Assembly: GCA_041499035.1 (NCBI GenBank)
Contig: JBGQJK010000001.1
Location: 12,314 to 76,313 of the forward strand
Origin: Patescibacteria group bacterium
Lineage (GTDB): Bacteria; Patescibacteriota; Microgenomatia; UBA8517
Length of the DNA: 64,000 nt
Reading direction: 5' to 3'
The translations under genes were made by a program, and so were the position numbers. The notes beneath the pieces were generated by a model. The model was given only the letters and a program-made list of their open reading frames with translations. It did no database searches and had not been told where the DNA came from. This document shows, one piece after another, positions 1 to 64,000 of the stretch (position 1 is the stretch's first letter; every line of letters starts with the position of its first letter).

Positions 1-1607
1 CTCCAGGCAATGCAATTTCGCAGGCAAAAACACCCAATATGGATAAACTCGTTAGTCTCTACCCGAATGGGGAGCTTGTTGCTTCGGGCGAGTCGGTTGG
101 ACTCCCTGCAAATGAAGTAGGCAATACCGAAGTAGGGCACCTAAACCTTGGGGCTGGTCGAGTTGTTCTTCAAGACCTTAAAAGGATAAGTAAGGCAATC
201 AAAGACGGGGATTTTTTTCTGAACAAAGCTTTAAGAGATGCGGCCGCTCATACCGCTTTAACTAAATCAAAGATGCACATAATAGGTCTTGTAAGTAGCG
301 GCGAGGTCCATTCCGCTATGGATCATTTTTATGCCACTCTTGATTTTTGCAAAAAAGAGGGTGTCAAGGATGTCTACCTCCATCTTTTTACCGACGGGCG
401 GGATGCTCCGCCCAGCGAGGGTCTTACAATCATTAAAAAAGTTCAAGAACATGTAGACGGTGCCGGCCTTGGGGTAATAGCGACAATTATGGGCCGGTAC
501 TATGCAATGGACAGAGACCGAAGATGGGACAGAACACAGGCGGCATTTGAAGCTCTGGTGCGCGGCAAAGGTCAAACCGCTACTTCCGCCTCGGAAGCCC
601 TTCAAAAATCTTATGCAGCAGGCAAAACAGATGAGTTTGTTGAGCCGACAGTCATTTTAAATAGTCAGGGTGCGCCAACCGCGACAATTGGGGACAGTGA
701 TTCGGTAATATTTTTTAATTTCAGAATTGACCGGCCGCGGCAATTAACCATGGCCCTAACCGTTGCCGATTTTACAAAAGCCAATATTTTTTGGGAATTT
801 GACCCTTATGCCGTTAAATACGGTCAAAAACATGCAGATACAGGCTCCGAAGTTCAAAAGAACGAACCGTTTGCCCGCGGAAGGCTCCCTTCTAATTTGT
901 TTTTTGTGACAATGACTCAATATCAAAAAAATTTGCCGGTTAGCGGTGTTGCTTTCCCCCCAGAGGTTATTAAGAATGGACTTGCGGAAACACTGGCAGG
1001 GGCAAATATTCCTCAAATGCATATGGCAGAAAGCGAAAAGGAAAGGTTTGTAACATACTACTTTGACGGTCAAAGGGAAGAGAAGTTCCGGCTGGAAGAT
1101 ACTTTAATAGTTCCATCCCCACGAGTTGCAACTTATGACAAAAAACCTGAAATGTCGGTACTCGAACTTGCTTATGAAGTTAAAAAAGTGCTAAGCAAGG
1201 ACAAATATAAATTTATTGTTATAAATTTTGCCAATGTTGATATGGTAGCCCATACCGGACAAATTAAGCCTACTATACGGGCGGTAGAAGTAGTCGATAC
1301 GGCCGTTGGTGAGGTGTTTGAGGCGGTATTAGCGATTGGAGGGACCTTGGTTATTACTGCGGATCACGGCAACGGGGAAGAACTTTTAACATATCCTCCC
1401 GGCTCATATTTTTTTACAACAAGCCAGGGGGAAGTAAATACAGATCATTCCAACTATCCCGTTCCGGTTATTTTTGTTAGTGCCGCCTATCAGGGTAAAG
1501 TAAAGACCATTACCGGCGGTACCCTGGGGGATGTAGCCCCGACGATTCTTACAATTTTGGGTATAGCAAAACCCGAGGCCATGACGGGACGGAATTTGCT
1601 AGAATGA
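1..1607 (+). CDS. gpmI: 2,3-bisphosphoglycerate-independent phosphoglycerate mutase, 5'-partial (reading frame open to the window edge)
   Basis: The translation aligns with iPGM from about residue 40 onward (ASGxxVGLPxxxxGNSEVGHxNLGAGRVV). There is no in-frame stop upstream of the listed ATG at 39, so the gene continues off the window. Confidence 0.85.
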   Translation, partial: PGNAISQAKTPNMDKLVSLYPNGELVASGESVGLPANEVGNTEVGHLNLGAGRVVLQDLKRISKAIKDGDFFLNKALRDAAAHTALTKSKMHIIGLVSSGEVHSAMDHFYATLDFCKKEGVKDVYLHLFTDGRDAPPSEGLTIIKKVQEHVDGAGLGVIATIMGRYYAMDRDRRWDRTQAAFEALVRGKGQTATSASEALQKSYAAGKTDEFVEPTVILNSQGAPTATIGDSDSVIFFNFRIDRPRQLTMALTVADFTKANIFWEFDPYAVKYGQKHADTGSEVQKNEPFARGRLPSNLFFVTMTQYQKNLPVSGVAFPPEVIKNGLAETLAGANIPQMHMAESEKERFVTYYFDGQREEKFRLEDTLIVPSPRVATYDKKPEMSVLELAYEVKKVLSKDKYKFIVINFANVDMVAHTGQIKPTIRAVEVVDTAVGEVFEAVLAIGGTLVITADHGNGEELLTYPPGSYFFTTSQGEVNTDHSNYPVPVIFVSAAYQGKVKTITGGTLGDVAPTILTILGIAKPEAMTGRNLLE

Positions 1608-1631
1608 AATGTAAGCACGAATGAATACAAA

Positions 1632-2063
1632 ATGAAAAATCCGAACATTGAACTAAAAAGAGCCAGAAAGCGTGGGAGGGCCATAGTCGAAGAGGCTAAA
1701 ATTAAGGCCTTAAGTATTATTGTTCAAGCTTACGGCGAGGAAATCCAGAAAATTGCCGCCGAAATTGCTGTCGAATTTAAAAATGAGGCGCTTCTGGAGG
1801 TGAGCCGATTTAAAGAAGAGCTTGAAAAAAGAGTTCTTGTCACTGAAGATGCCGCAGAGAGAGTTCTCGACGCCGAGTTTGATGAAGTTAAGAAGGAGGT
1901 TCAATCCTACAAGCAGGCAAAAATAAGCCAAATTGATTCTCAGGCAAAAGAAGTTCTAATTGACGTTACCAAAAAAGTACTCGGCAAGTCCATTGATCTC
2001 CGGGCTCACGAAGATCTGGTTATTAAATCTCTCGAAGATGCAAAACGACAAAACCTGTTCTGA
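1632..2063 (+). CDS. atpF: F-type ATP synthase Fo subunit b-like (coiled-coil stator stalk)
   Basis: 143-aa K/E-rich helical protein immediately upstream of delta-alpha-gamma-beta-epsilon. An N-terminal hydrophobic segment is weak or absent. Confidence 0.55.
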   Translation: MKNPNIELKRARKRGRAIVEEAKIKALSIIVQAYGEEIQKIAAEIAVEFKNEALLEVSRFKEELEKRVLVTEDAAERVLDAEFDEVKKEVQSYKQAKISQIDSQAKEVLIDVTKKVLGKSIDLRAHEDLVIKSLEDAKRQNLF

Positions 2064-2490
2064 AATAGTTAATTCACTTGCCCGTACACGAGCGGAAGCT
2101 AATTTGCTGGTTGCCGAGGTGGAGACTCTTGAGCGCTCACTCTATAAAATCGGCGAGGCCGACTTTGACCATACCCTCGAAACTGGAGTGCGCGCCAAAA
2201 CTGCCTACGCGATCGGGCAAGCCGTTAAGGGGGGCAACCATTCTGCACTCCTAATTGAGCTTAAGGCAAAAATAAATAGCCTTACCTATTTAGGGCTTAG
2301 GATTGCTTTTGAACCTAATTTGGAGGCAGTAGGTAAGTTTTATACCTGGGTGCGGCAGAATATAGGCGAGGGAGTGGCTCTCGATATTGTAATTGATAAA
2401 ACCGTCCTGGGCGGCGCTGTAATTGAGTATAAGGGCAAAATAAAAAACTTTTCGGTGTTAACCCTGGTTAACCAGTACTTTACTAACTAA
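1960..2490 (+). CDS. atpH: F-type ATP synthase delta (OSCP) subunit; start more likely ATG 2038
   Basis: C-terminal LDIVIDKTVLGGAVIEYKGKIKNFSVLTLVNQYF matches the OSCP/delta C-terminus. It overlaps atpF as listed, and an internal ATG at 2038 gives about 150 aa. Confidence 0.6.
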   Translation: MTLPKKYSASPLISGLTKIWLLNLSKMQNDKTCSEIVNSLARTRAEANLLVAEVETLERSLYKIGEADFDHTLETGVRAKTAYAIGQAVKGGNHSALLIELKAKINSLTYLGLRIAFEPNLEAVGKFYTWVRQNIGEGVALDIVIDKTVLGGAVIEYKGKIKNFSVLTLVNQYFTN

Positions 2491-2492
2491 TT

Positions 2493-3938
2493 ATGCTTAC
2501 TTTTGAAAAAGCCCTCCGCGACACCAGTGAGATTGGTACCGTTGTCGAAATTATTCATGTTCTGGCATTTGTGGAGGGGCTACCTGATGCCCGGATAGAC
2601 GAAATAGTCATTTTTGACAATGGAGAGATGGGGCAGGTTATTGCTATGAACGAGCACGTCGAGGTTCTCCTTTTGGGCAAGGGGGAGGTTAAGGTCGATT
2701 CAAAGGTCGGAAGAACCGGAAAGTTTTTGGATGTGGCGGTTGGACCGGAACTTCTCGGCAAGGTTATTGATCCACTCGGGAATTCACTCACTGAACCTTT
2801 TGTTATGGCCAACCCCGTTTACCATCCTATCGAGCGAATTCCCGATAAGATCCTCAACAGGGAAGTTATTCGTGAACCCCTTGTTACCGGGGTACCCATC
2901 GTTGACCTGGTTGTTCCACTGGGGAGGGGACAGCGGGAGCTTCTGGTCGGCGACCAAAAGACGGGCAAAACCGCGTTCCTACTGCAGACTGTTGTCAATC
3001 AGGCTTCCCATGGCAATATTTGTGTTTACTCGGCAATAGGCAAGAAACGGACTTCGATCAGGAGATTTATAGCCTATTTTAAAAGATGGGGGGTAGACAA
3101 AAATATTGTGATGGTAGCCTCGGGTTCTTCCGACTCTCCGGGACTCATATTTATTAATCCCTATGTTGCTATGACCATTGCCGAGTATTTTAGGGATTTG
3201 GGCCGCGATGTGGTTCTTATATTGGACGACCTCTCAACCCACGCAAAATATTATAGAGAAATAAGCCTTCTGGGAAAACGGTTTCCGGGCAGGAATTCAT
3301 ACCCCGGAGATATTTTTTATGTCCACAGTAGACTCTTGGAGCGGGCAGGCAAGTTTGTTAAAGGCTCAATTACGGCTCTGCCTGTAGTTGACACAATCCT
3401 TGGAGATCTGGCTGGATTTATTCAGACAAATGTTATGTCAATGACAGATGGACACCTTTTTTTTGATACGGAATACGCTAATTTGGGCAGGCACCCGGCG
3501 GTAAACCCTTTTTTATCGGTTACCCGTGTTGGTTTTCAGACTCAGACGGGACTCCTCCGTGACGTTAGCCGGCAGCTGGCTGCCTTTTTGGTAGAGCTGG
3601 AAAAACTCAGGCAGTTTTTGCATTTTGGGGCGGAGCTTTCCGAGAAGACTTTGAAAAGTATAGCTACGGGAGACAGACTGATTGCGTTTTTTAATCAGCC
3701 AACCGAAGTGGTGGTTCCACTGAACGTCAGTATTTTTGTTGTAGCCGCGATTATGGGCGGAGTATGGCGTGAAACCGAAATTGCAAAAATGAAACAAATT
3801 ATTGATATATTCCGAGATAGTTATATGAAGAAAGATGCATTTAGGTTAAATGTTGATAATGTTATAGCAAAATCTCAAAAACTTGAGGATTTGGTTCTTA
3901 ACATTAGGGATAATTCCGGGCCTTTTGAGCTATTATGA
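2493..3938 (+). CDS. atpA: F1 ATP synthase alpha subunit
   Basis: Walker A GDQKTGKTAF, a typical alpha N-terminal beta-barrel, and its position in the operon. Confidence 0.9.
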   Translation: MLTFEKALRDTSEIGTVVEIIHVLAFVEGLPDARIDEIVIFDNGEMGQVIAMNEHVEVLLLGKGEVKVDSKVGRTGKFLDVAVGPELLGKVIDPLGNSLTEPFVMANPVYHPIERIPDKILNREVIREPLVTGVPIVDLVVPLGRGQRELLVGDQKTGKTAFLLQTVVNQASHGNICVYSAIGKKRTSIRRFIAYFKRWGVDKNIVMVASGSSDSPGLIFINPYVAMTIAEYFRDLGRDVVLILDDLSTHAKYYREISLLGKRFPGRNSYPGDIFYVHSRLLERAGKFVKGSITALPVVDTILGDLAGFIQTNVMSMTDGHLFFDTEYANLGRHPAVNPFLSVTRVGFQTQTGLLRDVSRQLAAFLVELEKLRQFLHFGAELSEKTLKSIATGDRLIAFFNQPTEVVVPLNVSIFVVAAIMGGVWRETEIAKMKQIIDIFRDSYMKKDAFRLNVDNVIAKSQKLEDLVLNIRDNSGPFELL

Positions 3939-4801
3939 CAAAAAAAGAAATAAACGACAGGATAGAAACTCTGAGCATGCTCATTAGCTTGACCGAAGCA
4001 TACTCCGAAGTCTCATCGGAAAGAATGAAACGGATCCGCGCGGGAGTGGTCACCAGCAGGGATTTTTTGGCCTCGATTGATGCAATTTTCAGGGAGCTTA
4101 GAAATTCCCAGAAACGAGAGGTGGCGCGCATCGGAAGATCACGGGGAGGCAAGGGTCTTGTTACTTTTCTGGCTCACAACGGTAAAACAGCCTCAGTGTT
4201 TGTTGCATCAAATGCAGGTCTTTATGGAGACATTATAAGCCGGGTATTCAGTAGTTTCCTAACCGAGGTGCGGGCCAAAAACACCGAGGTAACCATTATC
4301 GGCAAGTTCGGTTTGAGTCTGTTTTTGTCCGCGGAACCCAGGCGTCCTTATACTTATTTTGACTATCCCGACTATGGCGATAGCCAGGAGGATCTGGCTC
4401 TAATCACCAGGCACCTGGTTAGTTATGAGCAGATTCACATTTTCTACGGCAAATTCAGAAATCTGGCATATCAGGAGCCCGTAACTGCTACAATTGCCGC
4501 CGAAACTGAGCTAGGCAAAGAGGAACCGGGCGCCAAAATTACCAAATACTTGTTTGAACCGGATCTTAGCGAAATTTTGGCTTTCTTTGAAGGGGAGATG
4601 TTTACATCAACTTTTGAACAGGCGCTTAGGGAATCTCAACTTGCCAAATATTCCTCAAGAATGATTTCTATGGACAAAGCGGGGGAAAAGGTCAAAGACG
4701 AGCTAAAAAAGGTACGACTGGATCATTTAAAGATGACCCACTACATTGCCGATAAAAAGCAGCAAAGCATGTTTGGTAGTTTTCATCTTTGGGGAACATA
4801 A
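3935..4801 (+). CDS. atpG: F1 ATP synthase gamma subunit
   Basis: 288 aa with gamma-like N- and C-terminal helices; its start overlaps the atpA stop (translational coupling). Confidence 0.8.
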   Translation: MTKKEINDRIETLSMLISLTEAYSEVSSERMKRIRAGVVTSRDFLASIDAIFRELRNSQKREVARIGRSRGGKGLVTFLAHNGKTASVFVASNAGLYGDIISRVFSSFLTEVRAKNTEVTIIGKFGLSLFLSAEPRRPYTYFDYPDYGDSQEDLALITRHLVSYEQIHIFYGKFRNLAYQEPVTATIAAETELGKEEPGAKITKYLFEPDLSEILAFFEGEMFTSTFEQALRESQLAKYSSRMISMDKAGEKVKDELKKVRLDHLKMTHYIADKKQQSMFGSFHLWGT

Positions 4802-4807
4802 GGCTGA

Positions 4808-6446
<1,639 letters not shown>

Positions 6447-6491
6447 TTGGCCACTCTGATTTATGAAATCCTCGTGGTAAAATAGGCTTTA

Positions 6492-7778
6492 ATGGATTAC
6501 AAATTACAGACTTTAAGCTCGGGGCTTCGGCTTCTGACAGTTCCCATGCCGGGGCTTGAATCGGTTACAGTCACTGTTTGGGTTAAAACGGGATCGCGCT
6601 TCGAAGAAGCAAAAGTTAGCGGCATTTCCCACTTTCTGGAGCATATGGTTTTTAAGGGTAGTAAAAAACGCCCCAGCGCCAAGGCAATTTCCGAGATAGT
6701 GGATTCCATTGGTGGTGAATTTAATGCCGGAACTAGTAAAGACTGGACAAATTTTTATATTAAAACCAGGGTAGGGAACATCGAAACCGCAATGGACGTG
6801 TTAGCCGATATGGTTTTAAATCCTCTATTAAAACCGGAAGAGATTGAAAGAGAAAAAGGCACGATTATCCAAGAAATTGCCATGTATGAAGACACGCCCA
6901 TGATGCATATCGGCGATGTTTTTGAAGAACTGGCTTTTGCAGGGAACCCCTTGGGTTGGGACACGGCGGGGACCCAGAAAACCGTTAAAGCGATTAAAAG
7001 AAATGATTTTCTGCGATATAGATTGATACATTATCATCCTGATCAAATGATGGTATCGGTGGTTGGGGGAATAACTGAAAATATTTCAAAGAAACTAACA
7101 GAAAAGTATTTTCAGAATTTCCAATTTCCAAATTCCAAGTTTCAATCAAATTCTAATTTCCAAAATTTCAAAAATAAACAAGCCAAGTCTCAATTAAAAC
7201 TTCAAACTAAAAAGTCAGAGCAGGCGCATTTGATATTGGGTTTTATATCCGAGGGCCGTAATTATGAAGGGCGCTTTGCCCAGAGTCTCCTGGCAACAAT
7301 CTTAGGTGGCGGTATGAGTTCCAGAATGTTTATAGAAGTCCGGGAACGTAGGGGTTTGGCCTATTCAATCAGGACTGGAGTAGACAGATATCAGGAGGTG
7401 GGCTACCTTTCTACATACGCAGGCGTAAGCGTAGATAAAGCACCTGAGGCGGTAAAAATAATACTTGAAGAGCAATATAAGCTTGCGGGAGGGGCTAAGC
7501 CCATTGGAAAACCGGAGCTCCGGAAAGCCAAGGAGTATCTTAAAGGCCATCTGGCATTGGCGCTGGAAGACACTAAAGATGTAACCGCTTTTTTTGCCGA
7601 TCAGGCATTATTTGCCAAAGAAATGTTGACTCCCGAGGAGGTCTACAAAAAAGTCGACAAAGTCACTATTGAAGATGTCCTAACTGAAGCTAAAAAGCTT
7701 TTCGTTCCTGCAAAATTGAACCTGGCCATAATTGGTCCTTTCACAGAAAAGGAAAAATTTGTACAATTGCTCCGATGA
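6492..7778 (+). CDS. M16-family zinc peptidase (insulinase/pitrilysin-like)
   Basis: Inverted zinc motif HFLEH plus downstream E. A Q/N/F-rich low-complexity insertion lies at about 7100-7210. Confidence 0.75.
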   Translation: MDYKLQTLSSGLRLLTVPMPGLESVTVTVWVKTGSRFEEAKVSGISHFLEHMVFKGSKKRPSAKAISEIVDSIGGEFNAGTSKDWTNFYIKTRVGNIETAMDVLADMVLNPLLKPEEIEREKGTIIQEIAMYEDTPMMHIGDVFEELAFAGNPLGWDTAGTQKTVKAIKRNDFLRYRLIHYHPDQMMVSVVGGITENISKKLTEKYFQNFQFPNSKFQSNSNFQNFKNKQAKSQLKLQTKKSEQAHLILGFISEGRNYEGRFAQSLLATILGGGMSSRMFIEVRERRGLAYSIRTGVDRYQEVGYLSTYAGVSVDKAPEAVKIILEEQYKLAGGAKPIGKPELRKAKEYLKGHLALALEDTKDVTAFFADQALFAKEMLTPEEVYKKVDKVTIEDVLTEAKKLFVPAKLNLAIIGPFTEKEKFVQLLR

Positions 7779-8839
7779 AAGGCCTGGAATTCCCTGTAGT
7801 CGGCACAAAAGTTAATGGTTTAACCAAAAAGTTTGACATTAATAGCCCCTCAGGCCGCAGCGCTTATTTCGAAGCGAAAGCGGGGGACGAAATTCGCACG
7901 ATCAAAAAGTATTTGGACAAAAATACTTTTGTGGCCTACCTTATAGGCAAGAAAAACTCCGGAAAAGGAACTTATTCCCAGATTTTTACGGAAATTTTTG
8001 GCGCTGACAAAGTCGCGCTGGTTTCGATTGGCGACGTTGTCCGTAATGTAAGTTCGGATTGGGATAATTTTAAGAAATCGGAAAAATATGACCGCCTCAA
8101 AAGTCTCTATAGAGGCTATATTTCGTTTGAGGATGCTTGCAATGCTCTGACAGGCAGGTCCCAGTCAAAATTACTGCCAACCGAGTTTATTCTGGCGCTT
8201 CTGAAGCTGACCATTGAAGACCTTAAAGGCAAAACAATATTTATTGACGGACTCCCGAGGGAGCTGGATCAGGTTTCCTATTCTCTATATTTTCGCGATT
8301 TGATCGGCTATAGGGATGATCCTGACATGTTTATTCTGATTGATATTCCCGAGTCTGTAATCGATGAGAGAATTAAATACCGTGTAGTTTGCCCCAATTG
8401 CAAAAATACCAGGAATATTAAGCTACTTATTACCAATAAGTATCAGTATGATGCAAAAACCAAACAGTTCTATTTGCTCTGTGACAGCCCGCGTTGCAGC
8501 GGGGGATTTCGGATGGAGCCCAAAGAAGGGGATAGCCTTGGGATTGGCCCGATCCGCGACCGCTTGAATAAAGATGAGGAAATTTTAAGAAAAGCTTTTG
8601 CGCTTCATGGAATCCCGAAAATCCTTTTGAGAAATCATGTTGCCCAGGCCGATTCTTTAAAATATTTCGACGATTATGAAATAACTCCGGAATATTCTTT
8701 CAAGCTGAATAAAGGTAGGGTTCAAGTTATAGAAAAGCCCTGGACAATAAAGGACGACAATGGAACACTTTCAGTTAGCCTCCTTTCGGCACCCGTAGTT
8801 GTCTCCATGCTCAAACAGATTGCGGAAGTCCTCTCATAA
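7775..8839 (+). CDS. adenylate kinase-family NMP kinase with Cys4 LID, extended (354 aa)
   Basis: P-loop GKKNSGKGT, an IDGLPRE segment (compare LDGFPRT) and a zinc-LID CPNC...CDSPRC. Confidence 0.5.
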   Translation: MKGLEFPVVGTKVNGLTKKFDINSPSGRSAYFEAKAGDEIRTIKKYLDKNTFVAYLIGKKNSGKGTYSQIFTEIFGADKVALVSIGDVVRNVSSDWDNFKKSEKYDRLKSLYRGYISFEDACNALTGRSQSKLLPTEFILALLKLTIEDLKGKTIFIDGLPRELDQVSYSLYFRDLIGYRDDPDMFILIDIPESVIDERIKYRVVCPNCKNTRNIKLLITNKYQYDAKTKQFYLLCDSPRCSGGFRMEPKEGDSLGIGPIRDRLNKDEEILRKAFALHGIPKILLRNHVAQADSLKYFDDYEITPEYSFKLNKGRVQVIEKPWTIKDDNGTLSVSLLSAPVVVSMLKQIAEVLS

Positions 8840-8851
8840 TAATTTCTCGGG

Positions 8852-8923
8852 TCGGGGTGCTGGGAATTGAACCCAGTGTCTTTACGTCCCGAACGTAACG
8901 TGATACCGATTCACTACACCCCG
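8852..8923 (-). tRNA. tRNA-Pro (anticodon CGG)
   Basis: A manual cloverleaf on the reverse complement: acceptor CGGGGTG/CACCCCG, D-arm GTGA/TCAC, anticodon loop TTCGGGA, T-loop TTCAATT. No CCA is encoded. Confidence 0.7.
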
Positions 8924-8927
8924 GTTG

Positions 8928-8999
8928 TGCCCTCGGAGGGAATTGAACCTCCATCTTACCCTTAGGACGGGTCTGCTCTGTCCGTTGAGCTACGAGGGC
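8928..8999 (-). tRNA. tRNA-Arg (anticodon CCT, tentative)
   Basis: Reverse complement: perfect 7-bp acceptor GCCCTCG/CGAGGGC, D-arm GCTC/GAGC, anticodon loop GTCCTAA, T-loop TTCAATT. The anticodon stem has one mismatch. Confidence 0.6.
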
Positions 9000-9040
9000 A
9001 AGTTAACGAGCCTCAAGCTAAATTATATCACGATCGGAGC

Positions 9041-10255
9041 TTACTTGATTGTGAGTGTGTAAAGGTTAGGGGATGCCGTTCCGGCTCCCAGGTTGGTCAG
9101 AATTAGAAGTCTTGTTGTATTATTGAACGGGAAAGCAAAGGAACCTATATACGAACCCGAATAGACGGTTTCTTTATTTGTTCCGTCATAATCCATAATT
9201 ACTACCTGCCCGGGTTGGGCCAGCAAGAGCTGACGGCTGGTAGACATCCAGCGCAAAGCCGGAGTTTGTGAGCTATTAACTGTTAACTGTTGACTGTTTA
9301 GTATTACTTCTTGATTTGTTATCAAAAAATTACGATCTTCTTTGATATCATAAATATAGGTATGACCACTTTGAACTGCCCTTTCCTGTTTTTGGGTGGA
9401 GGCCCCGGGGAGCGGTTTTATTAAGTTATCCGATAAAGTGCCCGAGCCGCTGGCGGTATAAAGGATCATGTTTGCGTCCGGAGAAAAAACGAAATCGCGG
9501 GTTTTGCGGGTTAAAATGTCGGTTAGTTCTGGCGGCAAATTCCTAATTAGGCTAGTATCTTTTACCGACTTTTCCTGTTGCCATTCCGTAATAGTTGCGG
9601 CCTTCTGGCTTGCAATGTTTACCCTTTGATTTTGAGGGGTAAATAAACCGGTATCGAGTACAGATATACCGTTTGATGTTGTTAGCATTATCTGTCTGCC
9701 GTCAGGTGAAAACGAATAACTGGCGTTTGTCAGGTCCCCGTCTGTAATTCGCCTCGGGTCATTGGAAAATCCTAAAGGGAGCGAGAACGTGTCGAGTGTC
9801 CAAAGACCGATTTTATCATCAGTAACGCCGTCACCGGGGAGAACAGTATAGGTAATCTTGCCCCCGTCGGGTGACATTAAGGGGTTTGAGGCTCCAGAGA
9901 AAGTTGCGGGGGAAAGGGATGGAACGTTCCTAAAAAGTGAGACAGTAGCCTGGGTCACAATCTCCTTATCAATTGTCAGGCGTTTGTACCAGCTAAAATA
10001 ACCGTCCTTCCTTACTTCGACGTCGTAAACACCGGGGGAGAGTGAGACTGTTGCGTTTGTGGCAGTTTTCAGGCTACCGTCAATCAGTACCGAAGCTCCG
10101 TCAGGCTCCGACTTAATTACCAGGATTCCGTTTGGCTGGAATTTAAGACTTCTAAAATCAAATCTGTAGCCTCTGGCATAATATGACACAAAAGCCCCGA
10201 CCGTACCAACTATTAATATACTTACGATAAAGGCAAGGAGGCGGATTCTAGCCAT
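9041..10255 (-). CDS. membrane-anchored PEGA-domain / beta-propeller (TolB-like) protein
   Basis: An N-terminal TM helix, a PEGA-like segment (VLIDGSLKTATNATVSLSPGVYDVEVRKDGY) and a beta-rich C-terminal region. Confidence 0.5.
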   Translation of the reverse strand: MARIRLLAFIVSILIVGTVGAFVSYYARGYRFDFRSLKFQPNGILVIKSEPDGASVLIDGSLKTATNATVSLSPGVYDVEVRKDGYFSWYKRLTIDKEIVTQATVSLFRNVPSLSPATFSGASNPLMSPDGGKITYTVLPGDGVTDDKIGLWTLDTFSLPLGFSNDPRRITDGDLTNASYSFSPDGRQIMLTTSNGISVLDTGLFTPQNQRVNIASQKAATITEWQQEKSVKDTSLIRNLPPELTDILTRKTRDFVFSPDANMILYTASGSGTLSDNLIKPLPGASTQKQERAVQSGHTYIYDIKEDRNFLITNQEVILNSQQLTVNSSQTPALRWMSTSRQLLLAQPGQVVIMDYDGTNKETVYSGSYIGSFAFPFNNTTRLLILTNLGAGTASPNLYTLTIK

Positions 10256-10327
10256 AGTCTATTATACCAGACTTGGCGTTTATCTGATCTGTTATAATCC
10301 TTTTATCCCGCTGTCGGGTGAACATCC

Positions 10328-11335
10328 ATGCTTAGGAAAAATATTGCTATTGATCTCGGCACTGCCAATACTCTGGTTTGGGTAGCCGGGGTAGGTTTAA
10401 TCGTAAACGAACCGACGGTTGTGGCTATATCTTCTGAGGATAACAAAGTTGTTGCTGTGGGAGAGGAGGCAAAATTGATGCTGGGGAGGACCCCGGAAGC
10501 CTTGATCGCAAGTAGGCCCATGCGAGACGGTGTTATCGCTGACTATCAGGTAACCGAGGCCATGCTCAGGTATTTTATAGGCAAAGTTACGGGCAGATTC
10601 CAGTTTTTTAAGCCTGAAGTCATGGTCTGCGTGCCTGCAGGGTGCACTCAAGTTGAGAGGCGAGCCGCTCTTGACGCGACTCTTTCCGCCGGTGCCGCGC
10701 ATGCATATTTGATTGATGAACCTCTGGCGGCCGCGATTGGGGCAGGAATACCCGTTTCCGCTCCCTCGGGGCACATGATTGTCGATATCGGTGGAGGCTC
10801 TACCGAGGCTGCCGTAATTTCGCTAGGAGGCGTTGTTACTCACAAATCGGTACGCGTGGCCGGGAATAAGATCGACGAAGCTATTCAAAGCCATCTTAAA
10901 AAGAAGCATAATTTAATTGTGGGGGATACTACTGCGGAAGACATTAAGCTCAAAATCGGCTCGGCAACCCTTCTGGCCAAGGAGGAGAAATTGGAAATTT
11001 CCGGACGCGATCTGGTCTTTGGACTCCCAAGGAGCGTAGTCATAACCAGCAACGAAATTTGCGAAGCTATTAAACCTGTTCTAATGCAAATAATCGGAGG
11101 AGTTAAAGCAGTTTTAGAAGATACGCCGCCGGAACTGGCGGCGGACATTATAGATAAGGGGATTGTAATGAGCGGCGGAACTTCGACGCTCAGGAATTTT
11201 GATAAACTCATGACGGAAGAGACCGGCGTTCCCGCGCACGTTGCGGACGAGCCGCTACTCTGCGTTGTCCGGGGCACAGGGCTGGTGCTTGAAAACATTG
11301 AGCTTTGGAAGAGGAGTATTACCAACAAAAGATAA
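10328..11335 (+). CDS. mreB: rod-shape-determining actin homologue MreB
   Basis: N-terminal IAIDLGTANTLVWV; the actin-fold phosphate and adenosine motifs run throughout. Confidence 0.9.
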   Translation: MLRKNIAIDLGTANTLVWVAGVGLIVNEPTVVAISSEDNKVVAVGEEAKLMLGRTPEALIASRPMRDGVIADYQVTEAMLRYFIGKVTGRFQFFKPEVMVCVPAGCTQVERRAALDATLSAGAAHAYLIDEPLAAAIGAGIPVSAPSGHMIVDIGGGSTEAAVISLGGVVTHKSVRVAGNKIDEAIQSHLKKKHNLIVGDTTAEDIKLKIGSATLLAKEEKLEISGRDLVFGLPRSVVITSNEICEAIKPVLMQIIGGVKAVLEDTPPELAADIIDKGIVMSGGTSTLRNFDKLMTEETGVPAHVADEPLLCVVRGTGLVLENIELWKRSITNKR

Positions 11336-11746
11336 TATAGGGTATATCTATAAATAGGGAAGAGTTTGTATTATAGGTAAAATATATCAATAATATGAGA
11401 GATGATATAAAGTCCGATGCCCCGGGAAATAGAATAATTTGGCGAGCTAAGGTATTTTTCTTATAGTATTAATAATATTCTGTAAATAATTGCGGATAGA
11501 TTGAGGATAAATGATTATAATTAAAGCAAAAAAAAGAGCTAATAAATTGCTCAAAAATGTGTATTTAAAGTAATTTTGTTTTAATAAATTTACCCTGTAG
11601 TTTAATTATATTAATAGTGAAAATGACAGAATTGTCAGCAAAATATATCAATTAATATAGGATAAATCGAAATGCGGGAAAAGTAGAGCCAGTAATACAA
11701 AAACTCTGAATTATAAGATAGATGGTAAAAATTTTACAAAAAATTA

Positions 11747-12538
11747 ATGAAAATTACTAACGAAACGTCCCAAAATCACGTCAATATATTAGGAATTAAA
11801 GTCCTTAGCACTCAGGTGGGCCGTTTGCTAGCAAACGTGAGAGACAATATAACCCATAATTATAGATTTTATATTGTAACCCCAAATCCTGAACTTGTTT
11901 TGGCTTCAACATCCAATTCATTACTCAAACTTGCCCTTAACTCTTCGGATTTTTCTATTCCGGATGGAGTAGGTTTAAATTATGCTTCAAGGTTTCTATA
12001 TGGAAAGCCGATAAACATTATTCCGGGCAGAAACCTTTTTCATAATCTAATAGAATTGGCTAACAAAAAAGGTTGGAGGGTATTTTTCTTAGGTGGAAAG
12101 GCATTGGAAGCCCAAAAAGCGGCGGATAGACTGAAATTGAATTACAAGAAAATAAGAATAGAAACCTTTTCCGGTCCTAAACTAAATAAAGATGGTCAAC
12201 CGCTAGGTGAAAATGATAAGTCTTTGCAAAAAGAGGCCGTTTCTATGATAAATAAATTTTCCCCCCAACTTCTCTTTGTGGCATTTGGTAATCCCAAGCA
12301 GGAGATTTGGCTCTATAAAAATCTTAAAGGCCTGAATATCGGGGGAGCAATGGCAGTAGGGGGTACTTTCCGCTACACCGCGGGGTTATCCAAACTTCCT
12401 CCAAAGTGGATGGAAAAAGCGGGCTTAGAATGGCTTTGGAGACTTATTACGGAGCCCCGGAGACTCGGAAGGATTATTAATGCATCAATTGTTTTCCCTT
12501 TAAGAGTTTTCCTATTTAAGATTGGAGTCCGAGACTAG
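11747..12538 (+). CDS. WecB/TagA/CpsF-family glycosyltransferase
   Basis: FVAFGNPKQEIW motif and a size typical of WecG/TagA. Confidence 0.7.
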   Translation: MKITNETSQNHVNILGIKVLSTQVGRLLANVRDNITHNYRFYIVTPNPELVLASTSNSLLKLALNSSDFSIPDGVGLNYASRFLYGKPINIIPGRNLFHNLIELANKKGWRVFFLGGKALEAQKAADRLKLNYKKIRIETFSGPKLNKDGQPLGENDKSLQKEAVSMINKFSPQLLFVAFGNPKQEIWLYKNLKGLNIGGAMAVGGTFRYTAGLSKLPPKWMEKAGLEWLWRLITEPRRLGRIINASIVFPLRVFLFKIGVRD

Positions 12539-12770
12539 GATTACAGGCCGCTCGGTCCAGGAAGTGTGATAAATCTGATGCTGAACCGTTTGTTTCAACT
12601 ATAGCTTCACCATTCGGTTGTATTCCGCCACAAATAGCTTCACCTAAGCGAATCGCGTTTGCTGCTCTTGCTGAGCAAGTTAGACATTTTGGGGCGATCT
12701 GCCTGGCTATTTCAGAATCTGAGGCCCTGATCACTGTCATATCTTTTCCTTCGATTAATTGTATAGACAT
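12516..12770 (-). CDS. small Cys-containing protein, DUF1858-like (tentative)
   Basis: CLTCSA...LGEA...GI pattern; it resembles the small minus-strand ORF at 31506-31784. Confidence 0.3.
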   Translation of the reverse strand: MSIQLIEGKDMTVIRASDSEIARQIAPKCLTCSARAANAIRLGEAICGGIQPNGEAIVETNGSASDLSHFLDRAACNPSLGLQS

Positions 12771-12902
12771 GTGTGGTATTTTATATGAAGCCGGATTTTT
12801 GTCAACCGGCCAAATATATATAGTAAGATTTTTTCAGAAGGATTTAAGTAGAGTTTCAAAATTGCCTATTGACATAGCCTGTGAAAGACGTAAATATATG
12901 CT

Positions 12903-13592
12903 ATGAAAAGGTTTTCAGTTGTTATTTTTCTTCTTGGACTGCTTGTGTTCCTTTCCGGTGCTTCATCCGCGAAAGCATTTTCGGCAGGTCCTGTTGGCAG
13001 AAATGCACTAAGAGCATATCCGGGCCCCGGAGTTGGTGAAGTTACAATTGATTGGCAGCGATATTTCCTGGATGGTGAGAATTTTTCGCTTCATTATGGC
13101 ACAGTCCCTGGTGGTTATCAGTGGGTTGCTCCTTATATTGGTTACATTAGTACTTATACAGTTAGAGGTTTGACTCCCGGTAAAAGATACTTTTTTGCGG
13201 TAGAGGGCATAAGAACGGGGGGATCGTCGGCAGGCTGGGATGGTGAAGTTTCGGCTATTGCGCCGAGTGCTCCGACTACTGTAGTTATAGGCGGCCCGAT
13301 TGGTAGAAACTCTTTGGTCGCAAAAACTGGAGCAAAAAGCGGTACGGTTGATCTTACCTGGAAGAGATTCTTTAATGATACCCAACTTTACAGCATCGTT
13401 TATGGTCTGCAACCGGGTAAGTTTATCTATGGAGTTTTAAACGCAGTTGATACAACTCCTGCAGATGTAGGTAATTATACCTACACAATTGGCGCTCTAC
13501 GCCCCGGAGTAAGATATTACTTCGCTCTGGTTCCTCAGAGGAATGGCCAGGCTATATACGTGAGTACTCAAACCTCGGCAGTAGCCAGATAA
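12903..13592 (+). CDS. secreted protein with two tandem FN3-like beta-sandwich repeats
   Basis: A signal peptide and an internal duplication (GPVGRNALRAYPG...DWQRYF and GPIGRNSLVAKTG...TWKRFF). Confidence 0.45.
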   Translation: MKRFSVVIFLLGLLVFLSGASSAKAFSAGPVGRNALRAYPGPGVGEVTIDWQRYFLDGENFSLHYGTVPGGYQWVAPYIGYISTYTVRGLTPGKRYFFAVEGIRTGGSSAGWDGEVSAIAPSAPTTVVIGGPIGRNSLVAKTGAKSGTVDLTWKRFFNDTQLYSIVYGLQPGKFIYGVLNAVDTTPADVGNYTYTIGALRPGVRYYFALVPQRNGQAIYVSTQTSAVAR

Positions 13593-13600
13593 ATTCTTCT

Positions 13601-14041
13601 CTATATTAGTTTAACTCTTTGAATCAAGCCGTCTATCTTGTCGGTAATTTTTTTGTAGATCTCCTCTGTTTCCGGAATTGCGATTGAATCCTGTTCCAGG
13701 CTATTTTTGAGATCTTCTATATCCCAGATTTCAAAATTCTTTCCCTCGAAGCCAAGCCCATCTACACACCAGTCGTACTGCATCTTCTGCATAAAGACTA
13801 TCAAATCCATGCCATCGAGCGATTCTTTAACTGTCTGGTGCCAAGTTGATGATTCAAAAGGAATCAAATTGTTATTCTTGATTATTCTTTGGGCTTGCCA
13901 AGTAATTGGCCCGTCAAGAGCATTACTGGCTTCAATGCCGCTCGAGCTAACCTCAAGCCCTTTTATCTGCTTCGAATTTAAATAAGCCTCAGCCATACGG
14001 CTTCTGAATGTATTTCCTTTGCAGACAAAGTGGATTTTCAT
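13601..14041 (-). CDS. low-molecular-weight protein-tyrosine phosphatase / ArsC-type
   Basis: P-loop VCKGNTFRSRMAEA (CX5R) at the N-terminus. The start is trimmed to the MKIHFVC Met to avoid overlapping the sigma-factor gene. Confidence 0.7.
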   Translation of the reverse strand: MKIHFVCKGNTFRSRMAEAYLNSKQIKGLEVSSSGIEASNALDGPITWQAQRIIKNNNLIPFESSTWHQTVKESLDGMDLIVFMQKMQYDWCVDGLGFEGKNFEIWDIEDLKNSLEQDSIAIPETEEIYKKITDKIDGLIQRVKLI

Positions 14042-14045
14042 TATA

Positions 14046-14588
14046 TTATTTTGATTGCTTTTCCCAAACTTCGGCAAAATCCTCTTTGGCCCTGTAAATT
14101 CTTCCCTCAACCGCTCGCTCGGAGATTCCCATTATCTTACCGATTTGCTCGTAGGAATAATCTTTCCAATACTTGAACCACAAGAGACGTCTTTTTTCAA
14201 ACGGTAGTAAGTTCAGACAATCGTTGACGGAAACTCTTAATTCTTTAAGCGCCAAAGTTTCTTCCGGCGACAATTTATCTGTGTCAATATATGTCAAACT
14301 ATCAAGTAGAGGAACAATAAAGCGCGAATTTTCGTTGACTTGGTCATGATAGTAGTCGGCAATTTTGTTTAAAGCGATTCTGCAAAGCCAGGTAAAATAT
14401 GAACTTTTGTGTTCAAAAGCTTTATAGCCTTTCCATCCGGCAACAATTGTTTCTTCAAAAACTTCCTCAACTGCCGTTTGATCCTTTCTCAAATGTTTGG
14501 CAATGAATTTAAAAAGGGCGGGGGAGTATTTTTTATACTGTGCCTCAAACCGTTTGTGATGTTTAAAACCGAAGCGTGGGTTTTGCAT
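14046..14588 (-). CDS. ECF-type sigma-70 family RNA polymerase sigma factor
   Basis: Region 2 (YFTWLCRIALNKIADYY) and a region-4 HTH (YEQIGKIMGISERAVEGRIYRAKE). Confidence 0.75.
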   Translation of the reverse strand: MQNPRFGFKHHKRFEAQYKKYSPALFKFIAKHLRKDQTAVEEVFEETIVAGWKGYKAFEHKSSYFTWLCRIALNKIADYYHDQVNENSRFIVPLLDSLTYIDTDKLSPEETLALKELRVSVNDCLNLLPFEKRRLLWFKYWKDYSYEQIGKIMGISERAVEGRIYRAKEDFAEVWEKQSK

Positions 14589-14612
14589 AAAACTTAGGAC
14601 TAATTATATACT

Positions 14613-14855
14613 ATGAACACTGCTGAAGGGATAAGGTCGGAGGAACGATACAGATTTGAAGCACCAACGGAAGAGATTAAGGCACCCAGAATTGATCTAA
14701 GCGAACTGCTGCAGGAGGGTGGCGAAATGTTACAGGAAGGCTGGAATTTGGTTTGGGAGTATCCCGGAAGCAAAGAAAATCATGAATGGTTTTTGGTAAA
14801 GTGGATTGATGGGAAGATCCAACAGGTTATAGGAAGTGGAAACGGAAGAAAATAA
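14613..14855 (+). CDS. hypothetical small protein
   Basis: An ORF only. Confidence 0.25.
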   Translation: MNTAEGIRSEERYRFEAPTEEIKAPRIDLSELLQEGGEMLQEGWNLVWEYPGSKENHEWFLVKWIDGKIQQVIGSGNGRK

Positions 14856-14916
14856 GTGAGAAAATACTGCTTCAAGTTAAAATATCGCTTAATAATGTAT
14901 AATTCCAAGTGAATTT

Positions 14917-16002
14917 ATGAACAAAATAAACGGGTTGTTAGGCAAAAAATACCTCTCTGATTATCTGAAGAAATCTGACCCGCTTTTTGAACGATTTCTC
15001 AAGAAAAAGGAAAATGAGTCCAGAATGAACGATCCTTTGGATGGGGAAATTATCAAGCGTTTTACAGAAGTTGCTAAATTAGGCAAGAAAATAAGGGGGG
15101 CGTTAGTTGTTTTGGGCTATCAGATCGGTGCCGGAAAGATAGATAAAAACATTATAGATACCAGTCTCTTCGTCGAGCTGTTTCACGCAGGCGTTTTGGT
15201 TCATGATGATATTCAAGATCGAGGTGATTTTCGTCGTGGGCTGCCTACGTTACACAGGCAGTTTGAAAAGTTGGGATCAAAACTAGGCGTGACAATTGAC
15301 AAGTATCACTATGGTGAATCAATCGCAATTGATGCAGGTATTTCCGCTTACTTTTATTCTTTTGATAAATTACTAAAATCCAAGTTTCCTCAAGATCGCC
15401 TGATAGAAACCGCCCTTCTATATTCCAAGTATGTTCAAAGAGTCTCTGACGGACAGTCACTAGACATTACAGGGATGACTTCCAAAAAAGTTGAAGAAAA
15501 ATACGTTTTAACAATGCTAAAACTAAAGGCTGCAGAATACACCGGCGTTATGCCATTGCTTTGTGGAGCTTCTCTGGCGGGTATGAAAGATGCAACGAGG
15601 CTAAAAGCGATGGAAGAATATGGGCTCTGTTTTGGATGGGCATTTCAAATTCAAGATGACCTTTTAGGTTTATATGGTAATGAGATCGAACTGGGTAAGG
15701 TAGTAGGGTCTGATATAAAAGAGGGGAAGAATACGTTATTTACTTTCTATTTATCTAAACATGGCAATAAAGATCAAATTGCCTTTATGAAAAAAACTCT
15801 GGGTAATCAGAATGCTAGCAGGAAAGACATAAAGAATTTCAAACGCATACTTAAGGAGACAGGATCTTACGATTATGTAATTAAAACTGGCTGGAATTAT
15901 GTGGAAAGGGGTAGAAAACAAATTCCGTATATTACCCATGACCGGAAAATTCAAGACATTTTAGAGTCCTTAATTTATTACATGATGGAGCGAACACTGT
16001 GA
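14917..16002 (+). CDS. trans-polyprenyl diphosphate synthase (GGPP/FPP synthase family)
   Basis: First DDxxD-type motif LVHDDIQD and second motif FQIQDDLLG. Confidence 0.8.
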   Translation: MNKINGLLGKKYLSDYLKKSDPLFERFLKKKENESRMNDPLDGEIIKRFTEVAKLGKKIRGALVVLGYQIGAGKIDKNIIDTSLFVELFHAGVLVHDDIQDRGDFRRGLPTLHRQFEKLGSKLGVTIDKYHYGESIAIDAGISAYFYSFDKLLKSKFPQDRLIETALLYSKYVQRVSDGQSLDITGMTSKKVEEKYVLTMLKLKAAEYTGVMPLLCGASLAGMKDATRLKAMEEYGLCFGWAFQIQDDLLGLYGNEIELGKVVGSDIKEGKNTLFTFYLSKHGNKDQIAFMKKTLGNQNASRKDIKNFKRILKETGSYDYVIKTGWNYVERGRKQIPYITHDRKIQDILESLIYYMMERTL

Positions 16003-16011
16003 TACTTTGGT

Positions 16012-16917
16012 ATGAACAAAGAAATTATAAATGGTGGCCATTTGGATATAGGAAAAGGACAGTATGAGTGGTGGTATTTCGATTTTGTCGGGAAAAACGG
16101 GGATGCTTTTAACATAATCATGCATGCCTCAGATGTCTTTGGAATTGATCAAAATACATACTATTCTGCATCTTTTTTATATAGAGATGGTGTCCAAAAA
16201 TATCTAAGGGGAAAGGAGAAGGGGTTTGAGATAAAAAGAGGGGGAGCCTTTCTTTCCGTCGAAAACGGACTCGTTCTTGAGGATGAAAAGTGGATTAAAT
16301 TTGACTTAGCATTTGACGACAGCACATCCATAAAAGGGAGGATCGAAAAAAATAAAAGATTAAAACCAATTAATAATGGTGTTTTATATGAGGCAGAAAG
16401 CCGGTTCGGGATGTGGGTTCCTTCGATTGTGAACGGGAAGTTTGATATCCAAATAACTAAAGATGGAAAAGAAAAGTTTTTTAGAGGGCATGCCTACCAT
16501 GATCACCAGTGGGGGAATTTACCGATACAAGAACATATCTATGACTGGGTGTGGGGCCACTTTAATCAAGGTAGCCTTGGGACCGTTTTTTTTAAGATTA
16601 GAACGAATTCCAACGATATAATAAATAGATACTATCTTATCGATTCCAATAATGTCATGTCCGGTTCGGATGAAATCAGAGAAGATTTTTTTGCGCAACT
16701 AATTAATAATCCTAAACCGGAAACTTCCAGATTAGATGTTAATATTGATATTGAAAGTAATGCACTATCCTTCAAGATTTCTCCCGATGAATTAATGCGG
16801 CGAAGAATAGGCGAAAGAGTTGGAGATAAGCTCTTTACCTATTTGCGGTGGAGCACGGATTGTGTATTTGGTTACAGAAAAATGCAAGGAATCACTGAAT
16901 ATATGAGGTTTAGATAA
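16012..16917 (+). CDS. CrtC/AttH-like (hydroxyneurosporene synthase-type lipocalin) protein
   Basis: N-terminal EWWYFD and a DHQWGN motif, both characteristic of the AttH/CrtC family. Confidence 0.45.
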   Translation: MNKEIINGGHLDIGKGQYEWWYFDFVGKNGDAFNIIMHASDVFGIDQNTYYSASFLYRDGVQKYLRGKEKGFEIKRGGAFLSVENGLVLEDEKWIKFDLAFDDSTSIKGRIEKNKRLKPINNGVLYEAESRFGMWVPSIVNGKFDIQITKDGKEKFFRGHAYHDHQWGNLPIQEHIYDWVWGHFNQGSLGTVFFKIRTNSNDIINRYYLIDSNNVMSGSDEIREDFFAQLINNPKPETSRLDVNIDIESNALSFKISPDELMRRRIGERVGDKLFTYLRWSTDCVFGYRKMQGITEYMRFR

Positions 16918-16918
16918 A

Positions 16919-17491
16919 ATGGATTTTACAATAGTTATTTTAGCTGGATATGCTGGTGCTGGTAAATCTACGATTGCCCGGTCTCTTTCGGGTCGATCTG
17001 GGCTTGGTTTTGTTGATCATCAAAAAGTCTTGCACGACATTGCGGCTTCCAAAGGTTTTGATCGATCAAGGTATTGGCTGGAGGAGGTCGGGTTTGAGGA
17101 ATTTACCAGAGAGTCTACCCGAAAATTAATTGAACTAACTGCGCAGGTTAAATCCGGCGGCGGTCGAGGTGTAATTTTAGACGCTGCTTATGGAACTCTG
17201 ATGGTAAAGGAGTTTAGAGATAAGTTTCCGGATTCTAAATTGCTAATTGGAGAGGTAATCGCAGGCCAAGAAATTCGCGCGGAAAGGATTGGGCATAGAA
17301 TGGGTGGTGTCAATAAAGAATCTGCTGCTTCTGAAATGAGATTCAGAGATGATTTTTTAGACAGTGTTGGCTTAGAACAAGTTCTCCCTCTTGTGGATTT
17401 TAGGATAGAAAATAAGGTGAATGGGAATTTAGATGAGGTTGTATTAGATATAGAGACAAAACTCAAAGGTCTTGGAGTCGGTATGGTATAA
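16919..17491 (+). CDS. P-loop NTPase/small-molecule kinase-fold protein
   Basis: Walker A GYAGAGKST; about 190 aa. Confidence 0.45.
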   Translation: MDFTIVILAGYAGAGKSTIARSLSGRSGLGFVDHQKVLHDIAASKGFDRSRYWLEEVGFEEFTRESTRKLIELTAQVKSGGGRGVILDAAYGTLMVKEFRDKFPDSKLLIGEVIAGQEIRAERIGHRMGGVNKESAASEMRFRDDFLDSVGLEQVLPLVDFRIENKVNGNLDEVVLDIETKLKGLGVGMV

Positions 17492-17500
17492 TCTTCAGGC

Positions 17501-18751
17501 ATGGCAGAACAGATTAGTCTCCCCAAAGGCACGGTTCTTCCCAACCACATAGCTATGATCCTTGATGGCAACCGTCGCTGGGCACGTTCGCGTGGGTTTG
17601 AACCGTGGCAGGGGCACTATTATGGTTATAAGGCTGTTAATGCATTAGCGCACGCTACGCGTAACCTTGGGATCCATACGTTCACAGTTTGGGCTTTCTC
17701 TACAGAAAATTGGGAGCGACCGAAGCATGAAATTGACGAGATAATGAATATTTTCAGGCGGGCTCTCAAAGAAACCGAAAAGGATTTCCATAAAGAGCAC
17801 GTTGCTATGGTTCACCTTGGTAGAAAAGATAGATTGCCCATCGATATTCGTTCTGAAGTTGCAAGAATCGAGGCCGAAACGGCAAAATACGCGCCTGAGC
17901 ATATTTTTAATATGGCCATTGATTATGGGGGTAGGGATGAAATTGTCCGCGCCGTTCAAAAAATTGTTAAGGACAAAGTTCCGGCGGATAAGGTTGACGA
18001 AAAAGCTTTTGAAAAATACTTAGATACTTACGGGCAACCTTATCCTGATCCGGACCTTTTCATCCGTACCAGTGGGGAACAGCGTACAAGCGGGCTTCTT
18101 CCGTGGCAGATGACCTATACGGAATTTTATTTTGAGCAGGAACATCTTCCTGACTTTTCTCCCGAAAAACTAAAAGAGGCAATTTTGGACTATAGCAGAC
18201 GCAGGCGCAGATTTGGTGGCAACGATGCCCTGGAGCATTTTGGCTTTGATCCGGAAGTTTTGGCACGCTTGGAACTTAAATGGTGGAGACTCGGGAACGT
18301 TCCGGAGGGAATGAAACTTCGCGAATATGCCATGAAACATATAAGGGAACAATACGGGCTATCAAAGGAGCTCGGTACCCGGGCAGCTCGGCTTCTATTG
18401 GAAGCAATAGCCGAGGAAAACAGGAATAAGCTTGATGAAGCCAAAAACAGTCTCAAAAAGTTTTACAAACTTATTAAGGCTGAAGTTAAGTTGGCATTTG
18501 AACCGGAGATAGTTGCCTCACTCGAGGTAAGGATGCGAGGCGAAAAAGGGGAAGTGGAGGATACCACCCGCGAATATTTGGCGGAAGTTTATAGAATTTC
18601 ACTTTTCCAGGCGGCAAAGGCCGCTCATCTTAAAGTTCTGGCGTCTGTCGAGCGCAATTTAGCCCAAGCGGGGATGGGCGAGAACCACTGGGTTAAGGCG
18701 GAAGATTATCTCCAAAAGTACTACCGCGCACTGAAGGAACGTGTCGCGTGA
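17501..18751 (+). CDS. uppS: cis-prenyltransferase (undecaprenyl-diphosphate synthase family) with a ~170-aa helical C-terminal extension
   Basis: DGNRRWA motif and the rest of the UPPS core; 416 aa in total against a typical ~250. Confidence 0.75.
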   Translation: MAEQISLPKGTVLPNHIAMILDGNRRWARSRGFEPWQGHYYGYKAVNALAHATRNLGIHTFTVWAFSTENWERPKHEIDEIMNIFRRALKETEKDFHKEHVAMVHLGRKDRLPIDIRSEVARIEAETAKYAPEHIFNMAIDYGGRDEIVRAVQKIVKDKVPADKVDEKAFEKYLDTYGQPYPDPDLFIRTSGEQRTSGLLPWQMTYTEFYFEQEHLPDFSPEKLKEAILDYSRRRRRFGGNDALEHFGFDPEVLARLELKWWRLGNVPEGMKLREYAMKHIREQYGLSKELGTRAARLLLEAIAEENRNKLDEAKNSLKKFYKLIKAEVKLAFEPEIVASLEVRMRGEKGEVEDTTREYLAEVYRISLFQAAKAAHLKVLASVERNLAQAGMGENHWVKAEDYLQKYYRALKERVA

Positions 18752-18840
18752 CGACTGCGTGCGGCCAGGCTATGATTGCAGAAGCAATCGCTTACAGAGC
18801 ACTTAAAGAAAGAGTTGCCTAAAAAATAGTACAATCAATT

Positions 18841-20406
18841 GTGTTTAACCGAAGGCGCTTACCGATGGAAGTTGAGCTTGTGGTTTTAAGCTTCCTGGCA
18901 GTTTCTTTATTCACTTTTGCTTACTCATTACAAAACAATTCCCAAAAACCCCAAAAATCAAAAGCTGCAGGCAACACTTACTATGTTTCAACAGGCGGAA
19001 ACGACGCTAATCCAGGCTCGCTTGTCCTGCCTTTTGGAAGTCTAGCAAAAGTGGCCAGTGTGGCCAGAAGCGGAGACACAATTTTTGTAAGAGGCGGAAA
19101 TTATACCTCCGTTGTTGGCGGAGTTAAGTTTTCTGATAGTAATGTCACACTTCGTAATTATCCAGGCGAGCAGGTAGTTATCAAAATGCCTGCCGGGTCG
19201 CATAATAACGATTGGTCGATGTTCCAGTGCTGGCATTCCCCCCCAGGAACAGCGGCTGCAAATGGTTTTGAAGCTGATGGAATCAAAGTTCTTGGAACAG
19301 ACGTTAGCCCTCAAACTTTGCGCGACGGAGTTGTTAGTAAAAAAGGTATTGTTCTTTATACCGATCCGGGTCAATCAAATGCAACTGAAGCCAGTGGGTT
19401 TGAAGTCTCGGGTTGCAACAACTGGGAGGTTTCCGGCGTTGATTTTGTCGGGATGGGCTATGGCATTTTCCAAAAGAAGTGGCTCTACTCGTATGCAGGA
19501 ACAGGAGGGGTAAACTATGCAACTCATGGCTGGTACGTTCATAACAACCGTGTTTACGGCTATACACGGGAGTCCGGATTTCAATTCAATGGTAACTCAA
19601 ACTTAATTGAGAATAATGAGATTCATAAAGTTCTAACCTATACTAACAGTCCATATGGGTGTCAAGGTCTTAACCTACTCGGCCACGACAACATCGTCAG
19701 AAATAATACCATCGATATTTATGGCTCGCCGGTCAGGTGTGACGGAATTCTTTTTGAGTGGGACATCTCGGATAATAACCTCATCGAAAATAATATTATT
19801 TATGGCACCATCGGGTCTTCCTTTAATGTTCAGGGTGGGGATGGCAATATCATTCGTAATAATCAGATATCAAACGGCTACAATGTGTTTGCCCCAAACG
19901 GCAGTACGGCTACATCCTGGCCCTGTGATGAACTTGCTCCGGGTAACTCTGCCGCCTCAATTGTTCCCGCGAATAGCCCCGCAGCTACCGACTATCAGTA
20001 CTTTTGGAATCCCCGCGATTGTGCCTCAAGGAACAATCAATTTAGCGGCAATGTTGTAATACCACCGAGCGGAGTAGGTGGAAACCCTGTTCCTACACCG
20101 ACACCAACAAAAACTCCAAGCCCTACCCCAACGTTAACACCAACCCATACACCGTCGTCTTCACCTACAAAAACGCCTTCCCCTGGACCAAGCGGAACAG
20201 GAAGCCATACTCCCACACCAATTCCTACAGGAACCGCTAAAGTGGGGGATGTGAATGCCGATGGGCTAATTAATATCGTTGATATAGGGTTGATAATTGA
20301 CAATTATGGACAAAGAAACCCTTCATACGTAAAAACAGATGTTAACGGAGACGGCATAGTTAATATAATCGATATTGGCATCGTGATAGACAACTACGGT
20401 AAGTAA
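18841..20406 (+). CDS. secreted right-handed beta-helix (pectate-lyase fold) protein with a Pro/Thr linker and C-terminal class-1 dockerin-like module
   Basis: PbH1-type repeats (NNxIxxN...), a PTPTPTKTPSPTPT linker, and a C-terminal GDVNADGLINIVDIGLIIDNYG ... DVNGDGIVNIIDIGIVIDNYGK. Confidence 0.6.
   Translation: MFNRRRLPMEVELVVLSFLAVSLFTFAYSLQNNSQKPQKSKAAGNTYYVSTGGNDANPGSLVLPFGSLAKVASVARSGDTIFVRGGNYTSVVGGVKFSDSNVTLRNYPGEQVVIKMPAGSHNNDWSMFQCWHSPPGTAAANGFEADGIKVLGTDVSPQTLRDGVVSKKGIVLYTDPGQSNATEASGFEVSGCNNWEVSGVDFVGMGYGIFQKKWLYSYAGTGGVNYATHGWYVHNNRVYGYTRESGFQFNGNSNLIENNEIHKVLTYTNSPYGCQGLNLLGHDNIVRNNTIDIYGSPVRCDGILFEWDISDNNLIENNIIYGTIGSSFNVQGGDGNIIRNNQISNGYNVFAPNGSTATSWPCDELAPGNSAASIVPANSPAATDYQYFWNPRDCASRNNQFSGNVVIPPSGVGGNPVPTPTPTKTPSPTPTLTPTHTPSSSPTKTPSPGPSGTGSHTPTPIPTGTAKVGDVNADGLINIVDIGLIIDNYGQRNPSYVKTDVNGDGIVNIIDIGIVIDNYGK
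20089..20230 (+). repeat. Pro/Thr-linker-coding low-complexity repeat (also at 30880-31080, 31190-31320 and 47330-47420)
   Basis: ccNacNccNac periodicity encoding PTPTPTKTPSPTPT. Confidence 0.6.
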
Positions 20407-20472
20407 TTCACTTTACACTTTTCACGGAAAAGTTTAAGCTTAAATATATTCGTGTTAGCGAATGTGTTTGGT

Positions 20473-22251
20473 ATGGAAAAAAGTAAATATATATTTTTCG
20501 TATTTCTTATAACCGTTTTAGTAAGCCTTGCGTTTCCCCAATTTATCCGTGCCTCAGATCTCACAATTGATTTTTCCCAAGTAACTGGCCCAGCCGAGCG
20601 CCATGCCACGGGGTTTGAATGGATTTTTCCGATGAATGTAACGGCCATAGGACCTTATGTAAGTCAATTAAAGCCAAACATTGTCAAGGACCCGTGGGGG
20701 AATGAGCAAACTGCGAGAGATCTTGGCGCACATAAAATTCAATGGCTGGTAGGAAATGCGGTGGTTACTAAAAATGGACCGGGTACGCATTGGTATCCGT
20801 GGCAGGACTATGCTGTCTGGCAGGCGTGGGTGGCAGGTCGAATAAACAGTTTAACTCAAAACGGCCAACCTCATGAGTGGGTTATTTGGCAAGAGGCCAA
20901 CTACGGTAATCCTGATGTTTGGTCAGGCACACAGGACCAATTTTTTAATACATGGAAAATTGCCGTTCAAACTATCCGTAGCATACGCCCCACTGATCCA
21001 ATAGTAGGCCCAAGCCCGGTACCGTTTGATGCAACATATCTTGAGGCGTTCTTACTCTATGCCAAAGCCAATAATGTTTTGCCGGACGTTCTTTCCTGGC
21101 ACGAACTTACTGATATTGGAGGTACTGTTCCTGCTTTTAATATATATTCATACACCCCAGACCAAATACCCTCGCATGTTAATACAATGAAGCAATTTAT
21201 GCAGGCGAATGGTATAACTTTGGTTAACAGATTTGATATTACGGAATACCAGGGTTTTTCCGACAATTACCGCCCGGGCCCGACGGTTGCGTTTATTGCA
21301 GACCTCGAACGCGTTGGGGCAGAAGGCACAAAAGGGAATTGGGCGGATGCAAATCAACTCGAAGGGCTAGTTACAGATCCGAGTACACCACAACCCCGCT
21401 CAATCTGGTGGGTTTACAAAAAATATGCAGATATGACGGGGAACTTGGTGACGACAACATTATCCAGCGCTATTAACGGATTTGGGTCGTATGACGTCGG
21501 AATGGGAAAGGCGATGGTCCTTGCAGGAAATCAGGGTGGGAGTGGTGCACGTACAATCCAATTAAATAATATTCCTTCTGCTATTGTAAGCGGCGGTAGT
21601 GTAGCCCTTACCCTGGAGCAAATTCCAGATACGGAAAAGGCTGCACTTACCAGCCCAACTATAATAAGCCAGTCAAATATTCCTGTTAGCGGCAACTCAG
21701 TTACGGTTTCGATACCTTCATTTGGTACATGGGATGCCTACGTGATAACTCTTAAAAAACCACTTCCTAATCCAATTAAATCTGCTGTGATATCTGCCAC
21801 TACAGTCACTGCTAGATTCGATACAGTTAATGCCTCTGCGGGTGATTGGCTTGGGGTTTATAAAACCGGAGCTTCCAATACGAGTTTCCTTTCTTGGAAA
21901 TGGATTGACAATACCACTGGGCCCAAACCCACAACAGCCATTACAAACGGAACAGTAGTACTAACGGTTCCAAATTCTACGGAAACTTATGAGGTTAGAT
22001 ATTTTACTAATGGATATCAACTGCTCGGATCGGCAAAGGTAACCACCGGTACCGGTCCTAGTCCCACACCAATTTCGATTAAACCTGGGGATCTTAATGA
22101 TGACGGTAAAGTTGACATTTTCGATTACAACATTCTGGTTGGAGATTATGGAAAAATAGGCTCTGCAGGATTTGTTCCCTCTGACATTGACAAAAACGGG
22201 AAGGTGGATATTTTTGACTACAATTTGCTAGTTGCGAATTATGGTAAATAA
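20473..22251 (+). CDS. secreted clan GH-A-like glycoside hydrolase with a beta-sandwich module and C-terminal class-2 dockerin-like module
   Basis: Conserved leader MEKSKYIF; WQEAN (acid/base) and ITEYQG (nucleophile) motifs; C-terminal GDLNDDGKVDIFDYNILVGDYGK...DIDKNGKVDIFDYNLLVANYGK. The ORF track starts at 20452. Confidence 0.55.
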   Translation: MEKSKYIFFVFLITVLVSLAFPQFIRASDLTIDFSQVTGPAERHATGFEWIFPMNVTAIGPYVSQLKPNIVKDPWGNEQTARDLGAHKIQWLVGNAVVTKNGPGTHWYPWQDYAVWQAWVAGRINSLTQNGQPHEWVIWQEANYGNPDVWSGTQDQFFNTWKIAVQTIRSIRPTDPIVGPSPVPFDATYLEAFLLYAKANNVLPDVLSWHELTDIGGTVPAFNIYSYTPDQIPSHVNTMKQFMQANGITLVNRFDITEYQGFSDNYRPGPTVAFIADLERVGAEGTKGNWADANQLEGLVTDPSTPQPRSIWWVYKKYADMTGNLVTTTLSSAINGFGSYDVGMGKAMVLAGNQGGSGARTIQLNNIPSAIVSGGSVALTLEQIPDTEKAALTSPTIISQSNIPVSGNSVTVSIPSFGTWDAYVITLKKPLPNPIKSAVISATTVTARFDTVNASAGDWLGVYKTGASNTSFLSWKWIDNTTGPKPTTAITNGTVVLTVPNSTETYEVRYFTNGYQLLGSAKVTTGTGPSPTPISIKPGDLNDDGKVDIFDYNILVGDYGKIGSAGFVPSDIDKNGKVDIFDYNLLVANYGK

Positions 22252-22280
22252 GCGGAGCTTGAAACTTATGAAGTTATAAA

Positions 22281-24071
22281 ATGAAAAAAAGTAAATATAT
22301 TTTTACATTTCTTCTGACATTTGCTGTGGCTTTAGTTTTTCCATACTCGGCTCATGCCTCTGACCTCACAATTGATTTTTCCCAGACGATTGGTCCAGCT
22401 CAGCGTCGTGCCACAGGATTTGAATGGCTTTACTTTCCAAATATGAATGCCATGCGCCCGTTCATAACTCAGCTGAAACCAAATATTATTAAAGATCCCC
22501 GTACTGAAGGTTTGGGCTTAAGTCCCGATAACTTTGGCACCGCACGATTTCAGGATATAATTGGACTGGAATATGCTCTCTTTAATTCTTCGTTCGATGG
22601 CGTATGGCCCTACAAGGACTATACAAAATGGCAAACGTTCGTTCAGAATAAAGTAACTACCTTAACCGCAAACGGTACAAAGTATGACTGGGCTATTTGG
22701 CAGGAACCCGACCAAGAGCTAGGAATGCCTGGCGATTACATTGACAAGGCGGTTTGGTCAGGTACCAGAGACCAGTTCTTTGAAACTTGGAAAGTCGCCG
22801 TTCAAGCAGTCCGTCAGCTTCGCCCAAACGATAAGATCGTAGGACCAAGCCTTAAAAGATTCCGTCCGGATTATCTGCAAAGCTTCCTATTGTATGCTAA
22901 AGGTAATAATGTTCTTCCAGACATTCTCTCGTGGAACCAAGTTGGAACCTATATAGGGGAAAATGGACAAACACCTAATGATATTCCCCCTCAGGTGGCA
23001 ACGATACGTCAATTTATGCAAAGTAATGGCATTCCAAATATTCCGATAGAAATAACTGAATACGGCATGTTTAAAAGTGAATATCAACCGGGCTATGCAG
23101 TGGCTTATATTACGAATATTGAACAGTCGCAAATAGAAGGGTCGATTGGTCAATGGGGATGGAGTGGAGTTGGAGGTGTGGTTGGAGGTGAGGGCGGAGA
23201 TTTTCCCAGATTATCCGGTCTGATTACAGATCCGAATGCCCCCCAACCACGTTCGGTCTGGTGGGTTTACAAAAGCTATGCGGATATGACAGGTAATATT
23301 GTTAAAACTACCGCGGCAACAGTCATTAACGGACTTGGAAGTTACGATACAGCCACCAATACTGCCAAAGTGCTTATTGGGAATCAAGCAGGAGTGATAG
23401 GTTCTAAGACAATAACCCTTAAAGGTCTTCCACAGGCCCTGCAAGGAAATGGCAATGTTTTGGCTAAAATTGAACACATTCCAAATACTGAAAGTAATCC
23501 TTTATATGTACCTAACGGAGTCTCAGTAATTCTCTTACCCTTTAGCAATGGTAATGTTGCGGTTACCGTACCTAACGTCGGCACACTCGACGCCGCAGTA
23601 ATTACGATTACCAAGCCGCCAACTATAAGTGCGAATGTTTCGTCAAATCAAATAAATGTCAGTTTTAATAATTCAATCGCACTGACAAATGATTGGATTG
23701 GCATTTTTAAACCGGGGGATGCAGTCAATGCTTATTTGGATTGGAAATGGTTGAATAATGCCCAAGGCGCAGCCCCTTCGAGTCCCGTTACCAACGGTTC
23801 TGTTACTTTAACTTTGCCAGCTGCGGGTAATTATGAAGTACGTTATATAAATGCAGGGTCAGTTTTAGCAACAACAAATGTATCTGTTGGTTCAACTGCT
23901 AAGATTGGCGATCTTAATGGTGACGGCAAGGTAGATTTTTATGATTACAACATTTTTGTTCCGGACTATGGTAAAACCGGTGCTCCCGGTTTTGTTGTTT
24001 CCGATATAGATAAGAATGGCAAGGTAGACATTTTTGATTACAACATTTTGGTCGGTAATTACGGGAAATAG
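22281..24071 (+). CDS. paralogous secreted GH-A-like hydrolase with class-2 dockerin-like module
   Basis: MKKSKYIF leader, WQEPD and ITEYGM motifs, and the same C-terminal dockerin. Confidence 0.55.
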   Translation: MKKSKYIFTFLLTFAVALVFPYSAHASDLTIDFSQTIGPAQRRATGFEWLYFPNMNAMRPFITQLKPNIIKDPRTEGLGLSPDNFGTARFQDIIGLEYALFNSSFDGVWPYKDYTKWQTFVQNKVTTLTANGTKYDWAIWQEPDQELGMPGDYIDKAVWSGTRDQFFETWKVAVQAVRQLRPNDKIVGPSLKRFRPDYLQSFLLYAKGNNVLPDILSWNQVGTYIGENGQTPNDIPPQVATIRQFMQSNGIPNIPIEITEYGMFKSEYQPGYAVAYITNIEQSQIEGSIGQWGWSGVGGVVGGEGGDFPRLSGLITDPNAPQPRSVWWVYKSYADMTGNIVKTTAATVINGLGSYDTATNTAKVLIGNQAGVIGSKTITLKGLPQALQGNGNVLAKIEHIPNTESNPLYVPNGVSVILLPFSNGNVAVTVPNVGTLDAAVITITKPPTISANVSSNQINVSFNNSIALTNDWIGIFKPGDAVNAYLDWKWLNNAQGAAPSSPVTNGSVTLTLPAAGNYEVRYINAGSVLATTNVSVGSTAKIGDLNGDGKVDFYDYNIFVPDYGKTGAPGFVVSDIDKNGKVDIFDYNILVGNYGK

Positions 24072-24073
24072 TT

Positions 24074-25345
24074 ATGAAAAAGAGTAAATATATTTTTATA
24101 GGATTTGTTTTAATTGCTTTTGCAGAATTCGTCTTTCCGTCATCAGCTCGTGCAGTTTCAATTCAATCTCAAGTCGACGCCGCGCCAGCCGGTTCCACAA
24201 TTCTCATTCAACCGGGCACTTATAACGAAGTTGTAACAATTAATAAAGCTATCATTTTAAAATGTGCTACCCAGAAGACCTGCGTCACGCATAGCTTTAT
24301 CATTAACGGCAGCGGGGTAACTGTAGACGGGTTTTACAGTTTAGGCTCGAGTAACTATGAGGGTGCAATGATTGTAAATGGAAATTCCAACACTGTCTCC
24401 AACAATGTTATCGAAAGTGCCTGTATGGCGGGAATTGTAATCAAAGGGAGTAGTAACCTGGCCCTGAACAATGAAATCTTAAAATCCCGGCAATGCCCGG
24501 GGAGCGGATCTGACGCTGACGGAATACGGATTTTTGCCGACGGAAACGTTGCCCGGGGAAATTATATTCATAATATTTCTTCACTTCAAAACCCGACCGC
24601 CCACATTGACTGTTTCCAGTCATGGGGAACACTTACTAATGCAACTATTGAAAATAATTATTGTTACAATTTGGAATCAGGTACAACCGGAGCCGGTACT
24701 ACAGGAGTTCAAACTGATGTTGGCAACGTTCACAATATCACAATCCGCAATAATGTCTTCCGTGTTGCCCACGGCCTTAACATGAGGGGAGATGGTATCT
24801 CTGCTACGAATAACGTTTTTGTTGGGGATTATTACAACACATCTTATGTGTTTTTGGATGTAATTACAGGTGCAATCTTCAAAAATAACATTATTTATAA
24901 TACTACCAACGGAATAATAGTCGGCTCAGCCTATAAAACAGGAATTACCGGCGGATATAATATTATTTACAATGCCAACGGCGCCGCTCCGAGTCGGGAT
25001 AGCGCCTATTTTTCCTCAACCGATAAATGGCAAACCATGAATCCGGCATTTGTTAATGCGAATTCAGGAGATTTTCATTTGCAATCAGGTTCACCCGCTT
25101 GTTCCGCCGGGGAAAACGGAACCTATGCCGGCGCATATTCTTGCGGAAGCGGTACGAGCCCGGTACTTTCCGCCAAACCCGGTGATCTTAATAATGACGC
25201 AAAGGTGGATATTTTTGATTACAATCTACTGGTTGGGGATTATGGAAAAACCGGTTCAGCCGGCTTTGTTCCTTCCGATATCGATAAAAACGGTAAGGTG
25301 GATATCTTCGATTACAACATTCTGGTGGGGAATTATGGGAAATAA
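24074..25345 (+). CDS. secreted beta-helix repeat protein with class-2 dockerin-like module
   Basis: MKKSKYIF leader, parallel beta-helix repeats (GNSNTVSNNVIESA... NNEILKS...) and the C-terminal dockerin. Confidence 0.55.
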   Translation: MKKSKYIFIGFVLIAFAEFVFPSSARAVSIQSQVDAAPAGSTILIQPGTYNEVVTINKAIILKCATQKTCVTHSFIINGSGVTVDGFYSLGSSNYEGAMIVNGNSNTVSNNVIESACMAGIVIKGSSNLALNNEILKSRQCPGSGSDADGIRIFADGNVARGNYIHNISSLQNPTAHIDCFQSWGTLTNATIENNYCYNLESGTTGAGTTGVQTDVGNVHNITIRNNVFRVAHGLNMRGDGISATNNVFVGDYYNTSYVFLDVITGAIFKNNIIYNTTNGIIVGSAYKTGITGGYNIIYNANGAAPSRDSAYFSSTDKWQTMNPAFVNANSGDFHLQSGSPACSAGENGTYAGAYSCGSGTSPVLSAKPGDLNNDAKVDIFDYNLLVGDYGKTGSAGFVPSDIDKNGKVDIFDYNILVGNYGK

Positions 25346-25347
25346 TT

Positions 25348-27435
25348 ATGGAAAAGAATAAATACATTTTTATATTTCTTTTAGTTTTTTTAATGTCCGT
25401 TACTTTTCCCAAAAGTGCCCGCGCCGCACTTCAACCATTTGATATAACCACTCTTGATACCGGAGTTACGTATTACGCTTCTTTCGGCAGCTACAACCAA
25501 AAAATTGTCCAAAACCAGTATGGAATCTTTCTTACTTATAAAATAACGGACGACGCCAATGATAATGGCGTATGGCGACTCCTTAGAAGCATCGACGGCG
25601 GCAAGACTTTTAATAAAATTTATGAAGCCAACTATAATACAAAACCCCCGGTAGTTGAAACAGACGGCAGCGGCGTAATCTATTTGGCAACCGGAGGAAC
25701 GAATGTTTCGCTTTACAGATTTTTACCCCAGAATAATTTTGCAAACCCGGTAATTACTTCTATTCCAAATTCAGGTTCCGGAAAGATGTCAATGATTATT
25801 GATGAGAGACGGGGCCAGCTTTATTTTTTCTCCCACTACGCTTACTTTTCCATTATCGGACTTGACGGAACTATCAGGAAAAGTTATCAGCTGGGCTCGC
25901 CCTTTTGCGGCCCCAACGCCTGTTACCAATACCCCCTTTTAACTATGGACGAAAATGGCAACTTGATTGCCGCCTGGACAACTATAAAAAATGGTGCTTA
26001 TTTATACTGGGACATTCATTTTATTATTTCTAAAGACGGGGGAAACTCGTGGCAGAAGTTGGACGGGACGCATTTGAATTTGCCGCTTGTACCTGATAAC
26101 ACGGGGTCAACAGACCGCGTTACACTTGATGATGAATTTAATGTTCATACCTGGTTATCATCGGTTCTGGCCAAAAATGGCAAGATTTATTTTCCTTATC
26201 TGGCTCAATTCACTCCTTACAGACAGCATTTTGCCCGCTATGACCTCTCAACCGCAAAAAAGGATTTGGATGTAAATCCAGTTTGGAAGGGAGAAACACT
26301 ACAGATCGACACACTCCATGGGTTTTGTGCTACAAAACTTCAGCAGTCAACTTTTCCGATTTATTGCATAGGGAATGTGGGAGGAACCAAGATCGGAGTA
26401 ATTGTAAGTTCTGATCAGGGAGCAACCTGGCACGATTATGCCGAAAGCGTTTTTCCGGAAGATTCCATTCCATGGTCCATCGCCGGAGCTCGGGAAATTA
26501 CCCCCGACGGCTATATGATCGGAACCTATACCAGTGAAAAAAGTACGGATTTGAATAATTCACAAGTGCGTTTTTTCCGGGTGAAAGTTGGCAATTCGGT
26601 AGAACCAAGTCCTCCTGCCTTTTATTGGCCGATGGATGAAACAACTGGAAATATAGTTAATGAGGTATCCAGCATTTATAATGGCACCACAACTGCGGGA
26701 GTAGTAGACGGGAAAATCGGTAAGGCCAGAAATTTCATTTCCACGGCCTGGACCAATAGCACCAGGTTGCAGTTTCCTCTTTTTGACGGGAATATTAACA
26801 CCAAATCTGGATTTTCCGTTGAAGCCTGGATAAAAAAGAATAGCAGTAGTGCCCTTTATGAACACCGTGTTATCGGCAACAGGTACAACTGGAATGACGC
26901 AAACGGCTGGTACCTTACATTCCCGACAAATGAAAATATTGCCTTTTCCGTTCAATCGATGAGTAACCCTTCGGCAAATTTATATTCGACTCAGCCCATC
27001 GCACCCGGTACTTGGTACCACGTAGTTGGAGTTTATGATAATGGAACAATAAAGTTATACATTAACGGTGTTTTGGACGGAACCTTAGCCGGAGTAAGCT
27101 ACACCCCATCTTATCGTGAGTTGACAATCGGGGGGCAGCCCGACACAACTAATTATGGTTTTGACGGCATTATTGATGAAGTTCATTTTTATCCGTTTGC
27201 TCTCTCAGCAGATATAGTCAAGCAGCATTACCTTGGTTCCGGTTCAGTCCCAACACCCATTCCTAAACCTGGAGACCTGAATAACGACGGCAAGGTGGAT
27301 TTTTACGATTACAATATTTTTGTTGGGGATTACGGCAAAACAGGAGTCGCCAGTTTTGTTCCCTCCGATATCGACAAAAACGGCAAGGTGGATTTTTACG
27401 ATTACAATATATTAGTAGGGAATTACGGAAAATAA
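25348..27435 (+). CDS. secreted BNR-repeat (sialidase-like propeller) + LamG/ConA-like lectin domain protein with class-2 dockerin-like module
   Basis: BNR motifs SIDGGKTF, SKDGGNSW and SSDQGATW; a LamG_3-like segment (FSVEAWIKK...WYHVVGVYDNGTIKLYINGV); and the dockerin. Confidence 0.55.
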   Translation: MEKNKYIFIFLLVFLMSVTFPKSARAALQPFDITTLDTGVTYYASFGSYNQKIVQNQYGIFLTYKITDDANDNGVWRLLRSIDGGKTFNKIYEANYNTKPPVVETDGSGVIYLATGGTNVSLYRFLPQNNFANPVITSIPNSGSGKMSMIIDERRGQLYFFSHYAYFSIIGLDGTIRKSYQLGSPFCGPNACYQYPLLTMDENGNLIAAWTTIKNGAYLYWDIHFIISKDGGNSWQKLDGTHLNLPLVPDNTGSTDRVTLDDEFNVHTWLSSVLAKNGKIYFPYLAQFTPYRQHFARYDLSTAKKDLDVNPVWKGETLQIDTLHGFCATKLQQSTFPIYCIGNVGGTKIGVIVSSDQGATWHDYAESVFPEDSIPWSIAGAREITPDGYMIGTYTSEKSTDLNNSQVRFFRVKVGNSVEPSPPAFYWPMDETTGNIVNEVSSIYNGTTTAGVVDGKIGKARNFISTAWTNSTRLQFPLFDGNINTKSGFSVEAWIKKNSSSALYEHRVIGNRYNWNDANGWYLTFPTNENIAFSVQSMSNPSANLYSTQPIAPGTWYHVVGVYDNGTIKLYINGVLDGTLAGVSYTPSYRELTIGGQPDTTNYGFDGIIDEVHFYPFALSADIVKQHYLGSGSVPTPIPKPGDLNNDGKVDFYDYNIFVGDYGKTGVASFVPSDIDKNGKVDFYDYNILVGNYGK

Positions 27436-27455
27436 GCGGAGCTTGTTAGAATATC

Positions 27456-28691
27456 ATGAAAAAAATATTATTCTGTTTCATAGTTTTCTTTATAGGTATC
27501 TCATCGATAGCTGTCACACCTGTCTATGCCGCTTTAGGGGATGCTACTATTACACATAATGGTGCTACTGTAACCACCCAAGCTTCTTTTGCCGGTGGTA
27601 TTACGTCGCTCAAATACCAAAATTTTGAATACATCTTTCAGCAAATATATCAAGGCGCTTTCATTCAGTATGCCTGGCAAAACGGCAACCACGGAGAGTG
27701 TTTTAATCCTACAGAACAGGGCGCTAAATGTGATTCTGAGGGGAAAACCACTTCTATACTCCAAAATTTTAGCTCTACAAGTACCAGCATTACCAAAACG
27801 GTTTTACCATCCTACTGGCTTAGCCCGGAAGCAACAAATACTTATTGCCATACAAGCCAATACTGTAATATTGATCAGGAAAACCACGCAGGAACAGCGG
27901 TTAATACGACGGCAGTTAGTAATAGCAGCTTGCAGACAACATTTACTCTTGATCCCGAAAATCTTCCCCACGCGCTCGGCCTAACAGGAACGATTACGTT
28001 TGGATCCACAGATACAGATCCGGGTTTGCCTTTTGTTATGCTTGCGCCGTCGCACTTTTTTTCCACCGCATTTACCAAATCCTACCGCTATAATTATGGA
28101 AACGGTGCACTTCTTCCCCCAACAGTGGGCAATTACTGGAACACGACATTACCCCCGGTGCTGGCAACAACAGATGACGCTCACGCAGTCAGCGTCTATT
28201 CAGCCGGCGTTCCGCGAATGATTCCCCTCTCCCTCCCCCAAACGACACCCAACAACATTACTGGTTATACGCTAAATCACCTCACTTCCCCCACGGACTT
28301 GTGGGAGTTGGACATCCGCCTTCCCTACGTGCCGCCGGGGAATACTACCGCAATTACTCCCGGCATGAAACTGTCCATACGTTCATATGTCGTTTTTGGT
28401 ACGCTTTCCGAAGTCACAGCACAACTCCACGCGTTATACCTGGCACATCCCCCGATTGCCGATAATTGCATGGGAATAGCCTGGAAGGGCAAATATGCAG
28501 CCACAGATTGTCCTGTCCCGCTTCCCGGAGATTTAAACGGTGACGGCAAGGTGGATATTTTTGATTACAATATTTTGGTTGGGGATTACGGAAAGACAGG
28601 TTCTGCCGGTTTCGTTCTTTCCGATATCGACAAAAACGGCAAAGTGGATATTTTTGACTACAACTTGCTTGTTGGAAATTATGGAAAATAG
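27456..28691 (+). CDS. secreted beta-rich protein of unknown function with class-2 dockerin-like module
   Basis: A signal peptide and the C-terminal GDLNGDGKVDIFDYNILVGDYGK...DIDKNGKVDIFDYNLLVGNYGK. Confidence 0.5.
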   Translation: MKKILFCFIVFFIGISSIAVTPVYAALGDATITHNGATVTTQASFAGGITSLKYQNFEYIFQQIYQGAFIQYAWQNGNHGECFNPTEQGAKCDSEGKTTSILQNFSSTSTSITKTVLPSYWLSPEATNTYCHTSQYCNIDQENHAGTAVNTTAVSNSSLQTTFTLDPENLPHALGLTGTITFGSTDTDPGLPFVMLAPSHFFSTAFTKSYRYNYGNGALLPPTVGNYWNTTLPPVLATTDDAHAVSVYSAGVPRMIPLSLPQTTPNNITGYTLNHLTSPTDLWELDIRLPYVPPGNTTAITPGMKLSIRSYVVFGTLSEVTAQLHALYLAHPPIADNCMGIAWKGKYAATDCPVPLPGDLNGDGKVDIFDYNILVGDYGKTGSAGFVLSDIDKNGKVDIFDYNLLVGNYGK

Positions 28692-28693
28692 AC

Positions 28694-30274
28694 ATGAAAA
28701 AGCGTAAATGTATTTTTTGGGCATTTTTTCTAACCTTATTCGCCAGTTTTGTTTTTCCTGTTTCAGCCCATGCGGCTATCTATTATCTTTCAACAAACGG
28801 AAATGACAACAGCCCCGGTAGTCAGGCCTCTCCCTGGCTCAGTCCAAACCACGCGGTTAGTTGCGGGGACACGATTTTAGCTGCTCCGGGACTTTCGTAT
28901 GCAGCGTCGAATTTTGCCGGCGGTAAATGGGGAAATGTAAACTGTCCTGCAGGGAATAATGTCGCCTGGCTTAAATGCGCGACGTTCGGTACCTGCAAAG
29001 TCATCGGGACGGGGTATGACGCAATACGCGTCAGCGCGAGTTACTGGGGAGTGCAGGGCTTTGAAGCTACTAATGCAACAGGGGCATGCTTCACGGCTAC
29101 GCCAACCGGTAGTTCGATGATTCATCATATTATTTTTGCAAACAATATAGCCAATGGTTGCCAAAATAACGGTTTTAGTTCCTACCCTTTTTATGCAGGA
29201 ACCGCGCCGCCCAGCGTTGATTATCTGGCAATTATAGGTAACCTTGCCTACAATGCAGCCGGTGGAAATAGTTATTGTTTTAGCGGTATTTCCGTCTATG
29301 AACCCAGGAATTTTGATACTGCTCCGGGCACGCACGTTTATATTGCCCAGAATATTTCCTGGTCGAACAATGATGGTCAATACTGTCCGGGTAATAGCGA
29401 TGGCGAGGGGATTATTTTAGACGACTGGAAAGGGGACCAGTCAGGTTATACTACAGGTTATTCCGGTCAGGGTGTTGTCGAAAACAACCTGGTTCTGGGT
29501 AACGGCAGTGCCGGAATCGAGCCGTTTCATAATTCGGTAGCCTCGATAATTATCCGGAATAATACGTCGTATGCCAATAACACAGATTTACATCATGCAG
29601 GAACGTATCTGGGAGAAATTCTGATCAGCCTCTCATCGTTCATAACTGTGAAATACAATATTGTCCATTCCATAGTGGCAACCTGCTGCGCATCTCATTA
29701 TCCGGTCTTTGCTCTCTATGTCGGATCGTCTGACAATACTAATATACTTGATTATAATTGGGTCTATAGTATTTCGGGAAACAATACGGGTATCAATGCT
29801 TCTCCTGGCTTTTCCTTTGGCAGTCATCAAACGTTTGGTATCAATCCGGGCTTTGTAAATCCTTTGGTTCCGGGAGCACCGAACTGCAGCGGCACCTCGA
29901 GCACACTAGATTGTATGAAGACAACGCTCGCAAATTTTGTGCCTTCCGCGTCAGGAATATCCGGATATGGTTATCAGCCGGTAACCGGTGCTTACTTATC
30001 GAATTCTTATTATCCCTCATGGCTCTGCAATGTAACAATTCCGAGTGGTATTATTTCCAATTATTGTTTGCCCACAGGTTCAGTTCCAACCCCTGTTCCA
30101 GTTATTCCAGGCGACCTTAATGGTGACGGCAAAGTGGACTTTTACGATTACAATCTTTTTGTAGGGGACTACGGGAAAACCGGCTCACCCGGCTTTGTTC
30201 CTTCCGATATCGACAAAAACGGCAAAGTTGATATTTTTGATTACAATTTACTTGTTGCAAATTATGGGAAGTGA
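28694..30274 (+). CDS. secreted beta-helix protein with class-2 dockerin-like module
   Basis: MKKRKCIF leader, repeats similar to the 18841 and 24074 proteins, and the dockerin. Confidence 0.55.
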   Translation: MKKRKCIFWAFFLTLFASFVFPVSAHAAIYYLSTNGNDNSPGSQASPWLSPNHAVSCGDTILAAPGLSYAASNFAGGKWGNVNCPAGNNVAWLKCATFGTCKVIGTGYDAIRVSASYWGVQGFEATNATGACFTATPTGSSMIHHIIFANNIANGCQNNGFSSYPFYAGTAPPSVDYLAIIGNLAYNAAGGNSYCFSGISVYEPRNFDTAPGTHVYIAQNISWSNNDGQYCPGNSDGEGIILDDWKGDQSGYTTGYSGQGVVENNLVLGNGSAGIEPFHNSVASIIIRNNTSYANNTDLHHAGTYLGEILISLSSFITVKYNIVHSIVATCCASHYPVFALYVGSSDNTNILDYNWVYSISGNNTGINASPGFSFGSHQTFGINPGFVNPLVPGAPNCSGTSSTLDCMKTTLANFVPSASGISGYGYQPVTGAYLSNSYYPSWLCNVTIPSGIISNYCLPTGSVPTPVPVIPGDLNGDGKVDFYDYNLFVGDYGKTGSPGFVPSDIDKNGKVDIFDYNLLVANYGK

Positions 30275-31497
30275 TAGTATTTAAAAGAATGGATACATTG
30301 GTTCTACGCAGTAAACTAAATCTCTTTTTTTCTTTTTTTAAAAGGAAAAAAGTGGCGGTTCCTATTATTTCTACTATTCTCACGATAGCAGTTGTTGTCA
30401 CGGGCGTTGCCTATATCCGCCAAAGGCAGGGACTCACTAAAGTTGGCGCGGCGGGTGTTGCTCTTCAGCTTCTTACAGCAAGTTCTACGGTAACTAAAGG
30501 TTCCGAGTTTAATGTTAATGTCTACATTGATACAAAAGGATTGGCCGTTACGGGTACACACTTAAGTGTTAAGTATGATCCGAATTTACTGCTTGGAGAA
30601 ACAATGACGGCAGGAACGGCTTTGCCGGTTGTATTTATTCCCGGACAAGTTTCCGCAGGCTCCGCAACCATTGATTTAGGTAGTACTCCCGCGGCTCCAC
30701 TTAACGGAACAGGAATCTTGGCAACAGTAAAGTTTAAAGTTTTAGGGCAGGGGACAACTACTGCCGTTTCAATGGATTCTTCAACCGGCGTTGCCGCTTT
30801 GGGACAGTCGGGTAACGTTGCGGGAACTCTACCTACTCTTAACCTGACGATTGCCGGTTTATCAACGCCCACGTCGACTCCGACCGCTACACCAACCCAC
30901 TCTCCTACGCCGACACCTTCCAAAACTCCTTCTCCCACACCAACCCCTACTAAAACTCCCACGCCTACGCCAACAAAAAGCCCATCGCCTACACCCACAC
31001 CGTCGAAAACACCAACACCTACTCCCAAACCGACGCCTACACCTAAACCAACTCCCACTCCTACCCCGGTGGCTCAGTGCAACAGTACTTGTACAACCAA
31101 TAGTAATTGTCCGTCAAACTTAATCTGCTCAGCAGGCAAGTGTAGAAATGCTGCCTGTACTGCTACGTTAAACTGTATTTGTGCTACGCCCACTCCCACA
31201 CCGAGTCCGACACCAACACCCACCCCCACGCCTACTCCGACACATTCTCCTACGCCTACACCATCACCCTCTCATTCCCCGGGAGCCTCGCCAACTGCCA
31301 GTCCATCTCCTTCAGGTATTGCTAAAGCGGGTGATGTTAACGGCGATGGCTTAGTTAACATTATCGATATAGGCATAATTATAGATAACTACGGGAAAAC
31401 TCCAGCAACAAGCAGCAACCCCAAAGCCGATATAAACGGCGACGGAATTATTAATATAGTTGATATCGGGGTAGTGGTAGATAACTACGGGAAGTAA
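30271..31497 (+). CDS. membrane-anchored scaffoldin-like protein: N-terminal TM, cohesin-like module, PT linker, Cys-rich module, PT linker, class-1 dockerin
   Basis: Cohesin-like hallmarks (LSVKYDPNLL ... ILATVKFKVLG); the Cys-rich stretch CNSTCTTNSNCPSNLICSAGKCRNAAC; and C-terminal GDVNGDGLVNIIDIGIIIDNYGK...DINGDGIINIVDIGVVVDNYGK. Confidence 0.55.
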   Translation: MIVFKRMDTLVLRSKLNLFFSFFKRKKVAVPIISTILTIAVVVTGVAYIRQRQGLTKVGAAGVALQLLTASSTVTKGSEFNVNVYIDTKGLAVTGTHLSVKYDPNLLLGETMTAGTALPVVFIPGQVSAGSATIDLGSTPAAPLNGTGILATVKFKVLGQGTTTAVSMDSSTGVAALGQSGNVAGTLPTLNLTIAGLSTPTSTPTATPTHSPTPTPSKTPSPTPTPTKTPTPTPTKSPSPTPTPSKTPTPTPKPTPTPKPTPTPTPVAQCNSTCTTNSNCPSNLICSAGKCRNAACTATLNCICATPTPTPSPTPTPTPTPTPTHSPTPTPSPSHSPGASPTASPSPSGIAKAGDVNGDGLVNIIDIGIIIDNYGKTPATSSNPKADINGDGIINIVDIGVVVDNYGK

Positions 31498-31505
31498 ACT
31501 TACAA

Positions 31506-31784
31506 TTATTTTGAAGTCCTCTGTTCTTGAACTCTGATAGTAATCTTACCAGTTGGTTGACCAGGAACCAGTAATGGGCAATAAAATGTATAGTACACCC
31601 CAGTGTGCTCTTGACTTCTGAAAAGACCTTCGTGTGCTGGATTGACCTTGGCTTTTGTAGCCAGAGCGTTTAGATCGATTGGCTCAGGCACGGTTTGGAC
31701 CAGCGATTTGAAAACATCCAAGTTACAGTTTCCAGGACATCCGGCACAGCGAGCAATATCTGCGACTAGTTCTGTAATAGCCAT
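31506..31784 (-). CDS. small DUF1858-like Cys protein (CxGCP ... IDLNAL)
   Basis: CAGCPGNC followed by an IDLNAL segment, resembling redox-disulfide DUF1858 proteins. Confidence 0.35.
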   Translation of the reverse strand: MAITELVADIARCAGCPGNCNLDVFKSLVQTVPEPIDLNALATKAKVNPAHEGLFRSQEHTGVYYTFYCPLLVPGQPTGKITIRVQEQRTSK

Positions 31785-31828
31785 AGGTCGTATTTATACC
31801 ACTTCCGTGCCTGTTAGTCAATTTTATA

Positions 31829-33367
31829 GTGTGGGAAAGAGTCATCTTGCCAAGCGGGGAGTGGCAGTTTAAACTACTAAACATGCAAAACTGGCTATTT
31901 AAGAATAAGACTATTCTTTCGATTCTCGATAAATATAAAGATATGTGGGCTCTAAGCTACGCCTCAGGAGTGGCCGGTTGGGATTTGGAGACATATATGC
32001 CAGAGATGGGCGCCATGGCCCGTGGTGAGGCACTAGGGAGGCTCTCAACTATCCGCCAGAGGCTCTTCTTGGACAAGGAGTTTATCGGTTTAATTCACCG
32101 GGCGGAAAAACAAAAAAATCTTACTGATCCAGAGCGCGGAGTCATCCGAGTTTTGCTTCACTCGCTCAAGTTCTACGAAAAGCTTCCACCCAAGTTTTTG
32201 GAGGATTTCAGCCGGCTTACAAGTCAGGCAACTGTAGTCTGGCGTGGGGCAAAAGCTAAAGACAACTTTAAACTCTTCGAGCCTCAGCTTTCAAAGATTT
32301 TTGATATGAATCGGCGAATGTCGGACTTCCTGGGCTACAAAGATTCACCATACGATGCGCTTCTCGATCAATTCGAGGAGGGCTTAACAAGCAGGGAAGT
32401 CGAACGCTTCTTTGGAGAAATAAAAGAACCACTTAAGAATCTACTTGTAAGAATCGAAAAGTCACCCAAGTTTTTCAAAAAACACAAACTGGAAAACGCT
32501 CTTTACGATGAAGCAACTATCAAGAGCTTAAATCTTAAAATAATGAAGCTCCTTTGGGCAGACTCCAGTCGTCTCCGGCTGGACATTTCAACTCATCCCT
32601 TCACCACCTCCTTTTCTAATACGGATACCCGTATAACTACATGGTATCACAAGAAGGATTTCGGTCGAAGCATACTGGCCGTGGTACACGAATTTGGTCA
32701 CGCTTTGTATGATTTGCAGTGTACAGATCAACTTGAGATGACTCCTATTCAAGGGGGGTCCTCCTTGGTGATACATGAGTCGCAAAGTAGGTTCTGGGAA
32801 AATTTTGTGGGCAGAAGCGAAAGCTTCATCCAATATTTCCTTAAAGACATGAGCGCTGCGGTACAACTTAAACTTTCCGCTGGCGAAGTCTACTCCTATT
32901 TCAATAAGGTCAGGCCCGGGCTCCTTAGAGTCGAGGCCGACGAGGTTACATACCACTTCCATATTATGCTCAGATTTGAAATCGAAAAAGGCTTAATCGA
33001 GGGTAAACTTAAAGTAAAAGACTTGCCGGAAATTTGGAATTCAAAAATGAAAGATTACCTGGGAATTGTACCAAAGCGCGATTCTGATGGGATCTTGCAG
33101 GATATTCATTGGAGCATGGGGAGCGTCGGCTACTTTCCGACATATTCGCTTGGAACTTTTCTCGGCGCGCAGTGGGAACATGAAATCTCAAATATGAAAA
33201 TAAGCAAATCTACAAATTACAAAGAAATAGAAAAATGGCTGGGGGAACATATTCATAAGTACGGATCTACCTACACACTCGAGGAGCTATTGAAGAAAAA
33301 TGGAATGAAGTTCGATCCCAAAGTGAATCTGAATTATCTCCTGGAAAAATACTCCAAGATATATTAA
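31829..33367 (+). CDS. M32 carboxypeptidase (Taq-type)
   Basis: HEFGHALYD (HEXXH) and the IQDIHWS...GYFPTYSLG motif. The start may be the later Met (MQNW..., about 31880). Confidence 0.75.
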   Translation: MWERVILPSGEWQFKLLNMQNWLFKNKTILSILDKYKDMWALSYASGVAGWDLETYMPEMGAMARGEALGRLSTIRQRLFLDKEFIGLIHRAEKQKNLTDPERGVIRVLLHSLKFYEKLPPKFLEDFSRLTSQATVVWRGAKAKDNFKLFEPQLSKIFDMNRRMSDFLGYKDSPYDALLDQFEEGLTSREVERFFGEIKEPLKNLLVRIEKSPKFFKKHKLENALYDEATIKSLNLKIMKLLWADSSRLRLDISTHPFTTSFSNTDTRITTWYHKKDFGRSILAVVHEFGHALYDLQCTDQLEMTPIQGGSSLVIHESQSRFWENFVGRSESFIQYFLKDMSAAVQLKLSAGEVYSYFNKVRPGLLRVEADEVTYHFHIMLRFEIEKGLIEGKLKVKDLPEIWNSKMKDYLGIVPKRDSDGILQDIHWSMGSVGYFPTYSLGTFLGAQWEHEISNMKISKSTNYKEIEKWLGEHIHKYGSTYTLEELLKKNGMKFDPKVNLNYLLEKYSKIY

Positions 33368-33396
33368 TTTTTGCTTTTTTATTTACAAAATGGGGC

Positions 33397-33425
33397 TTGA
33401 CACACTTGTAGTACTTTGATATTTT
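33397..33425 (+). promoter_or_regulatory. candidate sigma-70-type promoter (TTGACA-N17-TATTTT) upstream of the HTH gene
   Basis: The 11-mer CTTGACACACT is repeated at 33993-34003, upstream of the next gene. Confidence 0.3.
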
Positions 33426-33467
33426 CTGATTAAGAAAGATAAGTGATAGGCAGGGGAGTACATCAAA

Positions 33468-33686
33468 ATGGAACCAACTACTAAAAAGAAAGTCAGATTA
33501 GAAAATCTTCCGGACCTTCTTACAGTCCGTGAAGTTGCAGATATTTTAAGAGTCTCTCCTTTAACAATTAAACGGTGGGGCAAGCGCGGCAAGCTGCCCG
33601 CAATTCGCATTAACTCACGTGGCGACCGCAGATATAAAAAAGAAGCGGTCCTCTGGCTTCTCGGGATGCAGGGTAAGGAAGAATAA
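33468..33686 (+). CDS. excisionase-family helix-turn-helix DNA-binding protein
   Basis: LLTVREVADILRVSPLTIKRWGKRGKLPAIRI matches the excisionase/MerR-type HTH pattern. Confidence 0.55.
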   Translation: MEPTTKKKVRLENLPDLLTVREVADILRVSPLTIKRWGKRGKLPAIRINSRGDRRYKKEAVLWLLGMQGKEE

Positions 33687-33689
33687 TAC

Positions 33690-33980
33690 ATGGGTATTAG
33701 AGTTGAAGGAGATCTTACCTCAGAGGGAGTTGCGCTTCGAGTACTTAGCCCCACACCTCAACTAAAACTAATTTCAAAAGATGCAGAGGCCGGACTAATT
33801 TTTAATATTATTACTGAAACTTGTTCACGTTGTGAACTTTTTCAAAAAGACTGTAACGGTGCGGGATCGGTTTCAGAGGGCGGCAATAATATTGTTTTGG
33901 AAAAGGGCACAAAAGAACCGGTTAAGAGAAGGAACTGTAGAATTCCCGGCAGAAGCTTTGAGACTTTAGTAGATTCATAG
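33690..33980 (+). CDS. hypothetical protein
   Basis: An ORF only. Confidence 0.25.
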   Translation: MGIRVEGDLTSEGVALRVLSPTPQLKLISKDAEAGLIFNIITETCSRCELFQKDCNGAGSVSEGGNNIVLEKGTKEPVKRRNCRIPGRSFETLVDS

Positions 33981-34027
33981 GTTAGAATCCACTTGACACA
34001 CTCACCGGCAAAAGCTTAAATGTATGC

Positions 34028-34486
34028 ATGGTAGCTAGAGTTTTTGTCAAAAGGGGATTTGGTTTAATGTATCTTTCTATGGCGGTTTTAATGCTTCTTG
34101 TGGGCGCTTTTTTTGTTGTGAACGGAAATTTTAGTATTAACGCAGGTGCGCATTTTTTGAATTCAAAAAGGGGAATTTTGAGGAAAGACTTAAATCATAA
34201 TTATCCCTGCAACAGAGGAGTAAAGGCTGATTACGTAATCCAGGATCCGGCGAATGCTCAAAATTGTACTCCGGTAATTGCAAACCCAAGCGACGCGGAA
34301 AAGACAGTTGGTCATAATGTTCAGTTGAATGGAGTTGAGTTTGGAGGAAGATTTTTTACGACAGGTGTTACAACCATTCCTGATTCAGGAGTTTTGCCCA
34401 GTTCGCCTCCAACCTATCTTAAACCGTTTCATACTCCGGGCCCAACGGGTGGTTGGACGGGACCCGCAACGAGGAATCTTTATTAA
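34028..34486 (+). CDS. hypothetical membrane/secreted protein
   Basis: An N-terminal TM helix, and a TTGACACACT promoter-like motif upstream. Confidence 0.3.
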   Translation: MVARVFVKRGFGLMYLSMAVLMLLVGAFFVVNGNFSINAGAHFLNSKRGILRKDLNHNYPCNRGVKADYVIQDPANAQNCTPVIANPSDAEKTVGHNVQLNGVEFGGRFFTTGVTTIPDSGVLPSSPPTYLKPFHTPGPTGGWTGPATRNLY

Positions 34487-36213
34487 TCCAGTTTAATTTG
34501 TAGATTCCAGAAGTGGGAATAGAGGCTGTTCTTGTTCTTGAGCAAGCTCTCGTGAGTACCGACCTCTTTGATCTTACCGTATTCCATGACAACGATCTTA
34601 TCTGCTCTCATAACGGTAGATAAGCGGTGGGCGATAATAATAGTAGTTTTGCCCCTCCTGGCCTTCCAGAATGCATCCTGAATGAGCTTTTCGCTCTCGG
34701 AGTCCAAGTGGCTGGTTGCTTCATCAAAGACCACAATGTTGGGGTCGCTTAGTATCATCCTGGCGATTGCCAACCTTTGCTTCTGGCCTCCGGAAAGCTT
34801 GACCCCGCGTTCACCAACCTCTGTATTATATTTTTCTTTTAATCCCTCTATAAATTTATCGATATTGGCAAGGCGTGAGGCTGCTTTGATTTCGCTCAAA
34901 GTGGGGCTGTCTTTACCGTAGCCAATATTGTAGGCTATCGTGTTGTTGAACAGTATCGGTTCCTGGGGAACCACACCGACAAAACCCCGGAGTGTGCTCT
35001 TTGTAAAATCTTTAATGTTTATAGAGTCGACTGTAATTTCACCCGAGTCTATGTCATAAAATCTCATCAAAAGCTTTGCCAGAGTGGTTTTACCTGATCC
35101 ACTTCTCCCTACCAATGCTACAGACTCTCCCTGGTTAATTTTCAAACTAATACCGTTAATTGCATTTTTAGTCCGGCCGTTATAAGTAAAATGGACGTTA
35201 CTAAAGTTAATTTTGCCGTAAACATGGTCTATTTTGATAGGTTTTGCAGGATCTTTTACCTCAACTGAATAATCAAATAAGCCGATGTATTTTTGAATGT
35301 CGGAATAGCTCCTGGCGAAGTCCCTTAGACTCCAAACCACATCCCAAAGCCTGGGGAAAATGGTTGCTACAAATGCGGTGACCAGGACAAAATCGCCAAC
35401 GCTCATTTTAAGAGAGACTGTTGAATTGATGCTAAAAAGAAGCATTGCAAAGATTCCCAAATTTATTATTCCGCCGATAGTAAGATTAATTATTCTGTAG
35501 CTGTTTACAAATGTCCAAAGTTTGCTTTTCCAGGGGACAAAGGCTTGGCCCAGCCTGCCCAACTCCCATCTTTCTCTGGCAAACAGCTTGACTGTTTCAT
35601 AGTTAATAAGGTTATCTGTAATTACGTCAGTGACTTTATCCTCCTCGTCATTAAATGCGTTCCTTTTGGCGATATTATTTTCCAGAAGAAATTTTGTAGC
35701 AATAAGGGTTAGGATAATCGAAACAAGCACGATTAGGGCGATTATTGGGTCCAGTTGTGAAAAGAAGTACATCATCACGCCAAAGCTGACCAAAACGCTT
35801 AAAATTCTATGGTGGATAATGAACGAAAAATCAAAAAAGGCATTATCGCCACGCTTGAAAGCTGAAATCAGGGAACCGGTACTCTTATTTGAGTGGAAAA
35901 TAAAATCGAGATCCTGGACCCAGGAGAAAACCTCCGTTCTTAGTTTTGCTGCTCCCTCTATAAGCACATTATTTCCGGCCCAAAAAGCGAATTCATTAAG
36001 GACCAAACTTAATAGAGCAACCCCTATGTAGCTGATAAGTATTTGGAAGAGCCGGTCGTAGTTTTGTGCCGGAATAGCCTCAACAAAAAGTTTGTAAAAG
36101 TAGGGCGTGAGGCTCCCCAGGGCACTTGAGATGATAATCAGCAAAATATAGCCCGTGTATGCGAGGCGTTTTTCTGCTATAAACCTAAAGAACATTTTGA
36201 ATGTTTTATACAT
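34483..36213 (-). CDS. ABC exporter, fused permease-ATPase (MsbA-like)
   Basis: Six-TM N-terminal domain, Walker A GRSGSGKTT, signature LSGGQKQR, Walker B VVFDEATS. Confidence 0.85.
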   Translation of the reverse strand: MYKTFKMFFRFIAEKRLAYTGYILLIIISSALGSLTPYFYKLFVEAIPAQNYDRLFQILISYIGVALLSLVLNEFAFWAGNNVLIEGAAKLRTEVFSWVQDLDFIFHSNKSTGSLISAFKRGDNAFFDFSFIIHHRILSVLVSFGVMMYFFSQLDPIIALIVLVSIILTLIATKFLLENNIAKRNAFNDEEDKVTDVITDNLINYETVKLFARERWELGRLGQAFVPWKSKLWTFVNSYRIINLTIGGIINLGIFAMLLFSINSTVSLKMSVGDFVLVTAFVATIFPRLWDVVWSLRDFARSYSDIQKYIGLFDYSVEVKDPAKPIKIDHVYGKINFSNVHFTYNGRTKNAINGISLKINQGESVALVGRSGSGKTTLAKLLMRFYDIDSGEITVDSINIKDFTKSTLRGFVGVVPQEPILFNNTIAYNIGYGKDSPTLSEIKAASRLANIDKFIEGLKEKYNTEVGERGVKLSGGQKQRLAIARMILSDPNIVVFDEATSHLDSESEKLIQDAFWKARRGKTTIIIAHRLSTVMRADKIVVMEYGKIKEVGTHESLLKNKNSLYSHFWNLQIKLD

Positions 36214-36302
36214 TTTTTGGACGCCTAAAATCCCCCGTGGGGGAAATAGTGCGGCGAGACTAAATTGTATGCTATAATGCAGACACTTTCAACTAATTTT
36301 CC

Positions 36303-37199
36303 ATGCGAAAAGTAACCTTTTTGATATTTTTAGTGGTTTTGAGCCTGAATCTGGCTCTTCCTAGCCGTGCTCTGGCCAGAGCTATTCCGACAATCAGTCC
36401 GTCCCCGGAGGCCAGCGCCAGCGCTACACCCGTAGCTACGGTAGCCCCCACGCCTGTTCCCGACATCACTCAAAAGACTCAGGAAACGCTGGGCCCGCTT
36501 GAACAGCTTCTTAAATCTCAAAACTTGGCCTCGGTTTGGCCATATAATCCGATTAAATATGCTATCCGCGGGGCGGTTGCCGCGGGGGTGCCTGCCAACA
36601 CAATAGTCCTTCTGCTCCTACTCCCAATCATGACTTTTGTTATTGCGTTCAGCCGGAATGTGGTCGGGATCAGGGGCTTTGGAATTTTCCTGCCGGCTGC
36701 CTTATCTGTCGTATTTGTGGCTACCGGGCCAATTGTCGGAATAGGGCTTTTCCTTATTATCGTTGCGGTTTCAACATTTCTCAGGCTGGTTCTTAGAAAA
36801 CTTAAGATTAAGCTCCAGTACTTGCCCAGAATGGCATTTATTCTTTGGGGAGTGGTTATAGGCGTACTTGGTGCGTTATTCCTGGCTTCATACTTACGAT
36901 TTACAGAGCTTAGTAATGTTTCCATTTTCGCGGTTCTTATCCTTGTTCTTCTTTCGGAAGACTTTACTAGGGTGCAACTTGGTAAAAGCGCCAAAACGGC
37001 GGTAAACCTGACATTCGAGACTTTACTACTTTCCCTTATTTCTTACTTCTTTTTGACGCTTAAGCCATTGCAGGAGTATGTGCTTCTTAACCCGGAAATC
37101 TCCCTTATTGGCGTTGCCGCGCTCGATCTACTTTTAGGTAAATATACGGGACTCAGGATCATGGAGTTTTACCGTTTCAGAAAACTAATAAATTCATGA
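36303..37199 (+). CDS. polytopic membrane protein (7TM-like), possible partner of the downstream ATP-grasp
   Basis: A signal peptide, a P/A/T-rich linker and about six or seven hydrophobic helices. Confidence 0.45.
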   Translation: MRKVTFLIFLVVLSLNLALPSRALARAIPTISPSPEASASATPVATVAPTPVPDITQKTQETLGPLEQLLKSQNLASVWPYNPIKYAIRGAVAAGVPANTIVLLLLLPIMTFVIAFSRNVVGIRGFGIFLPAALSVVFVATGPIVGIGLFLIIVAVSTFLRLVLRKLKIKLQYLPRMAFILWGVVIGVLGALFLASYLRFTELSNVSIFAVLILVLLSEDFTRVQLGKSAKTAVNLTFETLLLSLISYFFLTLKPLQEYVLLNPEISLIGVAALDLLLGKYTGLRIMEFYRFRKLINS

Positions 37200-37305
37200 G
37201 GCAGATTTACCATTTTTCATTTTCCACTTTCCATTTATTTTCTAATTTCCAATTGACAAATTACAAATAGATGGCAGATGACAGATTGAAAATCGAAAAT
37301 TAAAT

Positions 37306-38622
37306 ATGAAGCTATCCTCAATTTTAGGATTAAATGCCCGGTCACAACTTTTTGCATACCGTTACAACAGTAGGCGCGGTAAAAACATTGCCGATTCAAA
37401 AATCCAGACAGCGGGGGTTCTGAAACGCGCGGGTGTAGCCACCCCAAAAATTTATAAGAAGTTTAGAGATCCAAACGATGTTACAACTTTTGACTGGAAC
37501 AGCCTGCCCGACAGGTTTGCTCTTAAACCGAGTAGAGGTTTGGGCGGGGAGGGAATCGTAGTTGTTAAAAAGAAGCTTAAAGATGGAGGCTGGCTTACAA
37601 CTCAGAAGGAACGTCTTACAGCAAGCGATCTGAAATTGCATAGCCTGGACACTCTGGAAGGCGCTTACTCAATGGGTAATATTCCGGATGTAGCATTTGT
37701 TCAGGAGTATGTTGGACGCCACCCCGTTTTTAGACGCTGGGCTTACCGCGGTACACCCGATATCCGTGTTATCATTTTCAATAAAGTTCCGGTAATGGCG
37801 ATGCTTAGGTTGCCCACAAAAGAGAGCGGCGGCAGGGCTAACCTGCACCAGGGAGCGGTCGGAGTAGGTGTTGATATAGCCACGGGGATAACCACAAAGG
37901 CGATTTGGCACGGGGACCAAATTGTATTCAAACCGGGGACAACCAGGAAACTCCGGGGAATAAAAATACCCGATTGGAATCAAATACTCGTTACCGCGGT
38001 TAACGCCCAAATAGCTTCACACCTCGGGTATATCGGGGTTGACATTGTTCTTCATCCGGAAAAAGGCCCCATGGTTCTTGAAATGAATGCCCAGCCGGGT
38101 CTTCAAATTCAGCTAGCAAATATGGAGGGCCTTAAGAGGAGGTTGGATAGAATTGATGAGTTGGAAGTTCGGGATGCAGAGCACGGAGTTAAAATTGCCA
38201 AAGCCCTTTTTGCCGGCCGTTTTGCGGATAGGGCGGCTGTTGAGGAAGGAATCAAAACAGTTAAGTCAGTGGAGGAAGTAAAAGTTTTATCCTCCGATTT
38301 AAATAGGGTTCCGGTACTTGCCAAAATAGACACCGGAGCTTGGTCTTCGGCAATTGATAAAAAGTTTGCCAAGGAGCTGGGAATTTTAAATAAAGACAAA
38401 GTCCTTTGGTATAAAAGAAAACTAAGCGCTTTGGGGGAAGAAGACCGACCGGTTATTCCTGTGACCTTCTGGCTTGCGGGTAGGAAAATTAAAACTGACA
38501 TGACTGTGGCTGACAGGAAACTCCTAAGGTATCAAATCCTGATCGGTAGGGTTGACCTGCAAGGCTTTTTAGTCAGCCCGGAAATAGACAAAGATAATTT
38601 GCGCGAGGCCAAGTGGAAATAG
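37306..38622 (+). CDS. RimK-like ATP-grasp ligase fused to a C-terminal retropepsin-like (DTG) domain
   Basis: ATP-grasp core (IVVVKK..., EMNAQPGL) and a C-terminal AKIDTGAWSSAID aspartic-protease-like motif. Confidence 0.6.
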   Translation: MKLSSILGLNARSQLFAYRYNSRRGKNIADSKIQTAGVLKRAGVATPKIYKKFRDPNDVTTFDWNSLPDRFALKPSRGLGGEGIVVVKKKLKDGGWLTTQKERLTASDLKLHSLDTLEGAYSMGNIPDVAFVQEYVGRHPVFRRWAYRGTPDIRVIIFNKVPVMAMLRLPTKESGGRANLHQGAVGVGVDIATGITTKAIWHGDQIVFKPGTTRKLRGIKIPDWNQILVTAVNAQIASHLGYIGVDIVLHPEKGPMVLEMNAQPGLQIQLANMEGLKRRLDRIDELEVRDAEHGVKIAKALFAGRFADRAAVEEGIKTVKSVEEVKVLSSDLNRVPVLAKIDTGAWSSAIDKKFAKELGILNKDKVLWYKRKLSALGEEDRPVIPVTFWLAGRKIKTDMTVADRKLLRYQILIGRVDLQGFLVSPEIDKDNLREAKWK

Positions 38623-39515
38623 TCGTGAAAAAAATATTGATTTTAACCAGTGGAAAAAAGAGCAAGCTCAGAGCTTTTAAATTGTCTCAACGCGACTTAA
38701 GTTTGGACCTGACAACGGCATCATTTAATGATGTCTATTTTGATTCGGGAAACCGTGAAGTATTTCTTAAAGGGAGAACGAATTTAAAAGCTTTTAATGT
38801 AATTTACTTCCGTTTGGTCGGGAAGTCGCTTGAAACGGCTGCGTTAGTTGCCGAGTATGCCAAGAGAAATAGAATACAAATTGTAGACAAAGTATATACT
38901 AAATCCCAAGTATTCCCCGTAACTCAGAGCAAGACTCAGGAAATGAAATCGTTATCAGATGCCAAAATCCCGATTCCCAAAACGTTCTTCGGGTCTCTGA
39001 CCCAAATTATCAAAAAATCTAAAGAAACCTTTGGATTTCCGTTTGTAATTAAAAGCACTTCGGGAAGCCGGGGACGCGAAGTATATAGTCCAAGGGACGG
39101 CGAAGAGCTTAAGAGTCTTGTTGGTATTCTTTCCAAGGAAGAAAAAGCCGGTAAAAAGTTTTTTGCTCAGGAATTTATCAATTGCACAAAAAGGGTTAGG
39201 GTACTCACCGTTGGAGGCAAAATAATGGGTTCGATTTCCCAGCTGACCAAATGGCGCAAGAGGGTTTCGGGTTACACGCCCCGGGAAGATGAAAAGAAGA
39301 TAGACAAGTTCTATCCTTCGAGTGACATGCAAAAGCTGGCTCTGTCTGCGGTCTCTGCCGTGGGGATCGATATTGCCGGGGTAGACATTTTAATTGACGA
39401 AAGAAGTGGCAGAAGTTTTGTCATTGAAGTTAACGCCGCCCCGAGTTGGAATTTAATTAAAAAATACTGCAAAGTTAATGTTGAATATGAAATCCTCAAA
39501 TTTATATCGAGATAA
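38613..39515 (+). CDS. RimK/LysX-family ATP-grasp peptide ligase
   Basis: FVIKSTSGSRGREV, RVLTVGGKIMG and VIEVNAAPSW. Confidence 0.6.
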   Translation: MEIVVKKILILTSGKKSKLRAFKLSQRDLSLDLTTASFNDVYFDSGNREVFLKGRTNLKAFNVIYFRLVGKSLETAALVAEYAKRNRIQIVDKVYTKSQVFPVTQSKTQEMKSLSDAKIPIPKTFFGSLTQIIKKSKETFGFPFVIKSTSGSRGREVYSPRDGEELKSLVGILSKEEKAGKKFFAQEFINCTKRVRVLTVGGKIMGSISQLTKWRKRVSGYTPREDEKKIDKFYPSSDMQKLALSAVSAVGIDIAGVDILIDERSGRSFVIEVNAAPSWNLIKKYCKVNVEYEILKFISR

Positions 39516-40089
39516 ATTCAAAAAATTTGGAGTTTATCCAAAGTCCCTTCTTTGGAAAACCCGGGGCGCAGCACACCAAAGGTTTAGGCAGTTTTGGGCC
39601 GAGATTGTTTTTAATGGTAAAAAAGTGTTGGACGTGGGCTGCGGGTTCGGGGAGTTCGGCAAGTTTCTTCTCAAACGCTACAAGAATGTTGACTATACGG
39701 GAACCGATATAGTGCCGGAATTTATTGAAAACGCGAAGAAAGAAGTTCCGGGAGGGCATTTCTTTGTCGCCGATTTTATGAATGACCCCACTTCGCCAAG
39801 GCTTCGCGGGGCAAGCGTCGTAATCGTGTCCGGGGTCTTAAACTCTGATAAGGGAAGTCAAAATTTAAAGTTCAGGATGGCAGCAATCAAAAAAATGTTT
39901 ACCTTGACCTCGTATATATTGGCTTTCAACATGCTTGGGGGGCATCCTAAGCCGGCGAACAAGAAAGGCAGCAACGTTTGGTATTCAAATTCTCTTGAGA
40001 TTCTCAACTACTGCATGTCCCTAACACCTCGCGTTATTCTCCGTACCAATTATCATCCCAAAGACTTTACAATAATAATGTACAAATAA
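39478..40089 (+). CDS. class I SAM-dependent methyltransferase
   Basis: Motif I VLDVGCGFGEFG. Confidence 0.65.
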   Translation: MLNMKSSNLYRDKFKKFGVYPKSLLWKTRGAAHQRFRQFWAEIVFNGKKVLDVGCGFGEFGKFLLKRYKNVDYTGTDIVPEFIENAKKEVPGGHFFVADFMNDPTSPRLRGASVVIVSGVLNSDKGSQNLKFRMAAIKKMFTLTSYILAFNMLGGHPKPANKKGSNVWYSNSLEILNYCMSLTPRVILRTNYHPKDFTIIMYK

Positions 40090-40113
40090 GCGAAGCTTGA
40101 AACTTATGAAGTT

Positions 40114-41025
40114 ATGAAAAAGATTTTAATTCTTGCGTCAAAACGAAGCGGTAAAAAAGAGGAGTTTATAAGTTATCTCCAAAAACAATTTGACAGAAAT
40201 GCCGAGGTTGTTTTGGGGGTCTTCTCCGATTTAATTTTTGAGATAGAAACCGGTAATATTACCGTGGAAATCGACGGCAGGAATATTAATGATTTTGATT
40301 TGGTCTACTTCAGAAACACGACAGGTCTTCAGTCAATGGCGGCGGGGCTGTCTATTTATTTGGAAAGCACGGGGGTTAAATTTTTTGACAAGTCTTTTGT
40401 TAACGGAAGTTTTGTCGGTGATAAATTTACAAGCTCTATGAGGCTGGCAGTCGAGGGTATCCCGATTGTACCGAGTTTTGTTTGCTGGAAGGATGCCATC
40501 AGTAAAAGTAAGAAAAGAATTGTTGAAAAGTTCGGTTTCCCGGTTGTTGCCAAGGAGGTCAGGAGTCAAAGAATGAAGCGGATTTACCTTCTAAAAACTC
40601 TGGCCGACTTTGATAAACTTCCCGAGACTGTAAGTAACGGCACGCCGGCCCGGTATTTGTTTCAAAAGTTTATTGATATAGACAGGGAGTTCAGGATTTT
40701 GGTATTGGGGGAGCGGATCGGAATAATTCATACAAAGACGTTGAGAGATAATACCGGGTTTAAAGTGGGGTATTTTGATATGAATGAATATCCAGAGTTT
40801 TTAAAACCGGAAGACGTGTCTTCTATAATCAAAGAAGCGGCCCTAAAAGCCGCGAATGTACTACATATTCAGATAGCGGGAGTGGACATTTGCAGGGAAC
40901 GGACTACCGGCAAGATTTTTGTCTTTGAAGTAAATAGAGGCCCGGGGATAGACTACGATACCAATGTTTCACAGGAACTTCCCGAGATTGCAAAATTCTT
41001 CTCTTCCCAGCTCGATATTAAATAA
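40114..41025 (+). CDS. RimK-family ATP-grasp peptide ligase (third paralogue)
   Basis: FPVVAKEVRSQRMK, FRILVLGERIG and VFEVNRGPG. Confidence 0.55.
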   Translation: MKKILILASKRSGKKEEFISYLQKQFDRNAEVVLGVFSDLIFEIETGNITVEIDGRNINDFDLVYFRNTTGLQSMAAGLSIYLESTGVKFFDKSFVNGSFVGDKFTSSMRLAVEGIPIVPSFVCWKDAISKSKKRIVEKFGFPVVAKEVRSQRMKRIYLLKTLADFDKLPETVSNGTPARYLFQKFIDIDREFRILVLGERIGIIHTKTLRDNTGFKVGYFDMNEYPEFLKPEDVSSIIKEAALKAANVLHIQIAGVDICRERTTGKIFVFEVNRGPGIDYDTNVSQELPEIAKFFSSQLDIK

Positions 41026-41185
41026 CCTTATTTCCGGTATTATCTTTCGATATTGGATACTTTTGCTATCCATCAAATCGTGAAAATGTTGACTTTTTCA
41101 CGAACCAAATATAATACGAAATTTGTTTATGCAACAAAAAATCCGCCCTTTTCGGACGGACTTTTTGATATCAGTTAAGTTTTAA

Positions 41186-41626
41186 TTACTTCAACTCAAC
41201 TGTAGCACCTGCCGCTTTAAGTTTTTCCGCTGCACTTTTTGCGTCTTCCGCTTTTGCGTCTTTCAAAACTTCGGCCGGTACGGCCTCTGTCATGCCTTTT
41301 GCGTCCATGAGAGTTAAATTAGGATTTATTTCTCGTAGAGCTTTGATGACATTAATTTTTTGGGCACCGCTAGCCGTCATAGTGACGGTTTGCAGACCGC
41401 CTTCGGTTGCCAACGGGGCGGCTTCACCTGCGGGAGCTGCACCTGCAACCGGCGCTGCGGCGGCCATAGGCATAGCACTCACGCCAAGTTTGTCCTGTAG
41501 AGCGGTAACTAGTTCAGAAAGTTCCAAAACAGAAAGTTTTGCAACTTCTTCGACCAGCTCATCTACTTTTTTACTAACCTTTTTTGTTTCTTCTGCCATA
41601 TTTCTCACCTCATTTCTGATTTTCAA
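41186..41626 (-). CDS. rplL: ribosomal protein L7/L12
   Basis: An Ala-rich hinge and a C-terminal AAGATVELK. Confidence 0.9.
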   Translation of the reverse strand: MKIRNEVRNMAEETKKVSKKVDELVEEVAKLSVLELSELVTALQDKLGVSAMPMAAAAPVAGAAPAGEAAPLATEGGLQTVTMTASGAQKINVIKALREINPNLTLMDAKGMTEAVPAEVLKDAKAEDAKSAAEKLKAAGATVELK

Positions 41627-41712
41627 TTTTCAGTTATCAATTTTCAATAAATTTACAATTATTCATTGAGTCAATGAAAATTCAATGTAAATTGAAAATT
41701 GGTAATTGTTAA

Positions 41713-42231
41713 TTAGCCTTTAGACTTTTGATCCAAAATAAACACCAATTTCTGTAAATTTCCATTTAGAGTACCGGTAAGTCCATACATAGGTGAGATT
41801 AAAGCCCTAAGAAGTTGTCCCAAAAGAACGTCGCGGCCGGGAAGAACGGAAAGCTTTACTAATGATTCACTATCCTGAAAAGTACCGTCAACCATGCCGA
41901 CTTTAAATTTAGGAAGTTCCGTTTCTTTGGCAAATTTACCAAGCACCTGGATTGGAGCAATCGGGTCCTGGTCGGCTAGGACTATGGCAGTTTGACCGGA
42001 CAGGATTTCGTCGGTTGCCATTTTGCTATCAATTTTTGCGGATTCAAATGCACGCTTAAGGAGAGTGTTTTTGACTACAACCATCCTGCCTCCCGCCTCC
42101 TTAAGCCTGCGCTTTAGGTCCTGCTGGGCTTTAACATTAAGGCCTGTATAGTTGACTAAGACCAGAGATTTGGCCCCTTTGAGCTCCTCGGTAAGACTGT
42201 CGACTAGTGTAACTTTTTGTGCTTTAAGCAT
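41713..42231 (-). CDS. rplJ: ribosomal protein L10
   Basis: L10-like N-terminus and its position upstream of rplL. Confidence 0.85.
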   Translation of the reverse strand: MLKAQKVTLVDSLTEELKGAKSLVLVNYTGLNVKAQQDLKRRLKEAGGRMVVVKNTLLKRAFESAKIDSKMATDEILSGQTAIVLADQDPIAPIQVLGKFAKETELPKFKVGMVDGTFQDSESLVKLSVLPGRDVLLGQLLRALISPMYGLTGTLNGNLQKLVFILDQKSKG

Positions 42232-42244
42232 TGTTTTAAGTACA

Positions 42245-42270
42245 TAAAAAAACGCGCTTTCGAGGCGCGT
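42245..42270 (-). terminator. GC hairpin plus T-run (attenuator/terminator) in the rplJ leader
   Basis: On the minus strand: ACGCGC-CTCGAAA-GCGCGT followed by TTTTTTT, about 14 nt before the rplJ ATG. Confidence 0.45.
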
Positions 42271-42658
42271 AAAATATTCGCTTCCTCGGTATGATTTACA
42301 GCTGCGTAGCAGATGCCAAGCTCCGCTTATGCCGCCGACATACTTTCTTAGGACAACCGTATTTTAACTCGATGGGAGGGTAAAAACAAGTCTTATTTTT
42401 TAGTGCTTGTGGTTCCCGTGCGGGGTACGCGTGGAGGCGGGGGCAAGGTTGAATTAGTCGGGGCGTATGGGTAGCCTGTTATATCATCAAGCTGTTTCTG
42501 TACGTTTTCCGGAAGTGGTAATAGAGGTAGTCCGGAATTGGTGTGGAACTGCCCTTCGAATTGCGAATCTTCAACTCGAACTGGACGTGGTTTGCTTTTG
42601 TCTTCTGACATAATCCTATTCTACAACACTTATTTAAATTTTTACAAGATGTGTAAAG

Positions 42659-43471
42659 CTAAAGCTGTAGTTTTACACTCGGGGACATGGTGGACTTGAT
42701 GAAGGCTCTTACGATTTGCTTGCTTCCACCCAGGGCCCTCAGGACCGCTTCGGCGTTATCCACAATTTCTTCGTCTTTCTGGCTATTTTTGCCGATTACG
42801 GTATGAATAAGTGGGGCTTCTTTCTCGGTTTTTAAGGTCAAGGCTCCCGCGGAGAAACTTTTGGCTTTCTTGAGGTCGGCAACCAAAGTTCCGTTTTTGG
42901 GATTTGGCATGAGTCCTTTGGGACCTAGGAGCCGTGCGAATGGAACCAGCTTTGGCATCATATCGACCGTTGCTACCAGAATATCAAAATCAATTTTGCC
43001 TTCTTTTAATTTCTTGACCGTGTCTTCATCCGCTATCTCGACTTTCTTGGTTCTTCCAGCTTGGAAGGGTAGAGTTACTTGGGCCGAGGTTCCCGTCTTT
43101 TTTACAACTATGTGGAGCTCCATAGTTCCGTCGAATTTTGAATAAGATGAAGTTTTTACCAGCTTGACTGCCTCCGCCGGTTTGTAGAACTTTTCGCGGT
43201 CAAATTTGGCTTTGGCCTCTACATATTTCTTGCCCCGGACCTTCTCCACGATTTTCTTTTCTTCGGTCCTCTTAAGTCCTTCTTTGGTACCTTCCTCAAT
43301 AATTGGGGCTTCTTCCGTAGGAGCTGCCTCAACAATTTTTACGCGCTGGCCGCCTTTAAGACCGGCCACGTGCACTTTTTCCGCCTCACCTTTGTGGGCT
43401 TTTTCGTGCTTCTTCTCGTTTTTGTTTTCGTCTTCGCCGACGAACGCTGTTTTCATTTTACCCATACACAT
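42659..43471 (-). CDS. rplA: ribosomal protein L1 with a ~70-aa Lys/Glu-rich N-terminal extension
   Basis: The L1 core begins at GKKYVEAKAKFD; alternatively the start is an internal GTG. Confidence 0.8.
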   Translation of the reverse strand: MCMGKMKTAFVGEDENKNEKKHEKAHKGEAEKVHVAGLKGGQRVKIVEAAPTEEAPIIEEGTKEGLKRTEEKKIVEKVRGKKYVEAKAKFDREKFYKPAEAVKLVKTSSYSKFDGTMELHIVVKKTGTSAQVTLPFQAGRTKKVEIADEDTVKKLKEGKIDFDILVATVDMMPKLVPFARLLGPKGLMPNPKNGTLVADLKKAKSFSAGALTLKTEKEAPLIHTVIGKNSQKDEEIVDNAEAVLRALGGSKQIVRAFIKSTMSPSVKLQL

Positions 43472-43507
43472 TTCGTACTTTCTTTAGAAGAAAGTACGGC
43501 AAAGAAC

Positions 43508-43930
43508 TTAATCTGTTTTAACTCCCATGGAACGGGCTGTTCCTTCCACAATCTTCATCGCGGCTTCAACATCTTTGGTATTCAGATCATCCATTTTGTC
43601 TTCGGCGATTTGTTTTACCTGAGCTTTCGTTAAAGTTCCGGCAATTTCGCGGGGGGTTTTGCCTGACCCTTTTTCTATCCCCAAAACTTTTTTGATCATG
43701 TCAGCTACAGGTGCCTTTTTGATTACAAACTCGAAACTTCTATCTTCATAAATTGTGATTACGGCCGGGGCAACTTGACCCTTCATATCTTTGGTCCTGT
43801 CGTTGTACTGTTTGACAAACTCCATGATGGCCACGCCATGCTGGCCCAGGGCCGTTCCCACGGGAGGGGCGGGGGTAGCCTCAGCCGCCTTTAGATTGAT
43901 TTTGACTACCGTTTTTATCTTTTTTGCCAT
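43508..43930 (-). CDS. rplK: ribosomal protein L11
   Basis: [33 protein letters not shown]. Confidence 0.9.
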
Positions 43931-44265
43931 ATTCCTTTTAGACTAGGCACAAATTGAAAACTAAACTGAAGTTTTCGACTTGCGTCTGCCACCTAAAATC
44001 AAGTGGTACAGGGATTGTACCAGAAGTGTATAATTTATTCAAATGGGAGATGGTGTTGAGAAGAAGGATTGGGAAATGCCCGGTGGGACAGTTGTCAGGC
44101 CCACGAAGGAAGTTTCTCTTGAGGAACTAGAAGAAGCTGGCAATCATGCTGTGGAAAATGGTGGACATCTGGTAATTGAAGGAACCGGCAGCGGACAGCA
44201 TATAAAAGTAACACCAGTCAAGACAGTTGTGGAAGGAATGCCCGCCCCGAAGAAAAAAAAGTAGA

Positions 44266-44901
44266 TTAAACCTTCTGAATTTGGAGAAAATCGAGCTCAA
44301 CCGGGGTTTCTCTTCCAAAAATGCTTACTAAAACTTTAACTTTGCCTTTTTCTTCATCCATCTCGTGGATTGTGCCCAAAAAGTCGGCAAACGGTCCATC
44401 TGTGATTTTAATGGCTTCGCCGACGCTGAATTTGGTTTTAAATCTTGGGGCGGGCGAGCTTATAAATTTCTGAATATTATTTACTTCCGCTTCGGAAAGA
44501 GGTGTGGGGTTATTGCCTGCGCCTACAAAACCGGTAATTCCTGCTGTGGTACGAACGGCAAGCCAGGTAGGGTCGTCCAAAATCATTTTGATGAGTAAAT
44601 ATCCGGGGAAAATCTTTTCCTTAACTGTGGCTTTTTTACCACCGCGGATTATGACTCTGTCCTGGGTGGGGACCAGCATTTCAAAAATGTGACCCGTTAA
44701 ATTCATGGTCTCAATTCTTTGCCTGAGAGTTTCCATAACCCTGACTTCGTGGCCCGAGCTGGTGTGGACTACATACCATTTGGCTTTGGGGTCCTCCGTT
44801 TGGGCAACAATAATGTGTCCCGGGATTTTCTTTTTTCCGGTTCCGCGCTCGTCAACACCCGCTACGATAGCGGCAGGCTGGTTGGTTGTGTCGTCTTTCA
44901 T
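44266..44901 (-). CDS. nusG: transcription termination/antitermination factor NusG (N-terminal extension)
   Basis: KWYVVHTSSGHE NGN domain and a KOW motif. Confidence 0.85.
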   Translation of the reverse strand: MKDDTTNQPAAIVAGVDERGTGKKKIPGHIIVAQTEDPKAKWYVVHTSSGHEVRVMETLRQRIETMNLTGHIFEMLVPTQDRVIIRGGKKATVKEKIFPGYLLIKMILDDPTWLAVRTTAGITGFVGAGNNPTPLSEAEVNNIQKFISSPAPRFKTKFSVGEAIKITDGPFADFLGTIHEMDEEKGKVKVLVSIFGRETPVELDFLQIQKV

Positions 44902-45083
44902 TTTGTTACTACTTTAGTCAGAAGCGTGGTAAAGAGGTAGTCTAAACCCCCTACGTAGGCTCCAAGAATGCCTGAAACTATGAATACGGTCAGAGTGAGC
45001 TTAATGACTTCGTCACGGGTGGGCCATGTAACGCGGCTTAGCTCAAGTCTTACCTCGCCAAAAAAATTGACTACAGCTTTCAT
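44898..45083 (-). CDS. secE: preprotein translocase subunit SecE
   Basis: EVRLELSRVTWPTRDEV followed by a TM helix. The internal Met start (MKAVVNFF) was chosen; the ORF track extends to 45161. Confidence 0.7.
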   Translation of the reverse strand: MKAVVNFFGEVRLELSRVTWPTRDEVIKLTLTVFIVSGILGAYVGGLDYLFTTLLTKVVTK

Positions 45084-45153
45084 TTGAGATTGTATTGTAG
45101 CAGAAAGATCGGGTAAAAAAAAGAGAGGGTTGATCAAGCTGGTATAATGAGAT

Positions 45154-45624
45154 ATGACCATTGATCACGGGCCGACCGGTTTTAGTAAAATGATAAAACC
45201 CGACAAACATGAAAAAGGTAAGTTCGAGGTCGGCGGTCAAACCTTTCGAAACCCTGTAAAAGAGACTCGAATTCCTAACTATCTTCTTGACAATCTTAGA
45301 CCTCTTGCAACAAGGGCATTTATAGCCGAAAGCGGGGATTCCGATACATCTGGTCAATCCCGTCTAGACCAGCAAATGGCGCAAATGAGTAAAAAATTCC
45401 GTGAGGAGCAGCCTGAAGAAGTTTGGAAGAGAACAATAGCTACAATTATGAAGCAGAAAGGTGTTACGGCTGAAAAAATTGCGACCGACCTTTTCGAAAC
45501 CGATGAGGACGCTTTTAGAAATTTGTGGATGGGACAGTCTCCACATAAAATATTGCCAAGGATCGTTGGGGCAATTGAGATTGAACTACATAAAAATTGG
45601 CCCGGTGCGCCTATTAGGAGATGA
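45154..45624 (+). CDS. hypothetical protein
   Basis: An ORF with a well-formed length and stop overlap with rnhB. Confidence 0.3.
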   Translation: MTIDHGPTGFSKMIKPDKHEKGKFEVGGQTFRNPVKETRIPNYLLDNLRPLATRAFIAESGDSDTSGQSRLDQQMAQMSKKFREEQPEEVWKRTIATIMKQKGVTAEKIATDLFETDEDAFRNLWMGQSPHKILPRIVGAIEIELHKNWPGAPIRR

Positions 45625-46358
45625 GACTTCCTGATTTCTCCTTTGAAAAAAAACTCCACAGACAAGGTTACAAATTAATTGCAGGTGTGGATGAAGTCGG
45701 GCGCGGATGTTTTGCGGGAGCGGTGGTTGCGGGATGTGTGGTGTTCGGTCTCGACGGGGTCCTGCCGCTCGGCAGCCCTAAGGCCTTTCCACCGGCTAAC
45801 AAGCTCGGGGCCCCTTCCTTAGGGCCTCCCGCCTCGCGTCACCCCTCAGTTATTATCAACGATTCCAAAAGACTTTCGCAAAAACAAAGGGAAATTGCCG
45901 ATAAGTGGATACGGAAAAACGCATATGCATTTGGAATTGGTTTAGCCAGTGTTGCCCAAATTAATAAATTAGGCATCAAAAAAGCTACTGAAATTGCATT
46001 CCGGAAAGCAATTGTAAATTGTAAATCCACATCCAGCTCTGCTGTGAAAATTGATTATTTGCTCATTGATGCATTTTATATCCCGTACGTAAAAGGCCTC
46101 AGGCGCAAAAATCAAAAAGCGATTGTTAAAGGGGATGCTCTCTCTATTTCCATAGCCGCGGCTTCAATCATCGCCAAAGTATACAGGGATAAATTAATGA
46201 CCGTTCTTGCCAAAGAACCTAAATTCAGAAAATATAAATGGCACAAAAACAAAGGCTATGGAACCACGGAACATAGGGAAATAATCCGAAAACACGGTGC
46301 AACGAGACTCCACAGAAAACAGTTCGTTAGAAGCTACGTTTCTTCTCCAGCTGAATAG
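45621..46358 (+). CDS. rnhB: ribonuclease HII with a low-complexity insertion
   Basis: GVDEVGRGCFAGAVV and DSKRLSQKQRE. Confidence 0.8.
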   Translation: MRLPDFSFEKKLHRQGYKLIAGVDEVGRGCFAGAVVAGCVVFGLDGVLPLGSPKAFPPANKLGAPSLGPPASRHPSVIINDSKRLSQKQREIADKWIRKNAYAFGIGLASVAQINKLGIKKATEIAFRKAIVNCKSTSSSAVKIDYLLIDAFYIPYVKGLRRKNQKAIVKGDALSISIAAASIIAKVYRDKLMTVLAKEPKFRKYKWHKNKGYGTTEHREIIRKHGATRLHRKQFVRSYVSSPAE

Positions 46359-46521
46359 AATGGGCGATCCTGTACTTTGCCTCTTTTCTTTTCTCTGACG
46401 GCTTTTTGTACTGGGCTCTGTCGCGGTATTCTCGTATCACGTCCTCATCGATGGTCTTTTTGCGAAACCGGGCAATAAGTTTATCCTCGCTTTCGCCCTT
46501 TTTCTTTTTAAGAATGAACAT
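46327..46521 (-). CDS. rpsU: ribosomal protein S21
   Basis: ARFRKK...REYRDRAQYKKPSEKRKEAK matches the S21 pattern. Confidence 0.7.
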   Translation of the reverse strand: MFILKKKKGESEDKLIARFRKKTIDEDVIREYRDRAQYKKPSEKRKEAKYRIAHSIQLEKKRSF

Positions 46522-46609
46522 CTTATATTATAAGTCACCTCCAGGGACACATTTTAACAGATTTTAAGTTGATCTACCAGAAGCACGATCGGAAGTTGAT
46601 GCCTCTCTT

Positions 46610-46963
46610 TTAGCTCTCGTGATGTTGACCCCAGTGGAAAAAATTGTGGAAGGAGTTGAAGAAGTTATGGTGGTCATGGTCATCCTCCTTGTGAGAATTT
46701 GGTGTTGGGGTTGGCCTTTTGTGGCCGTGATTATCATGGTCGTCATGCTCTTCGTGATCATTATTTTTATCGTGGTCGTCATCGTGTTTGGGTGTGGGGG
46801 CGGGTGTTGTTGCGGGCGGCTCGCCTGTAGCTTCTCCGGTGGCAGTGTGGGCGCGGACATAAAAATTAAAACTCTGGGAAGTTACGGCCCAGACAAGAAG
46901 AGGGAGCATTAGAGCAAGGATAATGGTTGTGATAAAGCGTAGAAGCCAATGATTATTTTTCAC
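46610..46963 (-). CDS. membrane-anchored His/Asp-rich (metal-binding) protein with PT linker
   Basis: An N-terminal TM helix, a TTPAPTP linker and an HDDDHDKNNDHEEHDDHDNHGH...HKEDDHDHH tract. Confidence 0.45.
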   Translation of the reverse strand: MKNNHWLLRFITTIILALMLPLLVWAVTSQSFNFYVRAHTATGEATGEPPATTPAPTPKHDDDHDKNNDHEEHDDHDNHGHKRPTPTPNSHKEDDHDHHNFFNSFHNFFHWGQHHES

Positions 46964-47010
46964 GGGTTTCCGATATTCTGACTGTCTGGCGGGGTATTGT
47001 CAATGTCTTC

Positions 47011-48144
47011 TTAGGGGACCGGTGGGAAAGGTGTGTCATTCTCTTCTTTGATCGGCCACTTGGGTTGCTGTCTTTTAAAGGCCGACGCCGTTTCGTCCAT
47101 ATATACTTCCGGAACTTTATTTTTTGAAGTTATAGTACGTACTAGGACTATAACTGCAGCAATAAAAACAATGGCGCCGATAATTGTAATAGCTATGTAC
47201 TTGAAGTCTAATGTGGAAGTCGAGTTGTTGTCGCCTGCCACGGCAACGAGTGTTGGCAGGGGGCTTAGGACGGGCTTTATTGTCGGGGGAAGGGTTGAGC
47301 TTGGGAAGTTTCCTGTGTAGTAAACAATTTCGGGGGCAGGGCTCGGTGTTTTAGTCTTTACAGTGCTTGCTCTGGTTGTTGTAGCTGTTGGAGTAGGGGC
47401 GGTGGTAGAACACCCGCAAGTTACGTCGCTTGGACAGGACGGGTTTCTGCAAAAACCCTGGTAGCAGATATAATTTGCCTGGCAGTTACTGTTGCTTCCA
47501 CAGGTTCCCCCGCAATAATTTGGTGTTCCCGGTGCCGGTGTTACCGTCGGTGTAGGAACAAGAGTTGGTGTTGGTGTATCTGTAGGTGACACTATCCCGC
47601 TCACAACCGTTATACTGGCGGGAAGCTTATCGGTTATGGCATTTTGGGTTTCGCCGACAGCAGACACTGCGGAGGAGCTGTCAAACGAAACGGCAGAAGT
47701 CCAAAATGGCGCATTGTTTACAACTCGCGCATTAATTTTCAATACTTCGGCGGAAGATCCGGACAGCGCCTGATTTTTATTTAGTGTGAAGATCGCATAA
47801 GATATTGATCCTGAGGTATTATTAAAATTGCTGGTAATAGTGTTATTTAGAGCTGCCACGTCCGCTCCTCTTTGGATAGAGCTAATCTGTATAGCCGCGG
47901 GATCAAATTTTATTAAGAGGTCGATACCCGTTATTTGATTGGCGCCGGTATCCATTTTTACAGCCAGTGTGATGTTTTCGCCGCGATTAACGTCGGAAGC
48001 TGCCGGAGTGATTGCTATTTTTGTAGTACCGGCTGCAAATTCATTAAGGCCTTGTCTTGTCTGAACAAGTTTTACCCCGGCTATTACCCCTGCCGCTAAA
48101 AAGAGGAAACCTGCAATTGACATTAAGATTTTTATTTTTTTCAT
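47011..48144 (-). CDS. membrane protein with cohesin-like module, PT linker, Cys-rich module and C-terminal TM helix
   Basis: An N-terminal TM helix; cohesin-like LLIKFDPAAIQIS ... AEVLKINARVV; CGGTCGSNSNCQANYICYQGFCRNPSC; and a C-terminal hydrophobic helix. Confidence 0.5.
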   Translation of the reverse strand: MKKIKILMSIAGFLFLAAGVIAGVKLVQTRQGLNEFAAGTTKIAITPAASDVNRGENITLAVKMDTGANQITGIDLLIKFDPAAIQISSIQRGADVAALNNTITSNFNNTSGSISYAIFTLNKNQALSGSSAEVLKINARVVNNAPFWTSAVSFDSSSAVSAVGETQNAITDKLPASITVVSGIVSPTDTPTPTLVPTPTVTPAPGTPNYCGGTCGSNSNCQANYICYQGFCRNPSCPSDVTCGCSTTAPTPTATTTRASTVKTKTPSPAPEIVYYTGNFPSSTLPPTIKPVLSPLPTLVAVAGDNNSTSTLDFKYIAITIIGAIVFIAAVIVLVRTITSKNKVPEVYMDETASAFKRQQPKWPIKEENDTPFPPVP

Positions 48145-48147
48145 TTT

Positions 48148-48822
48148 CTAGGGTTGGTAATGGTCTATGACAATGCCAATATCCACTATATTCACAATTC
48201 CATCGTGGTTGAGGTCTGCCCTCGGATCATTCGGGGGTGAAGTTCTGTAGTTATCGATAATTATGCCAATATCAACAATATTAACATGTCCGTCCCCATT
48301 GACGTCACCGGGCATCGGAGATGCTTGCGGTGTAGAAGTTGCTGTTGGGGTTGGTGTGGGGCTTGCTGAGCAATTTGATGTGCCGTTTGATTTTACACAT
48401 ATACCAGATTGGTCCGGGTACGAGGGGTTGGGTGAACATACCAAGTTTGGGCCGCACAATATTCCCGCAATGCCTCCGCACATCTGACATTCACTTGCCG
48501 CTATTGGAGTGGGAGTCGGTGTTGGTGTTGGGCACCAGCCTTCTATGGGAACGGCAATTTCACAAGCAGGATGTGTATCAAGACATGCGGGTCTCGGGAG
48601 GCATGTTGGAAAAGGTGTCGGGGTGGGTGGTTCGCCGCTGGCTGCCTTTTGGTTAATGAGGAACGTTTGTGTTACTACCGCCCACACAAAAAGAGGTAGG
48701 GCAACGAACATCCCGAGAACTATACTAACACTCAGAAGTCTTTGACTTTTAACAGGAAGCGACTTAAACCTGTGAATAAAGTTCATCATATCCATGTTAT
48801 GCATAAATGACGCGGTCGTCAA
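48148..48822 (-). CDS. small membrane protein with PT linker, Cys-rich module and class-1 dockerin-like module
   Basis: A TM helix, Cys-rich stretches, and C-terminal GDVNGDGHVNIVDIGIIIDNY...DLNHDGIVNIVDIGIVIDHY. Confidence 0.5.
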   Translation of the reverse strand: MTTASFMHNMDMMNFIHRFKSLPVKSQRLLSVSIVLGMFVALPLFVWAVVTQTFLINQKAASGEPPTPTPFPTCLPRPACLDTHPACEIAVPIEGWCPTPTPTPTPIAASECQMCGGIAGILCGPNLVCSPNPSYPDQSGICVKSNGTSNCSASPTPTPTATSTPQASPMPGDVNGDGHVNIVDIGIIIDNYRTSPPNDPRADLNHDGIVNIVDIGIVIDHYQP

Positions 48823-49915
48823 TTGCTTACTATCCGGTTATACTAAACTAGTGAAAATTGTTAAAAGTTTAGAAAAATTGTTCATAATTTCCGTGTGTTT
48901 GCTGCCTTTCGTAATTTGGAAAAACACATTCGAAGGACCAAAAGTATGGGTTCTTCTTATCGGCGGGTTTTTGCTAACAGCTTTTTGGATTTGCAGAACT
49001 TTAGCCAAAAGAGAAGCCCTGGCTTTTAGCAAGGTTGACTATTTCTTTCTTTTGTGGCTTTTGGTTCTTCTAATCTCCAGTGTGTTTGGGGTCCATCCCT
49101 TAGAGTCTGTAATTGGCGGGAGCTATAGACATCAGGGAATTTTATTCTTCCTGACACTTTGGCTTATCGGTAAAACCGTAGAGATACTTAGCCTAAAGCA
49201 AAAAGGACTTTTATCTAAAGGGCTGGGGATTGCAATCCTTGCCGAGTCGGTCGTTGTGCTTTTGCAATTTATAACGGGGAACGTTTATTTCGGCCGTCCC
49301 CTAGGAACCATTGGCGAGGCAAATGCAGTGGCAGGATTCCTGGCAATCGGTTATGTCTTTGTTCTTGAAAATTTCAACTATTTGTTTTTTGCGTTTCCGG
49401 TGATTTCTATATTGATCGCTGAGTCCCGCGCGGGTATTCTTGCGCTTCTTCCGAGTTTGATGCCGCTCGTTATAAACTTCGGAAGACACACACGAAACGC
49501 TTTGATGATTCTAACAATAGTTTTATCAATTATTTTTTTGGTTTTCGTTTCCGGAGAAAAGGGCAGCTCACCCTTTGAAAACAGGCAGGTTATTTGGAAG
49601 CTCGGTTTTGGGCAAATCCTAAGCCGTCCTGTTCTCGGGTTTGGTGCCGAATCGGGTGAGGTTGTCTATAACAAAGCTTTCTATCAATATGGATTCCCTC
49701 TAAGTAATTTAATAGTTGATAGAGCTCATAACCTTCTACTGGATGTCGCCATGTGGTCGGGGGGGATCGGGCTTTTAGTATTCTGCCTTTTTCTTTTTGA
49801 GCGCTTCAAAGGAATCAAGTTACCCGCCAGAAAGTTTGCATTTCTTTCCTTCCTCATCTATTCAATGTTTCAGCCGCTTTCGGTTGTCCATTGGCTTTTC
49901 CTTTTTTTGTTGTAA
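48794..49915 (+). CDS. O-antigen ligase/polymerase (Wzy_C)-family membrane protein
   Basis: A polytopic membrane protein with a large periplasmic loop. Confidence 0.5.
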   Translation: MLCINDAVVNCLLSGYTKLVKIVKSLEKLFIISVCLLPFVIWKNTFEGPKVWVLLIGGFLLTAFWICRTLAKREALAFSKVDYFFLLWLLVLLISSVFGVHPLESVIGGSYRHQGILFFLTLWLIGKTVEILSLKQKGLLSKGLGIAILAESVVVLLQFITGNVYFGRPLGTIGEANAVAGFLAIGYVFVLENFNYLFFAFPVISILIAESRAGILALLPSLMPLVINFGRHTRNALMILTIVLSIIFLVFVSGEKGSSPFENRQVIWKLGFGQILSRPVLGFGAESGEVVYNKAFYQYGFPLSNLIVDRAHNLLLDVAMWSGGIGLLVFCLFLFERFKGIKLPARKFAFLSFLIYSMFQPLSVVHWLFLFLL

Positions 49916-49927
49916 TATAATGTCTAG

Positions 49928-50935
49928 ATGGCAAAAAAGACGGCTCTTATTACTGGAATTACAGGTCAGGATGGTTCTTATTTAGCGGAGTTTCTTCTTA
50001 AAAAAGGTTACATAGTTGCCGGGACCGTCAGGAAAACCAGCAATATGCAATATGACAACATCGGTCATATTCAAGACGAGCTAAGACTTATTCAGGCCGA
50101 TCTACTGGACCCCGTCTCTCTTCGGGAAGCCGTACAAAAAGTTCATCCGGACGAAGTTTACAATTTGGCGGCGCAAAGCCATCCGGCCGAAAGTTTTAAG
50201 CAGCCTATTCATACCGCGGAAATTACGGCGATTGGTGCACATAGGGTTCTAGACGCAGTTTGGGATGTGGTTCCAGAAGCAAAGTTTTATCAAGCATCCA
50301 GTTCCGAAATGTACGGTTGGGTAAAAGAAATTCCACAAAGTGAAGATACTCCATTCAATCCCGCAAATCCTTACGCTGCAGCCAAACTCTATGCACATAA
50401 CATGACCAAAATTTATAGGAGGAGCTATAACATGTTCGCCACATGTGGAATTTTGTTCAACCATGAGTCCCCGCGGAGGCACTTGAATTTTGTTACTCAG
50501 AAGGTTACTTACGCTGCTGCGGCAGCTAAATTGGGGATAAAAAACTCAGAGCATTTAAATGAGGAGGGCGAACCGATGGTCAAAAATGGAAAGGTCGGAC
50601 TCGGAAATCTTGAAGCAAAACGTGATTGGGGATTTACGGCAGACTATGTTGAAGCTATGTGGCTTGTAATGCAGCAACCTAAAGCTGATGATTTTGTAAT
50701 TGGAACCGGGGTAACCCATACGATTCAAGAGCTGTGCGAAGAAGCCTTTAACTATATTGGTATGAATTGGAAGAATCACGTCTATGTTGATAAAAGGTTT
50801 ATCCGTCCTACAGAGACGGGCCCGTTAATTGCCAACCCGGCAAAAGCCAAAAAAGTTTTAGGCTGGACTCCCAGGACCACCTTTAAAGAACTGGTTCACC
50901 TGATGGTTGATGCTCACCTTGCAAGGTTGAAATAA
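49928..50935 (+). CDS. gmd: GDP-mannose 4,6-dehydratase
   Basis: ALITGITGQDGSYLAEFLL and an SDR core. Confidence 0.85.
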   Translation: MAKKTALITGITGQDGSYLAEFLLKKGYIVAGTVRKTSNMQYDNIGHIQDELRLIQADLLDPVSLREAVQKVHPDEVYNLAAQSHPAESFKQPIHTAEITAIGAHRVLDAVWDVVPEAKFYQASSSEMYGWVKEIPQSEDTPFNPANPYAAAKLYAHNMTKIYRRSYNMFATCGILFNHESPRRHLNFVTQKVTYAAAAAKLGIKNSEHLNEEGEPMVKNGKVGLGNLEAKRDWGFTADYVEAMWLVMQQPKADDFVIGTGVTHTIQELCEEAFNYIGMNWKNHVYVDKRFIRPTETGPLIANPAKAKKVLGWTPRTTFKELVHLMVDAHLARLK

Positions 50936-50961
50936 CTTCTTTTATGCTTCATTATTAAGCT

Positions 50962-52221
50962 GTGAAAAAGTATTATTTGTTTTTTAGGGGGAATCCCATG
51001 TGGACAAAAATACTTCTTTTCTCCCTGATTCTGTTTTTTATCCGTCTTTCGGATTCTATAATCTCGTATTGGGCTCCAAACCAAATCCAGCAAAGCCTCG
51101 GTAGCCCAATCATAATGGGAGCTATTATAAGTTTTCAGTCTGTTGTCGGCATGGCGGCTGACCTGATTTTTCCCCGGCTTCTTAAATCGATCCGGGTGCG
51201 GAGGCTTATCTTTTGGGCTATTATTCTTTCTGCGCTAACCTCGTTCTTTCTCACAGCGGGTACCCTTAAGCCGATTATCGCTATTTTTATCGCAACAATG
51301 ACGCTTTGGGGAATTTACTATGAACTCATCAGTTTTGCCAGCTTTCAATTTATTGGCGAGGTGGTGCCTCCAGAGATGAGAGCCGGATCCTGGGCCTTCA
51401 CGGGAATTTTTCTAAACCTGGCTTACTTTCTTGGCCCGTTTATAGCCAACCAGATTTTGGGTAAAGGCTATTTAATTACACAGGGAACTGTCGTGATTTT
51501 TCTGGTTTCTGCTTTGGCTCTTTTAACTTTTACCAAACATGTTCACGATGCTCCGGCTTCGGTTGATTTTTCAGCACTAAATCCTTGGACTGAATTTAAA
51601 CGCTGGTTAACACTATCCGAACATATCTGGCCCGTTATAGTTATAAGTTTGGTCCTGGGATTTATTGATTCCACTTTTTACACGGTAGGGTCTGTCTGGA
51701 CGCAAAAACTGAGTGCAGTTAACCCGTGGGGCGTTTGGTTTTTGCCTTTATACCTCTTGCCCTCAATATGTTTGGGCATACCTCTAGCCAGGTGGGAAAT
51801 AAACTCCGGTAAGAAAAAATTGAGTGAAAAATATCTTGCCCTTGCCGGACTGATCATGGCAGGAATCGGTATTTCGGAAAGTGTTTCCTGGCAGCTTGCG
51901 GTGGTTTGCCTAAGTTCCGCGGCGCTTGCGGTATGCTTCCCGCTAATCGGGGGCGTCTATAGCGATATAATTTCCAGAATGGGCAGTAAAAAGAACGACA
52001 TGATCGGACTTACCAATTCGGTAACCAATATCTCCTACATAATCTGGCCTACTTTTGCAGGACTCATTGCCTCAAAGGTAGGGGAAAGGCTTACTTTTAG
52101 TTACTTGGGTGTGGGGGTTTTTATGGTTGCAATTGCCTTGATTTTAGTGACTCCGAAGAAGTTAAAACTTCCGCAGTCCGAGATTAAAAGTTGGGATATC
52201 ATTGACAAAAGTCTGAGCTGA
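50962..52221 (+). CDS. MFS-type transporter
   Basis: Twelve predicted TM helices. Confidence 0.55.
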   Translation: MKKYYLFFRGNPMWTKILLFSLILFFIRLSDSIISYWAPNQIQQSLGSPIIMGAIISFQSVVGMAADLIFPRLLKSIRVRRLIFWAIILSALTSFFLTAGTLKPIIAIFIATMTLWGIYYELISFASFQFIGEVVPPEMRAGSWAFTGIFLNLAYFLGPFIANQILGKGYLITQGTVVIFLVSALALLTFTKHVHDAPASVDFSALNPWTEFKRWLTLSEHIWPVIVISLVLGFIDSTFYTVGSVWTQKLSAVNPWGVWFLPLYLLPSICLGIPLARWEINSGKKKLSEKYLALAGLIMAGIGISESVSWQLAVVCLSSAALAVCFPLIGGVYSDIISRMGSKKNDMIGLTNSVTNISYIIWPTFAGLIASKVGERLTFSYLGVGVFMVAIALILVTPKKLKLPQSEIKSWDIIDKSLS

Positions 52222-52238
52222 AACTATATATTAGTCTC

Positions 52239-53669
52239 ATGGGGGTGCTCCTACTTGGAATTAACATCCCTGCCCCAAAAGTAAAAATTAAGCCGGCAAT
52301 GCTCGAAAAGTATGCGGATTTGTTCCGTGGGATCCGCGACCGCAAAGATACCGTTTCCTGGCGGACCCTGATAATTACTATCCGCGAGCTTTTAGGGCAA
52401 AGCGTTCCCGACTATAAAAAAGTTGAGAGGCGGTTGCATCTCAAGGGCAGAAAATTAATTAAGACCTTGGTATCAAAGACTTATCTTGAACCTTTAACAC
52501 CTGAAATTGAATTCGCTGTGGGAATCAGAAATTCCGCCGGCAGAAATAGTACCGACCTCGACTTCCTGCTTCTTAGCGGACGTCATCATCCGGAACCGAT
52601 ACTTTGGACGTTAGCGGATTTTGCAAAGTCTCAAGGCAAAAAAGTTGCCGTAGTAAACCCCGTCGGGCATTATAATGACGGGCAGACAAGAGTAGTGGGG
52701 CCCGCAAAATACTTCCGGAGAATCAAAAAACTTGTAGTTCTGGCATCGACCCAGACCGACCTTGGCGGCAGTATTTCGGTTCTTGCAAATGTAATTCGTC
52801 AGTTGAGGAACCCCGAGCTGGCTAAAAAAGTTGGAAGTGTGGAAATAGTAATTCCCATGTTCGGAGGGTCGCGCGGTCATAAGTTAAACCAGTCCCAGGA
52901 AGTCGGATTTGAAGTAATGGAAGCAAGTTTTAATGCTAAAATCCTATCTCTCATTACAAAAGATATTGTTGCCCACCTTGCACCGGAAATTCCCAAAGTC
53001 CCGGGCATTCGGTTTTCCTCTGTCGATATTCATAATAGCGAGCATCCGATAAAATCCTTTAACAAAGAGGGATTTGAGTTTGCTTCAATTAGCTCCGCCG
53101 GCAGTTTGGCAAAAGGCATTATGAGTCTTTTGATTTCTAAAACAGCAAAGATCCCTCTAAAACTTGTTGTTTGCGATAAAGGATCGGTCGAGAGGACTGA
53201 AGACTTAGCCAAGGAACTAATTCTCGGTCAGAATAAATTATTGAACAGTTTACAGATAATTTATATTGAAAAGAAAAGGGTAACTGCAGGGGTTGTGGAA
53301 GGCGCCGAAATCTCGCACATTAGTGAGTGGAAAAGAAAAGGCAAGGAGGTTCAGATTAAAAATTTGAGGCTCCCTGTAAAGCCGGTTTTTAAAAATACGA
53401 TAATTGTTTATTCGGACGATATGATCGACACGGGTGGTACCGCCGAGCGGGACCTAAAATTTATTTCCGGCTTTTATCCGAATGCAAGTTTAAAAATTTT
53501 TGCGGCAAGCCATCCTGTTTTTTCCAAAGGTTTTGGGGCTGTAAAAAAAATCGGCGCCGATATATATGTTTTGGGAAATACCCTGAGTTGGGAAGCCTTG
53601 GGGGACGTTAAGGGTGTTGAGGTGGTTGATTTTGCCGAAGCAATTTACAAATTCATTCAAGGCCGATGA
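52239..53669 (+). CDS. ribose-phosphate pyrophosphokinase-family (PRTase) protein with an N-terminal extension
   Basis: PRPP-binding loop IIVYSDDMIDTGGT and a C-terminal Prs-like segment. Confidence 0.55.
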   Translation: MGVLLLGINIPAPKVKIKPAMLEKYADLFRGIRDRKDTVSWRTLIITIRELLGQSVPDYKKVERRLHLKGRKLIKTLVSKTYLEPLTPEIEFAVGIRNSAGRNSTDLDFLLLSGRHHPEPILWTLADFAKSQGKKVAVVNPVGHYNDGQTRVVGPAKYFRRIKKLVVLASTQTDLGGSISVLANVIRQLRNPELAKKVGSVEIVIPMFGGSRGHKLNQSQEVGFEVMEASFNAKILSLITKDIVAHLAPEIPKVPGIRFSSVDIHNSEHPIKSFNKEGFEFASISSAGSLAKGIMSLLISKTAKIPLKLVVCDKGSVERTEDLAKELILGQNKLLNSLQIIYIEKKRVTAGVVEGAEISHISEWKRKGKEVQIKNLRLPVKPVFKNTIIVYSDDMIDTGGTAERDLKFISGFYPNASLKIFAASHPVFSKGFGAVKKIGADIYVLGNTLSWEALGDVKGVEVVDFAEAIYKFIQGR

Positions 53670-54078
53670 GTTTAGCCAGTTTGGTAGAGGAGAGATCAGG
53701 AGTTTTTTTTATTTCAATCAATTTTGCCCCAACATACGTTGCGTGTTCTGCCTTTTTAGTTTTCATCAAATCTCCTTCTGTAATTGCAATCACGTCGGGC
53801 GCCACTTTCATCACCAAATCTTTATAGTCTTTATCGTTTTTCATTTCCGGAAGTTCGATTACTTCATCAACAAAACTTAGCGCCTCGAGGATTTCCTTCC
53901 TCTGTTTTTGGTTGTGGATGGGCCTGCCCGGTCCTTTTAGTTTTTTGGTGTTCTCATCACTCTCGAGAGCCACAATAAGATAATCTCCGTGTTTTTTGGC
54001 TTCTTTCAAAAAACAAACATGGCCGTAGTGGAGAATATCAAAGCAGCCGCCGACCAGAACCTTCTTCTTTACATCCAT
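53653..54078 (-). CDS. cytidylyl/adenylyltransferase (TagD/RfaE domain II-like nucleotidyltransferase)
   Basis: GGCFDILHYGHVCFLKEAKKHGDYLIVAL (HxGH motif). Confidence 0.7.
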   Translation of the reverse strand: MDVKKKVLVGGCFDILHYGHVCFLKEAKKHGDYLIVALESDENTKKLKGPGRPIHNQKQRKEILEALSFVDEVIELPEMKNDKDYKDLVMKVAPDVIAITEGDLMKTKKAEHATYVGAKLIEIKKTPDLSSTKLAKLIGLE

Positions 54079-54102
54079 ATTGGTATGATATCATGAATTA
54101 TC

Positions 54103-55191
54103 ATGCCTGCCGTGAAAAGTGACTTTGTCAAAAAGAACGGGGAAGAGGTTGAACCAAAAAAGAGTCCGAAAAATTCTAAACTCACCATTGACCGTGAAGC
54201 CCTAAAAAAATTTCGTCTAGTTGTTGTGGCATACAGTAGCGTTCAGCGGGAACATTTTGCTACAAAAGATGCATACGAAGCAGAAGTTGAAGTTGAACAA
54301 AGGGCGATAGAAGTTTCGGAAGAAGTCAGGAAATTGGGGATTCCCGTTAGGACACTGCCAGGCGATCAGTACTTCTATACAAATCTGCTGGTAGATAAAC
54401 CCGATTTGGTTATTAATCTTGTAGATACGCTTAAAGGCCGCGACCAGCTGCAGCCAAGCGTTCCCGCTGCCTTGGAACTTGCTAATATTCCATACACCGG
54501 CGCCGGTATGGAGGGCCTTATAATCGGCAATAACAGGAACTTAACCAAAAGGCTTCTGATGGCTTATGACATTCCGACGCCTCCCTTTCAGTTTATCCGC
54601 CGGGCGGGTACAAATATTGACGAAGACTTGGGAATTCCCTTGATCGTTAAACTGAATGAGGGCGGGGGAAGCGTAGGTATTAACAACAATGCCGTTAAAG
54701 AAACTGCAAGAGCGGCAAAGCTTAGGGCCAATAGCATGATTTCAACCTATCGTTTCCCCGTGATTGTTGAAAAGTTTATTGACGGTCCCGAGGTTACCGT
54801 GGTTGTTTTTGATGACGGCCTTAAGCGCCATGTTTATATGGCCCAGAAAAAGTTTGGCATAAAGCCGGATGGCAAGCACGAGTTTACCAGCATTGAGTCT
54901 TACGCGGATTGGAAATCTTATAAATATATTCCGGTTGATGAAAACAATAAGTATGAAATTAAAAAGCTCGCCGTTCGCGCTTTCGGGGGACTACATCACA
55001 AGGACTATGCCAAGTTTGATGTAAGGGTGGATAGCGACACGGGCATCCCTTACTTTACGGACAGTAACCCCAATACTGCCTTTGGGCCCGATAAGGGGCT
55101 GCCCATGACCGAGGTTTTAGCTATGAACGGGGTAGAGTTTCCCGACGTTCTGGCCAGCCTTCTATCGAAATACGCCAGAGATTTGAGCTGA
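54103..55191 (+). CDS. ATP-grasp ligase, D-Ala-D-Ala ligase-like
   Basis: LIVKLNEGGGSVGI and an ATP-grasp C-terminal half. Confidence 0.55.
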   Translation: MPAVKSDFVKKNGEEVEPKKSPKNSKLTIDREALKKFRLVVVAYSSVQREHFATKDAYEAEVEVEQRAIEVSEEVRKLGIPVRTLPGDQYFYTNLLVDKPDLVINLVDTLKGRDQLQPSVPAALELANIPYTGAGMEGLIIGNNRNLTKRLLMAYDIPTPPFQFIRRAGTNIDEDLGIPLIVKLNEGGGSVGINNNAVKETARAAKLRANSMISTYRFPVIVEKFIDGPEVTVVVFDDGLKRHVYMAQKKFGIKPDGKHEFTSIESYADWKSYKYIPVDENNKYEIKKLAVRAFGGLHHKDYAKFDVRVDSDTGIPYFTDSNPNTAFGPDKGLPMTEVLAMNGVEFPDVLASLLSKYARDLS

Positions 55192-55239
55192 AAACTCCTG
55201 TGGACAACCACGACTATCGTCCGTATAATTGGGCGAAAT

Positions 55240-55878
55240 ATGGTACTTGAAAAAAATCCCAAAACCAGGCCGGTTTATAAGAAACTTCTTGAGCTTGAAG
55301 ACAAAGTCTCCGGCCTTCCATTCCCCAAAATGATAAGGCCCAAGCAGATCACAAGTTCACACTGCGGACCGGCAGTTTTAACCTCGCTTTATTCAAACTT
55401 TGGCGTCAAAGCCAGCCAGAAAGGTATAGTTGCCTCACTCAGGCTCCAAAAGAAGATTATGAAGTACGGGCTGAATATTAAAGAATTAGGCAAGGCCAGT
55501 AGAATCATTGGCAAGGGGGCCTTCGTATTTTGGAAAAAATCCGGCGCGAGGATCAGCGATTTGGAGCTTGCAGTTAATAAATATAAAAATCCCGTCGCGG
55601 TTGAATGGCAGGGGATTTTTTATGAGGAGTCGGACGAGGATAACGGCCACTATAGTATCGTAACCAAGATTGACAAAAAGGCGGGAATAATGAGGATATG
55701 TGATTCGTATCCGCTCTTTGCCGGGGTAGACAGGAAGTTCAAAACTCACGATTTTGAAAAGCGCTGGTGGGACGTAAACATTGTCAAAGGGCGTACATTA
55801 AGGGATAACAAAGTCATGTTTTTGGTAGCTCCAAAAGGCGAGTCCTGGCCCAAAAAACTGGGGATGGTTAAATCCTAA
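55240..55878 (+). CDS. C39-like papain-fold cysteine peptidase domain protein
   Basis: QITSSHCGPAVLTSLYSNFG resembles the C39 Q...CGxAxL catalytic-Cys motif. Confidence 0.45.
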   Translation: MVLEKNPKTRPVYKKLLELEDKVSGLPFPKMIRPKQITSSHCGPAVLTSLYSNFGVKASQKGIVASLRLQKKIMKYGLNIKELGKASRIIGKGAFVFWKKSGARISDLELAVNKYKNPVAVEWQGIFYEESDEDNGHYSIVTKIDKKAGIMRICDSYPLFAGVDRKFKTHDFEKRWWDVNIVKGRTLRDNKVMFLVAPKGESWPKKLGMVKS

Positions 55879-55886
55879 TAAATCAA

Positions 55887-56237
55887 ATGGGTTATGCAAA
55901 TCCAAATTCTGCCAAGTTAAAAATCGGGAGGTATTTGGCGGAGAAATGTAGAGATGGCGTGATGGAGTTTTCTTCAGACGAACTTTCTGAAATCGGCGAA
56001 ATAAGTGATAGTTACAAGGTGCCGGATATTATAAGAAGTGCGTATCCGGGGTTATTTAAATTCCACAGGGGCATGGTAAATTTTATCGCTACGGATTGGA
56101 ATGTTAGAGCGGAAGCTTTGGAAAATCTTGAGTCTCAAGTTCAAAGTTTAGAGGTTTACTCAAGACACGAAAATAAGCCCGCAGAGAGCCTCAGGGAACG
56201 CTTGTTATATCAGGTGACCATGGCAAGAAGAAAATAG
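55887..56237 (+). CDS. hypothetical protein
   Basis: An ORF only. Confidence 0.3.
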   Translation: MGYANPNSAKLKIGRYLAEKCRDGVMEFSSDELSEIGEISDSYKVPDIIRSAYPGLFKFHRGMVNFIATDWNVRAEALENLESQVQSLEVYSRHENKPAESLRERLLYQVTMARRK

Positions 56238-56255
56238 TTTGGAATTCCTCGTTGT

Positions 56256-57320
56256 GTGCTTCCGTTAAACCTGTTAGATTTATCTTTACACAAATTTATG
56301 AATGTAGCGCTAACTTATAACGTCAAGAAAAGCAAACCTTCAGTTAGCCTGGAAAAACAGACGGATATAGAGTTTGATTACCCGGAGGTTAGCTATGCCG
56401 AAAAGGAGGCCATTAAGAGTTTTGGGCATAAGGTTTTTATGGTCGAGGCCGATGAAAACGCATTTATAAAATTAAAGAAATTAAAAGGCAAAATCGACAT
56501 CGTTTTCAATGTTGCAGAAGGACTTTGGGGGGAAGCCCGGGAGACCCAAATCCCCATGATCTGCGAGATCCTCAGGATTCCATATACCCACTCAGGCCCG
56601 ACCACGCACGCAATTTCCCTTGATAAATCTTTTACCAAACTGATTTTAAAAGGCGCCGACGGCATAAACGTGCCCGACTCTCACGTAGTCAGATCTAGTG
56701 ATTATATGATTCCAAAAACATTGAAATATCCATTGATAGTTAAACCAAATTCAGAGGGATCGAGCAGGGGAGTTCTCGATAAGAATGTTGTCCGTGACGC
56801 AAAAGACTTAAAAAAACGGATTGAGATAACCTCCGAAAAGTTCACAAAGGAAGTCTTGGTGGAGGAGTATATAGAAGGCAGGGAGTTTACGGTTTCCGTT
56901 ATAGGGAATGAACAGCCGGTGGTACTCCCTATCGTCGAGCAAAAATTCGGCTTCTTACCTCCCGGCATGAACAAAATTGCCAGTTACGAGCTTAAATGGT
57001 TATATGAAGACACCCTAAAAGATTTGCACGACGCCTATGACTGTCCCGCAAAGTTGACTAAAAAACAGAAAGATTTAGTTGTAAGCACTTCCGAAGAAAT
57101 CTACAAACTTTTGGATATCCGCGATTGTGCCAGAATTGATTACAGGTTGGACAAAGATGGGACTCTCTATTTTTTGGAAATTAATACTCTTCCGGGCATG
57201 AACCCAACCCTTGACGGGATTTCATACCTCCCGATTGCGGCAAGAGCCGCAGGAATGAGTTACAAAGAGCTAGTGGGGAAAATACTGTCTTTGGCTTGTG
57301 CCAGATATGGCCTCGATTGA
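56256..57320 (+). CDS. D-alanine--D-alanine ligase-family ATP-grasp enzyme
   Basis: LIVKPNSEGSSRGV and EINTLPGM. Confidence 0.65.
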   Translation: MLPLNLLDLSLHKFMNVALTYNVKKSKPSVSLEKQTDIEFDYPEVSYAEKEAIKSFGHKVFMVEADENAFIKLKKLKGKIDIVFNVAEGLWGEARETQIPMICEILRIPYTHSGPTTHAISLDKSFTKLILKGADGINVPDSHVVRSSDYMIPKTLKYPLIVKPNSEGSSRGVLDKNVVRDAKDLKKRIEITSEKFTKEVLVEEYIEGREFTVSVIGNEQPVVLPIVEQKFGFLPPGMNKIASYELKWLYEDTLKDLHDAYDCPAKLTKKQKDLVVSTSEEIYKLLDIRDCARIDYRLDKDGTLYFLEINTLPGMNPTLDGISYLPIAARAAGMSYKELVGKILSLACARYGLD

Positions 57321-57330
57321 AATCCACCGG

Positions 57331-57401
57331 CAGGCCGAGAGGGAATCGAACCCCCAATGATGGTTTTGGAGACCACCGGTATACCATTTACCTATCGGCC
57401 T
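57331..57401 (-). tRNA. tRNA-Trp (anticodon CCA)
   Basis: Reverse complement: acceptor AGGCCGA/TCGGCCT, D-arm GGTA/TACC, anticodon loop CTCCAAA, T-loop TTCGATT. Confidence 0.7.
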
Positions 57402-57660
57402 ATTTCAAAGAATTATTAATTTGCTCTTTTAATGTGACTTTTGCTTTTCCTCCGCCTTTCAGATATCTTTCCCGAGCCTGAGCGTCTTTTTGGTCCAGGT
57501 ATGCCTCGTAGTATATCAATTTTAAAGGTTTTCTAAAAGAAGTTGAGATTACAAGTCCATCCTCATGCTCCTTCAATCTTAATTTCAAATTTGAAGTGTA
57601 ACCTGTGTAAATTTGTCCATCTTTAAGACTTTTTAGAATATAAACGTAATACACAAGCAA
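57400..57660 (-). CDS. GIY-YIG nuclease-domain protein
   Basis: VYYVYILKS...GQIYTGYTSNLKLRLKEHE. Confidence 0.75.
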   Translation of the reverse strand: MLVYYVYILKSLKDGQIYTGYTSNLKLRLKEHEDGLVISTSFRKPLKLIYYEAYLDQKDAQARERYLKGGGKAKVTLKEQINNSLK

Positions 57661-57689
57661 TTATAACCTTTTGGAGGGAATCGCCCCGC

Positions 57690-57745
57690 AGCTGCGGGGT
57701 TGGAGACCGCTGTCCGACCACTGAACGACACCCCTATAACCGCCT
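57690..57745 (-). pseudogene. tRNA-Trp-derived partial copy (anticodon arm to T-arm)
   Basis: It shares GGTCTCCAA and CGATTCCCTC with tRNA-Trp at 57331-57401. The intervening sequence is replaced by the palindrome CCCCGCAGCTGCGGGG, and no acceptor-stem complement is present. Confidence 0.4.
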
Positions 57746-57800
57746 AATTATACTTTATATGTGGTCAAACTAGAATCCCTATGTTAAAATACTCTCTACT

Positions 57801-58193
57801 ATGGGCTTTTTTAACAAGGGTAAGGATCGAAAATTGAGCACCGCCTTGAACGGGGGTGTTGATGGCGGATCTGGTACTGATTTTCACAAACAGCGAGAGA
57901 TAGACATTATAGAGGCAGTTTTTGGTACTCGTTCATCAGATTTGGATCAAAATGTATTAGCCATTGATAATCCGCGGACTATCGGAAAAAGAGGCGGCCG
58001 CACGGTTTCTTTGGATACTTTAGCTGGGGACACGCTTGACCAGCAAAGGCTTTTGGATAAACAGATCGTTGAGGAAAATATGGGTCATGGGGCCGAAGCA
58101 CCTAAAACAGGAGGAAAAGCACCTTGCCAATTAGTTCAGGAAGAAAAGGCCGGGAAAACCGGTTGGTTTGGCAAAAGAAACAAGGAAGGCTAA
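57801..58193 (+). CDS. hypothetical protein
   Basis: An ORF only. Confidence 0.3.
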   Translation: MGFFNKGKDRKLSTALNGGVDGGSGTDFHKQREIDIIEAVFGTRSSDLDQNVLAIDNPRTIGKRGGRTVSLDTLAGDTLDQQRLLDKQIVEENMGHGAEAPKTGGKAPCQLVQEEKAGKTGWFGKRNKEG

Positions 58194-58387
58194 AGATGAA
58201 GGTTGAGGGAGGTCAAATTACAATTGGTGAGAGGATATTTAGAATTGGTGGACTAAATTCCGTCACTCCTGTGGGGTCTCAGCAGCTCAGACAAAGAGTT
58301 GACGAAATTCGGCAGTTCTTAAAAGAGAAAAGTACAAAAAAAGTTCAAGCAGCTAAAAAGGGCGTAGTATAAAATTACTCACTTCAG

Positions 58388-58573
58388 TTATTTTAACTTC
58401 GAGGATTCTTTGTGAAGCTGGACTTTCTTGCAAAACCTGCAGTACTTATTAAGGCCAAGCTTACCCTTGCCTTTTGTGTCCATGTTTACCTTGTTTCTGT
58501 CTGTGATGTAATTCTGGTTTTTACAGACAGAGCAAATCAAAGCTACAATTTCGCGCGCCCCTTTTTTAGCCAT
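58388..58573 (-). CDS. rpmG: ribosomal protein L33 (Cys4 zinc-ribbon form)
   Basis: CSVCKNQNY...CRFCKK. Confidence 0.75.
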   Translation of the reverse strand: MAKKGAREIVALICSVCKNQNYITDRNKVNMDTKGKGKLGLNKYCRFCKKVQLHKESSKLK

Positions 58574-58651
58574 ACTTGGCGTATTGTAGCATGAGGCTAA
58601 TCACATAAACAATAGTCCGGTACGGCTGGTTCTGATATAATTGCGGTTGAG

Positions 58652-58723
58652 GCCTGGGTAGCTCAGTGGCAGAGCACGTACTTGGTAAGTACGGGGTCGT
58701 GAGTTCAATCCTCACCTCAGGCT
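58652..58723 (+). tRNA. tRNA-Thr (anticodon GGT)
   Basis: Acceptor GCCTGGG/CTCAGGC (one G-U pair), D-arm GCTC/GAGC, anticodon loop TTGGTAA, T-loop TTCAATC. Confidence 0.7.
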
Positions 58724-58747
58724 CAAATATATACCGATCAAATATTA

Positions 58748-58819
58748 GCCGATGTAGCTCAGCGGTAGAGCACCTGTTTTGTAAACAGGGGGTCGATGGT
58801 CCGAATCCATTCGTCGGCT
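58748..58819 (+). tRNA. tRNA-Thr (anticodon TGT)
   Basis: Acceptor GCCGATG/CGTCGGC, anticodon stem CCTGT/ACAGG, anticodon loop TTTGTAA. Confidence 0.7.
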
Positions 58820-58823
58820 CAGC

Positions 58824-58908
58824 GCTGAGGTGGCGGAGTGGACAAACGCACGAGACTGTAAATCTCGCGGCCGAAAGGCCTACATAGGTTCGAATCCTGT
58901 CCTCAGCA
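58824..58908 (+). tRNA. tRNA-Tyr (anticodon GTA), class II with long variable arm
   Basis: Acceptor GCTGAGG/CCTCAGC, anticodon loop CTGTAAA, variable arm CGGCCGAAAGGCC. Confidence 0.75.
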
Positions 58909-58995
58909 CTCACATACGTTCGTGCTTTGGCCAGTTTTCGATAGTGCAGATTGAGGATTTACTTTTTGCACACGAATCCTGTCCTCAGAACTCGT

Positions 58996-59015
58996 CGAAA
59001 CTTGTTTCGCTTTTT
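58996..59015 (+). terminator. weak intrinsic terminator downstream of the tRNA cluster
   Basis: CGAAA-CTTG-TTTCG hairpin followed by CTTTTT. Confidence 0.35.
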
Positions 59016-59037
59016 GCAAAGCAAGAGAAGATTTATT

Positions 59038-59616
59038 ATGTTCAAGATCTTAACGATTGCCTTAATGGCCTATGCTTTGATTCATACATTTATAACAATG
59101 TATGCAGTGGTACATTTCAAAAAATATAATCCGGAAAGGCTGTCTATAAGCAGGCTCGGAACCAGACGGTCTCCAAAGTACAAATTGTTTAATGCTTCGG
59201 GCTTCATTTTAGGACTATTGATAATACTTTTTGGACTGCAGTTGGGTTCCGATATGTCGTTATACCCAATGATTCTAGTAACGATAACCGGTACGTTTTT
59301 GGCGCTTTCTGCCTTATTTCCGTTTGATAGATTTCCCGAAATACACGATTGGGTTGGAAGGTTTCTGGTTATTTCCTCCTTAATTCTTTCGGCGTTTTTG
59401 ATCATTCGTGTTTTGTCGCCCAACCGATTTTCCGATTTTTTAATATTGGGGATGTCAGGAATTCCGATACTCGCAGTAACGTCTTTATTTAGACCACAAA
59501 ATAAATCAGGAAAAGAAAGCTATCCCAAACATACATGGTTTTGGGAGTGGGGAGTTTTTACATTCGAAATGCTGTTTATTGTTACTACCTGTTTTTCAAT
59601 AATAATTAGGGGATAA
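59038..59616 (+). CDS. polytopic membrane protein of unknown function
   Basis: The start is moved to the ATG after the terminator. There are several hydrophobic helices. Confidence 0.4.
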   Translation: MFKILTIALMAYALIHTFITMYAVVHFKKYNPERLSISRLGTRRSPKYKLFNASGFILGLLIILFGLQLGSDMSLYPMILVTITGTFLALSALFPFDRFPEIHDWVGRFLVISSLILSAFLIIRVLSPNRFSDFLILGMSGIPILAVTSLFRPQNKSGKESYPKHTWFWEWGVFTFEMLFIVTTCFSIIIRG

Positions 59617-59793
59617 AGTCGACCCCGTCATCAAGGGGCCGGTACTCTTCCTGGAAATCTCCAGGTGGGTAGGCTGCCATCTATCAATTACTCTCAAGAC
59701 GGACTCCGCCTTCCCGGTTTATAAAATAGTCAGAAAGTTTAAACCGGACTACCTTTTTAACAGGGTCAACATATTATACCATTCGAAGCAAGC

Positions 59794-60432
59794 TTAAATT
59801 AGCCCAAATCCAGGGATTAATAAGTTCAAAACGAAGCTGATTACCGGGTACAAAAAGTAAGAAATAAGGGAGACCCCACCAAATACAGGGAAGATTATAA
59901 AAAAGAGTAAAATTAGTCCAAATCGGTTCATAAAAACATCAAACTCCCGAGCTTCTTTGTTAGGCAAAATACCGATGAGTATCTTTCCGCCATCCAGAGG
60001 GTGGATCGGGATTAAATTAAATACCGCAAGGGCCACATTGAACTGAACAATCTGCATAATGAGGCCGGAAATGATTTGGTTAGGGATAAACCGGTAAATT
60101 ACGGCCAAAACTGTTGCGATGATCATATTGCTCAAAGGTCCCGCCAAAGAAATAAGTGCAGAATCTTTCTTGGGATCTTTAAGGTTATAAGGGTCAAAGG
60201 GAACCGGTTTTGCCCAGCCGAACAAAAACGGGGAATGGGCGAGGATTAGAAATATAGGCAGAAGTATCGTGCCATAGAGGTCAATATGCGGGATAGGGTT
60301 AAGGGTAAGCCTGCCCAGCAGCTTTGCCGTAGGATCGCCAAGCCTGTTAGCCATCCAGCCATGGGCGACTTCATGAATAATAATAGTGAGCGCAAAGCCG
60401 GCAATTCCCAGAATAAGGATTAGTGTTTCCAT
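59794..60432 (-). CDS. site-2 protease (M50) family zinc metalloprotease
   Basis: HEVAHG (HExxH) inside a TM helix; polytopic. Confidence 0.7.
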   Translation of the reverse strand: METLILILGIAGFALTIIIHEVAHGWMANRLGDPTAKLLGRLTLNPIPHIDLYGTILLPIFLILAHSPFLFGWAKPVPFDPYNLKDPKKDSALISLAGPLSNMIIATVLAVIYRFIPNQIISGLIMQIVQFNVALAVFNLIPIHPLDGGKILIGILPNKEAREFDVFMNRFGLILLFFIIFPVFGGVSLISYFLYPVISFVLNLLIPGFGLI

Positions 60433-60480
60433 TGCGGTTAAAAGCGATTAATAGTATAATCTACCACAGCTAAAAATTAT

Positions 60481-60735
60481 ATGGCATACATTTGCGACAA
60501 CTGCGGAAAAAGCTTAGTTTACGGGCGTCAGAGCTCACATCACAGGGGTGTGGCCGGAAAACGCTGGAAAAAGCGTGCCCAAGTTACGCTTAGAACATTC
60601 AAACCGAATTTGCAAAAGATTTCGGTTTTGGTTGGTGGGGTAAAAACCCAGATGCGGCTTTGTACGGACTGCATCAGCAGGTTTAAGAAAGAGGGGAAAA
60701 TTGGGGGTAGGCACTTACAAACTGCTTCGCTGTAA
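60481..60735 (+). CDS. rpmB: ribosomal protein L28
   Basis: CDNCGK...SHH...FKPNLQ matches the L28 pattern. Confidence 0.65.
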   Translation: MAYICDNCGKSLVYGRQSSHHRGVAGKRWKKRAQVTLRTFKPNLQKISVLVGGVKTQMRLCTDCISRFKKEGKIGGRHLQTASL

Positions 60736-61564
60736 CCGGTAATTTTCCTTCGAGCTGAACTTCATCCAGAATCAATTTTCCGGCTTCATCCAGATGGCTC
60801 TTCAAGAGTTTTAGCCTTTTGGCTTGCCCTTCCGAAGCTCCGGGGAAATGGAGGAGGGTCCAGGCGCCCGGCCATGGGTGCATGGCTCTTATAAATCTTT
60901 CGGCTTCAACTCCCGATTTCTCCTTGAGATCAATAAACCCGTCTTGCTTTGTCACAAGCTTGGTGTAAGTTGCCGCTTCCTCGTCCTGTTTTTTCAACTT
61001 TATCTTACCCTGGATATAAGGCATAATGGTCTCGACCAAAACTTCGGCGCTTTTTTCAAAAAGCCTGTTTCTTAGGACATCCGAGGTGTCACTGGCAAGA
61101 ACATCTTCTTTAAATTGGGAAACAATTGGGCCATGGTCCAATTTCTCATCCATCCTGAGGATTGTTACGCCTGTTATTTCATCACCATTTTTGATAGCCT
61201 CGGGAACGGGCGAGGCGCCGCGATAAGTCGGCAGCAAGGAAGGGTGAACGACTAGTATGCCTTGGGGAAAAAGGTCAATAACATCCTTTTTGATAATCTC
61301 CCCGTAGGATGCCAAGATTCCAATCTCAACATCCGGCTTTGCTTTGAGGAGGTCCGCGGACGAGTAAAAAGTAGAGATCTTGTGCTCATGGGCCCATCTA
61401 TCAATCGGGGAATAGGACAGATATTGCTTTCTTCCAATCGGTTTTGGGGATTGAGTAACAACAGCGACAATAGGGGATTTGCCCGGTCCTGTCACAAATT
61501 CTTTATGCAGCCTCGTAAGGATCGGCAGAACATATTCCGGCGTGCCAAAAAATACAATTTTCAT
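60683..61564 (-). CDS. fmt: methionyl-tRNA formyltransferase
   Basis: MKIVFFGTPEY and SLLPTYRG. Confidence 0.85.
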   Translation of the reverse strand: MKIVFFGTPEYVLPILTRLHKEFVTGPGKSPIVAVVTQSPKPIGRKQYLSYSPIDRWAHEHKISTFYSSADLLKAKPDVEIGILASYGEIIKKDVIDLFPQGILVVHPSLLPTYRGASPVPEAIKNGDEITGVTILRMDEKLDHGPIVSQFKEDVLASDTSDVLRNRLFEKSAEVLVETIMPYIQGKIKLKKQDEEAATYTKLVTKQDGFIDLKEKSGVEAERFIRAMHPWPGAWTLLHFPGASEGQAKRLKLLKSHLDEAGKLILDEVQLEGKLPVTAKQFVSAYPQFSPLS

Positions 61565-62134
61565 CTAGATGAGTTCAACCTCCTCCCATTCGTCGTTTTC
61601 AACTTTGTATAGCGGTTTTTTCTCCTTTAGCAGATGGTCAATAAATAAAATGCCGTTAAGATGATCCAGCTCGTGGAGTATTATTTGGGCATCAAAACCT
61701 TTAAATTTTTCAACAACTTCCTTGCCTTGCTCGTTAAGGTATTCGAGTTTTACCGCCTTTGCGCGCTTGAGGGGACCATAGTAGTAGGGAAGCGACAGGC
61801 AGCCTTCCAGAATCTCGCGTTTTGACTTTTTCTCTTTTTCGGCTTTTGTCATCTCGGTGAGATCGAGGATTTTTGGATTTATGACCACTTTATTAAAGTT
61901 TTTATAGTTGCAAACAAAGACTTGGAGATTTTTTCCAACCTGAGGAGCAGCCAGACCTACCCCCTGTGGGTCTTTTTGAATGGCAAGAGTATCTTTTAGG
62001 TCGCGGATAAGACCTTGGACCTTCTTGTCCACACTTGATACTGGTTTTGACTTAGCCCTGAGTACGGGATCGCCGGACTGTAAAATTTTTCTGACCATAC
62101 CCGGATTATACCAGAAACTCGGGCTATAAAGCAC
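61565..62134 (-). CDS. def: peptide deformylase
   Basis: EGCLSLP and HELDHLNG. Confidence 0.9.
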   Translation of the reverse strand: MLYSPSFWYNPGMVRKILQSGDPVLRAKSKPVSSVDKKVQGLIRDLKDTLAIQKDPQGVGLAAPQVGKNLQVFVCNYKNFNKVVINPKILDLTEMTKAEKEKKSKREILEGCLSLPYYYGPLKRAKAVKLEYLNEQGKEVVEKFKGFDAQIILHELDHLNGILFIDHLLKEKKPLYKVENDEWEEVELI

Positions 62135-62188
62135 TTTATATAATCTAGCGAAGCTCTCAAAACGAGGTAACGAGTTTTGAAACAGATT

Positions 62189-63994
62189 CTATTTGATGTT
62201 TGCCAGAGCTTCCTTAGCGGTAGCGTCGTTGGGATCAATATTAATCAGAACGTACATTAATTGTTTTTTGGCTTCGTCATTTTGCCCGGCATGTACCAGA
62301 AGAGCTGCGTATTCAATTCTTGCGGCGCCGTAGTTCGGTTTCAGCCCGATTGCTTTTTGGAAGTCGGCAAGTGAACCCTCATATGACCCCAAATTTGCAT
62401 CGGCAATCCCGAGGTTATAATAAAGTTTAGCGTCGGTCGGGGCCAGCTTTATTGCAGCAATTTCCACGTCCCTTGCGGTAGCAAGATATTTTTCATCGAT
62501 CGTGGAGAGCCTTACATATGTCCCAAATGCGGTACGCCTTAAATTGATGTTTGAAGGGGAGATGTCGACAGCTTTTTGTATTTCGGTTATGGCGAGGTTT
62601 GTAAGGGTAGCGGCGGTGGTTGCGTCTTTGATTTGGTCGTAGGCAATCGCTGCTGCGCTATAAGAGTTTGCGATTTCTGCGTGATAAAGCGCCTGCCAGG
62701 GCTCAAGTTGTATTGCTTGTGATAATACAGGGATGGCAAGATCGGGGCGTGGGATTGCGTTAAGACCTTTACCTCTGGCGTATAAGGTATCGGCGTACCA
62801 GTAATTTGCGATAAAGTACAAGAGCATAAGAGCGAGAGAGCATGAGATTGCGATTCCCGTTTTCTGCAGACCGTCAAGTTTCAACTTATAGTCTTTCACC
62901 TTTTCATTCTCTTGTCCCAGAGCGGTAGCCAGTGCCGGGAATAAAAAGAATTCGAGCTGGGTTGGCACCACGGAAAAACCGAAAAAATTAGTTGCAGATA
63001 AACTTATAAAACCAGATAGAAGCGCGAAGTTTAAAACACGATCTCCGTTCTTCTTAAAAATAAGATAAACCGAAAACCCGATGACGGTTATGTACGAAAG
63101 GAGCCCCACCGTACCAGTGTTTGCCGCGAAATTCAAAAACTCGTTATGAGCTTTGTTGTAAATAAAATCCCATTCGGAGGTAATATTATGGGCTACAGGG
63201 CGGTACGAATAATAAGAATAGGCAAAAGTTTCGACTCCGGTTCCAAAAATCGGGTAATGCTGCCAGATCTGTATCGCTCCGCTCCAAACGATTTTCCTAA
63301 TGACCCCCGACTCGGTCCCACCCGTCTCAAGCGCTGTATCAGCGGGAGCGGCTGTTAACTGTTGACTCTTAACTGTCGACTTTTGTTTGAGCATACTGCC
63401 CAAACTCGGTGTCCACTGCGTGCCGCTTATCAAACAAATGGCCACGAAAGTTGATCCAACAATCAAAAGATGGGGGAATACAGCGGGCAGTTTCTTGATA
63501 TTTTGCCAGGCCACTAGTCCCCAAAAAAAGATTGTGCCGACACCAAAGCCCAGGAAGTCCGAACGAGACTTTGTATATATTAAAGTCCAAAAGAAAAGAA
63601 TCGAGAGACCGAAATACAACCAAAAATTCAGCGTTTTAACTTTTGATCTTAAGGCAAAAGCCCAGGCAATCGGAATTAAAGCCACTACCCATGCTCCAAG
63701 CCAGTTGGGTTGCCCGAGAGAGGAAAAAACGCGAGACTGCACATCCTGAACCCAAATGTTTTTGTCAATTCCAAAATGTTCCAAAACTCCGTAAGTTGAT
63801 ACCAAAAATGCTGAGGCGAACCAGACTTTTATAAGTTTTAGCGTTTCTTTTACATCAAAATTACTAACGAACGCCCAATAGAGCAGTAAATAGCAAATCG
63901 TGGAAAGAAGTCCGCCGTTAAATCTTGAATAATAGCCGAATATTGAAGTGTAAAAGTCAATTGAAAGGAAAGTGGAAATAAGTTGGGACCCCAA
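62189..63994 (-). CDS. O-antigen ligase-like polytopic membrane protein with C-terminal TPR repeats (the start may lie at or beyond the window edge)
   Basis: A hydrophobic N-terminal two-thirds and a TPR-like C-terminus (AIAYDQ..., LGSYEGSLADFQKAIGL...). Confidence 0.5.
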   Translation of the reverse strand: MGSQLISTFLSIDFYTSIFGYYSRFNGGLLSTICYLLLYWAFVSNFDVKETLKLIKVWFASAFLVSTYGVLEHFGIDKNIWVQDVQSRVFSSLGQPNWLGAWVVALIPIAWAFALRSKVKTLNFWLYFGLSILFFWTLIYTKSRSDFLGFGVGTIFFWGLVAWQNIKKLPAVFPHLLIVGSTFVAICLISGTQWTPSLGSMLKQKSTVKSQQLTAAPADTALETGGTESGVIRKIVWSGAIQIWQHYPIFGTGVETFAYSYYSYRPVAHNITSEWDFIYNKAHNEFLNFAANTGTVGLLSYITVIGFSVYLIFKKNGDRVLNFALLSGFISLSATNFFGFSVVPTQLEFFLFPALATALGQENEKVKDYKLKLDGLQKTGIAISCSLALMLLYFIANYWYADTLYARGKGLNAIPRPDLAIPVLSQAIQLEPWQALYHAEIANSYSAAAIAYDQIKDATTAATLTNLAITEIQKAVDISPSNINLRRTAFGTYVRLSTIDEKYLATARDVEIAAIKLAPTDAKLYYNLGIADANLGSYEGSLADFQKAIGLKPNYGAARIEYAALLVHAGQNDEAKKQLMYVLINIDPNDATAKEALANIK

Positions 63995-64000
63995 AAAAAC

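What the first reader, a model, noticed from the sequence alone, without database searches (positions are those of the whole stretch)
36303..41025. ATP-grasp 'peptide-tailing' cluster: membrane protein + RimK-like ligase fused to retropepsin-like domain + two more RimK-like ligases + SAM methyltransferase
The cluster contains:
- 36303-37199: a ~7-TM membrane protein.
- 37306-38622: an N-terminal RimK-type ATP-grasp fused to a C-terminal aspartic-protease-like domain (AKIDTGAWSS).
- 38613-41025: two further RimK-family ligases and a class I SAM methyltransferase.

The membrane protein + alpha-L-glutamate-ligase-like ATP-grasp + retropepsin-like ('Zn_protease') combination was predicted bioinformatically by Iyer et al. 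2009 to synthesise or modify a peptide at the membrane. Here it is expanded with extra ligases and a methyltransferase. The cluster sits next to the cohesin/dockerin loci and shares their junction motif. The product (a poly-amino-acid tail on a protein, or a small peptide) is unknown.
Basis: partly seen in the sequence, partly recalled or inferred. Interest (0 to 1): 0.7.

Follow-up and report, generated by a model that had tools for sequence, protein, structure and literature searches.

The report
Rlo-like peptide-ligase operon in Patescibacteria
This is a real five-gene operon in a tiny-genome (CPR/Patescibacteria) bacterium that pairs a membrane protein with three ATP-driven peptide ligases, one fused to its own protease; it is a compact, widely conserved relative of the recently described Pseudomonas rlo/rim systems, and what it makes is still unknown.

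Summary
Five co-directional, tightly packed genes at 36303-41025 encode:
- a signal-peptide + 7TM protein (PF14402) with no transglutaminase domain;
- an RloC-type ATP-grasp ligase (PF14397/TIGR02291-like) fused to a C-terminal retropepsin-like domain with an invariant DTGA motif;
- two paralogous RimK/LysX-like ligases;
- a class I SAM methyltransferase.

The 7TM gene lies directly upstream of the fusion gene in 61 of 61 related loci. At least one extra ATP-grasp gene follows in 49 of 50 complete intervals, and at least two in 31 of 50. The four-gene module recurs in three unrelated genomic contexts, and relatives fuse the ligase to the 7TM domain, to another ATP-grasp or to a MATCAP carboxypeptidase. 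The methyltransferase is optional (11 of 50).

The "junction motif" shared with the dockerin genes is real (a 29-nt spacer, 28/29 identical) but specific to this genome, so it says nothing about function.

Best reading: a membrane-coupled, non-ribosomal system that makes and trims an acidic peptide. The product and the role of the 7TM protein are inferred, not shown. It is a new variant of a known kind, of moderate interest.

The parts
36270..36278 (+). Candidate extended -10 promoter (TGcTATAAT) in the divergent intergenic region between the ABC transporter gene and the 7TM gene
   Evidence: Read directly from the sequence. The consensus scan did not report it because there is no good -35 hexamer. 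Inference only.
36303..37199 (+). RloB-like membrane protein (298 aa). It has an N-terminal signal peptide (MRKVTFLIFLVVLSLNLALPSRALA), a variable Pro/Thr/Ala/Ser linker, a short conserved extracytoplasmic segment and then 7 TM helices (PF14402). There is no transglutaminase domain. Predicted topology is N-terminus outside, C-terminus inside.
37306..38622 (+). Fusion protein (438 aa, no signal peptide or TM segment). An RloC-type ATP-grasp ligase (aa 1-~300; nt 37306-38205), a helical linker and a retropepsin-like aspartic endopeptidase domain (aa ~318-430; nt 38257-38595).
   Evidence: PF14397 3e-65; TIGR02291 3.5e-80. The Mg/ATP motif GVDIVLHPEKGPMVLEMNAQPG aligns to RimK. Foldseek matches ArgX, RimK and LysX for the N-terminal part, and foamy-virus protease, RloA (9g58/9g59), Ddi1 and ApRick for the C-terminal part. 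The family profile's best PDB hits are RloA2 (1.1e-4) and RimK (5e-4).
38329..38340 (+). Codons for the catalytic D342-T343-G344-A345 motif of the retropepsin-like domain
   Evidence: Invariant in 34 homologs. Aligned with the DTGA of RloA2 9g59 and RloA 9g58. K340, R381 and R404 align with the basic residues conserved in RloA (PMC12239564).
38613..39515 (+). Ligase 2: RimK/LysX/ArgX-like ATP-grasp (300 aa). The true start may be the GTG at 38625 (VKKILIL...), 2 nt after the fusion gene's stop.
   Evidence: PF08443 3.9e-20; TIGR00768 113 bits (cutoff 143.4). Best PDB matches are ArgX 3vpb, LysX and RimK. K146, GVD and E-x-N are conserved in 20 orthologs.
39478..40089 (+). Class I SAM-dependent methyltransferase (203 aa); an optional tailoring enzyme
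   Evidence: Methyltransf_25/12/31. PDB matches cover only the SAM-binding region, so the substrate cannot be assigned. Present in 11 of 50 related clusters; a GNAT acetyltransferase is found in 5 of 50.
40087..40115 (+). 29-nt intercistronic spacer (TAAGCGAAGCTTGAAACTTATGAAGTTAT) shared with the junction between two dockerin-type genes at 22249-22277. It contains a 3-codon mini-ORF whose stop overlaps the ligase 3 start codon.
   Evidence: 28/29 identical. The 13-nt core occurs 4 times against 0.18 expected. Absent from the same junction in L006, L007 and all other relatives.
40114..41025 (+). Ligase 3: a divergent RimK/LysX-like ATP-grasp (303 aa), paralog of ligase 2
   Evidence: PF08443 5.5e-11; TIGR00768 67 bits. 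30% identical to ligase 2, E 1e-23. It keeps the ATP-binding Lys, GVD and E-x-N, but lacks the Gly-rich loop and the R-x-N motif; the same holds in 37 orthologs.
41141..41157 (.). Hairpin with T-runs on both sides, between the convergent ligase 3 and rplL genes: a likely bidirectional intrinsic terminator that ends the operon
   Evidence: Terminator-like site on the - strand. The sequence read shows a T-run on the + strand as well.

Best explanation
The locus is an operon that builds and trims a peptide without the ribosome, at the inner face of the cell membrane. It is the Patescibacteria version of the Pseudomonas rlo system, with features of the rim system.

Proposed steps:
1. The cytoplasmic fusion protein uses ATP to add amino acids, most likely glutamate or another acidic residue, either to a growing free peptide or to a carboxylate acceptor.
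2. Its own C-terminal retropepsin-like domain dimerises within the ligase oligomer. It cuts the acidic chain, which limits its length, and may stimulate the ligase as RimB stimulates RimK.
3. The two RimK/LysX-like paralogs add further residues (priming, extension or branching).
4. The methyltransferase, where present, caps the product.
5. The 7TM protein docks the ligase at the membrane and passes the product to the outside or anchors it there.

Shown here: the gene set, the folds, the intact catalytic motifs, the operon structure and the co-conservation.

Inferred: the identity of the amino acid, the polymer nature of the product, and the export or anchoring role of the 7TM protein.
For: Domains and folds.

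Catalytic motifs: D...E-x-N is present in all three ligases. DTGA is invariant in the clade. K340, R381 and R404 align with the basic residues that RloA uses to bind poly-Glu (PMC12239564).

Operon: genes overlap or are 2-25 nt apart, apart from one 106-nt gap, and a single terminator follows.

Co-conservation:
- The 7TM gene is directly upstream of the fusion gene in 61 of 61 loci.
- At least one extra ATP-grasp follows in 49 of 50 complete intervals, and at least two in 31 of 50.
- The same four-gene module sits in three unrelated contexts: next to rplL, between ruvC and ruvA, and next to T4SS-pilin/GH18 genes in Shapirobacteria-type loci.

Natural fusions: 7TM+ligase; ligase+protease+second ATP-grasp; ligase+protease+MATCAP carboxypeptidase.

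Constraint: the core pair is as conserved as ribosomal proteins L10, L12 and L1 in the same loci.

Precedent:
- Deleting rloB or rloC suppresses the loss of the RloA proteases, and RloA cleaves runs of at least 8 Glu.
- RimB binds RimK and stimulates its poly-alpha-Glu synthesis, and an active RimB-RimK hybrid exists.
Against: - There is no direct evidence for any substrate or product.
- Pfam names the ligase family 'sugar-transfer associated', and one relative is fused to a YdjC-like sugar deacetylase, so a non-peptide acceptor is possible.
- TIGR02291 scores below its cutoff (269 against 314), and PF05618 is just under its gathering score (26.8 against 27).
- The 7TM model resembles no known transporter or enzyme.
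- The protease here is cytoplasmic, unlike the secreted RloA, so the logic of the Pseudomonas system may not transfer.
- The extra ligases vary in number (0-3) and evolve fast. Ligase 3 lacks two motifs typical of RimK/GshB.
- The conservation comparison is biased, because the loci were chosen by similarity to the fusion protein.
Confidence: 0.5

Rival explanations
1. Protein tailing. The ligases add an amino-acid tail to the C-terminus or a side-chain carboxylate of one specific protein, as RimK does to ribosomal protein S6, TTL enzymes do to tubulin and LysX does to LysW. The fused protease, and MATCAP carboxypeptidases in relatives, act as erasers. The 7TM protein is the target or a regulator, not an exporter.
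For: - The best structural matches are protein-tailing enzymes: ArgX in complex with LysW, and RimK.
- Fusion to MATCAP, a tubulin-detyrosinating carboxypeptidase family, mimics a writer/eraser pair.
- RimB removes Glu tails from S6.
- In many lineages the cluster lies next to ribosomal protein genes.
Against: - No ORF with an acidic C-terminal tail and no LysW-like carrier is present in the window or in the tightly packed cluster.
- The adjacency to rplL is lineage-specific and is lost in two other contexts.
- The obligate pairing with, and natural fusion to, a 7TM protein has no parallel in the RimK, LysX or TTL systems.
- None of the ligases reaches the RimK or LysX family cutoffs.
Confidence: 0.2
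2. Glycan or cell-wall decoration. The ligases amidate carboxyl groups of a sugar acid, a lipid-linked precursor or peptidoglycan with amino acids. The 7TM protein handles the lipid-linked or extracellular substrate.
For: - PF14397 is named 'sugar-transfer associated ATP-grasp'.
- One relative is fused to a YdjC-like deacetylase.
- The flanks in several lineages hold envelope genes: Wzy_C, nucleotide-sugar enzymes, GH18, a PBP and pilins.
- rlo mutants in Pseudomonas show cell-shape and beta-lactam phenotypes.
Against: - A conserved endopeptidase domain with residues of the poly-Glu-binding type is fused to the ligase.
- C-terminal carboxypeptidases are fused in relatives.
- No glycosyltransferase or flippase is consistently part of the module.
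Confidence: 0.12
3. Two unrelated units that merely sit side by side: an rlo-like pair (7TM + fusion) and, separately, RimK-like genes plus a methyltransferase with their own function.
For: - The downstream genes evolve much faster and vary in number.
- Two loci have none (L059) or only a divergent one (L077).
Against: - An ATP-grasp gene follows in 49 of 50 intervals.
- The gene junctions overlap.
- The same association is found in three independent genomic contexts.
- A natural single-chain fusion of ligase, protease and a second ATP-grasp exists (P0253).
Confidence: 0.05
4. A RiPP (graspetide-like) cluster. The ATP-grasp enzymes cyclise a ribosomally made precursor peptide, the protease removes the leader, and the methyltransferase tailors the product.
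For: - PsnB, a graspetide ligase, appears among the fold matches.
- Graspetide clusters with UbiE-like methyltransferases have been reported in CPR.
- An ABC exporter gene lies divergently upstream.
Against: - There is no conserved small ORF in or beside the cluster: the gaps are 2-25 nt, and the 24-aa ORF in the 106-nt gap is unique to this genome.
- The graspetide maturase model scores 17.7 bits against a cutoff of 350.
- The reported CPR graspetide loci have different partner genes.
Confidence: 0.03

Closest known systems
rloABC operon of Pseudomonas aeruginosa (Lormand et al. 2025, mBio, PMC12239564)
   Same: It has the same three protein families in one operon: a PF14402 7TM protein (RloB), a TIGR02291/PF14397 ATP-grasp (RloC) and a PF05618 retropepsin-like protease (RloA). 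The catalytic DTGA motif and the aligned basic residues are shared.
   Different: - Here the 7TM protein has no inactive-transglutaminase domain.
- The protease is fused to the C-terminus of the ligase and has no signal peptide, so it is cytoplasmic rather than secreted.
- One to three further ATP-grasp ligases, with or without a methyltransferase or GNAT, belong to the module.
- The host is Patescibacteria, whereas RloB was reported as 96% Proteobacteria.
RimK/RimB and the RimBK hybrid (Little et al. 2016 and 2025, PMC11957791)
   Same: A cytoplasmic ATP-grasp ligase works with a cytoplasmic retropepsin-like endopeptidase. A natural single-chain hybrid exists and is active. RimB stimulates RimK's poly-alpha-glutamate synthesis.
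   Different: - The domain order is reversed: RimBK has the protease at the N-terminus, here it is at the C-terminus.
- The ligase is of the RloC type, not RimK (TIGR00768 45.9 bits against a cutoff of 143.4).
- The rim system has no membrane partner.
- No S6-type substrate is evident here.
ATP-grasp + 7TM/inactive-transglutaminase + 'Zn_protease' neighbourhood predicted by Iyer, Abhiman, Burroughs & Aravind 2009 (Mol Biosyst 5:1636). The paper could not be read here, so this is recalled from memory.
   Same: The same three-family association, and the same general prediction of peptide synthesis or modification at the membrane.
   Different: The fused, transglutaminase-less, multi-ligase form in CPR was not found described in any paper searched.
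LysX/ArgX-LysW amino-group carrier system
   Same: Ligases 2 and 3 find ArgX and LysX as their best solved relatives.
   Different: There is no LysW-like carrier gene, the scores are far below the LysX cutoff (81.5 and 56 bits against 275.6), and no lysine or arginine pathway genes are nearby.
Tubulin tyrosine ligase / MATCAP tailing-detailing cycle
   Same: In relatives of this module, an ATP-grasp ligase that adds residues is paired with, and even fused to, a MATCAP-family carboxypeptidase.
   Different: The window's own cluster has no MATCAP domain. The resemblance is one of logic only, in relatives.
Membrane-coupled poly-amino-acid synthases (PgsBCA poly-gamma-glutamate; cyanophycin synthetase)
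   Same: They also polymerise amino acids without the ribosome using ATP-dependent amide ligases, and PgsBCA does so together with membrane subunits.
   Different: They are not homologous as systems. PgsB is a Mur-type ligase, and cyanophycin synthetase needs a Mur-like M domain that is absent here. Only weak ATP-grasp-level matches were found.

Membership tests
rloABC system | RloC-type cytoplasmic ATP-grasp (TIGR02291 / PF14397) | tested here: inconclusive
   PF14397 scores 220.6 bits (gathering score 31.4), so it is a clear member of the Pfam family. TIGR02291 scores 269.4 bits, below its 314.2 cutoff, so it is related but not an equivalog.
rloABC system | [quoted passage not shown] | tested here: not met
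   Only the 7TM part is present (PF14402 residues 102-295; the RloB model matches only its positions 312-506 of 508). The N-terminus is a signal peptide plus a Pro/Thr-rich linker.
rloABC system | RloA: a separate, secreted retropepsin-like protease with a signal peptide | tested here: not met
   The protease domain forms the C-terminus of the ligase, and the fusion has no signal peptide or TM segment. No second copy is present in the window.
rloABC system | The three functions are encoded together in one operon | tested here: met
   The 7TM gene is directly upstream of the fusion gene in 61 of 61 loci.
rloABC system | Retropepsin active site (D-T/S-G-A) with basic residues lining the substrate channel | tested here: met
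   DTGA is invariant. K340, R381 and R404 align with conserved K/R residues of RloA and RloA2. Mapping these onto K46, R114 and R137 of RloA is inferred from the alignment and the paper's text.
rloABC system | Role in hypo-osmotic tolerance, with ligase or 7TM loss suppressing protease loss | not testable with these tools
   This needs genetics in an uncultivated organism.
RimK / RimBK | RimK-family ligase (TIGR00768; PRK10446 equivalog) | tested here: not met
   Against TIGR00768 (cutoff 143.4) the fusion scores 45.9 bits, ligase 2 scores 113 and ligase 3 scores 67. PRK10446 scores are at most 36 bits against a cutoff of 331.
RimK / RimBK | RimB domain at the N-terminus of RimK in the hybrid | tested here: not met
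   The order here is ligase then protease.
RimK / RimBK | Ribosomal protein S6 with a C-terminal Glu as substrate | not tested
   No rpsF gene and no acidic-tailed ORF were seen in the 64-kb window. The rest of the genome was not available.
Graspetide (RiPP) cluster | A precursor peptide gene and a graspetide-type maturase | tested here: not met
   No conserved small ORF was found. TIGR04187 scores 17.7 bits against a cutoff of 350.
LysX/ArgX carrier-protein system | LysW-type carrier protein and a LysX equivalog | tested here: not met
   TIGR02144 scores 81.5 and 56 bits against a cutoff of 275.6. There is no room for a carrier gene in the cluster.
Cyanophycin synthetase | ATP-grasp G domain plus Mur-ligase-like M domain in one protein | tested here: not met
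   TIGR02068 scores at most 40.6 bits against a cutoff of 850, and there is no M domain.
Known anti-phage defence systems (PADLOC) | Match to a defence-system protein model | tested here: not met
   Four of the five proteins have no hit. The methyltransferase gives only a generic match.

The most novel reading that the evidence does not exclude
The slowly evolving 7TM + ligase-protease pair could be a near-essential envelope machine of Microgenomatia-type Patescibacteria. It would export a polyanionic peptide onto the cell surface, acting as a functional stand-in for teichoic-acid-like or osmoprotective polyanions. The fast-evolving, variable set of extra ligases and capping enzymes would give each lineage its own surface peptide chemistry, perhaps shaping attachment to hosts. 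The fused form would also represent an arrangement intermediate between the rim and rlo systems.
Probability: 0.12. Interest if true: 0.85.

Novelty: new variant of a known kind. Interest (0 to 1): 0.55.

Why it matters

This locus shows that a compact relative is widespread in Patescibacteria, organisms with very small genomes that keep little that is dispensable. Its two core proteins are conserved about as well as ribosomal proteins.

The architecture has several practical uses:
- Ligase and protease sit in one chain, and the membrane partner is a minimal 7TM protein without the transglutaminase domain. That makes a simpler target for reconstitution and structure work.
- The natural fusions (7TM-ligase, ligase-protease-ligase, ligase-protease-carboxypeptidase) give direct, testable hypotheses about which components act together.
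- The finding extends the reported phylogenetic range of the RloB and RloC families well beyond Proteobacteria.

Tried and rejected
- The genome-contig scan with the single protein returned only one locus because the patterns were too specific. The metagenome scan with the alignment replaced it.
- Iyer et al. 2009 is not held, so it is cited from memory only.
- PADLOC gave no defence-system match.
- Rfam and tRNA scans of 33000-46000 and 30000-47000 found nothing.
- A scan of the window for acidic C-terminal tails or poly-acidic runs, as candidate ligase substrates, found nothing.
- Cluster-member lookups gave almost no taxonomy for the distant representatives.
- A strict D[TS]GA regex suggested that most distant relatives lack the motif (22 of 84). 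Proper alignment showed this was largely a boundary artefact: 42 of the 52 alignable domains keep the Asp.
- An S6-modifying RimK role, a LysX-type carrier system, cyanophycin synthetase and graspetide maturation were each considered and rejected as family assignments on score cutoffs and missing partner genes.
- Adjacency to rplL was considered as a functional clue. It was rejected because the module also occurs in two other genomic contexts.

Full report
**Observation**

They form a tight unit:
- The fusion gene's stop at 38622 is overlapped by, or 2 nt from, the start of ligase 2 (38613, or the GTG at 38625).
- The methyltransferase start overlaps the end of ligase 2.
- Ligase 3 starts 24 nt after the methyltransferase stop.
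- The only sizeable gap is 106 nt, between the 7TM gene and the fusion gene.
- A hairpin with T-runs at 41141-41157 separates the unit from the convergent rplL gene.
- GC content matches the surroundings.

**Domain and fold assignment**

*Fusion protein, ligase part (438 aa in all).* It matches PF14397 (3e-65) and TIGR02291 (3.5e-80, 269 bits, below the 314 cutoff). It keeps the Mg/ATP motif that aligns with RimK.

*Fusion protein, C-terminal domain (about 120 aa).* Four lines of evidence identify it:
- It scores just under the PF05618 threshold.
- It aligns with the RloA crystal structures 9g59 and 9g58 with the DTGA motif in register.
- The family profile's two best PDB hits are RloA2 and RimK.
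- The confidently modelled domain (pLDDT 80-90) matches foamy-virus protease, RloA, Lpg0085, Ddi1 and ApRick.

D342-T-G-A is invariant in 34 homologs. K340, R381 and R404 align with the basic residues conserved in RloA proteins. The Rlo paper shows that such residues bind poly-glutamate. The residue-number mapping is my inference.

*Ligases 2 and 3.* They are paralogs (30% identity). Their closest solved relatives are ArgX, LysX and RimK, but both fall below the RimK-family cutoff. Both keep the ATP-binding Lys and the D...E-x-N motif. Ligase 3 and its orthologs lack the Gly-rich loop and the R-x-N motif.

*Methyltransferase.* It is a generic class I SAM enzyme, and its substrate cannot be assigned.

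**What is already known**

The three core families make up the rloABC operon of P. aeruginosa: RloA (secreted retropepsin), RloB (inactive transglutaminase + 7TM) and RloC (ATP-grasp). Loss of the three RloA paralogs causes hypo-osmotic lethality, antibiotic sensitivity and shape defects. These are suppressed by deleting rloB or rloC. RloA cleaves runs of at least 8 Glu.

In the related rim system, RimB binds RimK, trims poly-Glu tails and stimulates poly-alpha-Glu synthesis. [quoted passage not shown]

No searched paper describes the form found here. The CPR graspetide loci described by Makarova et al. have different partner genes.

**Distribution and co-conservation**

The window comes from a Patescibacteria (CPR) genome. 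Sources name homologs as Patescibacteria, Microgenomates, Woesebacteria and Shapirobacteria.

The fusion protein has thousands of relatives at the 90% clustering level. At the 50% level, 416 clusters score E < 1e-30.

I annotated 94 fetched loci with the window's proteins. After removing duplicates:
- The 7TM gene is directly upstream of the fusion gene on the same strand in 61 of 61 loci with enough upstream sequence. Two apparent exceptions were ORF-overlap artefacts.
- In 50 complete intervals between the fusion gene and rplL, the number of extra ATP-grasp genes is 0 in 1 locus, 1 in 18, 2 in 27 and 3 in 4. This count includes a recurrent 313-aa family, identified by Pfam as another ATP-grasp.
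- The methyltransferase is present in 11 of 50 and a GNAT in 5 of 50. One locus carries a GATase1/peptidase-C26-like gene.
- The window's exact order (ligase 2, methyltransferase, ligase 3) recurs only in L006 and L007.

The convergent rplL-rplJ-rplA-rplK block follows in 38 of the 42 loci with at least 6 kb of downstream sequence. This adjacency is lineage-specific, because the module also occurs elsewhere:
- A more distant clade has 7TM(+PKD domains), ligase-protease-MATCAP, three ATP-grasp genes and another MATCAP after ruvC, or 7TM plus ligase-protease-ATP-grasp between ruvC and ruvA.
- Shapirobacteria-type genomes have 7TM, fusion and two RimK-like genes beside T4SS-pilin arrays and a GH18 gene.

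Among the 150 nearest 50%-identity representatives:
- 84 carry the protease domain, and 33 of these have a further C-terminal extension. The extended proteins checked with Pfam carry MATCAP, a second ATP-grasp or YdjC.
- 4 have the 7TM domain fused to the ligase.

In those distant relatives the catalytic Asp is kept in 42 of the 52 alignable domains and replaced, mostly by Asn, in the rest.

Within the same loci, score-to-self ratios are 0.65 for the fusion and 0.58 for the 7TM protein. Ribosomal proteins L1, L12 and L10 score 0.53-0.59 and L11 scores 0.80. The methyltransferase and the extra ligases score 0.12-0.37. This comparison is biased, because the loci were selected by similarity to the fusion protein.

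**The junction motif**

The spacer after the methyltransferase stop (40087-40115) is 28/29 identical to the spacer between two GH39-like/dockerin-type genes at 22249-22277. The 13-nt core also occurs at 27433 and, on the minus strand, at 42317 in the rplJ leader: four copies against 0.18 expected.

The spacer is absent from the same junction in the closest relative (L006, 90% identity for the fusion protein) and in every other locus. It is therefore a real, genome-specific repeat, perhaps spread by recombination. It holds a three-codon mini-ORF that abuts the downstream start codon. It is not evidence for a functional link to the cohesin/dockerin genes. Those genes are about 4.8 kb away, and they are not neighbours of the module in other lineages.

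**Mechanism**

*Shown here:*
- a conserved operon;
- three ligases with intact Mg/ATP motifs;
- an intact retropepsin active site on a cytoplasmic protein;
- an obligate 7TM partner whose C-terminus faces the cytoplasm.

*Inferred from the Rlo and Rim work:*
- The fusion protein polymerises or adds acidic residues.
- The fused protease cuts the chain and possibly activates the ligase.
- The paralogous ligases add further residues.
- The methyltransferase or GNAT caps the product.
- The 7TM protein exports or anchors it.

The recurrent fusion or pairing with endo- and carboxypeptidases favours a peptide product over a sugar one. However, the Pfam family name and the YdjC fusion keep a glycan acceptor possible.

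Protein tailing is the main rival. It is weakened by the lack of any candidate substrate in the window and by the membrane coupling. Chance co-location is contradicted by the three independent genomic contexts and by the natural fusions. A RiPP reading lacks a precursor gene.

**Verdict**

The locus is not a member of rloABC as defined, because two of the defining features were tested and not met. It most likely works like a hybrid of the rlo and rim systems. I rate it a new variant of a known kind, with interest 0.55.

Noticed in passing
window 22249-22277, 27433-27445, 40087-40115, 42317-42329(-): A genome-specific repeated intergenic sequence. The 13-nt core TAAGCGRAGCTTG occurs 4 times against 0.18 expected. 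The 29-nt version is shared between a dockerin-gene junction and the methyltransferase/ligase 3 junction, and it holds a 3-codon mini-ORF (ATG AAG TTA stop) that abuts the next start codon. Its origin and role are unknown.
   Followed up: yes
window 37200-37305: The gap between the 7TM and fusion genes is 106 nt here (T-rich, with a 24-aa ORF overlapping the 7TM stop). It is 4-25 nt in L006-L010 and most metagenome loci, which suggests a recent insertion at this junction.
   Followed up: partly
window 34483-36213 (-): An MsbA-like ABC half-transporter is transcribed divergently from the 7TM gene. The same arrangement recurs in at least 13 related loci, so it could be a further exporter for the product or simply conserved gene order.
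   Followed up: partly
window 31829-33367 (+): An M32 (Taq-type) carboxypeptidase lies upstream (PF02074, E 6.7e-141). It is not a conserved neighbour of the module.
   Followed up: no
window 56256-57320 (+): A fourth ATP-grasp gene in the window is a D-Ala-D-Ala ligase type (PF07478, E 4.3e-38) and is unrelated to the cluster.
   Followed up: no
window 20452-31497 (+): A run of six co-directional genes for large secreted-looking proteins. Several end in near-identical 166-nt dockerin-coding repeats (27266, 28522, 30105). Two are GH39-like, and 30271-31497 has both cohesin and dockerin domains plus long Pro/Thr linkers.
   Followed up: partly
L011:3474-5876; representatives P0249, P0268, P0278: Distant relatives fuse the ligase-protease to a MATCAP (PF08014) carboxypeptidase. 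In some distant relatives the retropepsin Asp is replaced by Asn, which suggests a protease domain that is now inactive and perhaps only binds substrate.
   Followed up: partly
L095:4549-6917 and L096:4095-6883: In Shapirobacteria-type genomes the four-gene module sits next to arrays of 6-7 small T4SS_pilin-like genes and a GH18 gene.
   Followed up: no
L015:10575-11432: One related cluster carries a GATase1/peptidase-C26-like gene (the gamma-glutamyl hydrolase family) between ATP-grasp genes. This is a weak hint that glutamyl bonds are involved.
   Followed up: no

Follow-up and report, generated by a model that had tools for sequence, protein, structure and literature searches.

Among the closest described counterparts of this locus are the Ssn nucleases, a family first described in 2025 and represented by SsnA of Neisseria meningitidis, which are accompanied by hairpin repeats known as NTS/SRM (Chenal et al, 2025; PMC11893778). 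For SsnA, the sequence of the hairpin stem matters whereas the identity of the loop does not, binding depends critically on the C that follows the palindrome, the 3 nt upstream of the hairpin matter for cutting, and RNA is not bound (PMC11893778). The authors of that study pointed out that the hairpin-gene-hairpin arrangement resembles an insertion sequence; their criterion for the Ssn clade was cd10448, with blastp E<1e-10 to the meningococcal SsnA (PMC11893778). The term 'tRNA' is absent from the main text of PMC11893778, and our literature search found no link between small GIY-YIG genes and tRNA genes in CPR bacteria. The association with tRNA genes described here is new with respect to the 2025 Ssn paper and the other literature searched.

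The window, which is the whole 64-kb stretch of DNA that was analysed, comes from an ultra-small (CPR) bacterium and carries at a tRNA-Trp locus a compact cassette of about 0.4 kb, built around a single-domain GIY-YIG nuclease of the Ssn / UPF0213 kind. The order on the minus strand is a -10 box, a pseudo-tRNA-Trp, the GIY-YIG ORF and an intact tRNA-Trp. The tRNA, the nuclease gene and the tRNA-derived fragment with its palindrome had been noted in a first-pass annotation, and this observation was confirmed to be real, with every element named there found in its place. The features are as follows.

57747–57752, minus strand: TATAAT, a -10-like box 11 nt upstream of the pseudo-tRNA (from reading the sequence)
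57735–57673, minus strand: the whole pseudo-tRNA-Trp (from alignment with intact tRNA-Trp genes)
57700–57735, minus strand: 5' part of the pseudo-tRNA-Trp, tRNA positions 1–37 (from the same alignment)
57684–57699, no strand assigned: GC hairpin CCCCGC-AGCT-GCGGGG, replacing tRNA positions ~38–55
57673–57683, minus strand: remnant of the pseudo-tRNA consisting of the T-loop and the 3' strand of the T-stem, CGATTCCCTCC (from sequence and alignment)
57400–57660, minus strand: GIY-YIG nuclease gene (PF01541, E 2.4e-15)
57331–57401, minus strand: intact tRNA-Trp(CCA) of another sequence type, beginning AGGCCGATAGG (ARAGORN; Rfam, 64.3 bits)

The intact tRNA-Trp was recognized by both ARAGORN and Rfam, with limits of 57329/57331–57401, and does abut the 3' end of the nuclease gene, as had been claimed. 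It is the only tRNA-Trp in the window, it lies 270 nt away from the pseudo-tRNA, and it is identical at 71/71 positions in the related locus L241, whereas the third codon positions of the neighbouring ORF agree at just 50/84. This second, intact gene supplies the tRNA function at the locus. The TATAAT box is presumably the original tRNA-Trp promoter, now serving the pseudo-tRNA, the ORF and the tRNA jointly; TATAAT is found at the equivalent position upstream of the intact tRNA-Trp in L235 and likewise upstream of the pseudo-tRNA in L241 and L186. It was left uncalled by the promoter consensus scan because a good -35 is missing. A further TATAAT lies at 57665–57660. The terminator scan of the locus found nothing between the cassette parts, and the GIY-YIG gene is the sole ORF separating the fragment from the tRNA. 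The tRNA-Trp gene that ordinarily comes after rpmG and the promoter has turned into the pseudo-tRNA. On the other flank, the Ddl-like gene is not adjacent to the cassette in L240 or L241, and L235 contains no counterpart of the 130-aa ORF; because synteny is missing downstream, the right-hand boundary of the insertion cannot be defined in the window.

The pseudo-tRNA corresponds to a tRNA-Trp over nearly its full length, except that positions ~38–55 are swapped for the hairpin, so that the 3' strand of the anticodon stem, the variable loop and the 5' strand of the T-stem are lost. Its 5' part retains the full acceptor 5' strand, an intact D arm with a paired D stem, the 5' strand of the anticodon stem and the anticodon loop CTCCAA. 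It has no 3' acceptor strand, the sequence AAAAGGT coming next after 57673, and neither that strand nor any other 3' remnant of the old tRNA was found downstream within the window. The first-pass annotation had described the fragment as an anticodon arm plus a T-arm. The exact repeats are indeed present (GAGGGAATCG at 57339–48 and 57674–83, and TTGGAGACC at 57367–75 and 57700–08), but the description was incomplete, as the fragment extends 5' to 57735; moreover, the 9-mer and 10-mer in common belong to stretches that are conserved in 8/8 aligned tRNA-Trp sequences. Over the first 36 nt, the intact tRNA-Trp genes of L002 and L235 agree with the fragment at 32/36 and 28/36 positions, the pseudo-tRNA of L241 at 33/36, and the adjacent intact tRNA at only 22/36. 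The fragment resembles the intact tRNA-Trp of nuclease-free relatives, not its neighbour. The two being of different sequence types, the earlier proposal of a partial direct repeat or duplication of the adjacent tRNA had to be given up, whereas its alternative, a decayed tRNA copy, agrees with the fragment being a disabled tRNA-Trp.

Searches with tRNA detectors had been suggested as a check of 57600–57800. ARAGORN reported no tRNA at 57673–57735, and Rfam, searched both at E<=10 and at the gathering score, gave the tRNA model 16.6 bits (E 5.3, model positions 6–65) compared with a gathering score of 29; at the gathering score, no described RNA family was matched by the fragment over 57600–57800. 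Despite this failed detection, homology of the pseudo-tRNA to tRNA-Trp is clear from the alignment. The identity of 33/36 between the 5' parts in the window and L241 is above the neutral level given by the third codon positions (50/84), which hints at a function not expected of simple debris.

The hairpin sequence, CCCCGCAGCTGCGGGG, is the sole copy in the window at up to 3 mismatches (0.06 expected by chance), and no other CCCGC-N4-GCGGG is present in the 64 kb. In 16 related units, all of its stem positions pair: five pairs are invariant, and the outer pair is C-G in 13/16 and T-A in 3/16, which makes one covarying pair. The 4-nt loop is variable while the 6-bp stem is kept; therefore, the perfect palindrome reported between the two arms exists at 57684–57699, but its perfection is incidental. 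The hairpin is directly followed by C57683, and a C occupies this place in 16/16 units of the window's junction type. The sequence folds as a hairpin in both RNA and DNA. No T-run follows it on either strand, and the scan identified no terminator there. The 16-mer palindrome alone is not diagnostic: in metagenome and viral scans, 148 of its 150 occurrences were ordinary terminators or high-GC DNA, several of these generic occurrences sitting right after tRNA genes, leaving L157 and L186 as the only relevant ones.

The nuclease ORF may start at TTG 57660 (86 aa) or at GTG 57654 (84 aa), the latter being more likely because homologues start there; an identical (100%) 84-aa protein exists in the database. 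PF01541 spans residues 4–72 of the 86 aa as a single domain, and Y7, Y18, G20, R28 and E64 do not vary among the 47 homologues aligned. The ORF comprises the catalytic domain only (~85 aa), without a DNA-binding module. Judging from a dN/dS of 0.07–0.14, it is under strong purifying selection. The stop codon TAG (57402–57400) overlaps nucleotides 1–2 of the tRNA. Searches of PHROGs, PADLOC and NCBIfam at the locus returned nothing except a sub-threshold match to an intron endonuclease model (TIGR01453, for group I intron endonucleases; 17.1 bits, with a cut-off of 56).

Kinship with Ssn was gauged by proxy, using hhalign and blastp against SRM-flanked relatives, and by this measure the ORF is about as near to such a relative as to UPF0213. 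The Ssn-like relatives were fetched with a consensus query, and only real proteins that it returned were used. In hhalign, the ORF matched proteobacterial relatives at 98.6% (E 6e-16), and canonical SRM hairpins are present at the loci of these relatives. In blastp, it was 40% identical to one SRM-flanked relative, P0321 (E 9e-13), and about as close to UPF0213 BH0048 (39%, E 2e-12). The profile search also matched the UPF0213 structures of BH0048 (PDB 1ZG2, E 2.9e-12, 39% identity) and EF2693 (PDB 1YWL, E 4.2e-9), which have the same size and belong to the same fold family.

The association with tRNA genes recurs in dozens of related CPR genomes. A same-strand tRNA lies at most 30 nt downstream or 250 nt upstream of the ORF in 50/93 homologous copies, whereas fewer than 1 of the 93 would be expected near a tRNA, given ~45 tRNA genes per ~1 Mb CPR genome. 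Within the clade of the window's ORF, the ORF is immediately upstream of a tRNA in 15/15 loci (tRNA-Trp in 14 and tRNA-Cys in 1), and all 14 loci with readable upstream sequence carry a tRNA 5' fragment and a CCCGC-stem hairpin 12–42 nt before the start; at the fifteenth, L240, which ends at the contig end, the hairpin tail alone is visible. Other clades of the ORF sit at His, Ile, Lys, Glu and further tRNAs, one of them being spread over many isotypes, and the overlap of stop codon and tRNA is conserved in more than 10 loci. A conserved functional second tRNA in relatives had been named as an outcome that would speak against an insertion. Relatives do in fact keep the same arrangement, but in none of them does the fragment form a complete tRNA, and its truncation point differs between loci.

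Close relatives of the ORF differ in tRNA type, remnants and downstream genes. In the window and L241, an old-type pseudo-tRNA is combined with a new-type tRNA, and L002 shows the reverse. L240, the ORF of which is 86% identical, has a different full tRNA together with a 3' remnant of the window's tRNA type, and L008 has remnants of three tRNA-Trp genes and an ORF pseudogenised by an in-frame stop. The pseudo 5' parts in L009, L005 and L157 are identical or nearly identical to the full tRNA. In L044, the hairpin-bearing His copy is called tRNA-Arg by ARAGORN.

The relatives L232–L235 contain an uninterrupted tRNA-Trp of the pseudo-tRNA's type, with neither GIY-YIG gene nor hairpin. When the cassette of L068 was removed in silico, its 5' fragment and 3' fragment, minus one TCCA, gave a canonical tRNA-Trp, and in L007 the flanking fragments carry complementary acceptor strands. 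These comparisons support the earlier suggestion that a small nuclease element was inserted at a tRNA-Trp gene, the upstream fragment being a disabled tRNA copy. As to the mode of insertion, three single models were considered, in which the cassette carries a tRNA, lands upstream of a resident tRNA, or enters as a circle by single crossover. Each of them fits some loci and fails others, no single one accounting for which tRNA is the cargo, and none was retained as a general model.

The locus is like Ssn in that it encodes a GIY-YIG protein of about 90 aa that consists of one domain and has the catalytic residues Tyr, Tyr, Arg and Glu, its gene being flanked by a GC hairpin with the inner stem CCCGC/GCGGG and a 4-nt loop; in that the stem is conserved, the loop free and a C directly follows; in the profile match to SRM-flanked relatives; and in the hairpin-gene-hairpin layout of L068, L007 and L003. 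It is unlike Ssn in other respects. The window hairpin does not match the published SRM pattern and shares only the inner stem and the loop length with it: HGTCWYN(0-2)YYVSBRHN(0-5)WNVSBRGN(0-2)RNCYNB had no match at 57000–58300 and a sole match in the window at 7543, and among 80 loci it matched only L012 and L029, with about 1 match in each shuffled 80-locus set. Instead of hundreds of dispersed repeats there is one hairpin copy in 64 kb, and this copy lies within fragments of tRNA genes and is associated with a replacement tRNA.

Other known systems share some traits with the locus. Integrase-based tRNA islands and prophages similarly leave behind an intact tRNA gene and, displaced from it in the same orientation, a partial copy, but the present unit is about 0.4 kb with a hairpin at the junction and without an integrase or other tyrosine or serine recombinase, and the displaced part in the window's clade is the 5' portion, not the 3' end. 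As in IS200/IS605 and REP/RAYT, a hairpin beside a short specific sequence marks the ends (both ends in L068 and L007); no HUH/Y1 transposase ORF is present, however, and a hydrolytic GIY-YIG enzyme alone cannot perform strand transfer. T4 Seg proteins and I-TevI have the GIY-YIG catalytic domain and a presence/absence pattern among relatives in common with the locus, and SegB, which lies in a tRNA cluster, offers a parallel for a selfish gene wedged beside or between tRNA genes and expressed by read-through. Those enzymes are about 200–250 aa, whereas the present protein has 84 aa and no C-terminal DNA-binding domain, and a conserved hairpin together with a disabled and a replacement tRNA on the flanks accompanies its gene.

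Taken together, the locus is probably a nuclease cassette of Ssn-like type, directed by its hairpin, which colonises tRNA genes and replaces them. The conserved stem, the free loop and the following C mirror the determinants of SsnA and support this reading, and a role of the hairpin as a recognition or cleavage site, raised in the first-pass annotation, is plausible by analogy. Transcription of the whole unit would begin at the promoter of the old tRNA gene, and RNase P would free the tRNA from the transcript. The hairpin would be the cognate site of the nuclease, which may bind it in single-stranded DNA and cut a few bases 5', as SsnA does with the NTS hairpin; the cut would then fall on the non-template strand inside the anticodon-derived segment GGTCTCCAA. 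Such breaks, together with the conserved tRNA segments on either side of the hairpin, could favour recombination with further tRNA-Trp genes, such as those on DNA entering by transformation; the cassette would spread in this way, and mosaics of tRNA fragments would remain. Against an Ssn-like cassette stand the failure of the published SRM pattern on the window hairpin, its single copy where Neisseria has dispersed ones, the equal similarity of the ORF to BH0048 and to the SRM-flanked relative, a cargo tRNA that no one insertion model explains, the lack of a 3' remnant of the old tRNA in the window, the above-neutral conservation of the pseudo-tRNA 5' part, and the inability of a hydrolytic nuclease alone to rejoin DNA.

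That same conservation, together with that of the hairpin between the window and L241, would also suit a domesticated, vertically inherited operon that is not mobile today. In such an operon, a housekeeping nuclease gene would be transcribed together with tRNA-Trp, and the pseudo-tRNA and hairpin would serve that gene as a 5' leader with a function in stability, processing or the control of expression. The strong purifying selection on the ORF, the conserved stop/tRNA overlap and the lack of dispersed hairpin copies in the window agree with such an operon, but we consider it unlikely, as its distribution is patchy with empty sites in relatives, tRNA types, remnants and downstream genes vary among close ORF relatives, the tRNA switches from Trp to Cys within the clade while another clade occupies many isotypes, the L008 ORF is pseudogenised, and the leader RNA fold is no more stable than shuffles (z = -1.4; as DNA, z = -1.0). 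Another rival is a classical free-standing GIY-YIG homing endonuclease, which would cut the double-stranded, uninterrupted tRNA-Trp gene of naive genomes so that repair copies the cassette in, with the hairpin only as an immunity patch that abolishes the target in the old copy and the new tRNA as a cleavage-resistant allele. Presence and absence at a conserved site, with the target disrupted by the insertion, are borne out by the empty L232–L235 and the reconstructable L068; the hairpin takes the place of precisely the segment by which old-type and new-type tRNAs differ; and phage T4 already provides a GIY-YIG homing enzyme that lies in a tRNA cluster, SegB (PMC13096335). Homing nevertheless appears quite unlikely, because the protein is an ~85-aa catalytic domain without a DNA-binding module that scores 17 bits with the intron endonuclease model, the cut-off of which is 56, the intact tRNA in L009, L005, L157 and L003 has the same sequence as the disrupted copy and would also be cut, and an invariant stem at loci with different tRNAs suits a recognised element, not a scar.

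Two further readings were considered. That the fragment resembles a tRNA by chance, or is merely a tandem tRNA duplicate in decay, beside a leftover terminator and an unrelated nuclease gene, would draw on the generic nature of the 16-mer; it is very improbable, being contradicted by the three-part layout in 15/15 clade loci with an analogous form at other tRNAs, and by a hairpin that lacks a T-run and a terminator call. Hardly credible at all is that the fragment is a genuine tRNA of unusual form, or one half of a tRNA that is split or contains an intron: the well-preserved 5' half with its paired D stem and the ARAGORN call in L044 would fit, but the window has no downstream 3' acceptor strand, ARAGORN and Rfam did not detect the fragment, truncation occurs at different tRNA positions by locus, and a complete tRNA-Trp is close by. 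A group I intron or split tRNA was specifically rejected, as no downstream 3' exon or acceptor partner exists and a complete tRNA is present. The idea of an RNA guide, with the 5' tRNA half as guide and the hairpin as scaffold, likewise found no support, and SsnA does not bind RNA.

Under the favoured reading of an Ssn-like cassette, these CPR loci offer natural evidence for nuclease-hairpin modules inserting into genes, with one filled site that reverts in silico to a perfect tRNA, and the modules would choose tRNA genes and compensate with a replacement tRNA. A 60-nt single strand from the window provides a concrete candidate substrate. A stronger version, which we put forward only tentatively and regard as rather doubtful, is that these are autonomous mini-elements of ~0.35–0.45 kb, in which a hairpin-directed GIY-YIG nuclease works on single-stranded DNA without any transposase or integrase. 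The element itself would bring about its insertion into tRNA genes and replace the tRNA found there with a copy that it carries or rebuilds. This would amount to a tRNA-gene replacement drive between CPR lineages, probably via natural transformation, and the 5' half of the pseudo-tRNA beside the hairpin would be functional, as cleavage site and as homology arm, instead of debris. The cassettes may also explain mosaic and duplicated tRNA fragments in CPR genomes and some false or missed tRNA calls, and could be a route of tRNA gene exchange between lineages. Finally, the sharing of the stop codon with the first bases of the tRNA suggests a bacterial analogue of mitochondrial tRNA punctuation.

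A nuclease-hairpin cassette, a unit of hairpin, nuclease ORF and tRNA, occupies the tRNA-Trp locus of the window; the original tRNA is disabled (here called the pseudo-tRNA), its role being filled by an intact tRNA of a different type. The source organism is a Patescibacteria/CPR bacterium, as indicated by the names of related proteins and loci, and the features of the locus are as follows.

57752-57747, minus strand: TATAAT box upstream of the pseudo-tRNA, with an 11 nt gap between them
57735-57673, minus strand: pseudo-tRNA-Trp, by alignment to tRNA positions
Between pseudo-tRNA and ORF, minus strand: 29 nt spacer with AAGG and a second TATAAT (57665-57660)
57400-57660, minus strand: GIY-YIG ORF (PF01541, E 2.4e-15)
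57331-57401, minus strand: intact tRNA-Trp(CCA) (ARAGORN; Rfam, 64.3 bits)

The elements described by the first-pass annotation, namely the tRNA-Trp, the GIY-YIG ORF, the palindrome and the repeats, were all found at the locus by ARAGORN, Rfam, PF01541 and the sequence itself. The palindrome, CCCCGCAGCTGCGGGG at 57684-57699, is the sole copy in the window even at 3 mismatches, against 0.06 expected, and only three GC-rich hairpins of at least 7 bp exist in the window; the repeats are exact (GAGGGAATCG at 57339-48 and 57674-83; TTGGAGACC at 57367-75 and 57700-08). The upstream tRNA fragment was also present, but its reported extent was incomplete, since it runs from 57735 to 57673 and comprises the 5' part of a tRNA and a T remnant. 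Its minus-strand sequence is AGGGGTG TC GTTC AGTGGTC GGAC A GCGGT CTCCAA / CCCCGC AGCT GCGGGG / CGATTCCCTCC, in which, by alignment, tRNA positions 1-37 are followed by the hairpin, replacing approximately 38-55, and by the T loop and the 3' strand of the T-stem, with AAAAGGT in the place expected for the 3' acceptor strand. The proposed derivation of the fragment from the adjacent tRNA was not supported: the identity of its 5' part was 22/36 to the intact tRNA of the window, compared with 28/36 to the type in L232-L235 and 32/36 to the intact tRNA of L002 (L numbers denote retrieved loci, and positions after a colon are within the locus). Because it is nearer to the latter two, the best reading of the pseudo-tRNA, from these alignments, is that it is what remains of a tRNA-Trp of the original type and not a copy of its neighbour. 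GTG at 57654 is the start used by homologues, resulting in a product of 84 aa, and the stop codon TAG (57402-57400) overlaps the first two bases (A and G) of the intact tRNA-Trp. The second TATAAT, found at the corresponding position in L240, L241 and L242 as well, lies 5 nt ahead of this GTG and could act as an internal promoter, from which an almost leaderless mRNA would start.

Relatives with an empty site (L232-L235) were picked via the neighbouring Ddl-like gene (76-78% identity). Their tRNA-Trp, which is of the sequence type of the pseudo-tRNA, was uninterrupted and preceded by a similar -10 box, and neither a GIY-YIG homologue nor the hairpin was found within 6 kb. In L068, two fragments, the 5' one ahead of the ORF and the 3' one past the intact tRNA, each end in a hairpin, and the two, joined minus one TCCA, make a canonical 72-nt tRNA-Trp (ARAGORN); judging from this arrangement, a cassette of hairpin, ORF, tRNA and hairpin was inserted into an anticodon loop. 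L007 is organized likewise, with two remnants having complementary acceptor strands, and the Cys locus L003 carries two remnants contiguous in tRNA numbering. L241 (ORF 80% identical) has the arrangement of the window with a tRNA identical at 71/71 positions, and in L240 (ORF 86%) the intact copy is of another tRNA type and is followed by a hairpin-bearing 3' remnant of the window tRNA type; the genes downstream of the cassette differ among the window, L241 and L240. At L008:2001-2255, an in-frame TAA at codon 29 makes the ORF a pseudogene, in a locus with remnants of three different tRNA-Trp genes. We have high confidence in the architecture and its family, and past mobility of the cassette is likely. 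None of the single insertion models tried fits every locus.

The cassette design is recurrent, with empty and revertible sites. We analyzed 80 genome loci with ORF relatives, together with L157 and L186 from a palindrome scan and 4 loci from exact-protein look-up. A same-strand tRNA began no more than 30 nt past the ORF in 24/93 ORF copies and ended no more than 250 nt ahead of it in 27/93, with one or the other placement in 50/93. A CPR genome of ~1 Mb has about 45 tRNA genes, at which density fewer than one such adjacency would be expected by chance. The ORF tree groups loci by genomic context. In the window clade (15 loci, 64-86% identity), the ORF lies directly upstream of tRNA-Trp (14/15) or tRNA-Cys (1/15), and all 14 loci with a readable upstream side (that of L240 ends at the contig end) showed a tRNA 5' fragment and then a hairpin with a CCCGC/GCGGG stem, 12-42 nt ahead of the start codon. 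TAG shares its AG with the first tRNA bases in 10 loci, and TAA overlaps or abuts the tRNA in 3 more; at least 12 relatives of the window locus show such an overlap or abutment. The His loci L012 and L044 have the same design with the hairpin CCGCCGAWTCGGCGG, and the Glu locus L029 has two hairpins. ORFs of a second clade (n = 27) lie 43-250 nt downstream of Lys, Glu, Arg, Met, Gly, Gln and His tRNAs, and those of a Verrucomicrobia clade have no nearby same-strand tRNA.

Several variants were observed among these loci. Second-clade loci (L023, L042, L043, L056, L059, L064 and others), in which the ORF at 2001 follows complete tRNAs of many isotypes, have 1-4 palindromes of the GAGCTNAGCTC / CCAGCTNAGCTGG type roughly 20-260 nt ahead of the ORF. 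These palindromes overlap the 3' end of the tRNA and repeat its final bases, with the orientation alternating; several loci (e.g., L023 and L056) also have a tRNA 3' fragment resembling a T arm past the ORF. At L006:2325-2433, the unit [CTCTCTCTAACAATCTCATCC GAGGTCTCCAA-hairpin-CGACTCATGGCGGGCCTG] forms a tandem array that begins past the intact tRNA-Trp and reaches the end of the contig. ARAGORN took a hairpin-bearing pseudo-tRNA-His at L044:2331-2430 for tRNA-Arg(tcg), since its hairpin looks like an anticodon arm; hairpin-patched tRNA copies can thus give false tRNA annotations.

In 16 hairpin units of the window clade, 96/96 stem cells were paired and five pairs were invariant, the outer pair being C-G in 13 and T-A in 3, and the loop was AGCT, AGTG, AGCG, GGCT, CGCT, AGTT or AGCC. 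Therefore, the stem is the conserved feature, and the perfect palindrome of the window results from one of its loop variants. The window junction type consists of the anticodon loop CTCCAA, the hairpin, C and the T loop, with C after the hairpin in 16/16 units and CAA before it in 14/16; the second type has the hairpin between the D loop and TCCAAAACC.

The ORF is functional: its dN/dS of 0.07-0.14 indicates purifying selection, and Y7, Y18, G20, R28 and E64 are invariant in the product, which is a catalytic domain alone. Searches of PHROG and PADLOC assigned it to no family, and that of NCBIfam to none above cut-off. It matches the UPF0213 (small GIY-YIG family) structures 1ZG2 and 1YWL. Proteobacterial relatives, retrieved with a consensus query, carry canonical SRMs on their flanks; the window family matches them at 98.6% by hhalign (E 6e-16) with 40% identity, and the UPF0213 protein BH0048 is as close (39%), so the window protein may belong to either subfamily. 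Ssn proteins (cd10448) consist of a single GIY-YIG domain, are about 94 aa long and act as site-specific single-strand DNA nucleases, binding a hairpin repeat (NTS/SRM, core ATTCCCGC-N4-GCGGGAAT) and cleaving 5' of it; what counts is the sequence of the stem, not that of the loop. Binding depends critically on the C that directly follows the palindrome, and cutting on the three bases that precede the palindrome (Chenal et al, 2025, PMC11893778). Such hairpins flank 71% of Ssn genes, and NTS-ssnA-NTS was likened by its authors to an insertion sequence (PMC11893778). The window hairpin shares with NTS/SRM the inner stem, the loop length, the free loop and the C after it, whereas it does not match the published SRM pattern. 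Two CPR genomes have canonical Neisseria-type NTS/SRM hairpins (TGTCATTCCCGCGAAGGCGGGAATCTGC) in the vicinity of GIY-YIG ORFs (L012:1898-1925 and L029:1614-1641), and a larger repeat, GGGATTGCTTCG...hairpin...CTCGCAATGAC, with the same hairpin core was seen at L009:1820-1860, L088, L126, L132 and L194 and recurs in unrelated metagenome contigs. The Ssn-like module described here differs from the published ones in that it is embedded in and replaces tRNA genes, and its hairpin is a variant beyond the published motif. Literature searches found no description of a tRNA link of such modules, and the word "tRNA" is not in the main text of PMC11893778.

The old tRNA promoter would transcribe the whole unit, and RNase P would part the mRNA from the tRNA, taking away part of the stop codon; an mRNA left so would be reminiscent of mitochondrial tRNA punctuation. 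The hairpin would be the putative cognate site of the nuclease in single-stranded DNA, and the predicted cut lies on the non-template strand, within the segment derived from the anticodon, a few bases 5' of the hairpin. Such breaks, together with the conserved tRNA blocks adjoining the hairpin, would drive recombination with other tRNA-Trp genes, which would spread the cassette and produce the observed mosaics. By analogy, an Ssn-like mechanism for the window protein is plausible but falls just short of an even chance, and the explanation as a whole, a nuclease-hairpin cassette at a tRNA-Trp locus with this mechanism, is the best available and moderately probable.

The idea of a domesticated operon whose leader is functional is favoured by an unexpectedly well conserved 5' part of the pseudo-tRNA: L241 and the window agree there at 33/36 positions, whereas third codon positions agree at 50/84 and the flanks at 45-60%. 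However, it does not account for sites that are empty, tRNA types that change or isotypes that switch, and we regard it as unlikely. A double-strand homing endonuclease is judged unlikelier still, since the window protein has no DNA-binding domain and there are loci whose intact and disrupted tRNAs are identical. Chance resemblance or a terminator is contradicted by the recurrence of the layout and very improbable. The 16-mer is common elsewhere as an ordinary terminator stem, 148/150 of its matches in metagenome and viral sequences being unrelated, but a scan of 57200-58000 found no terminator-like site. An unusual tRNA, likewise contradicted, is the least probable reading; ARAGORN made no call on the pseudo-tRNA, and its Rfam score of 16.6 bits is below the gathering score of 29.

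On one side of the locus (55240-57320) are genes for a C39-like peptidase and for an ATP-grasp protein resembling D-Ala-D-Ala ligase, which in L232, L236 and L237 belong to a conserved Ddl / C39-peptidase / Ddl-like cluster. At L235:4838-5629, a LAGLIDADG endonuclease ORF lies between tRNA-Tyr and tRNA-Thr and is missing from the equivalent window cluster (58652-58909). On the other side, the interval from the pseudo-tRNA to rpmG (58388-58573, minus) contains small plus-strand ORFs of 130 and 82 aa (57801-58372); neither had a PADLOC match, and the 130-aa ORF had no Pfam match. Since rpmG is directly upstream of the pseudo-tRNA in L241 and L186, this 650-nt segment may be a further insertion.
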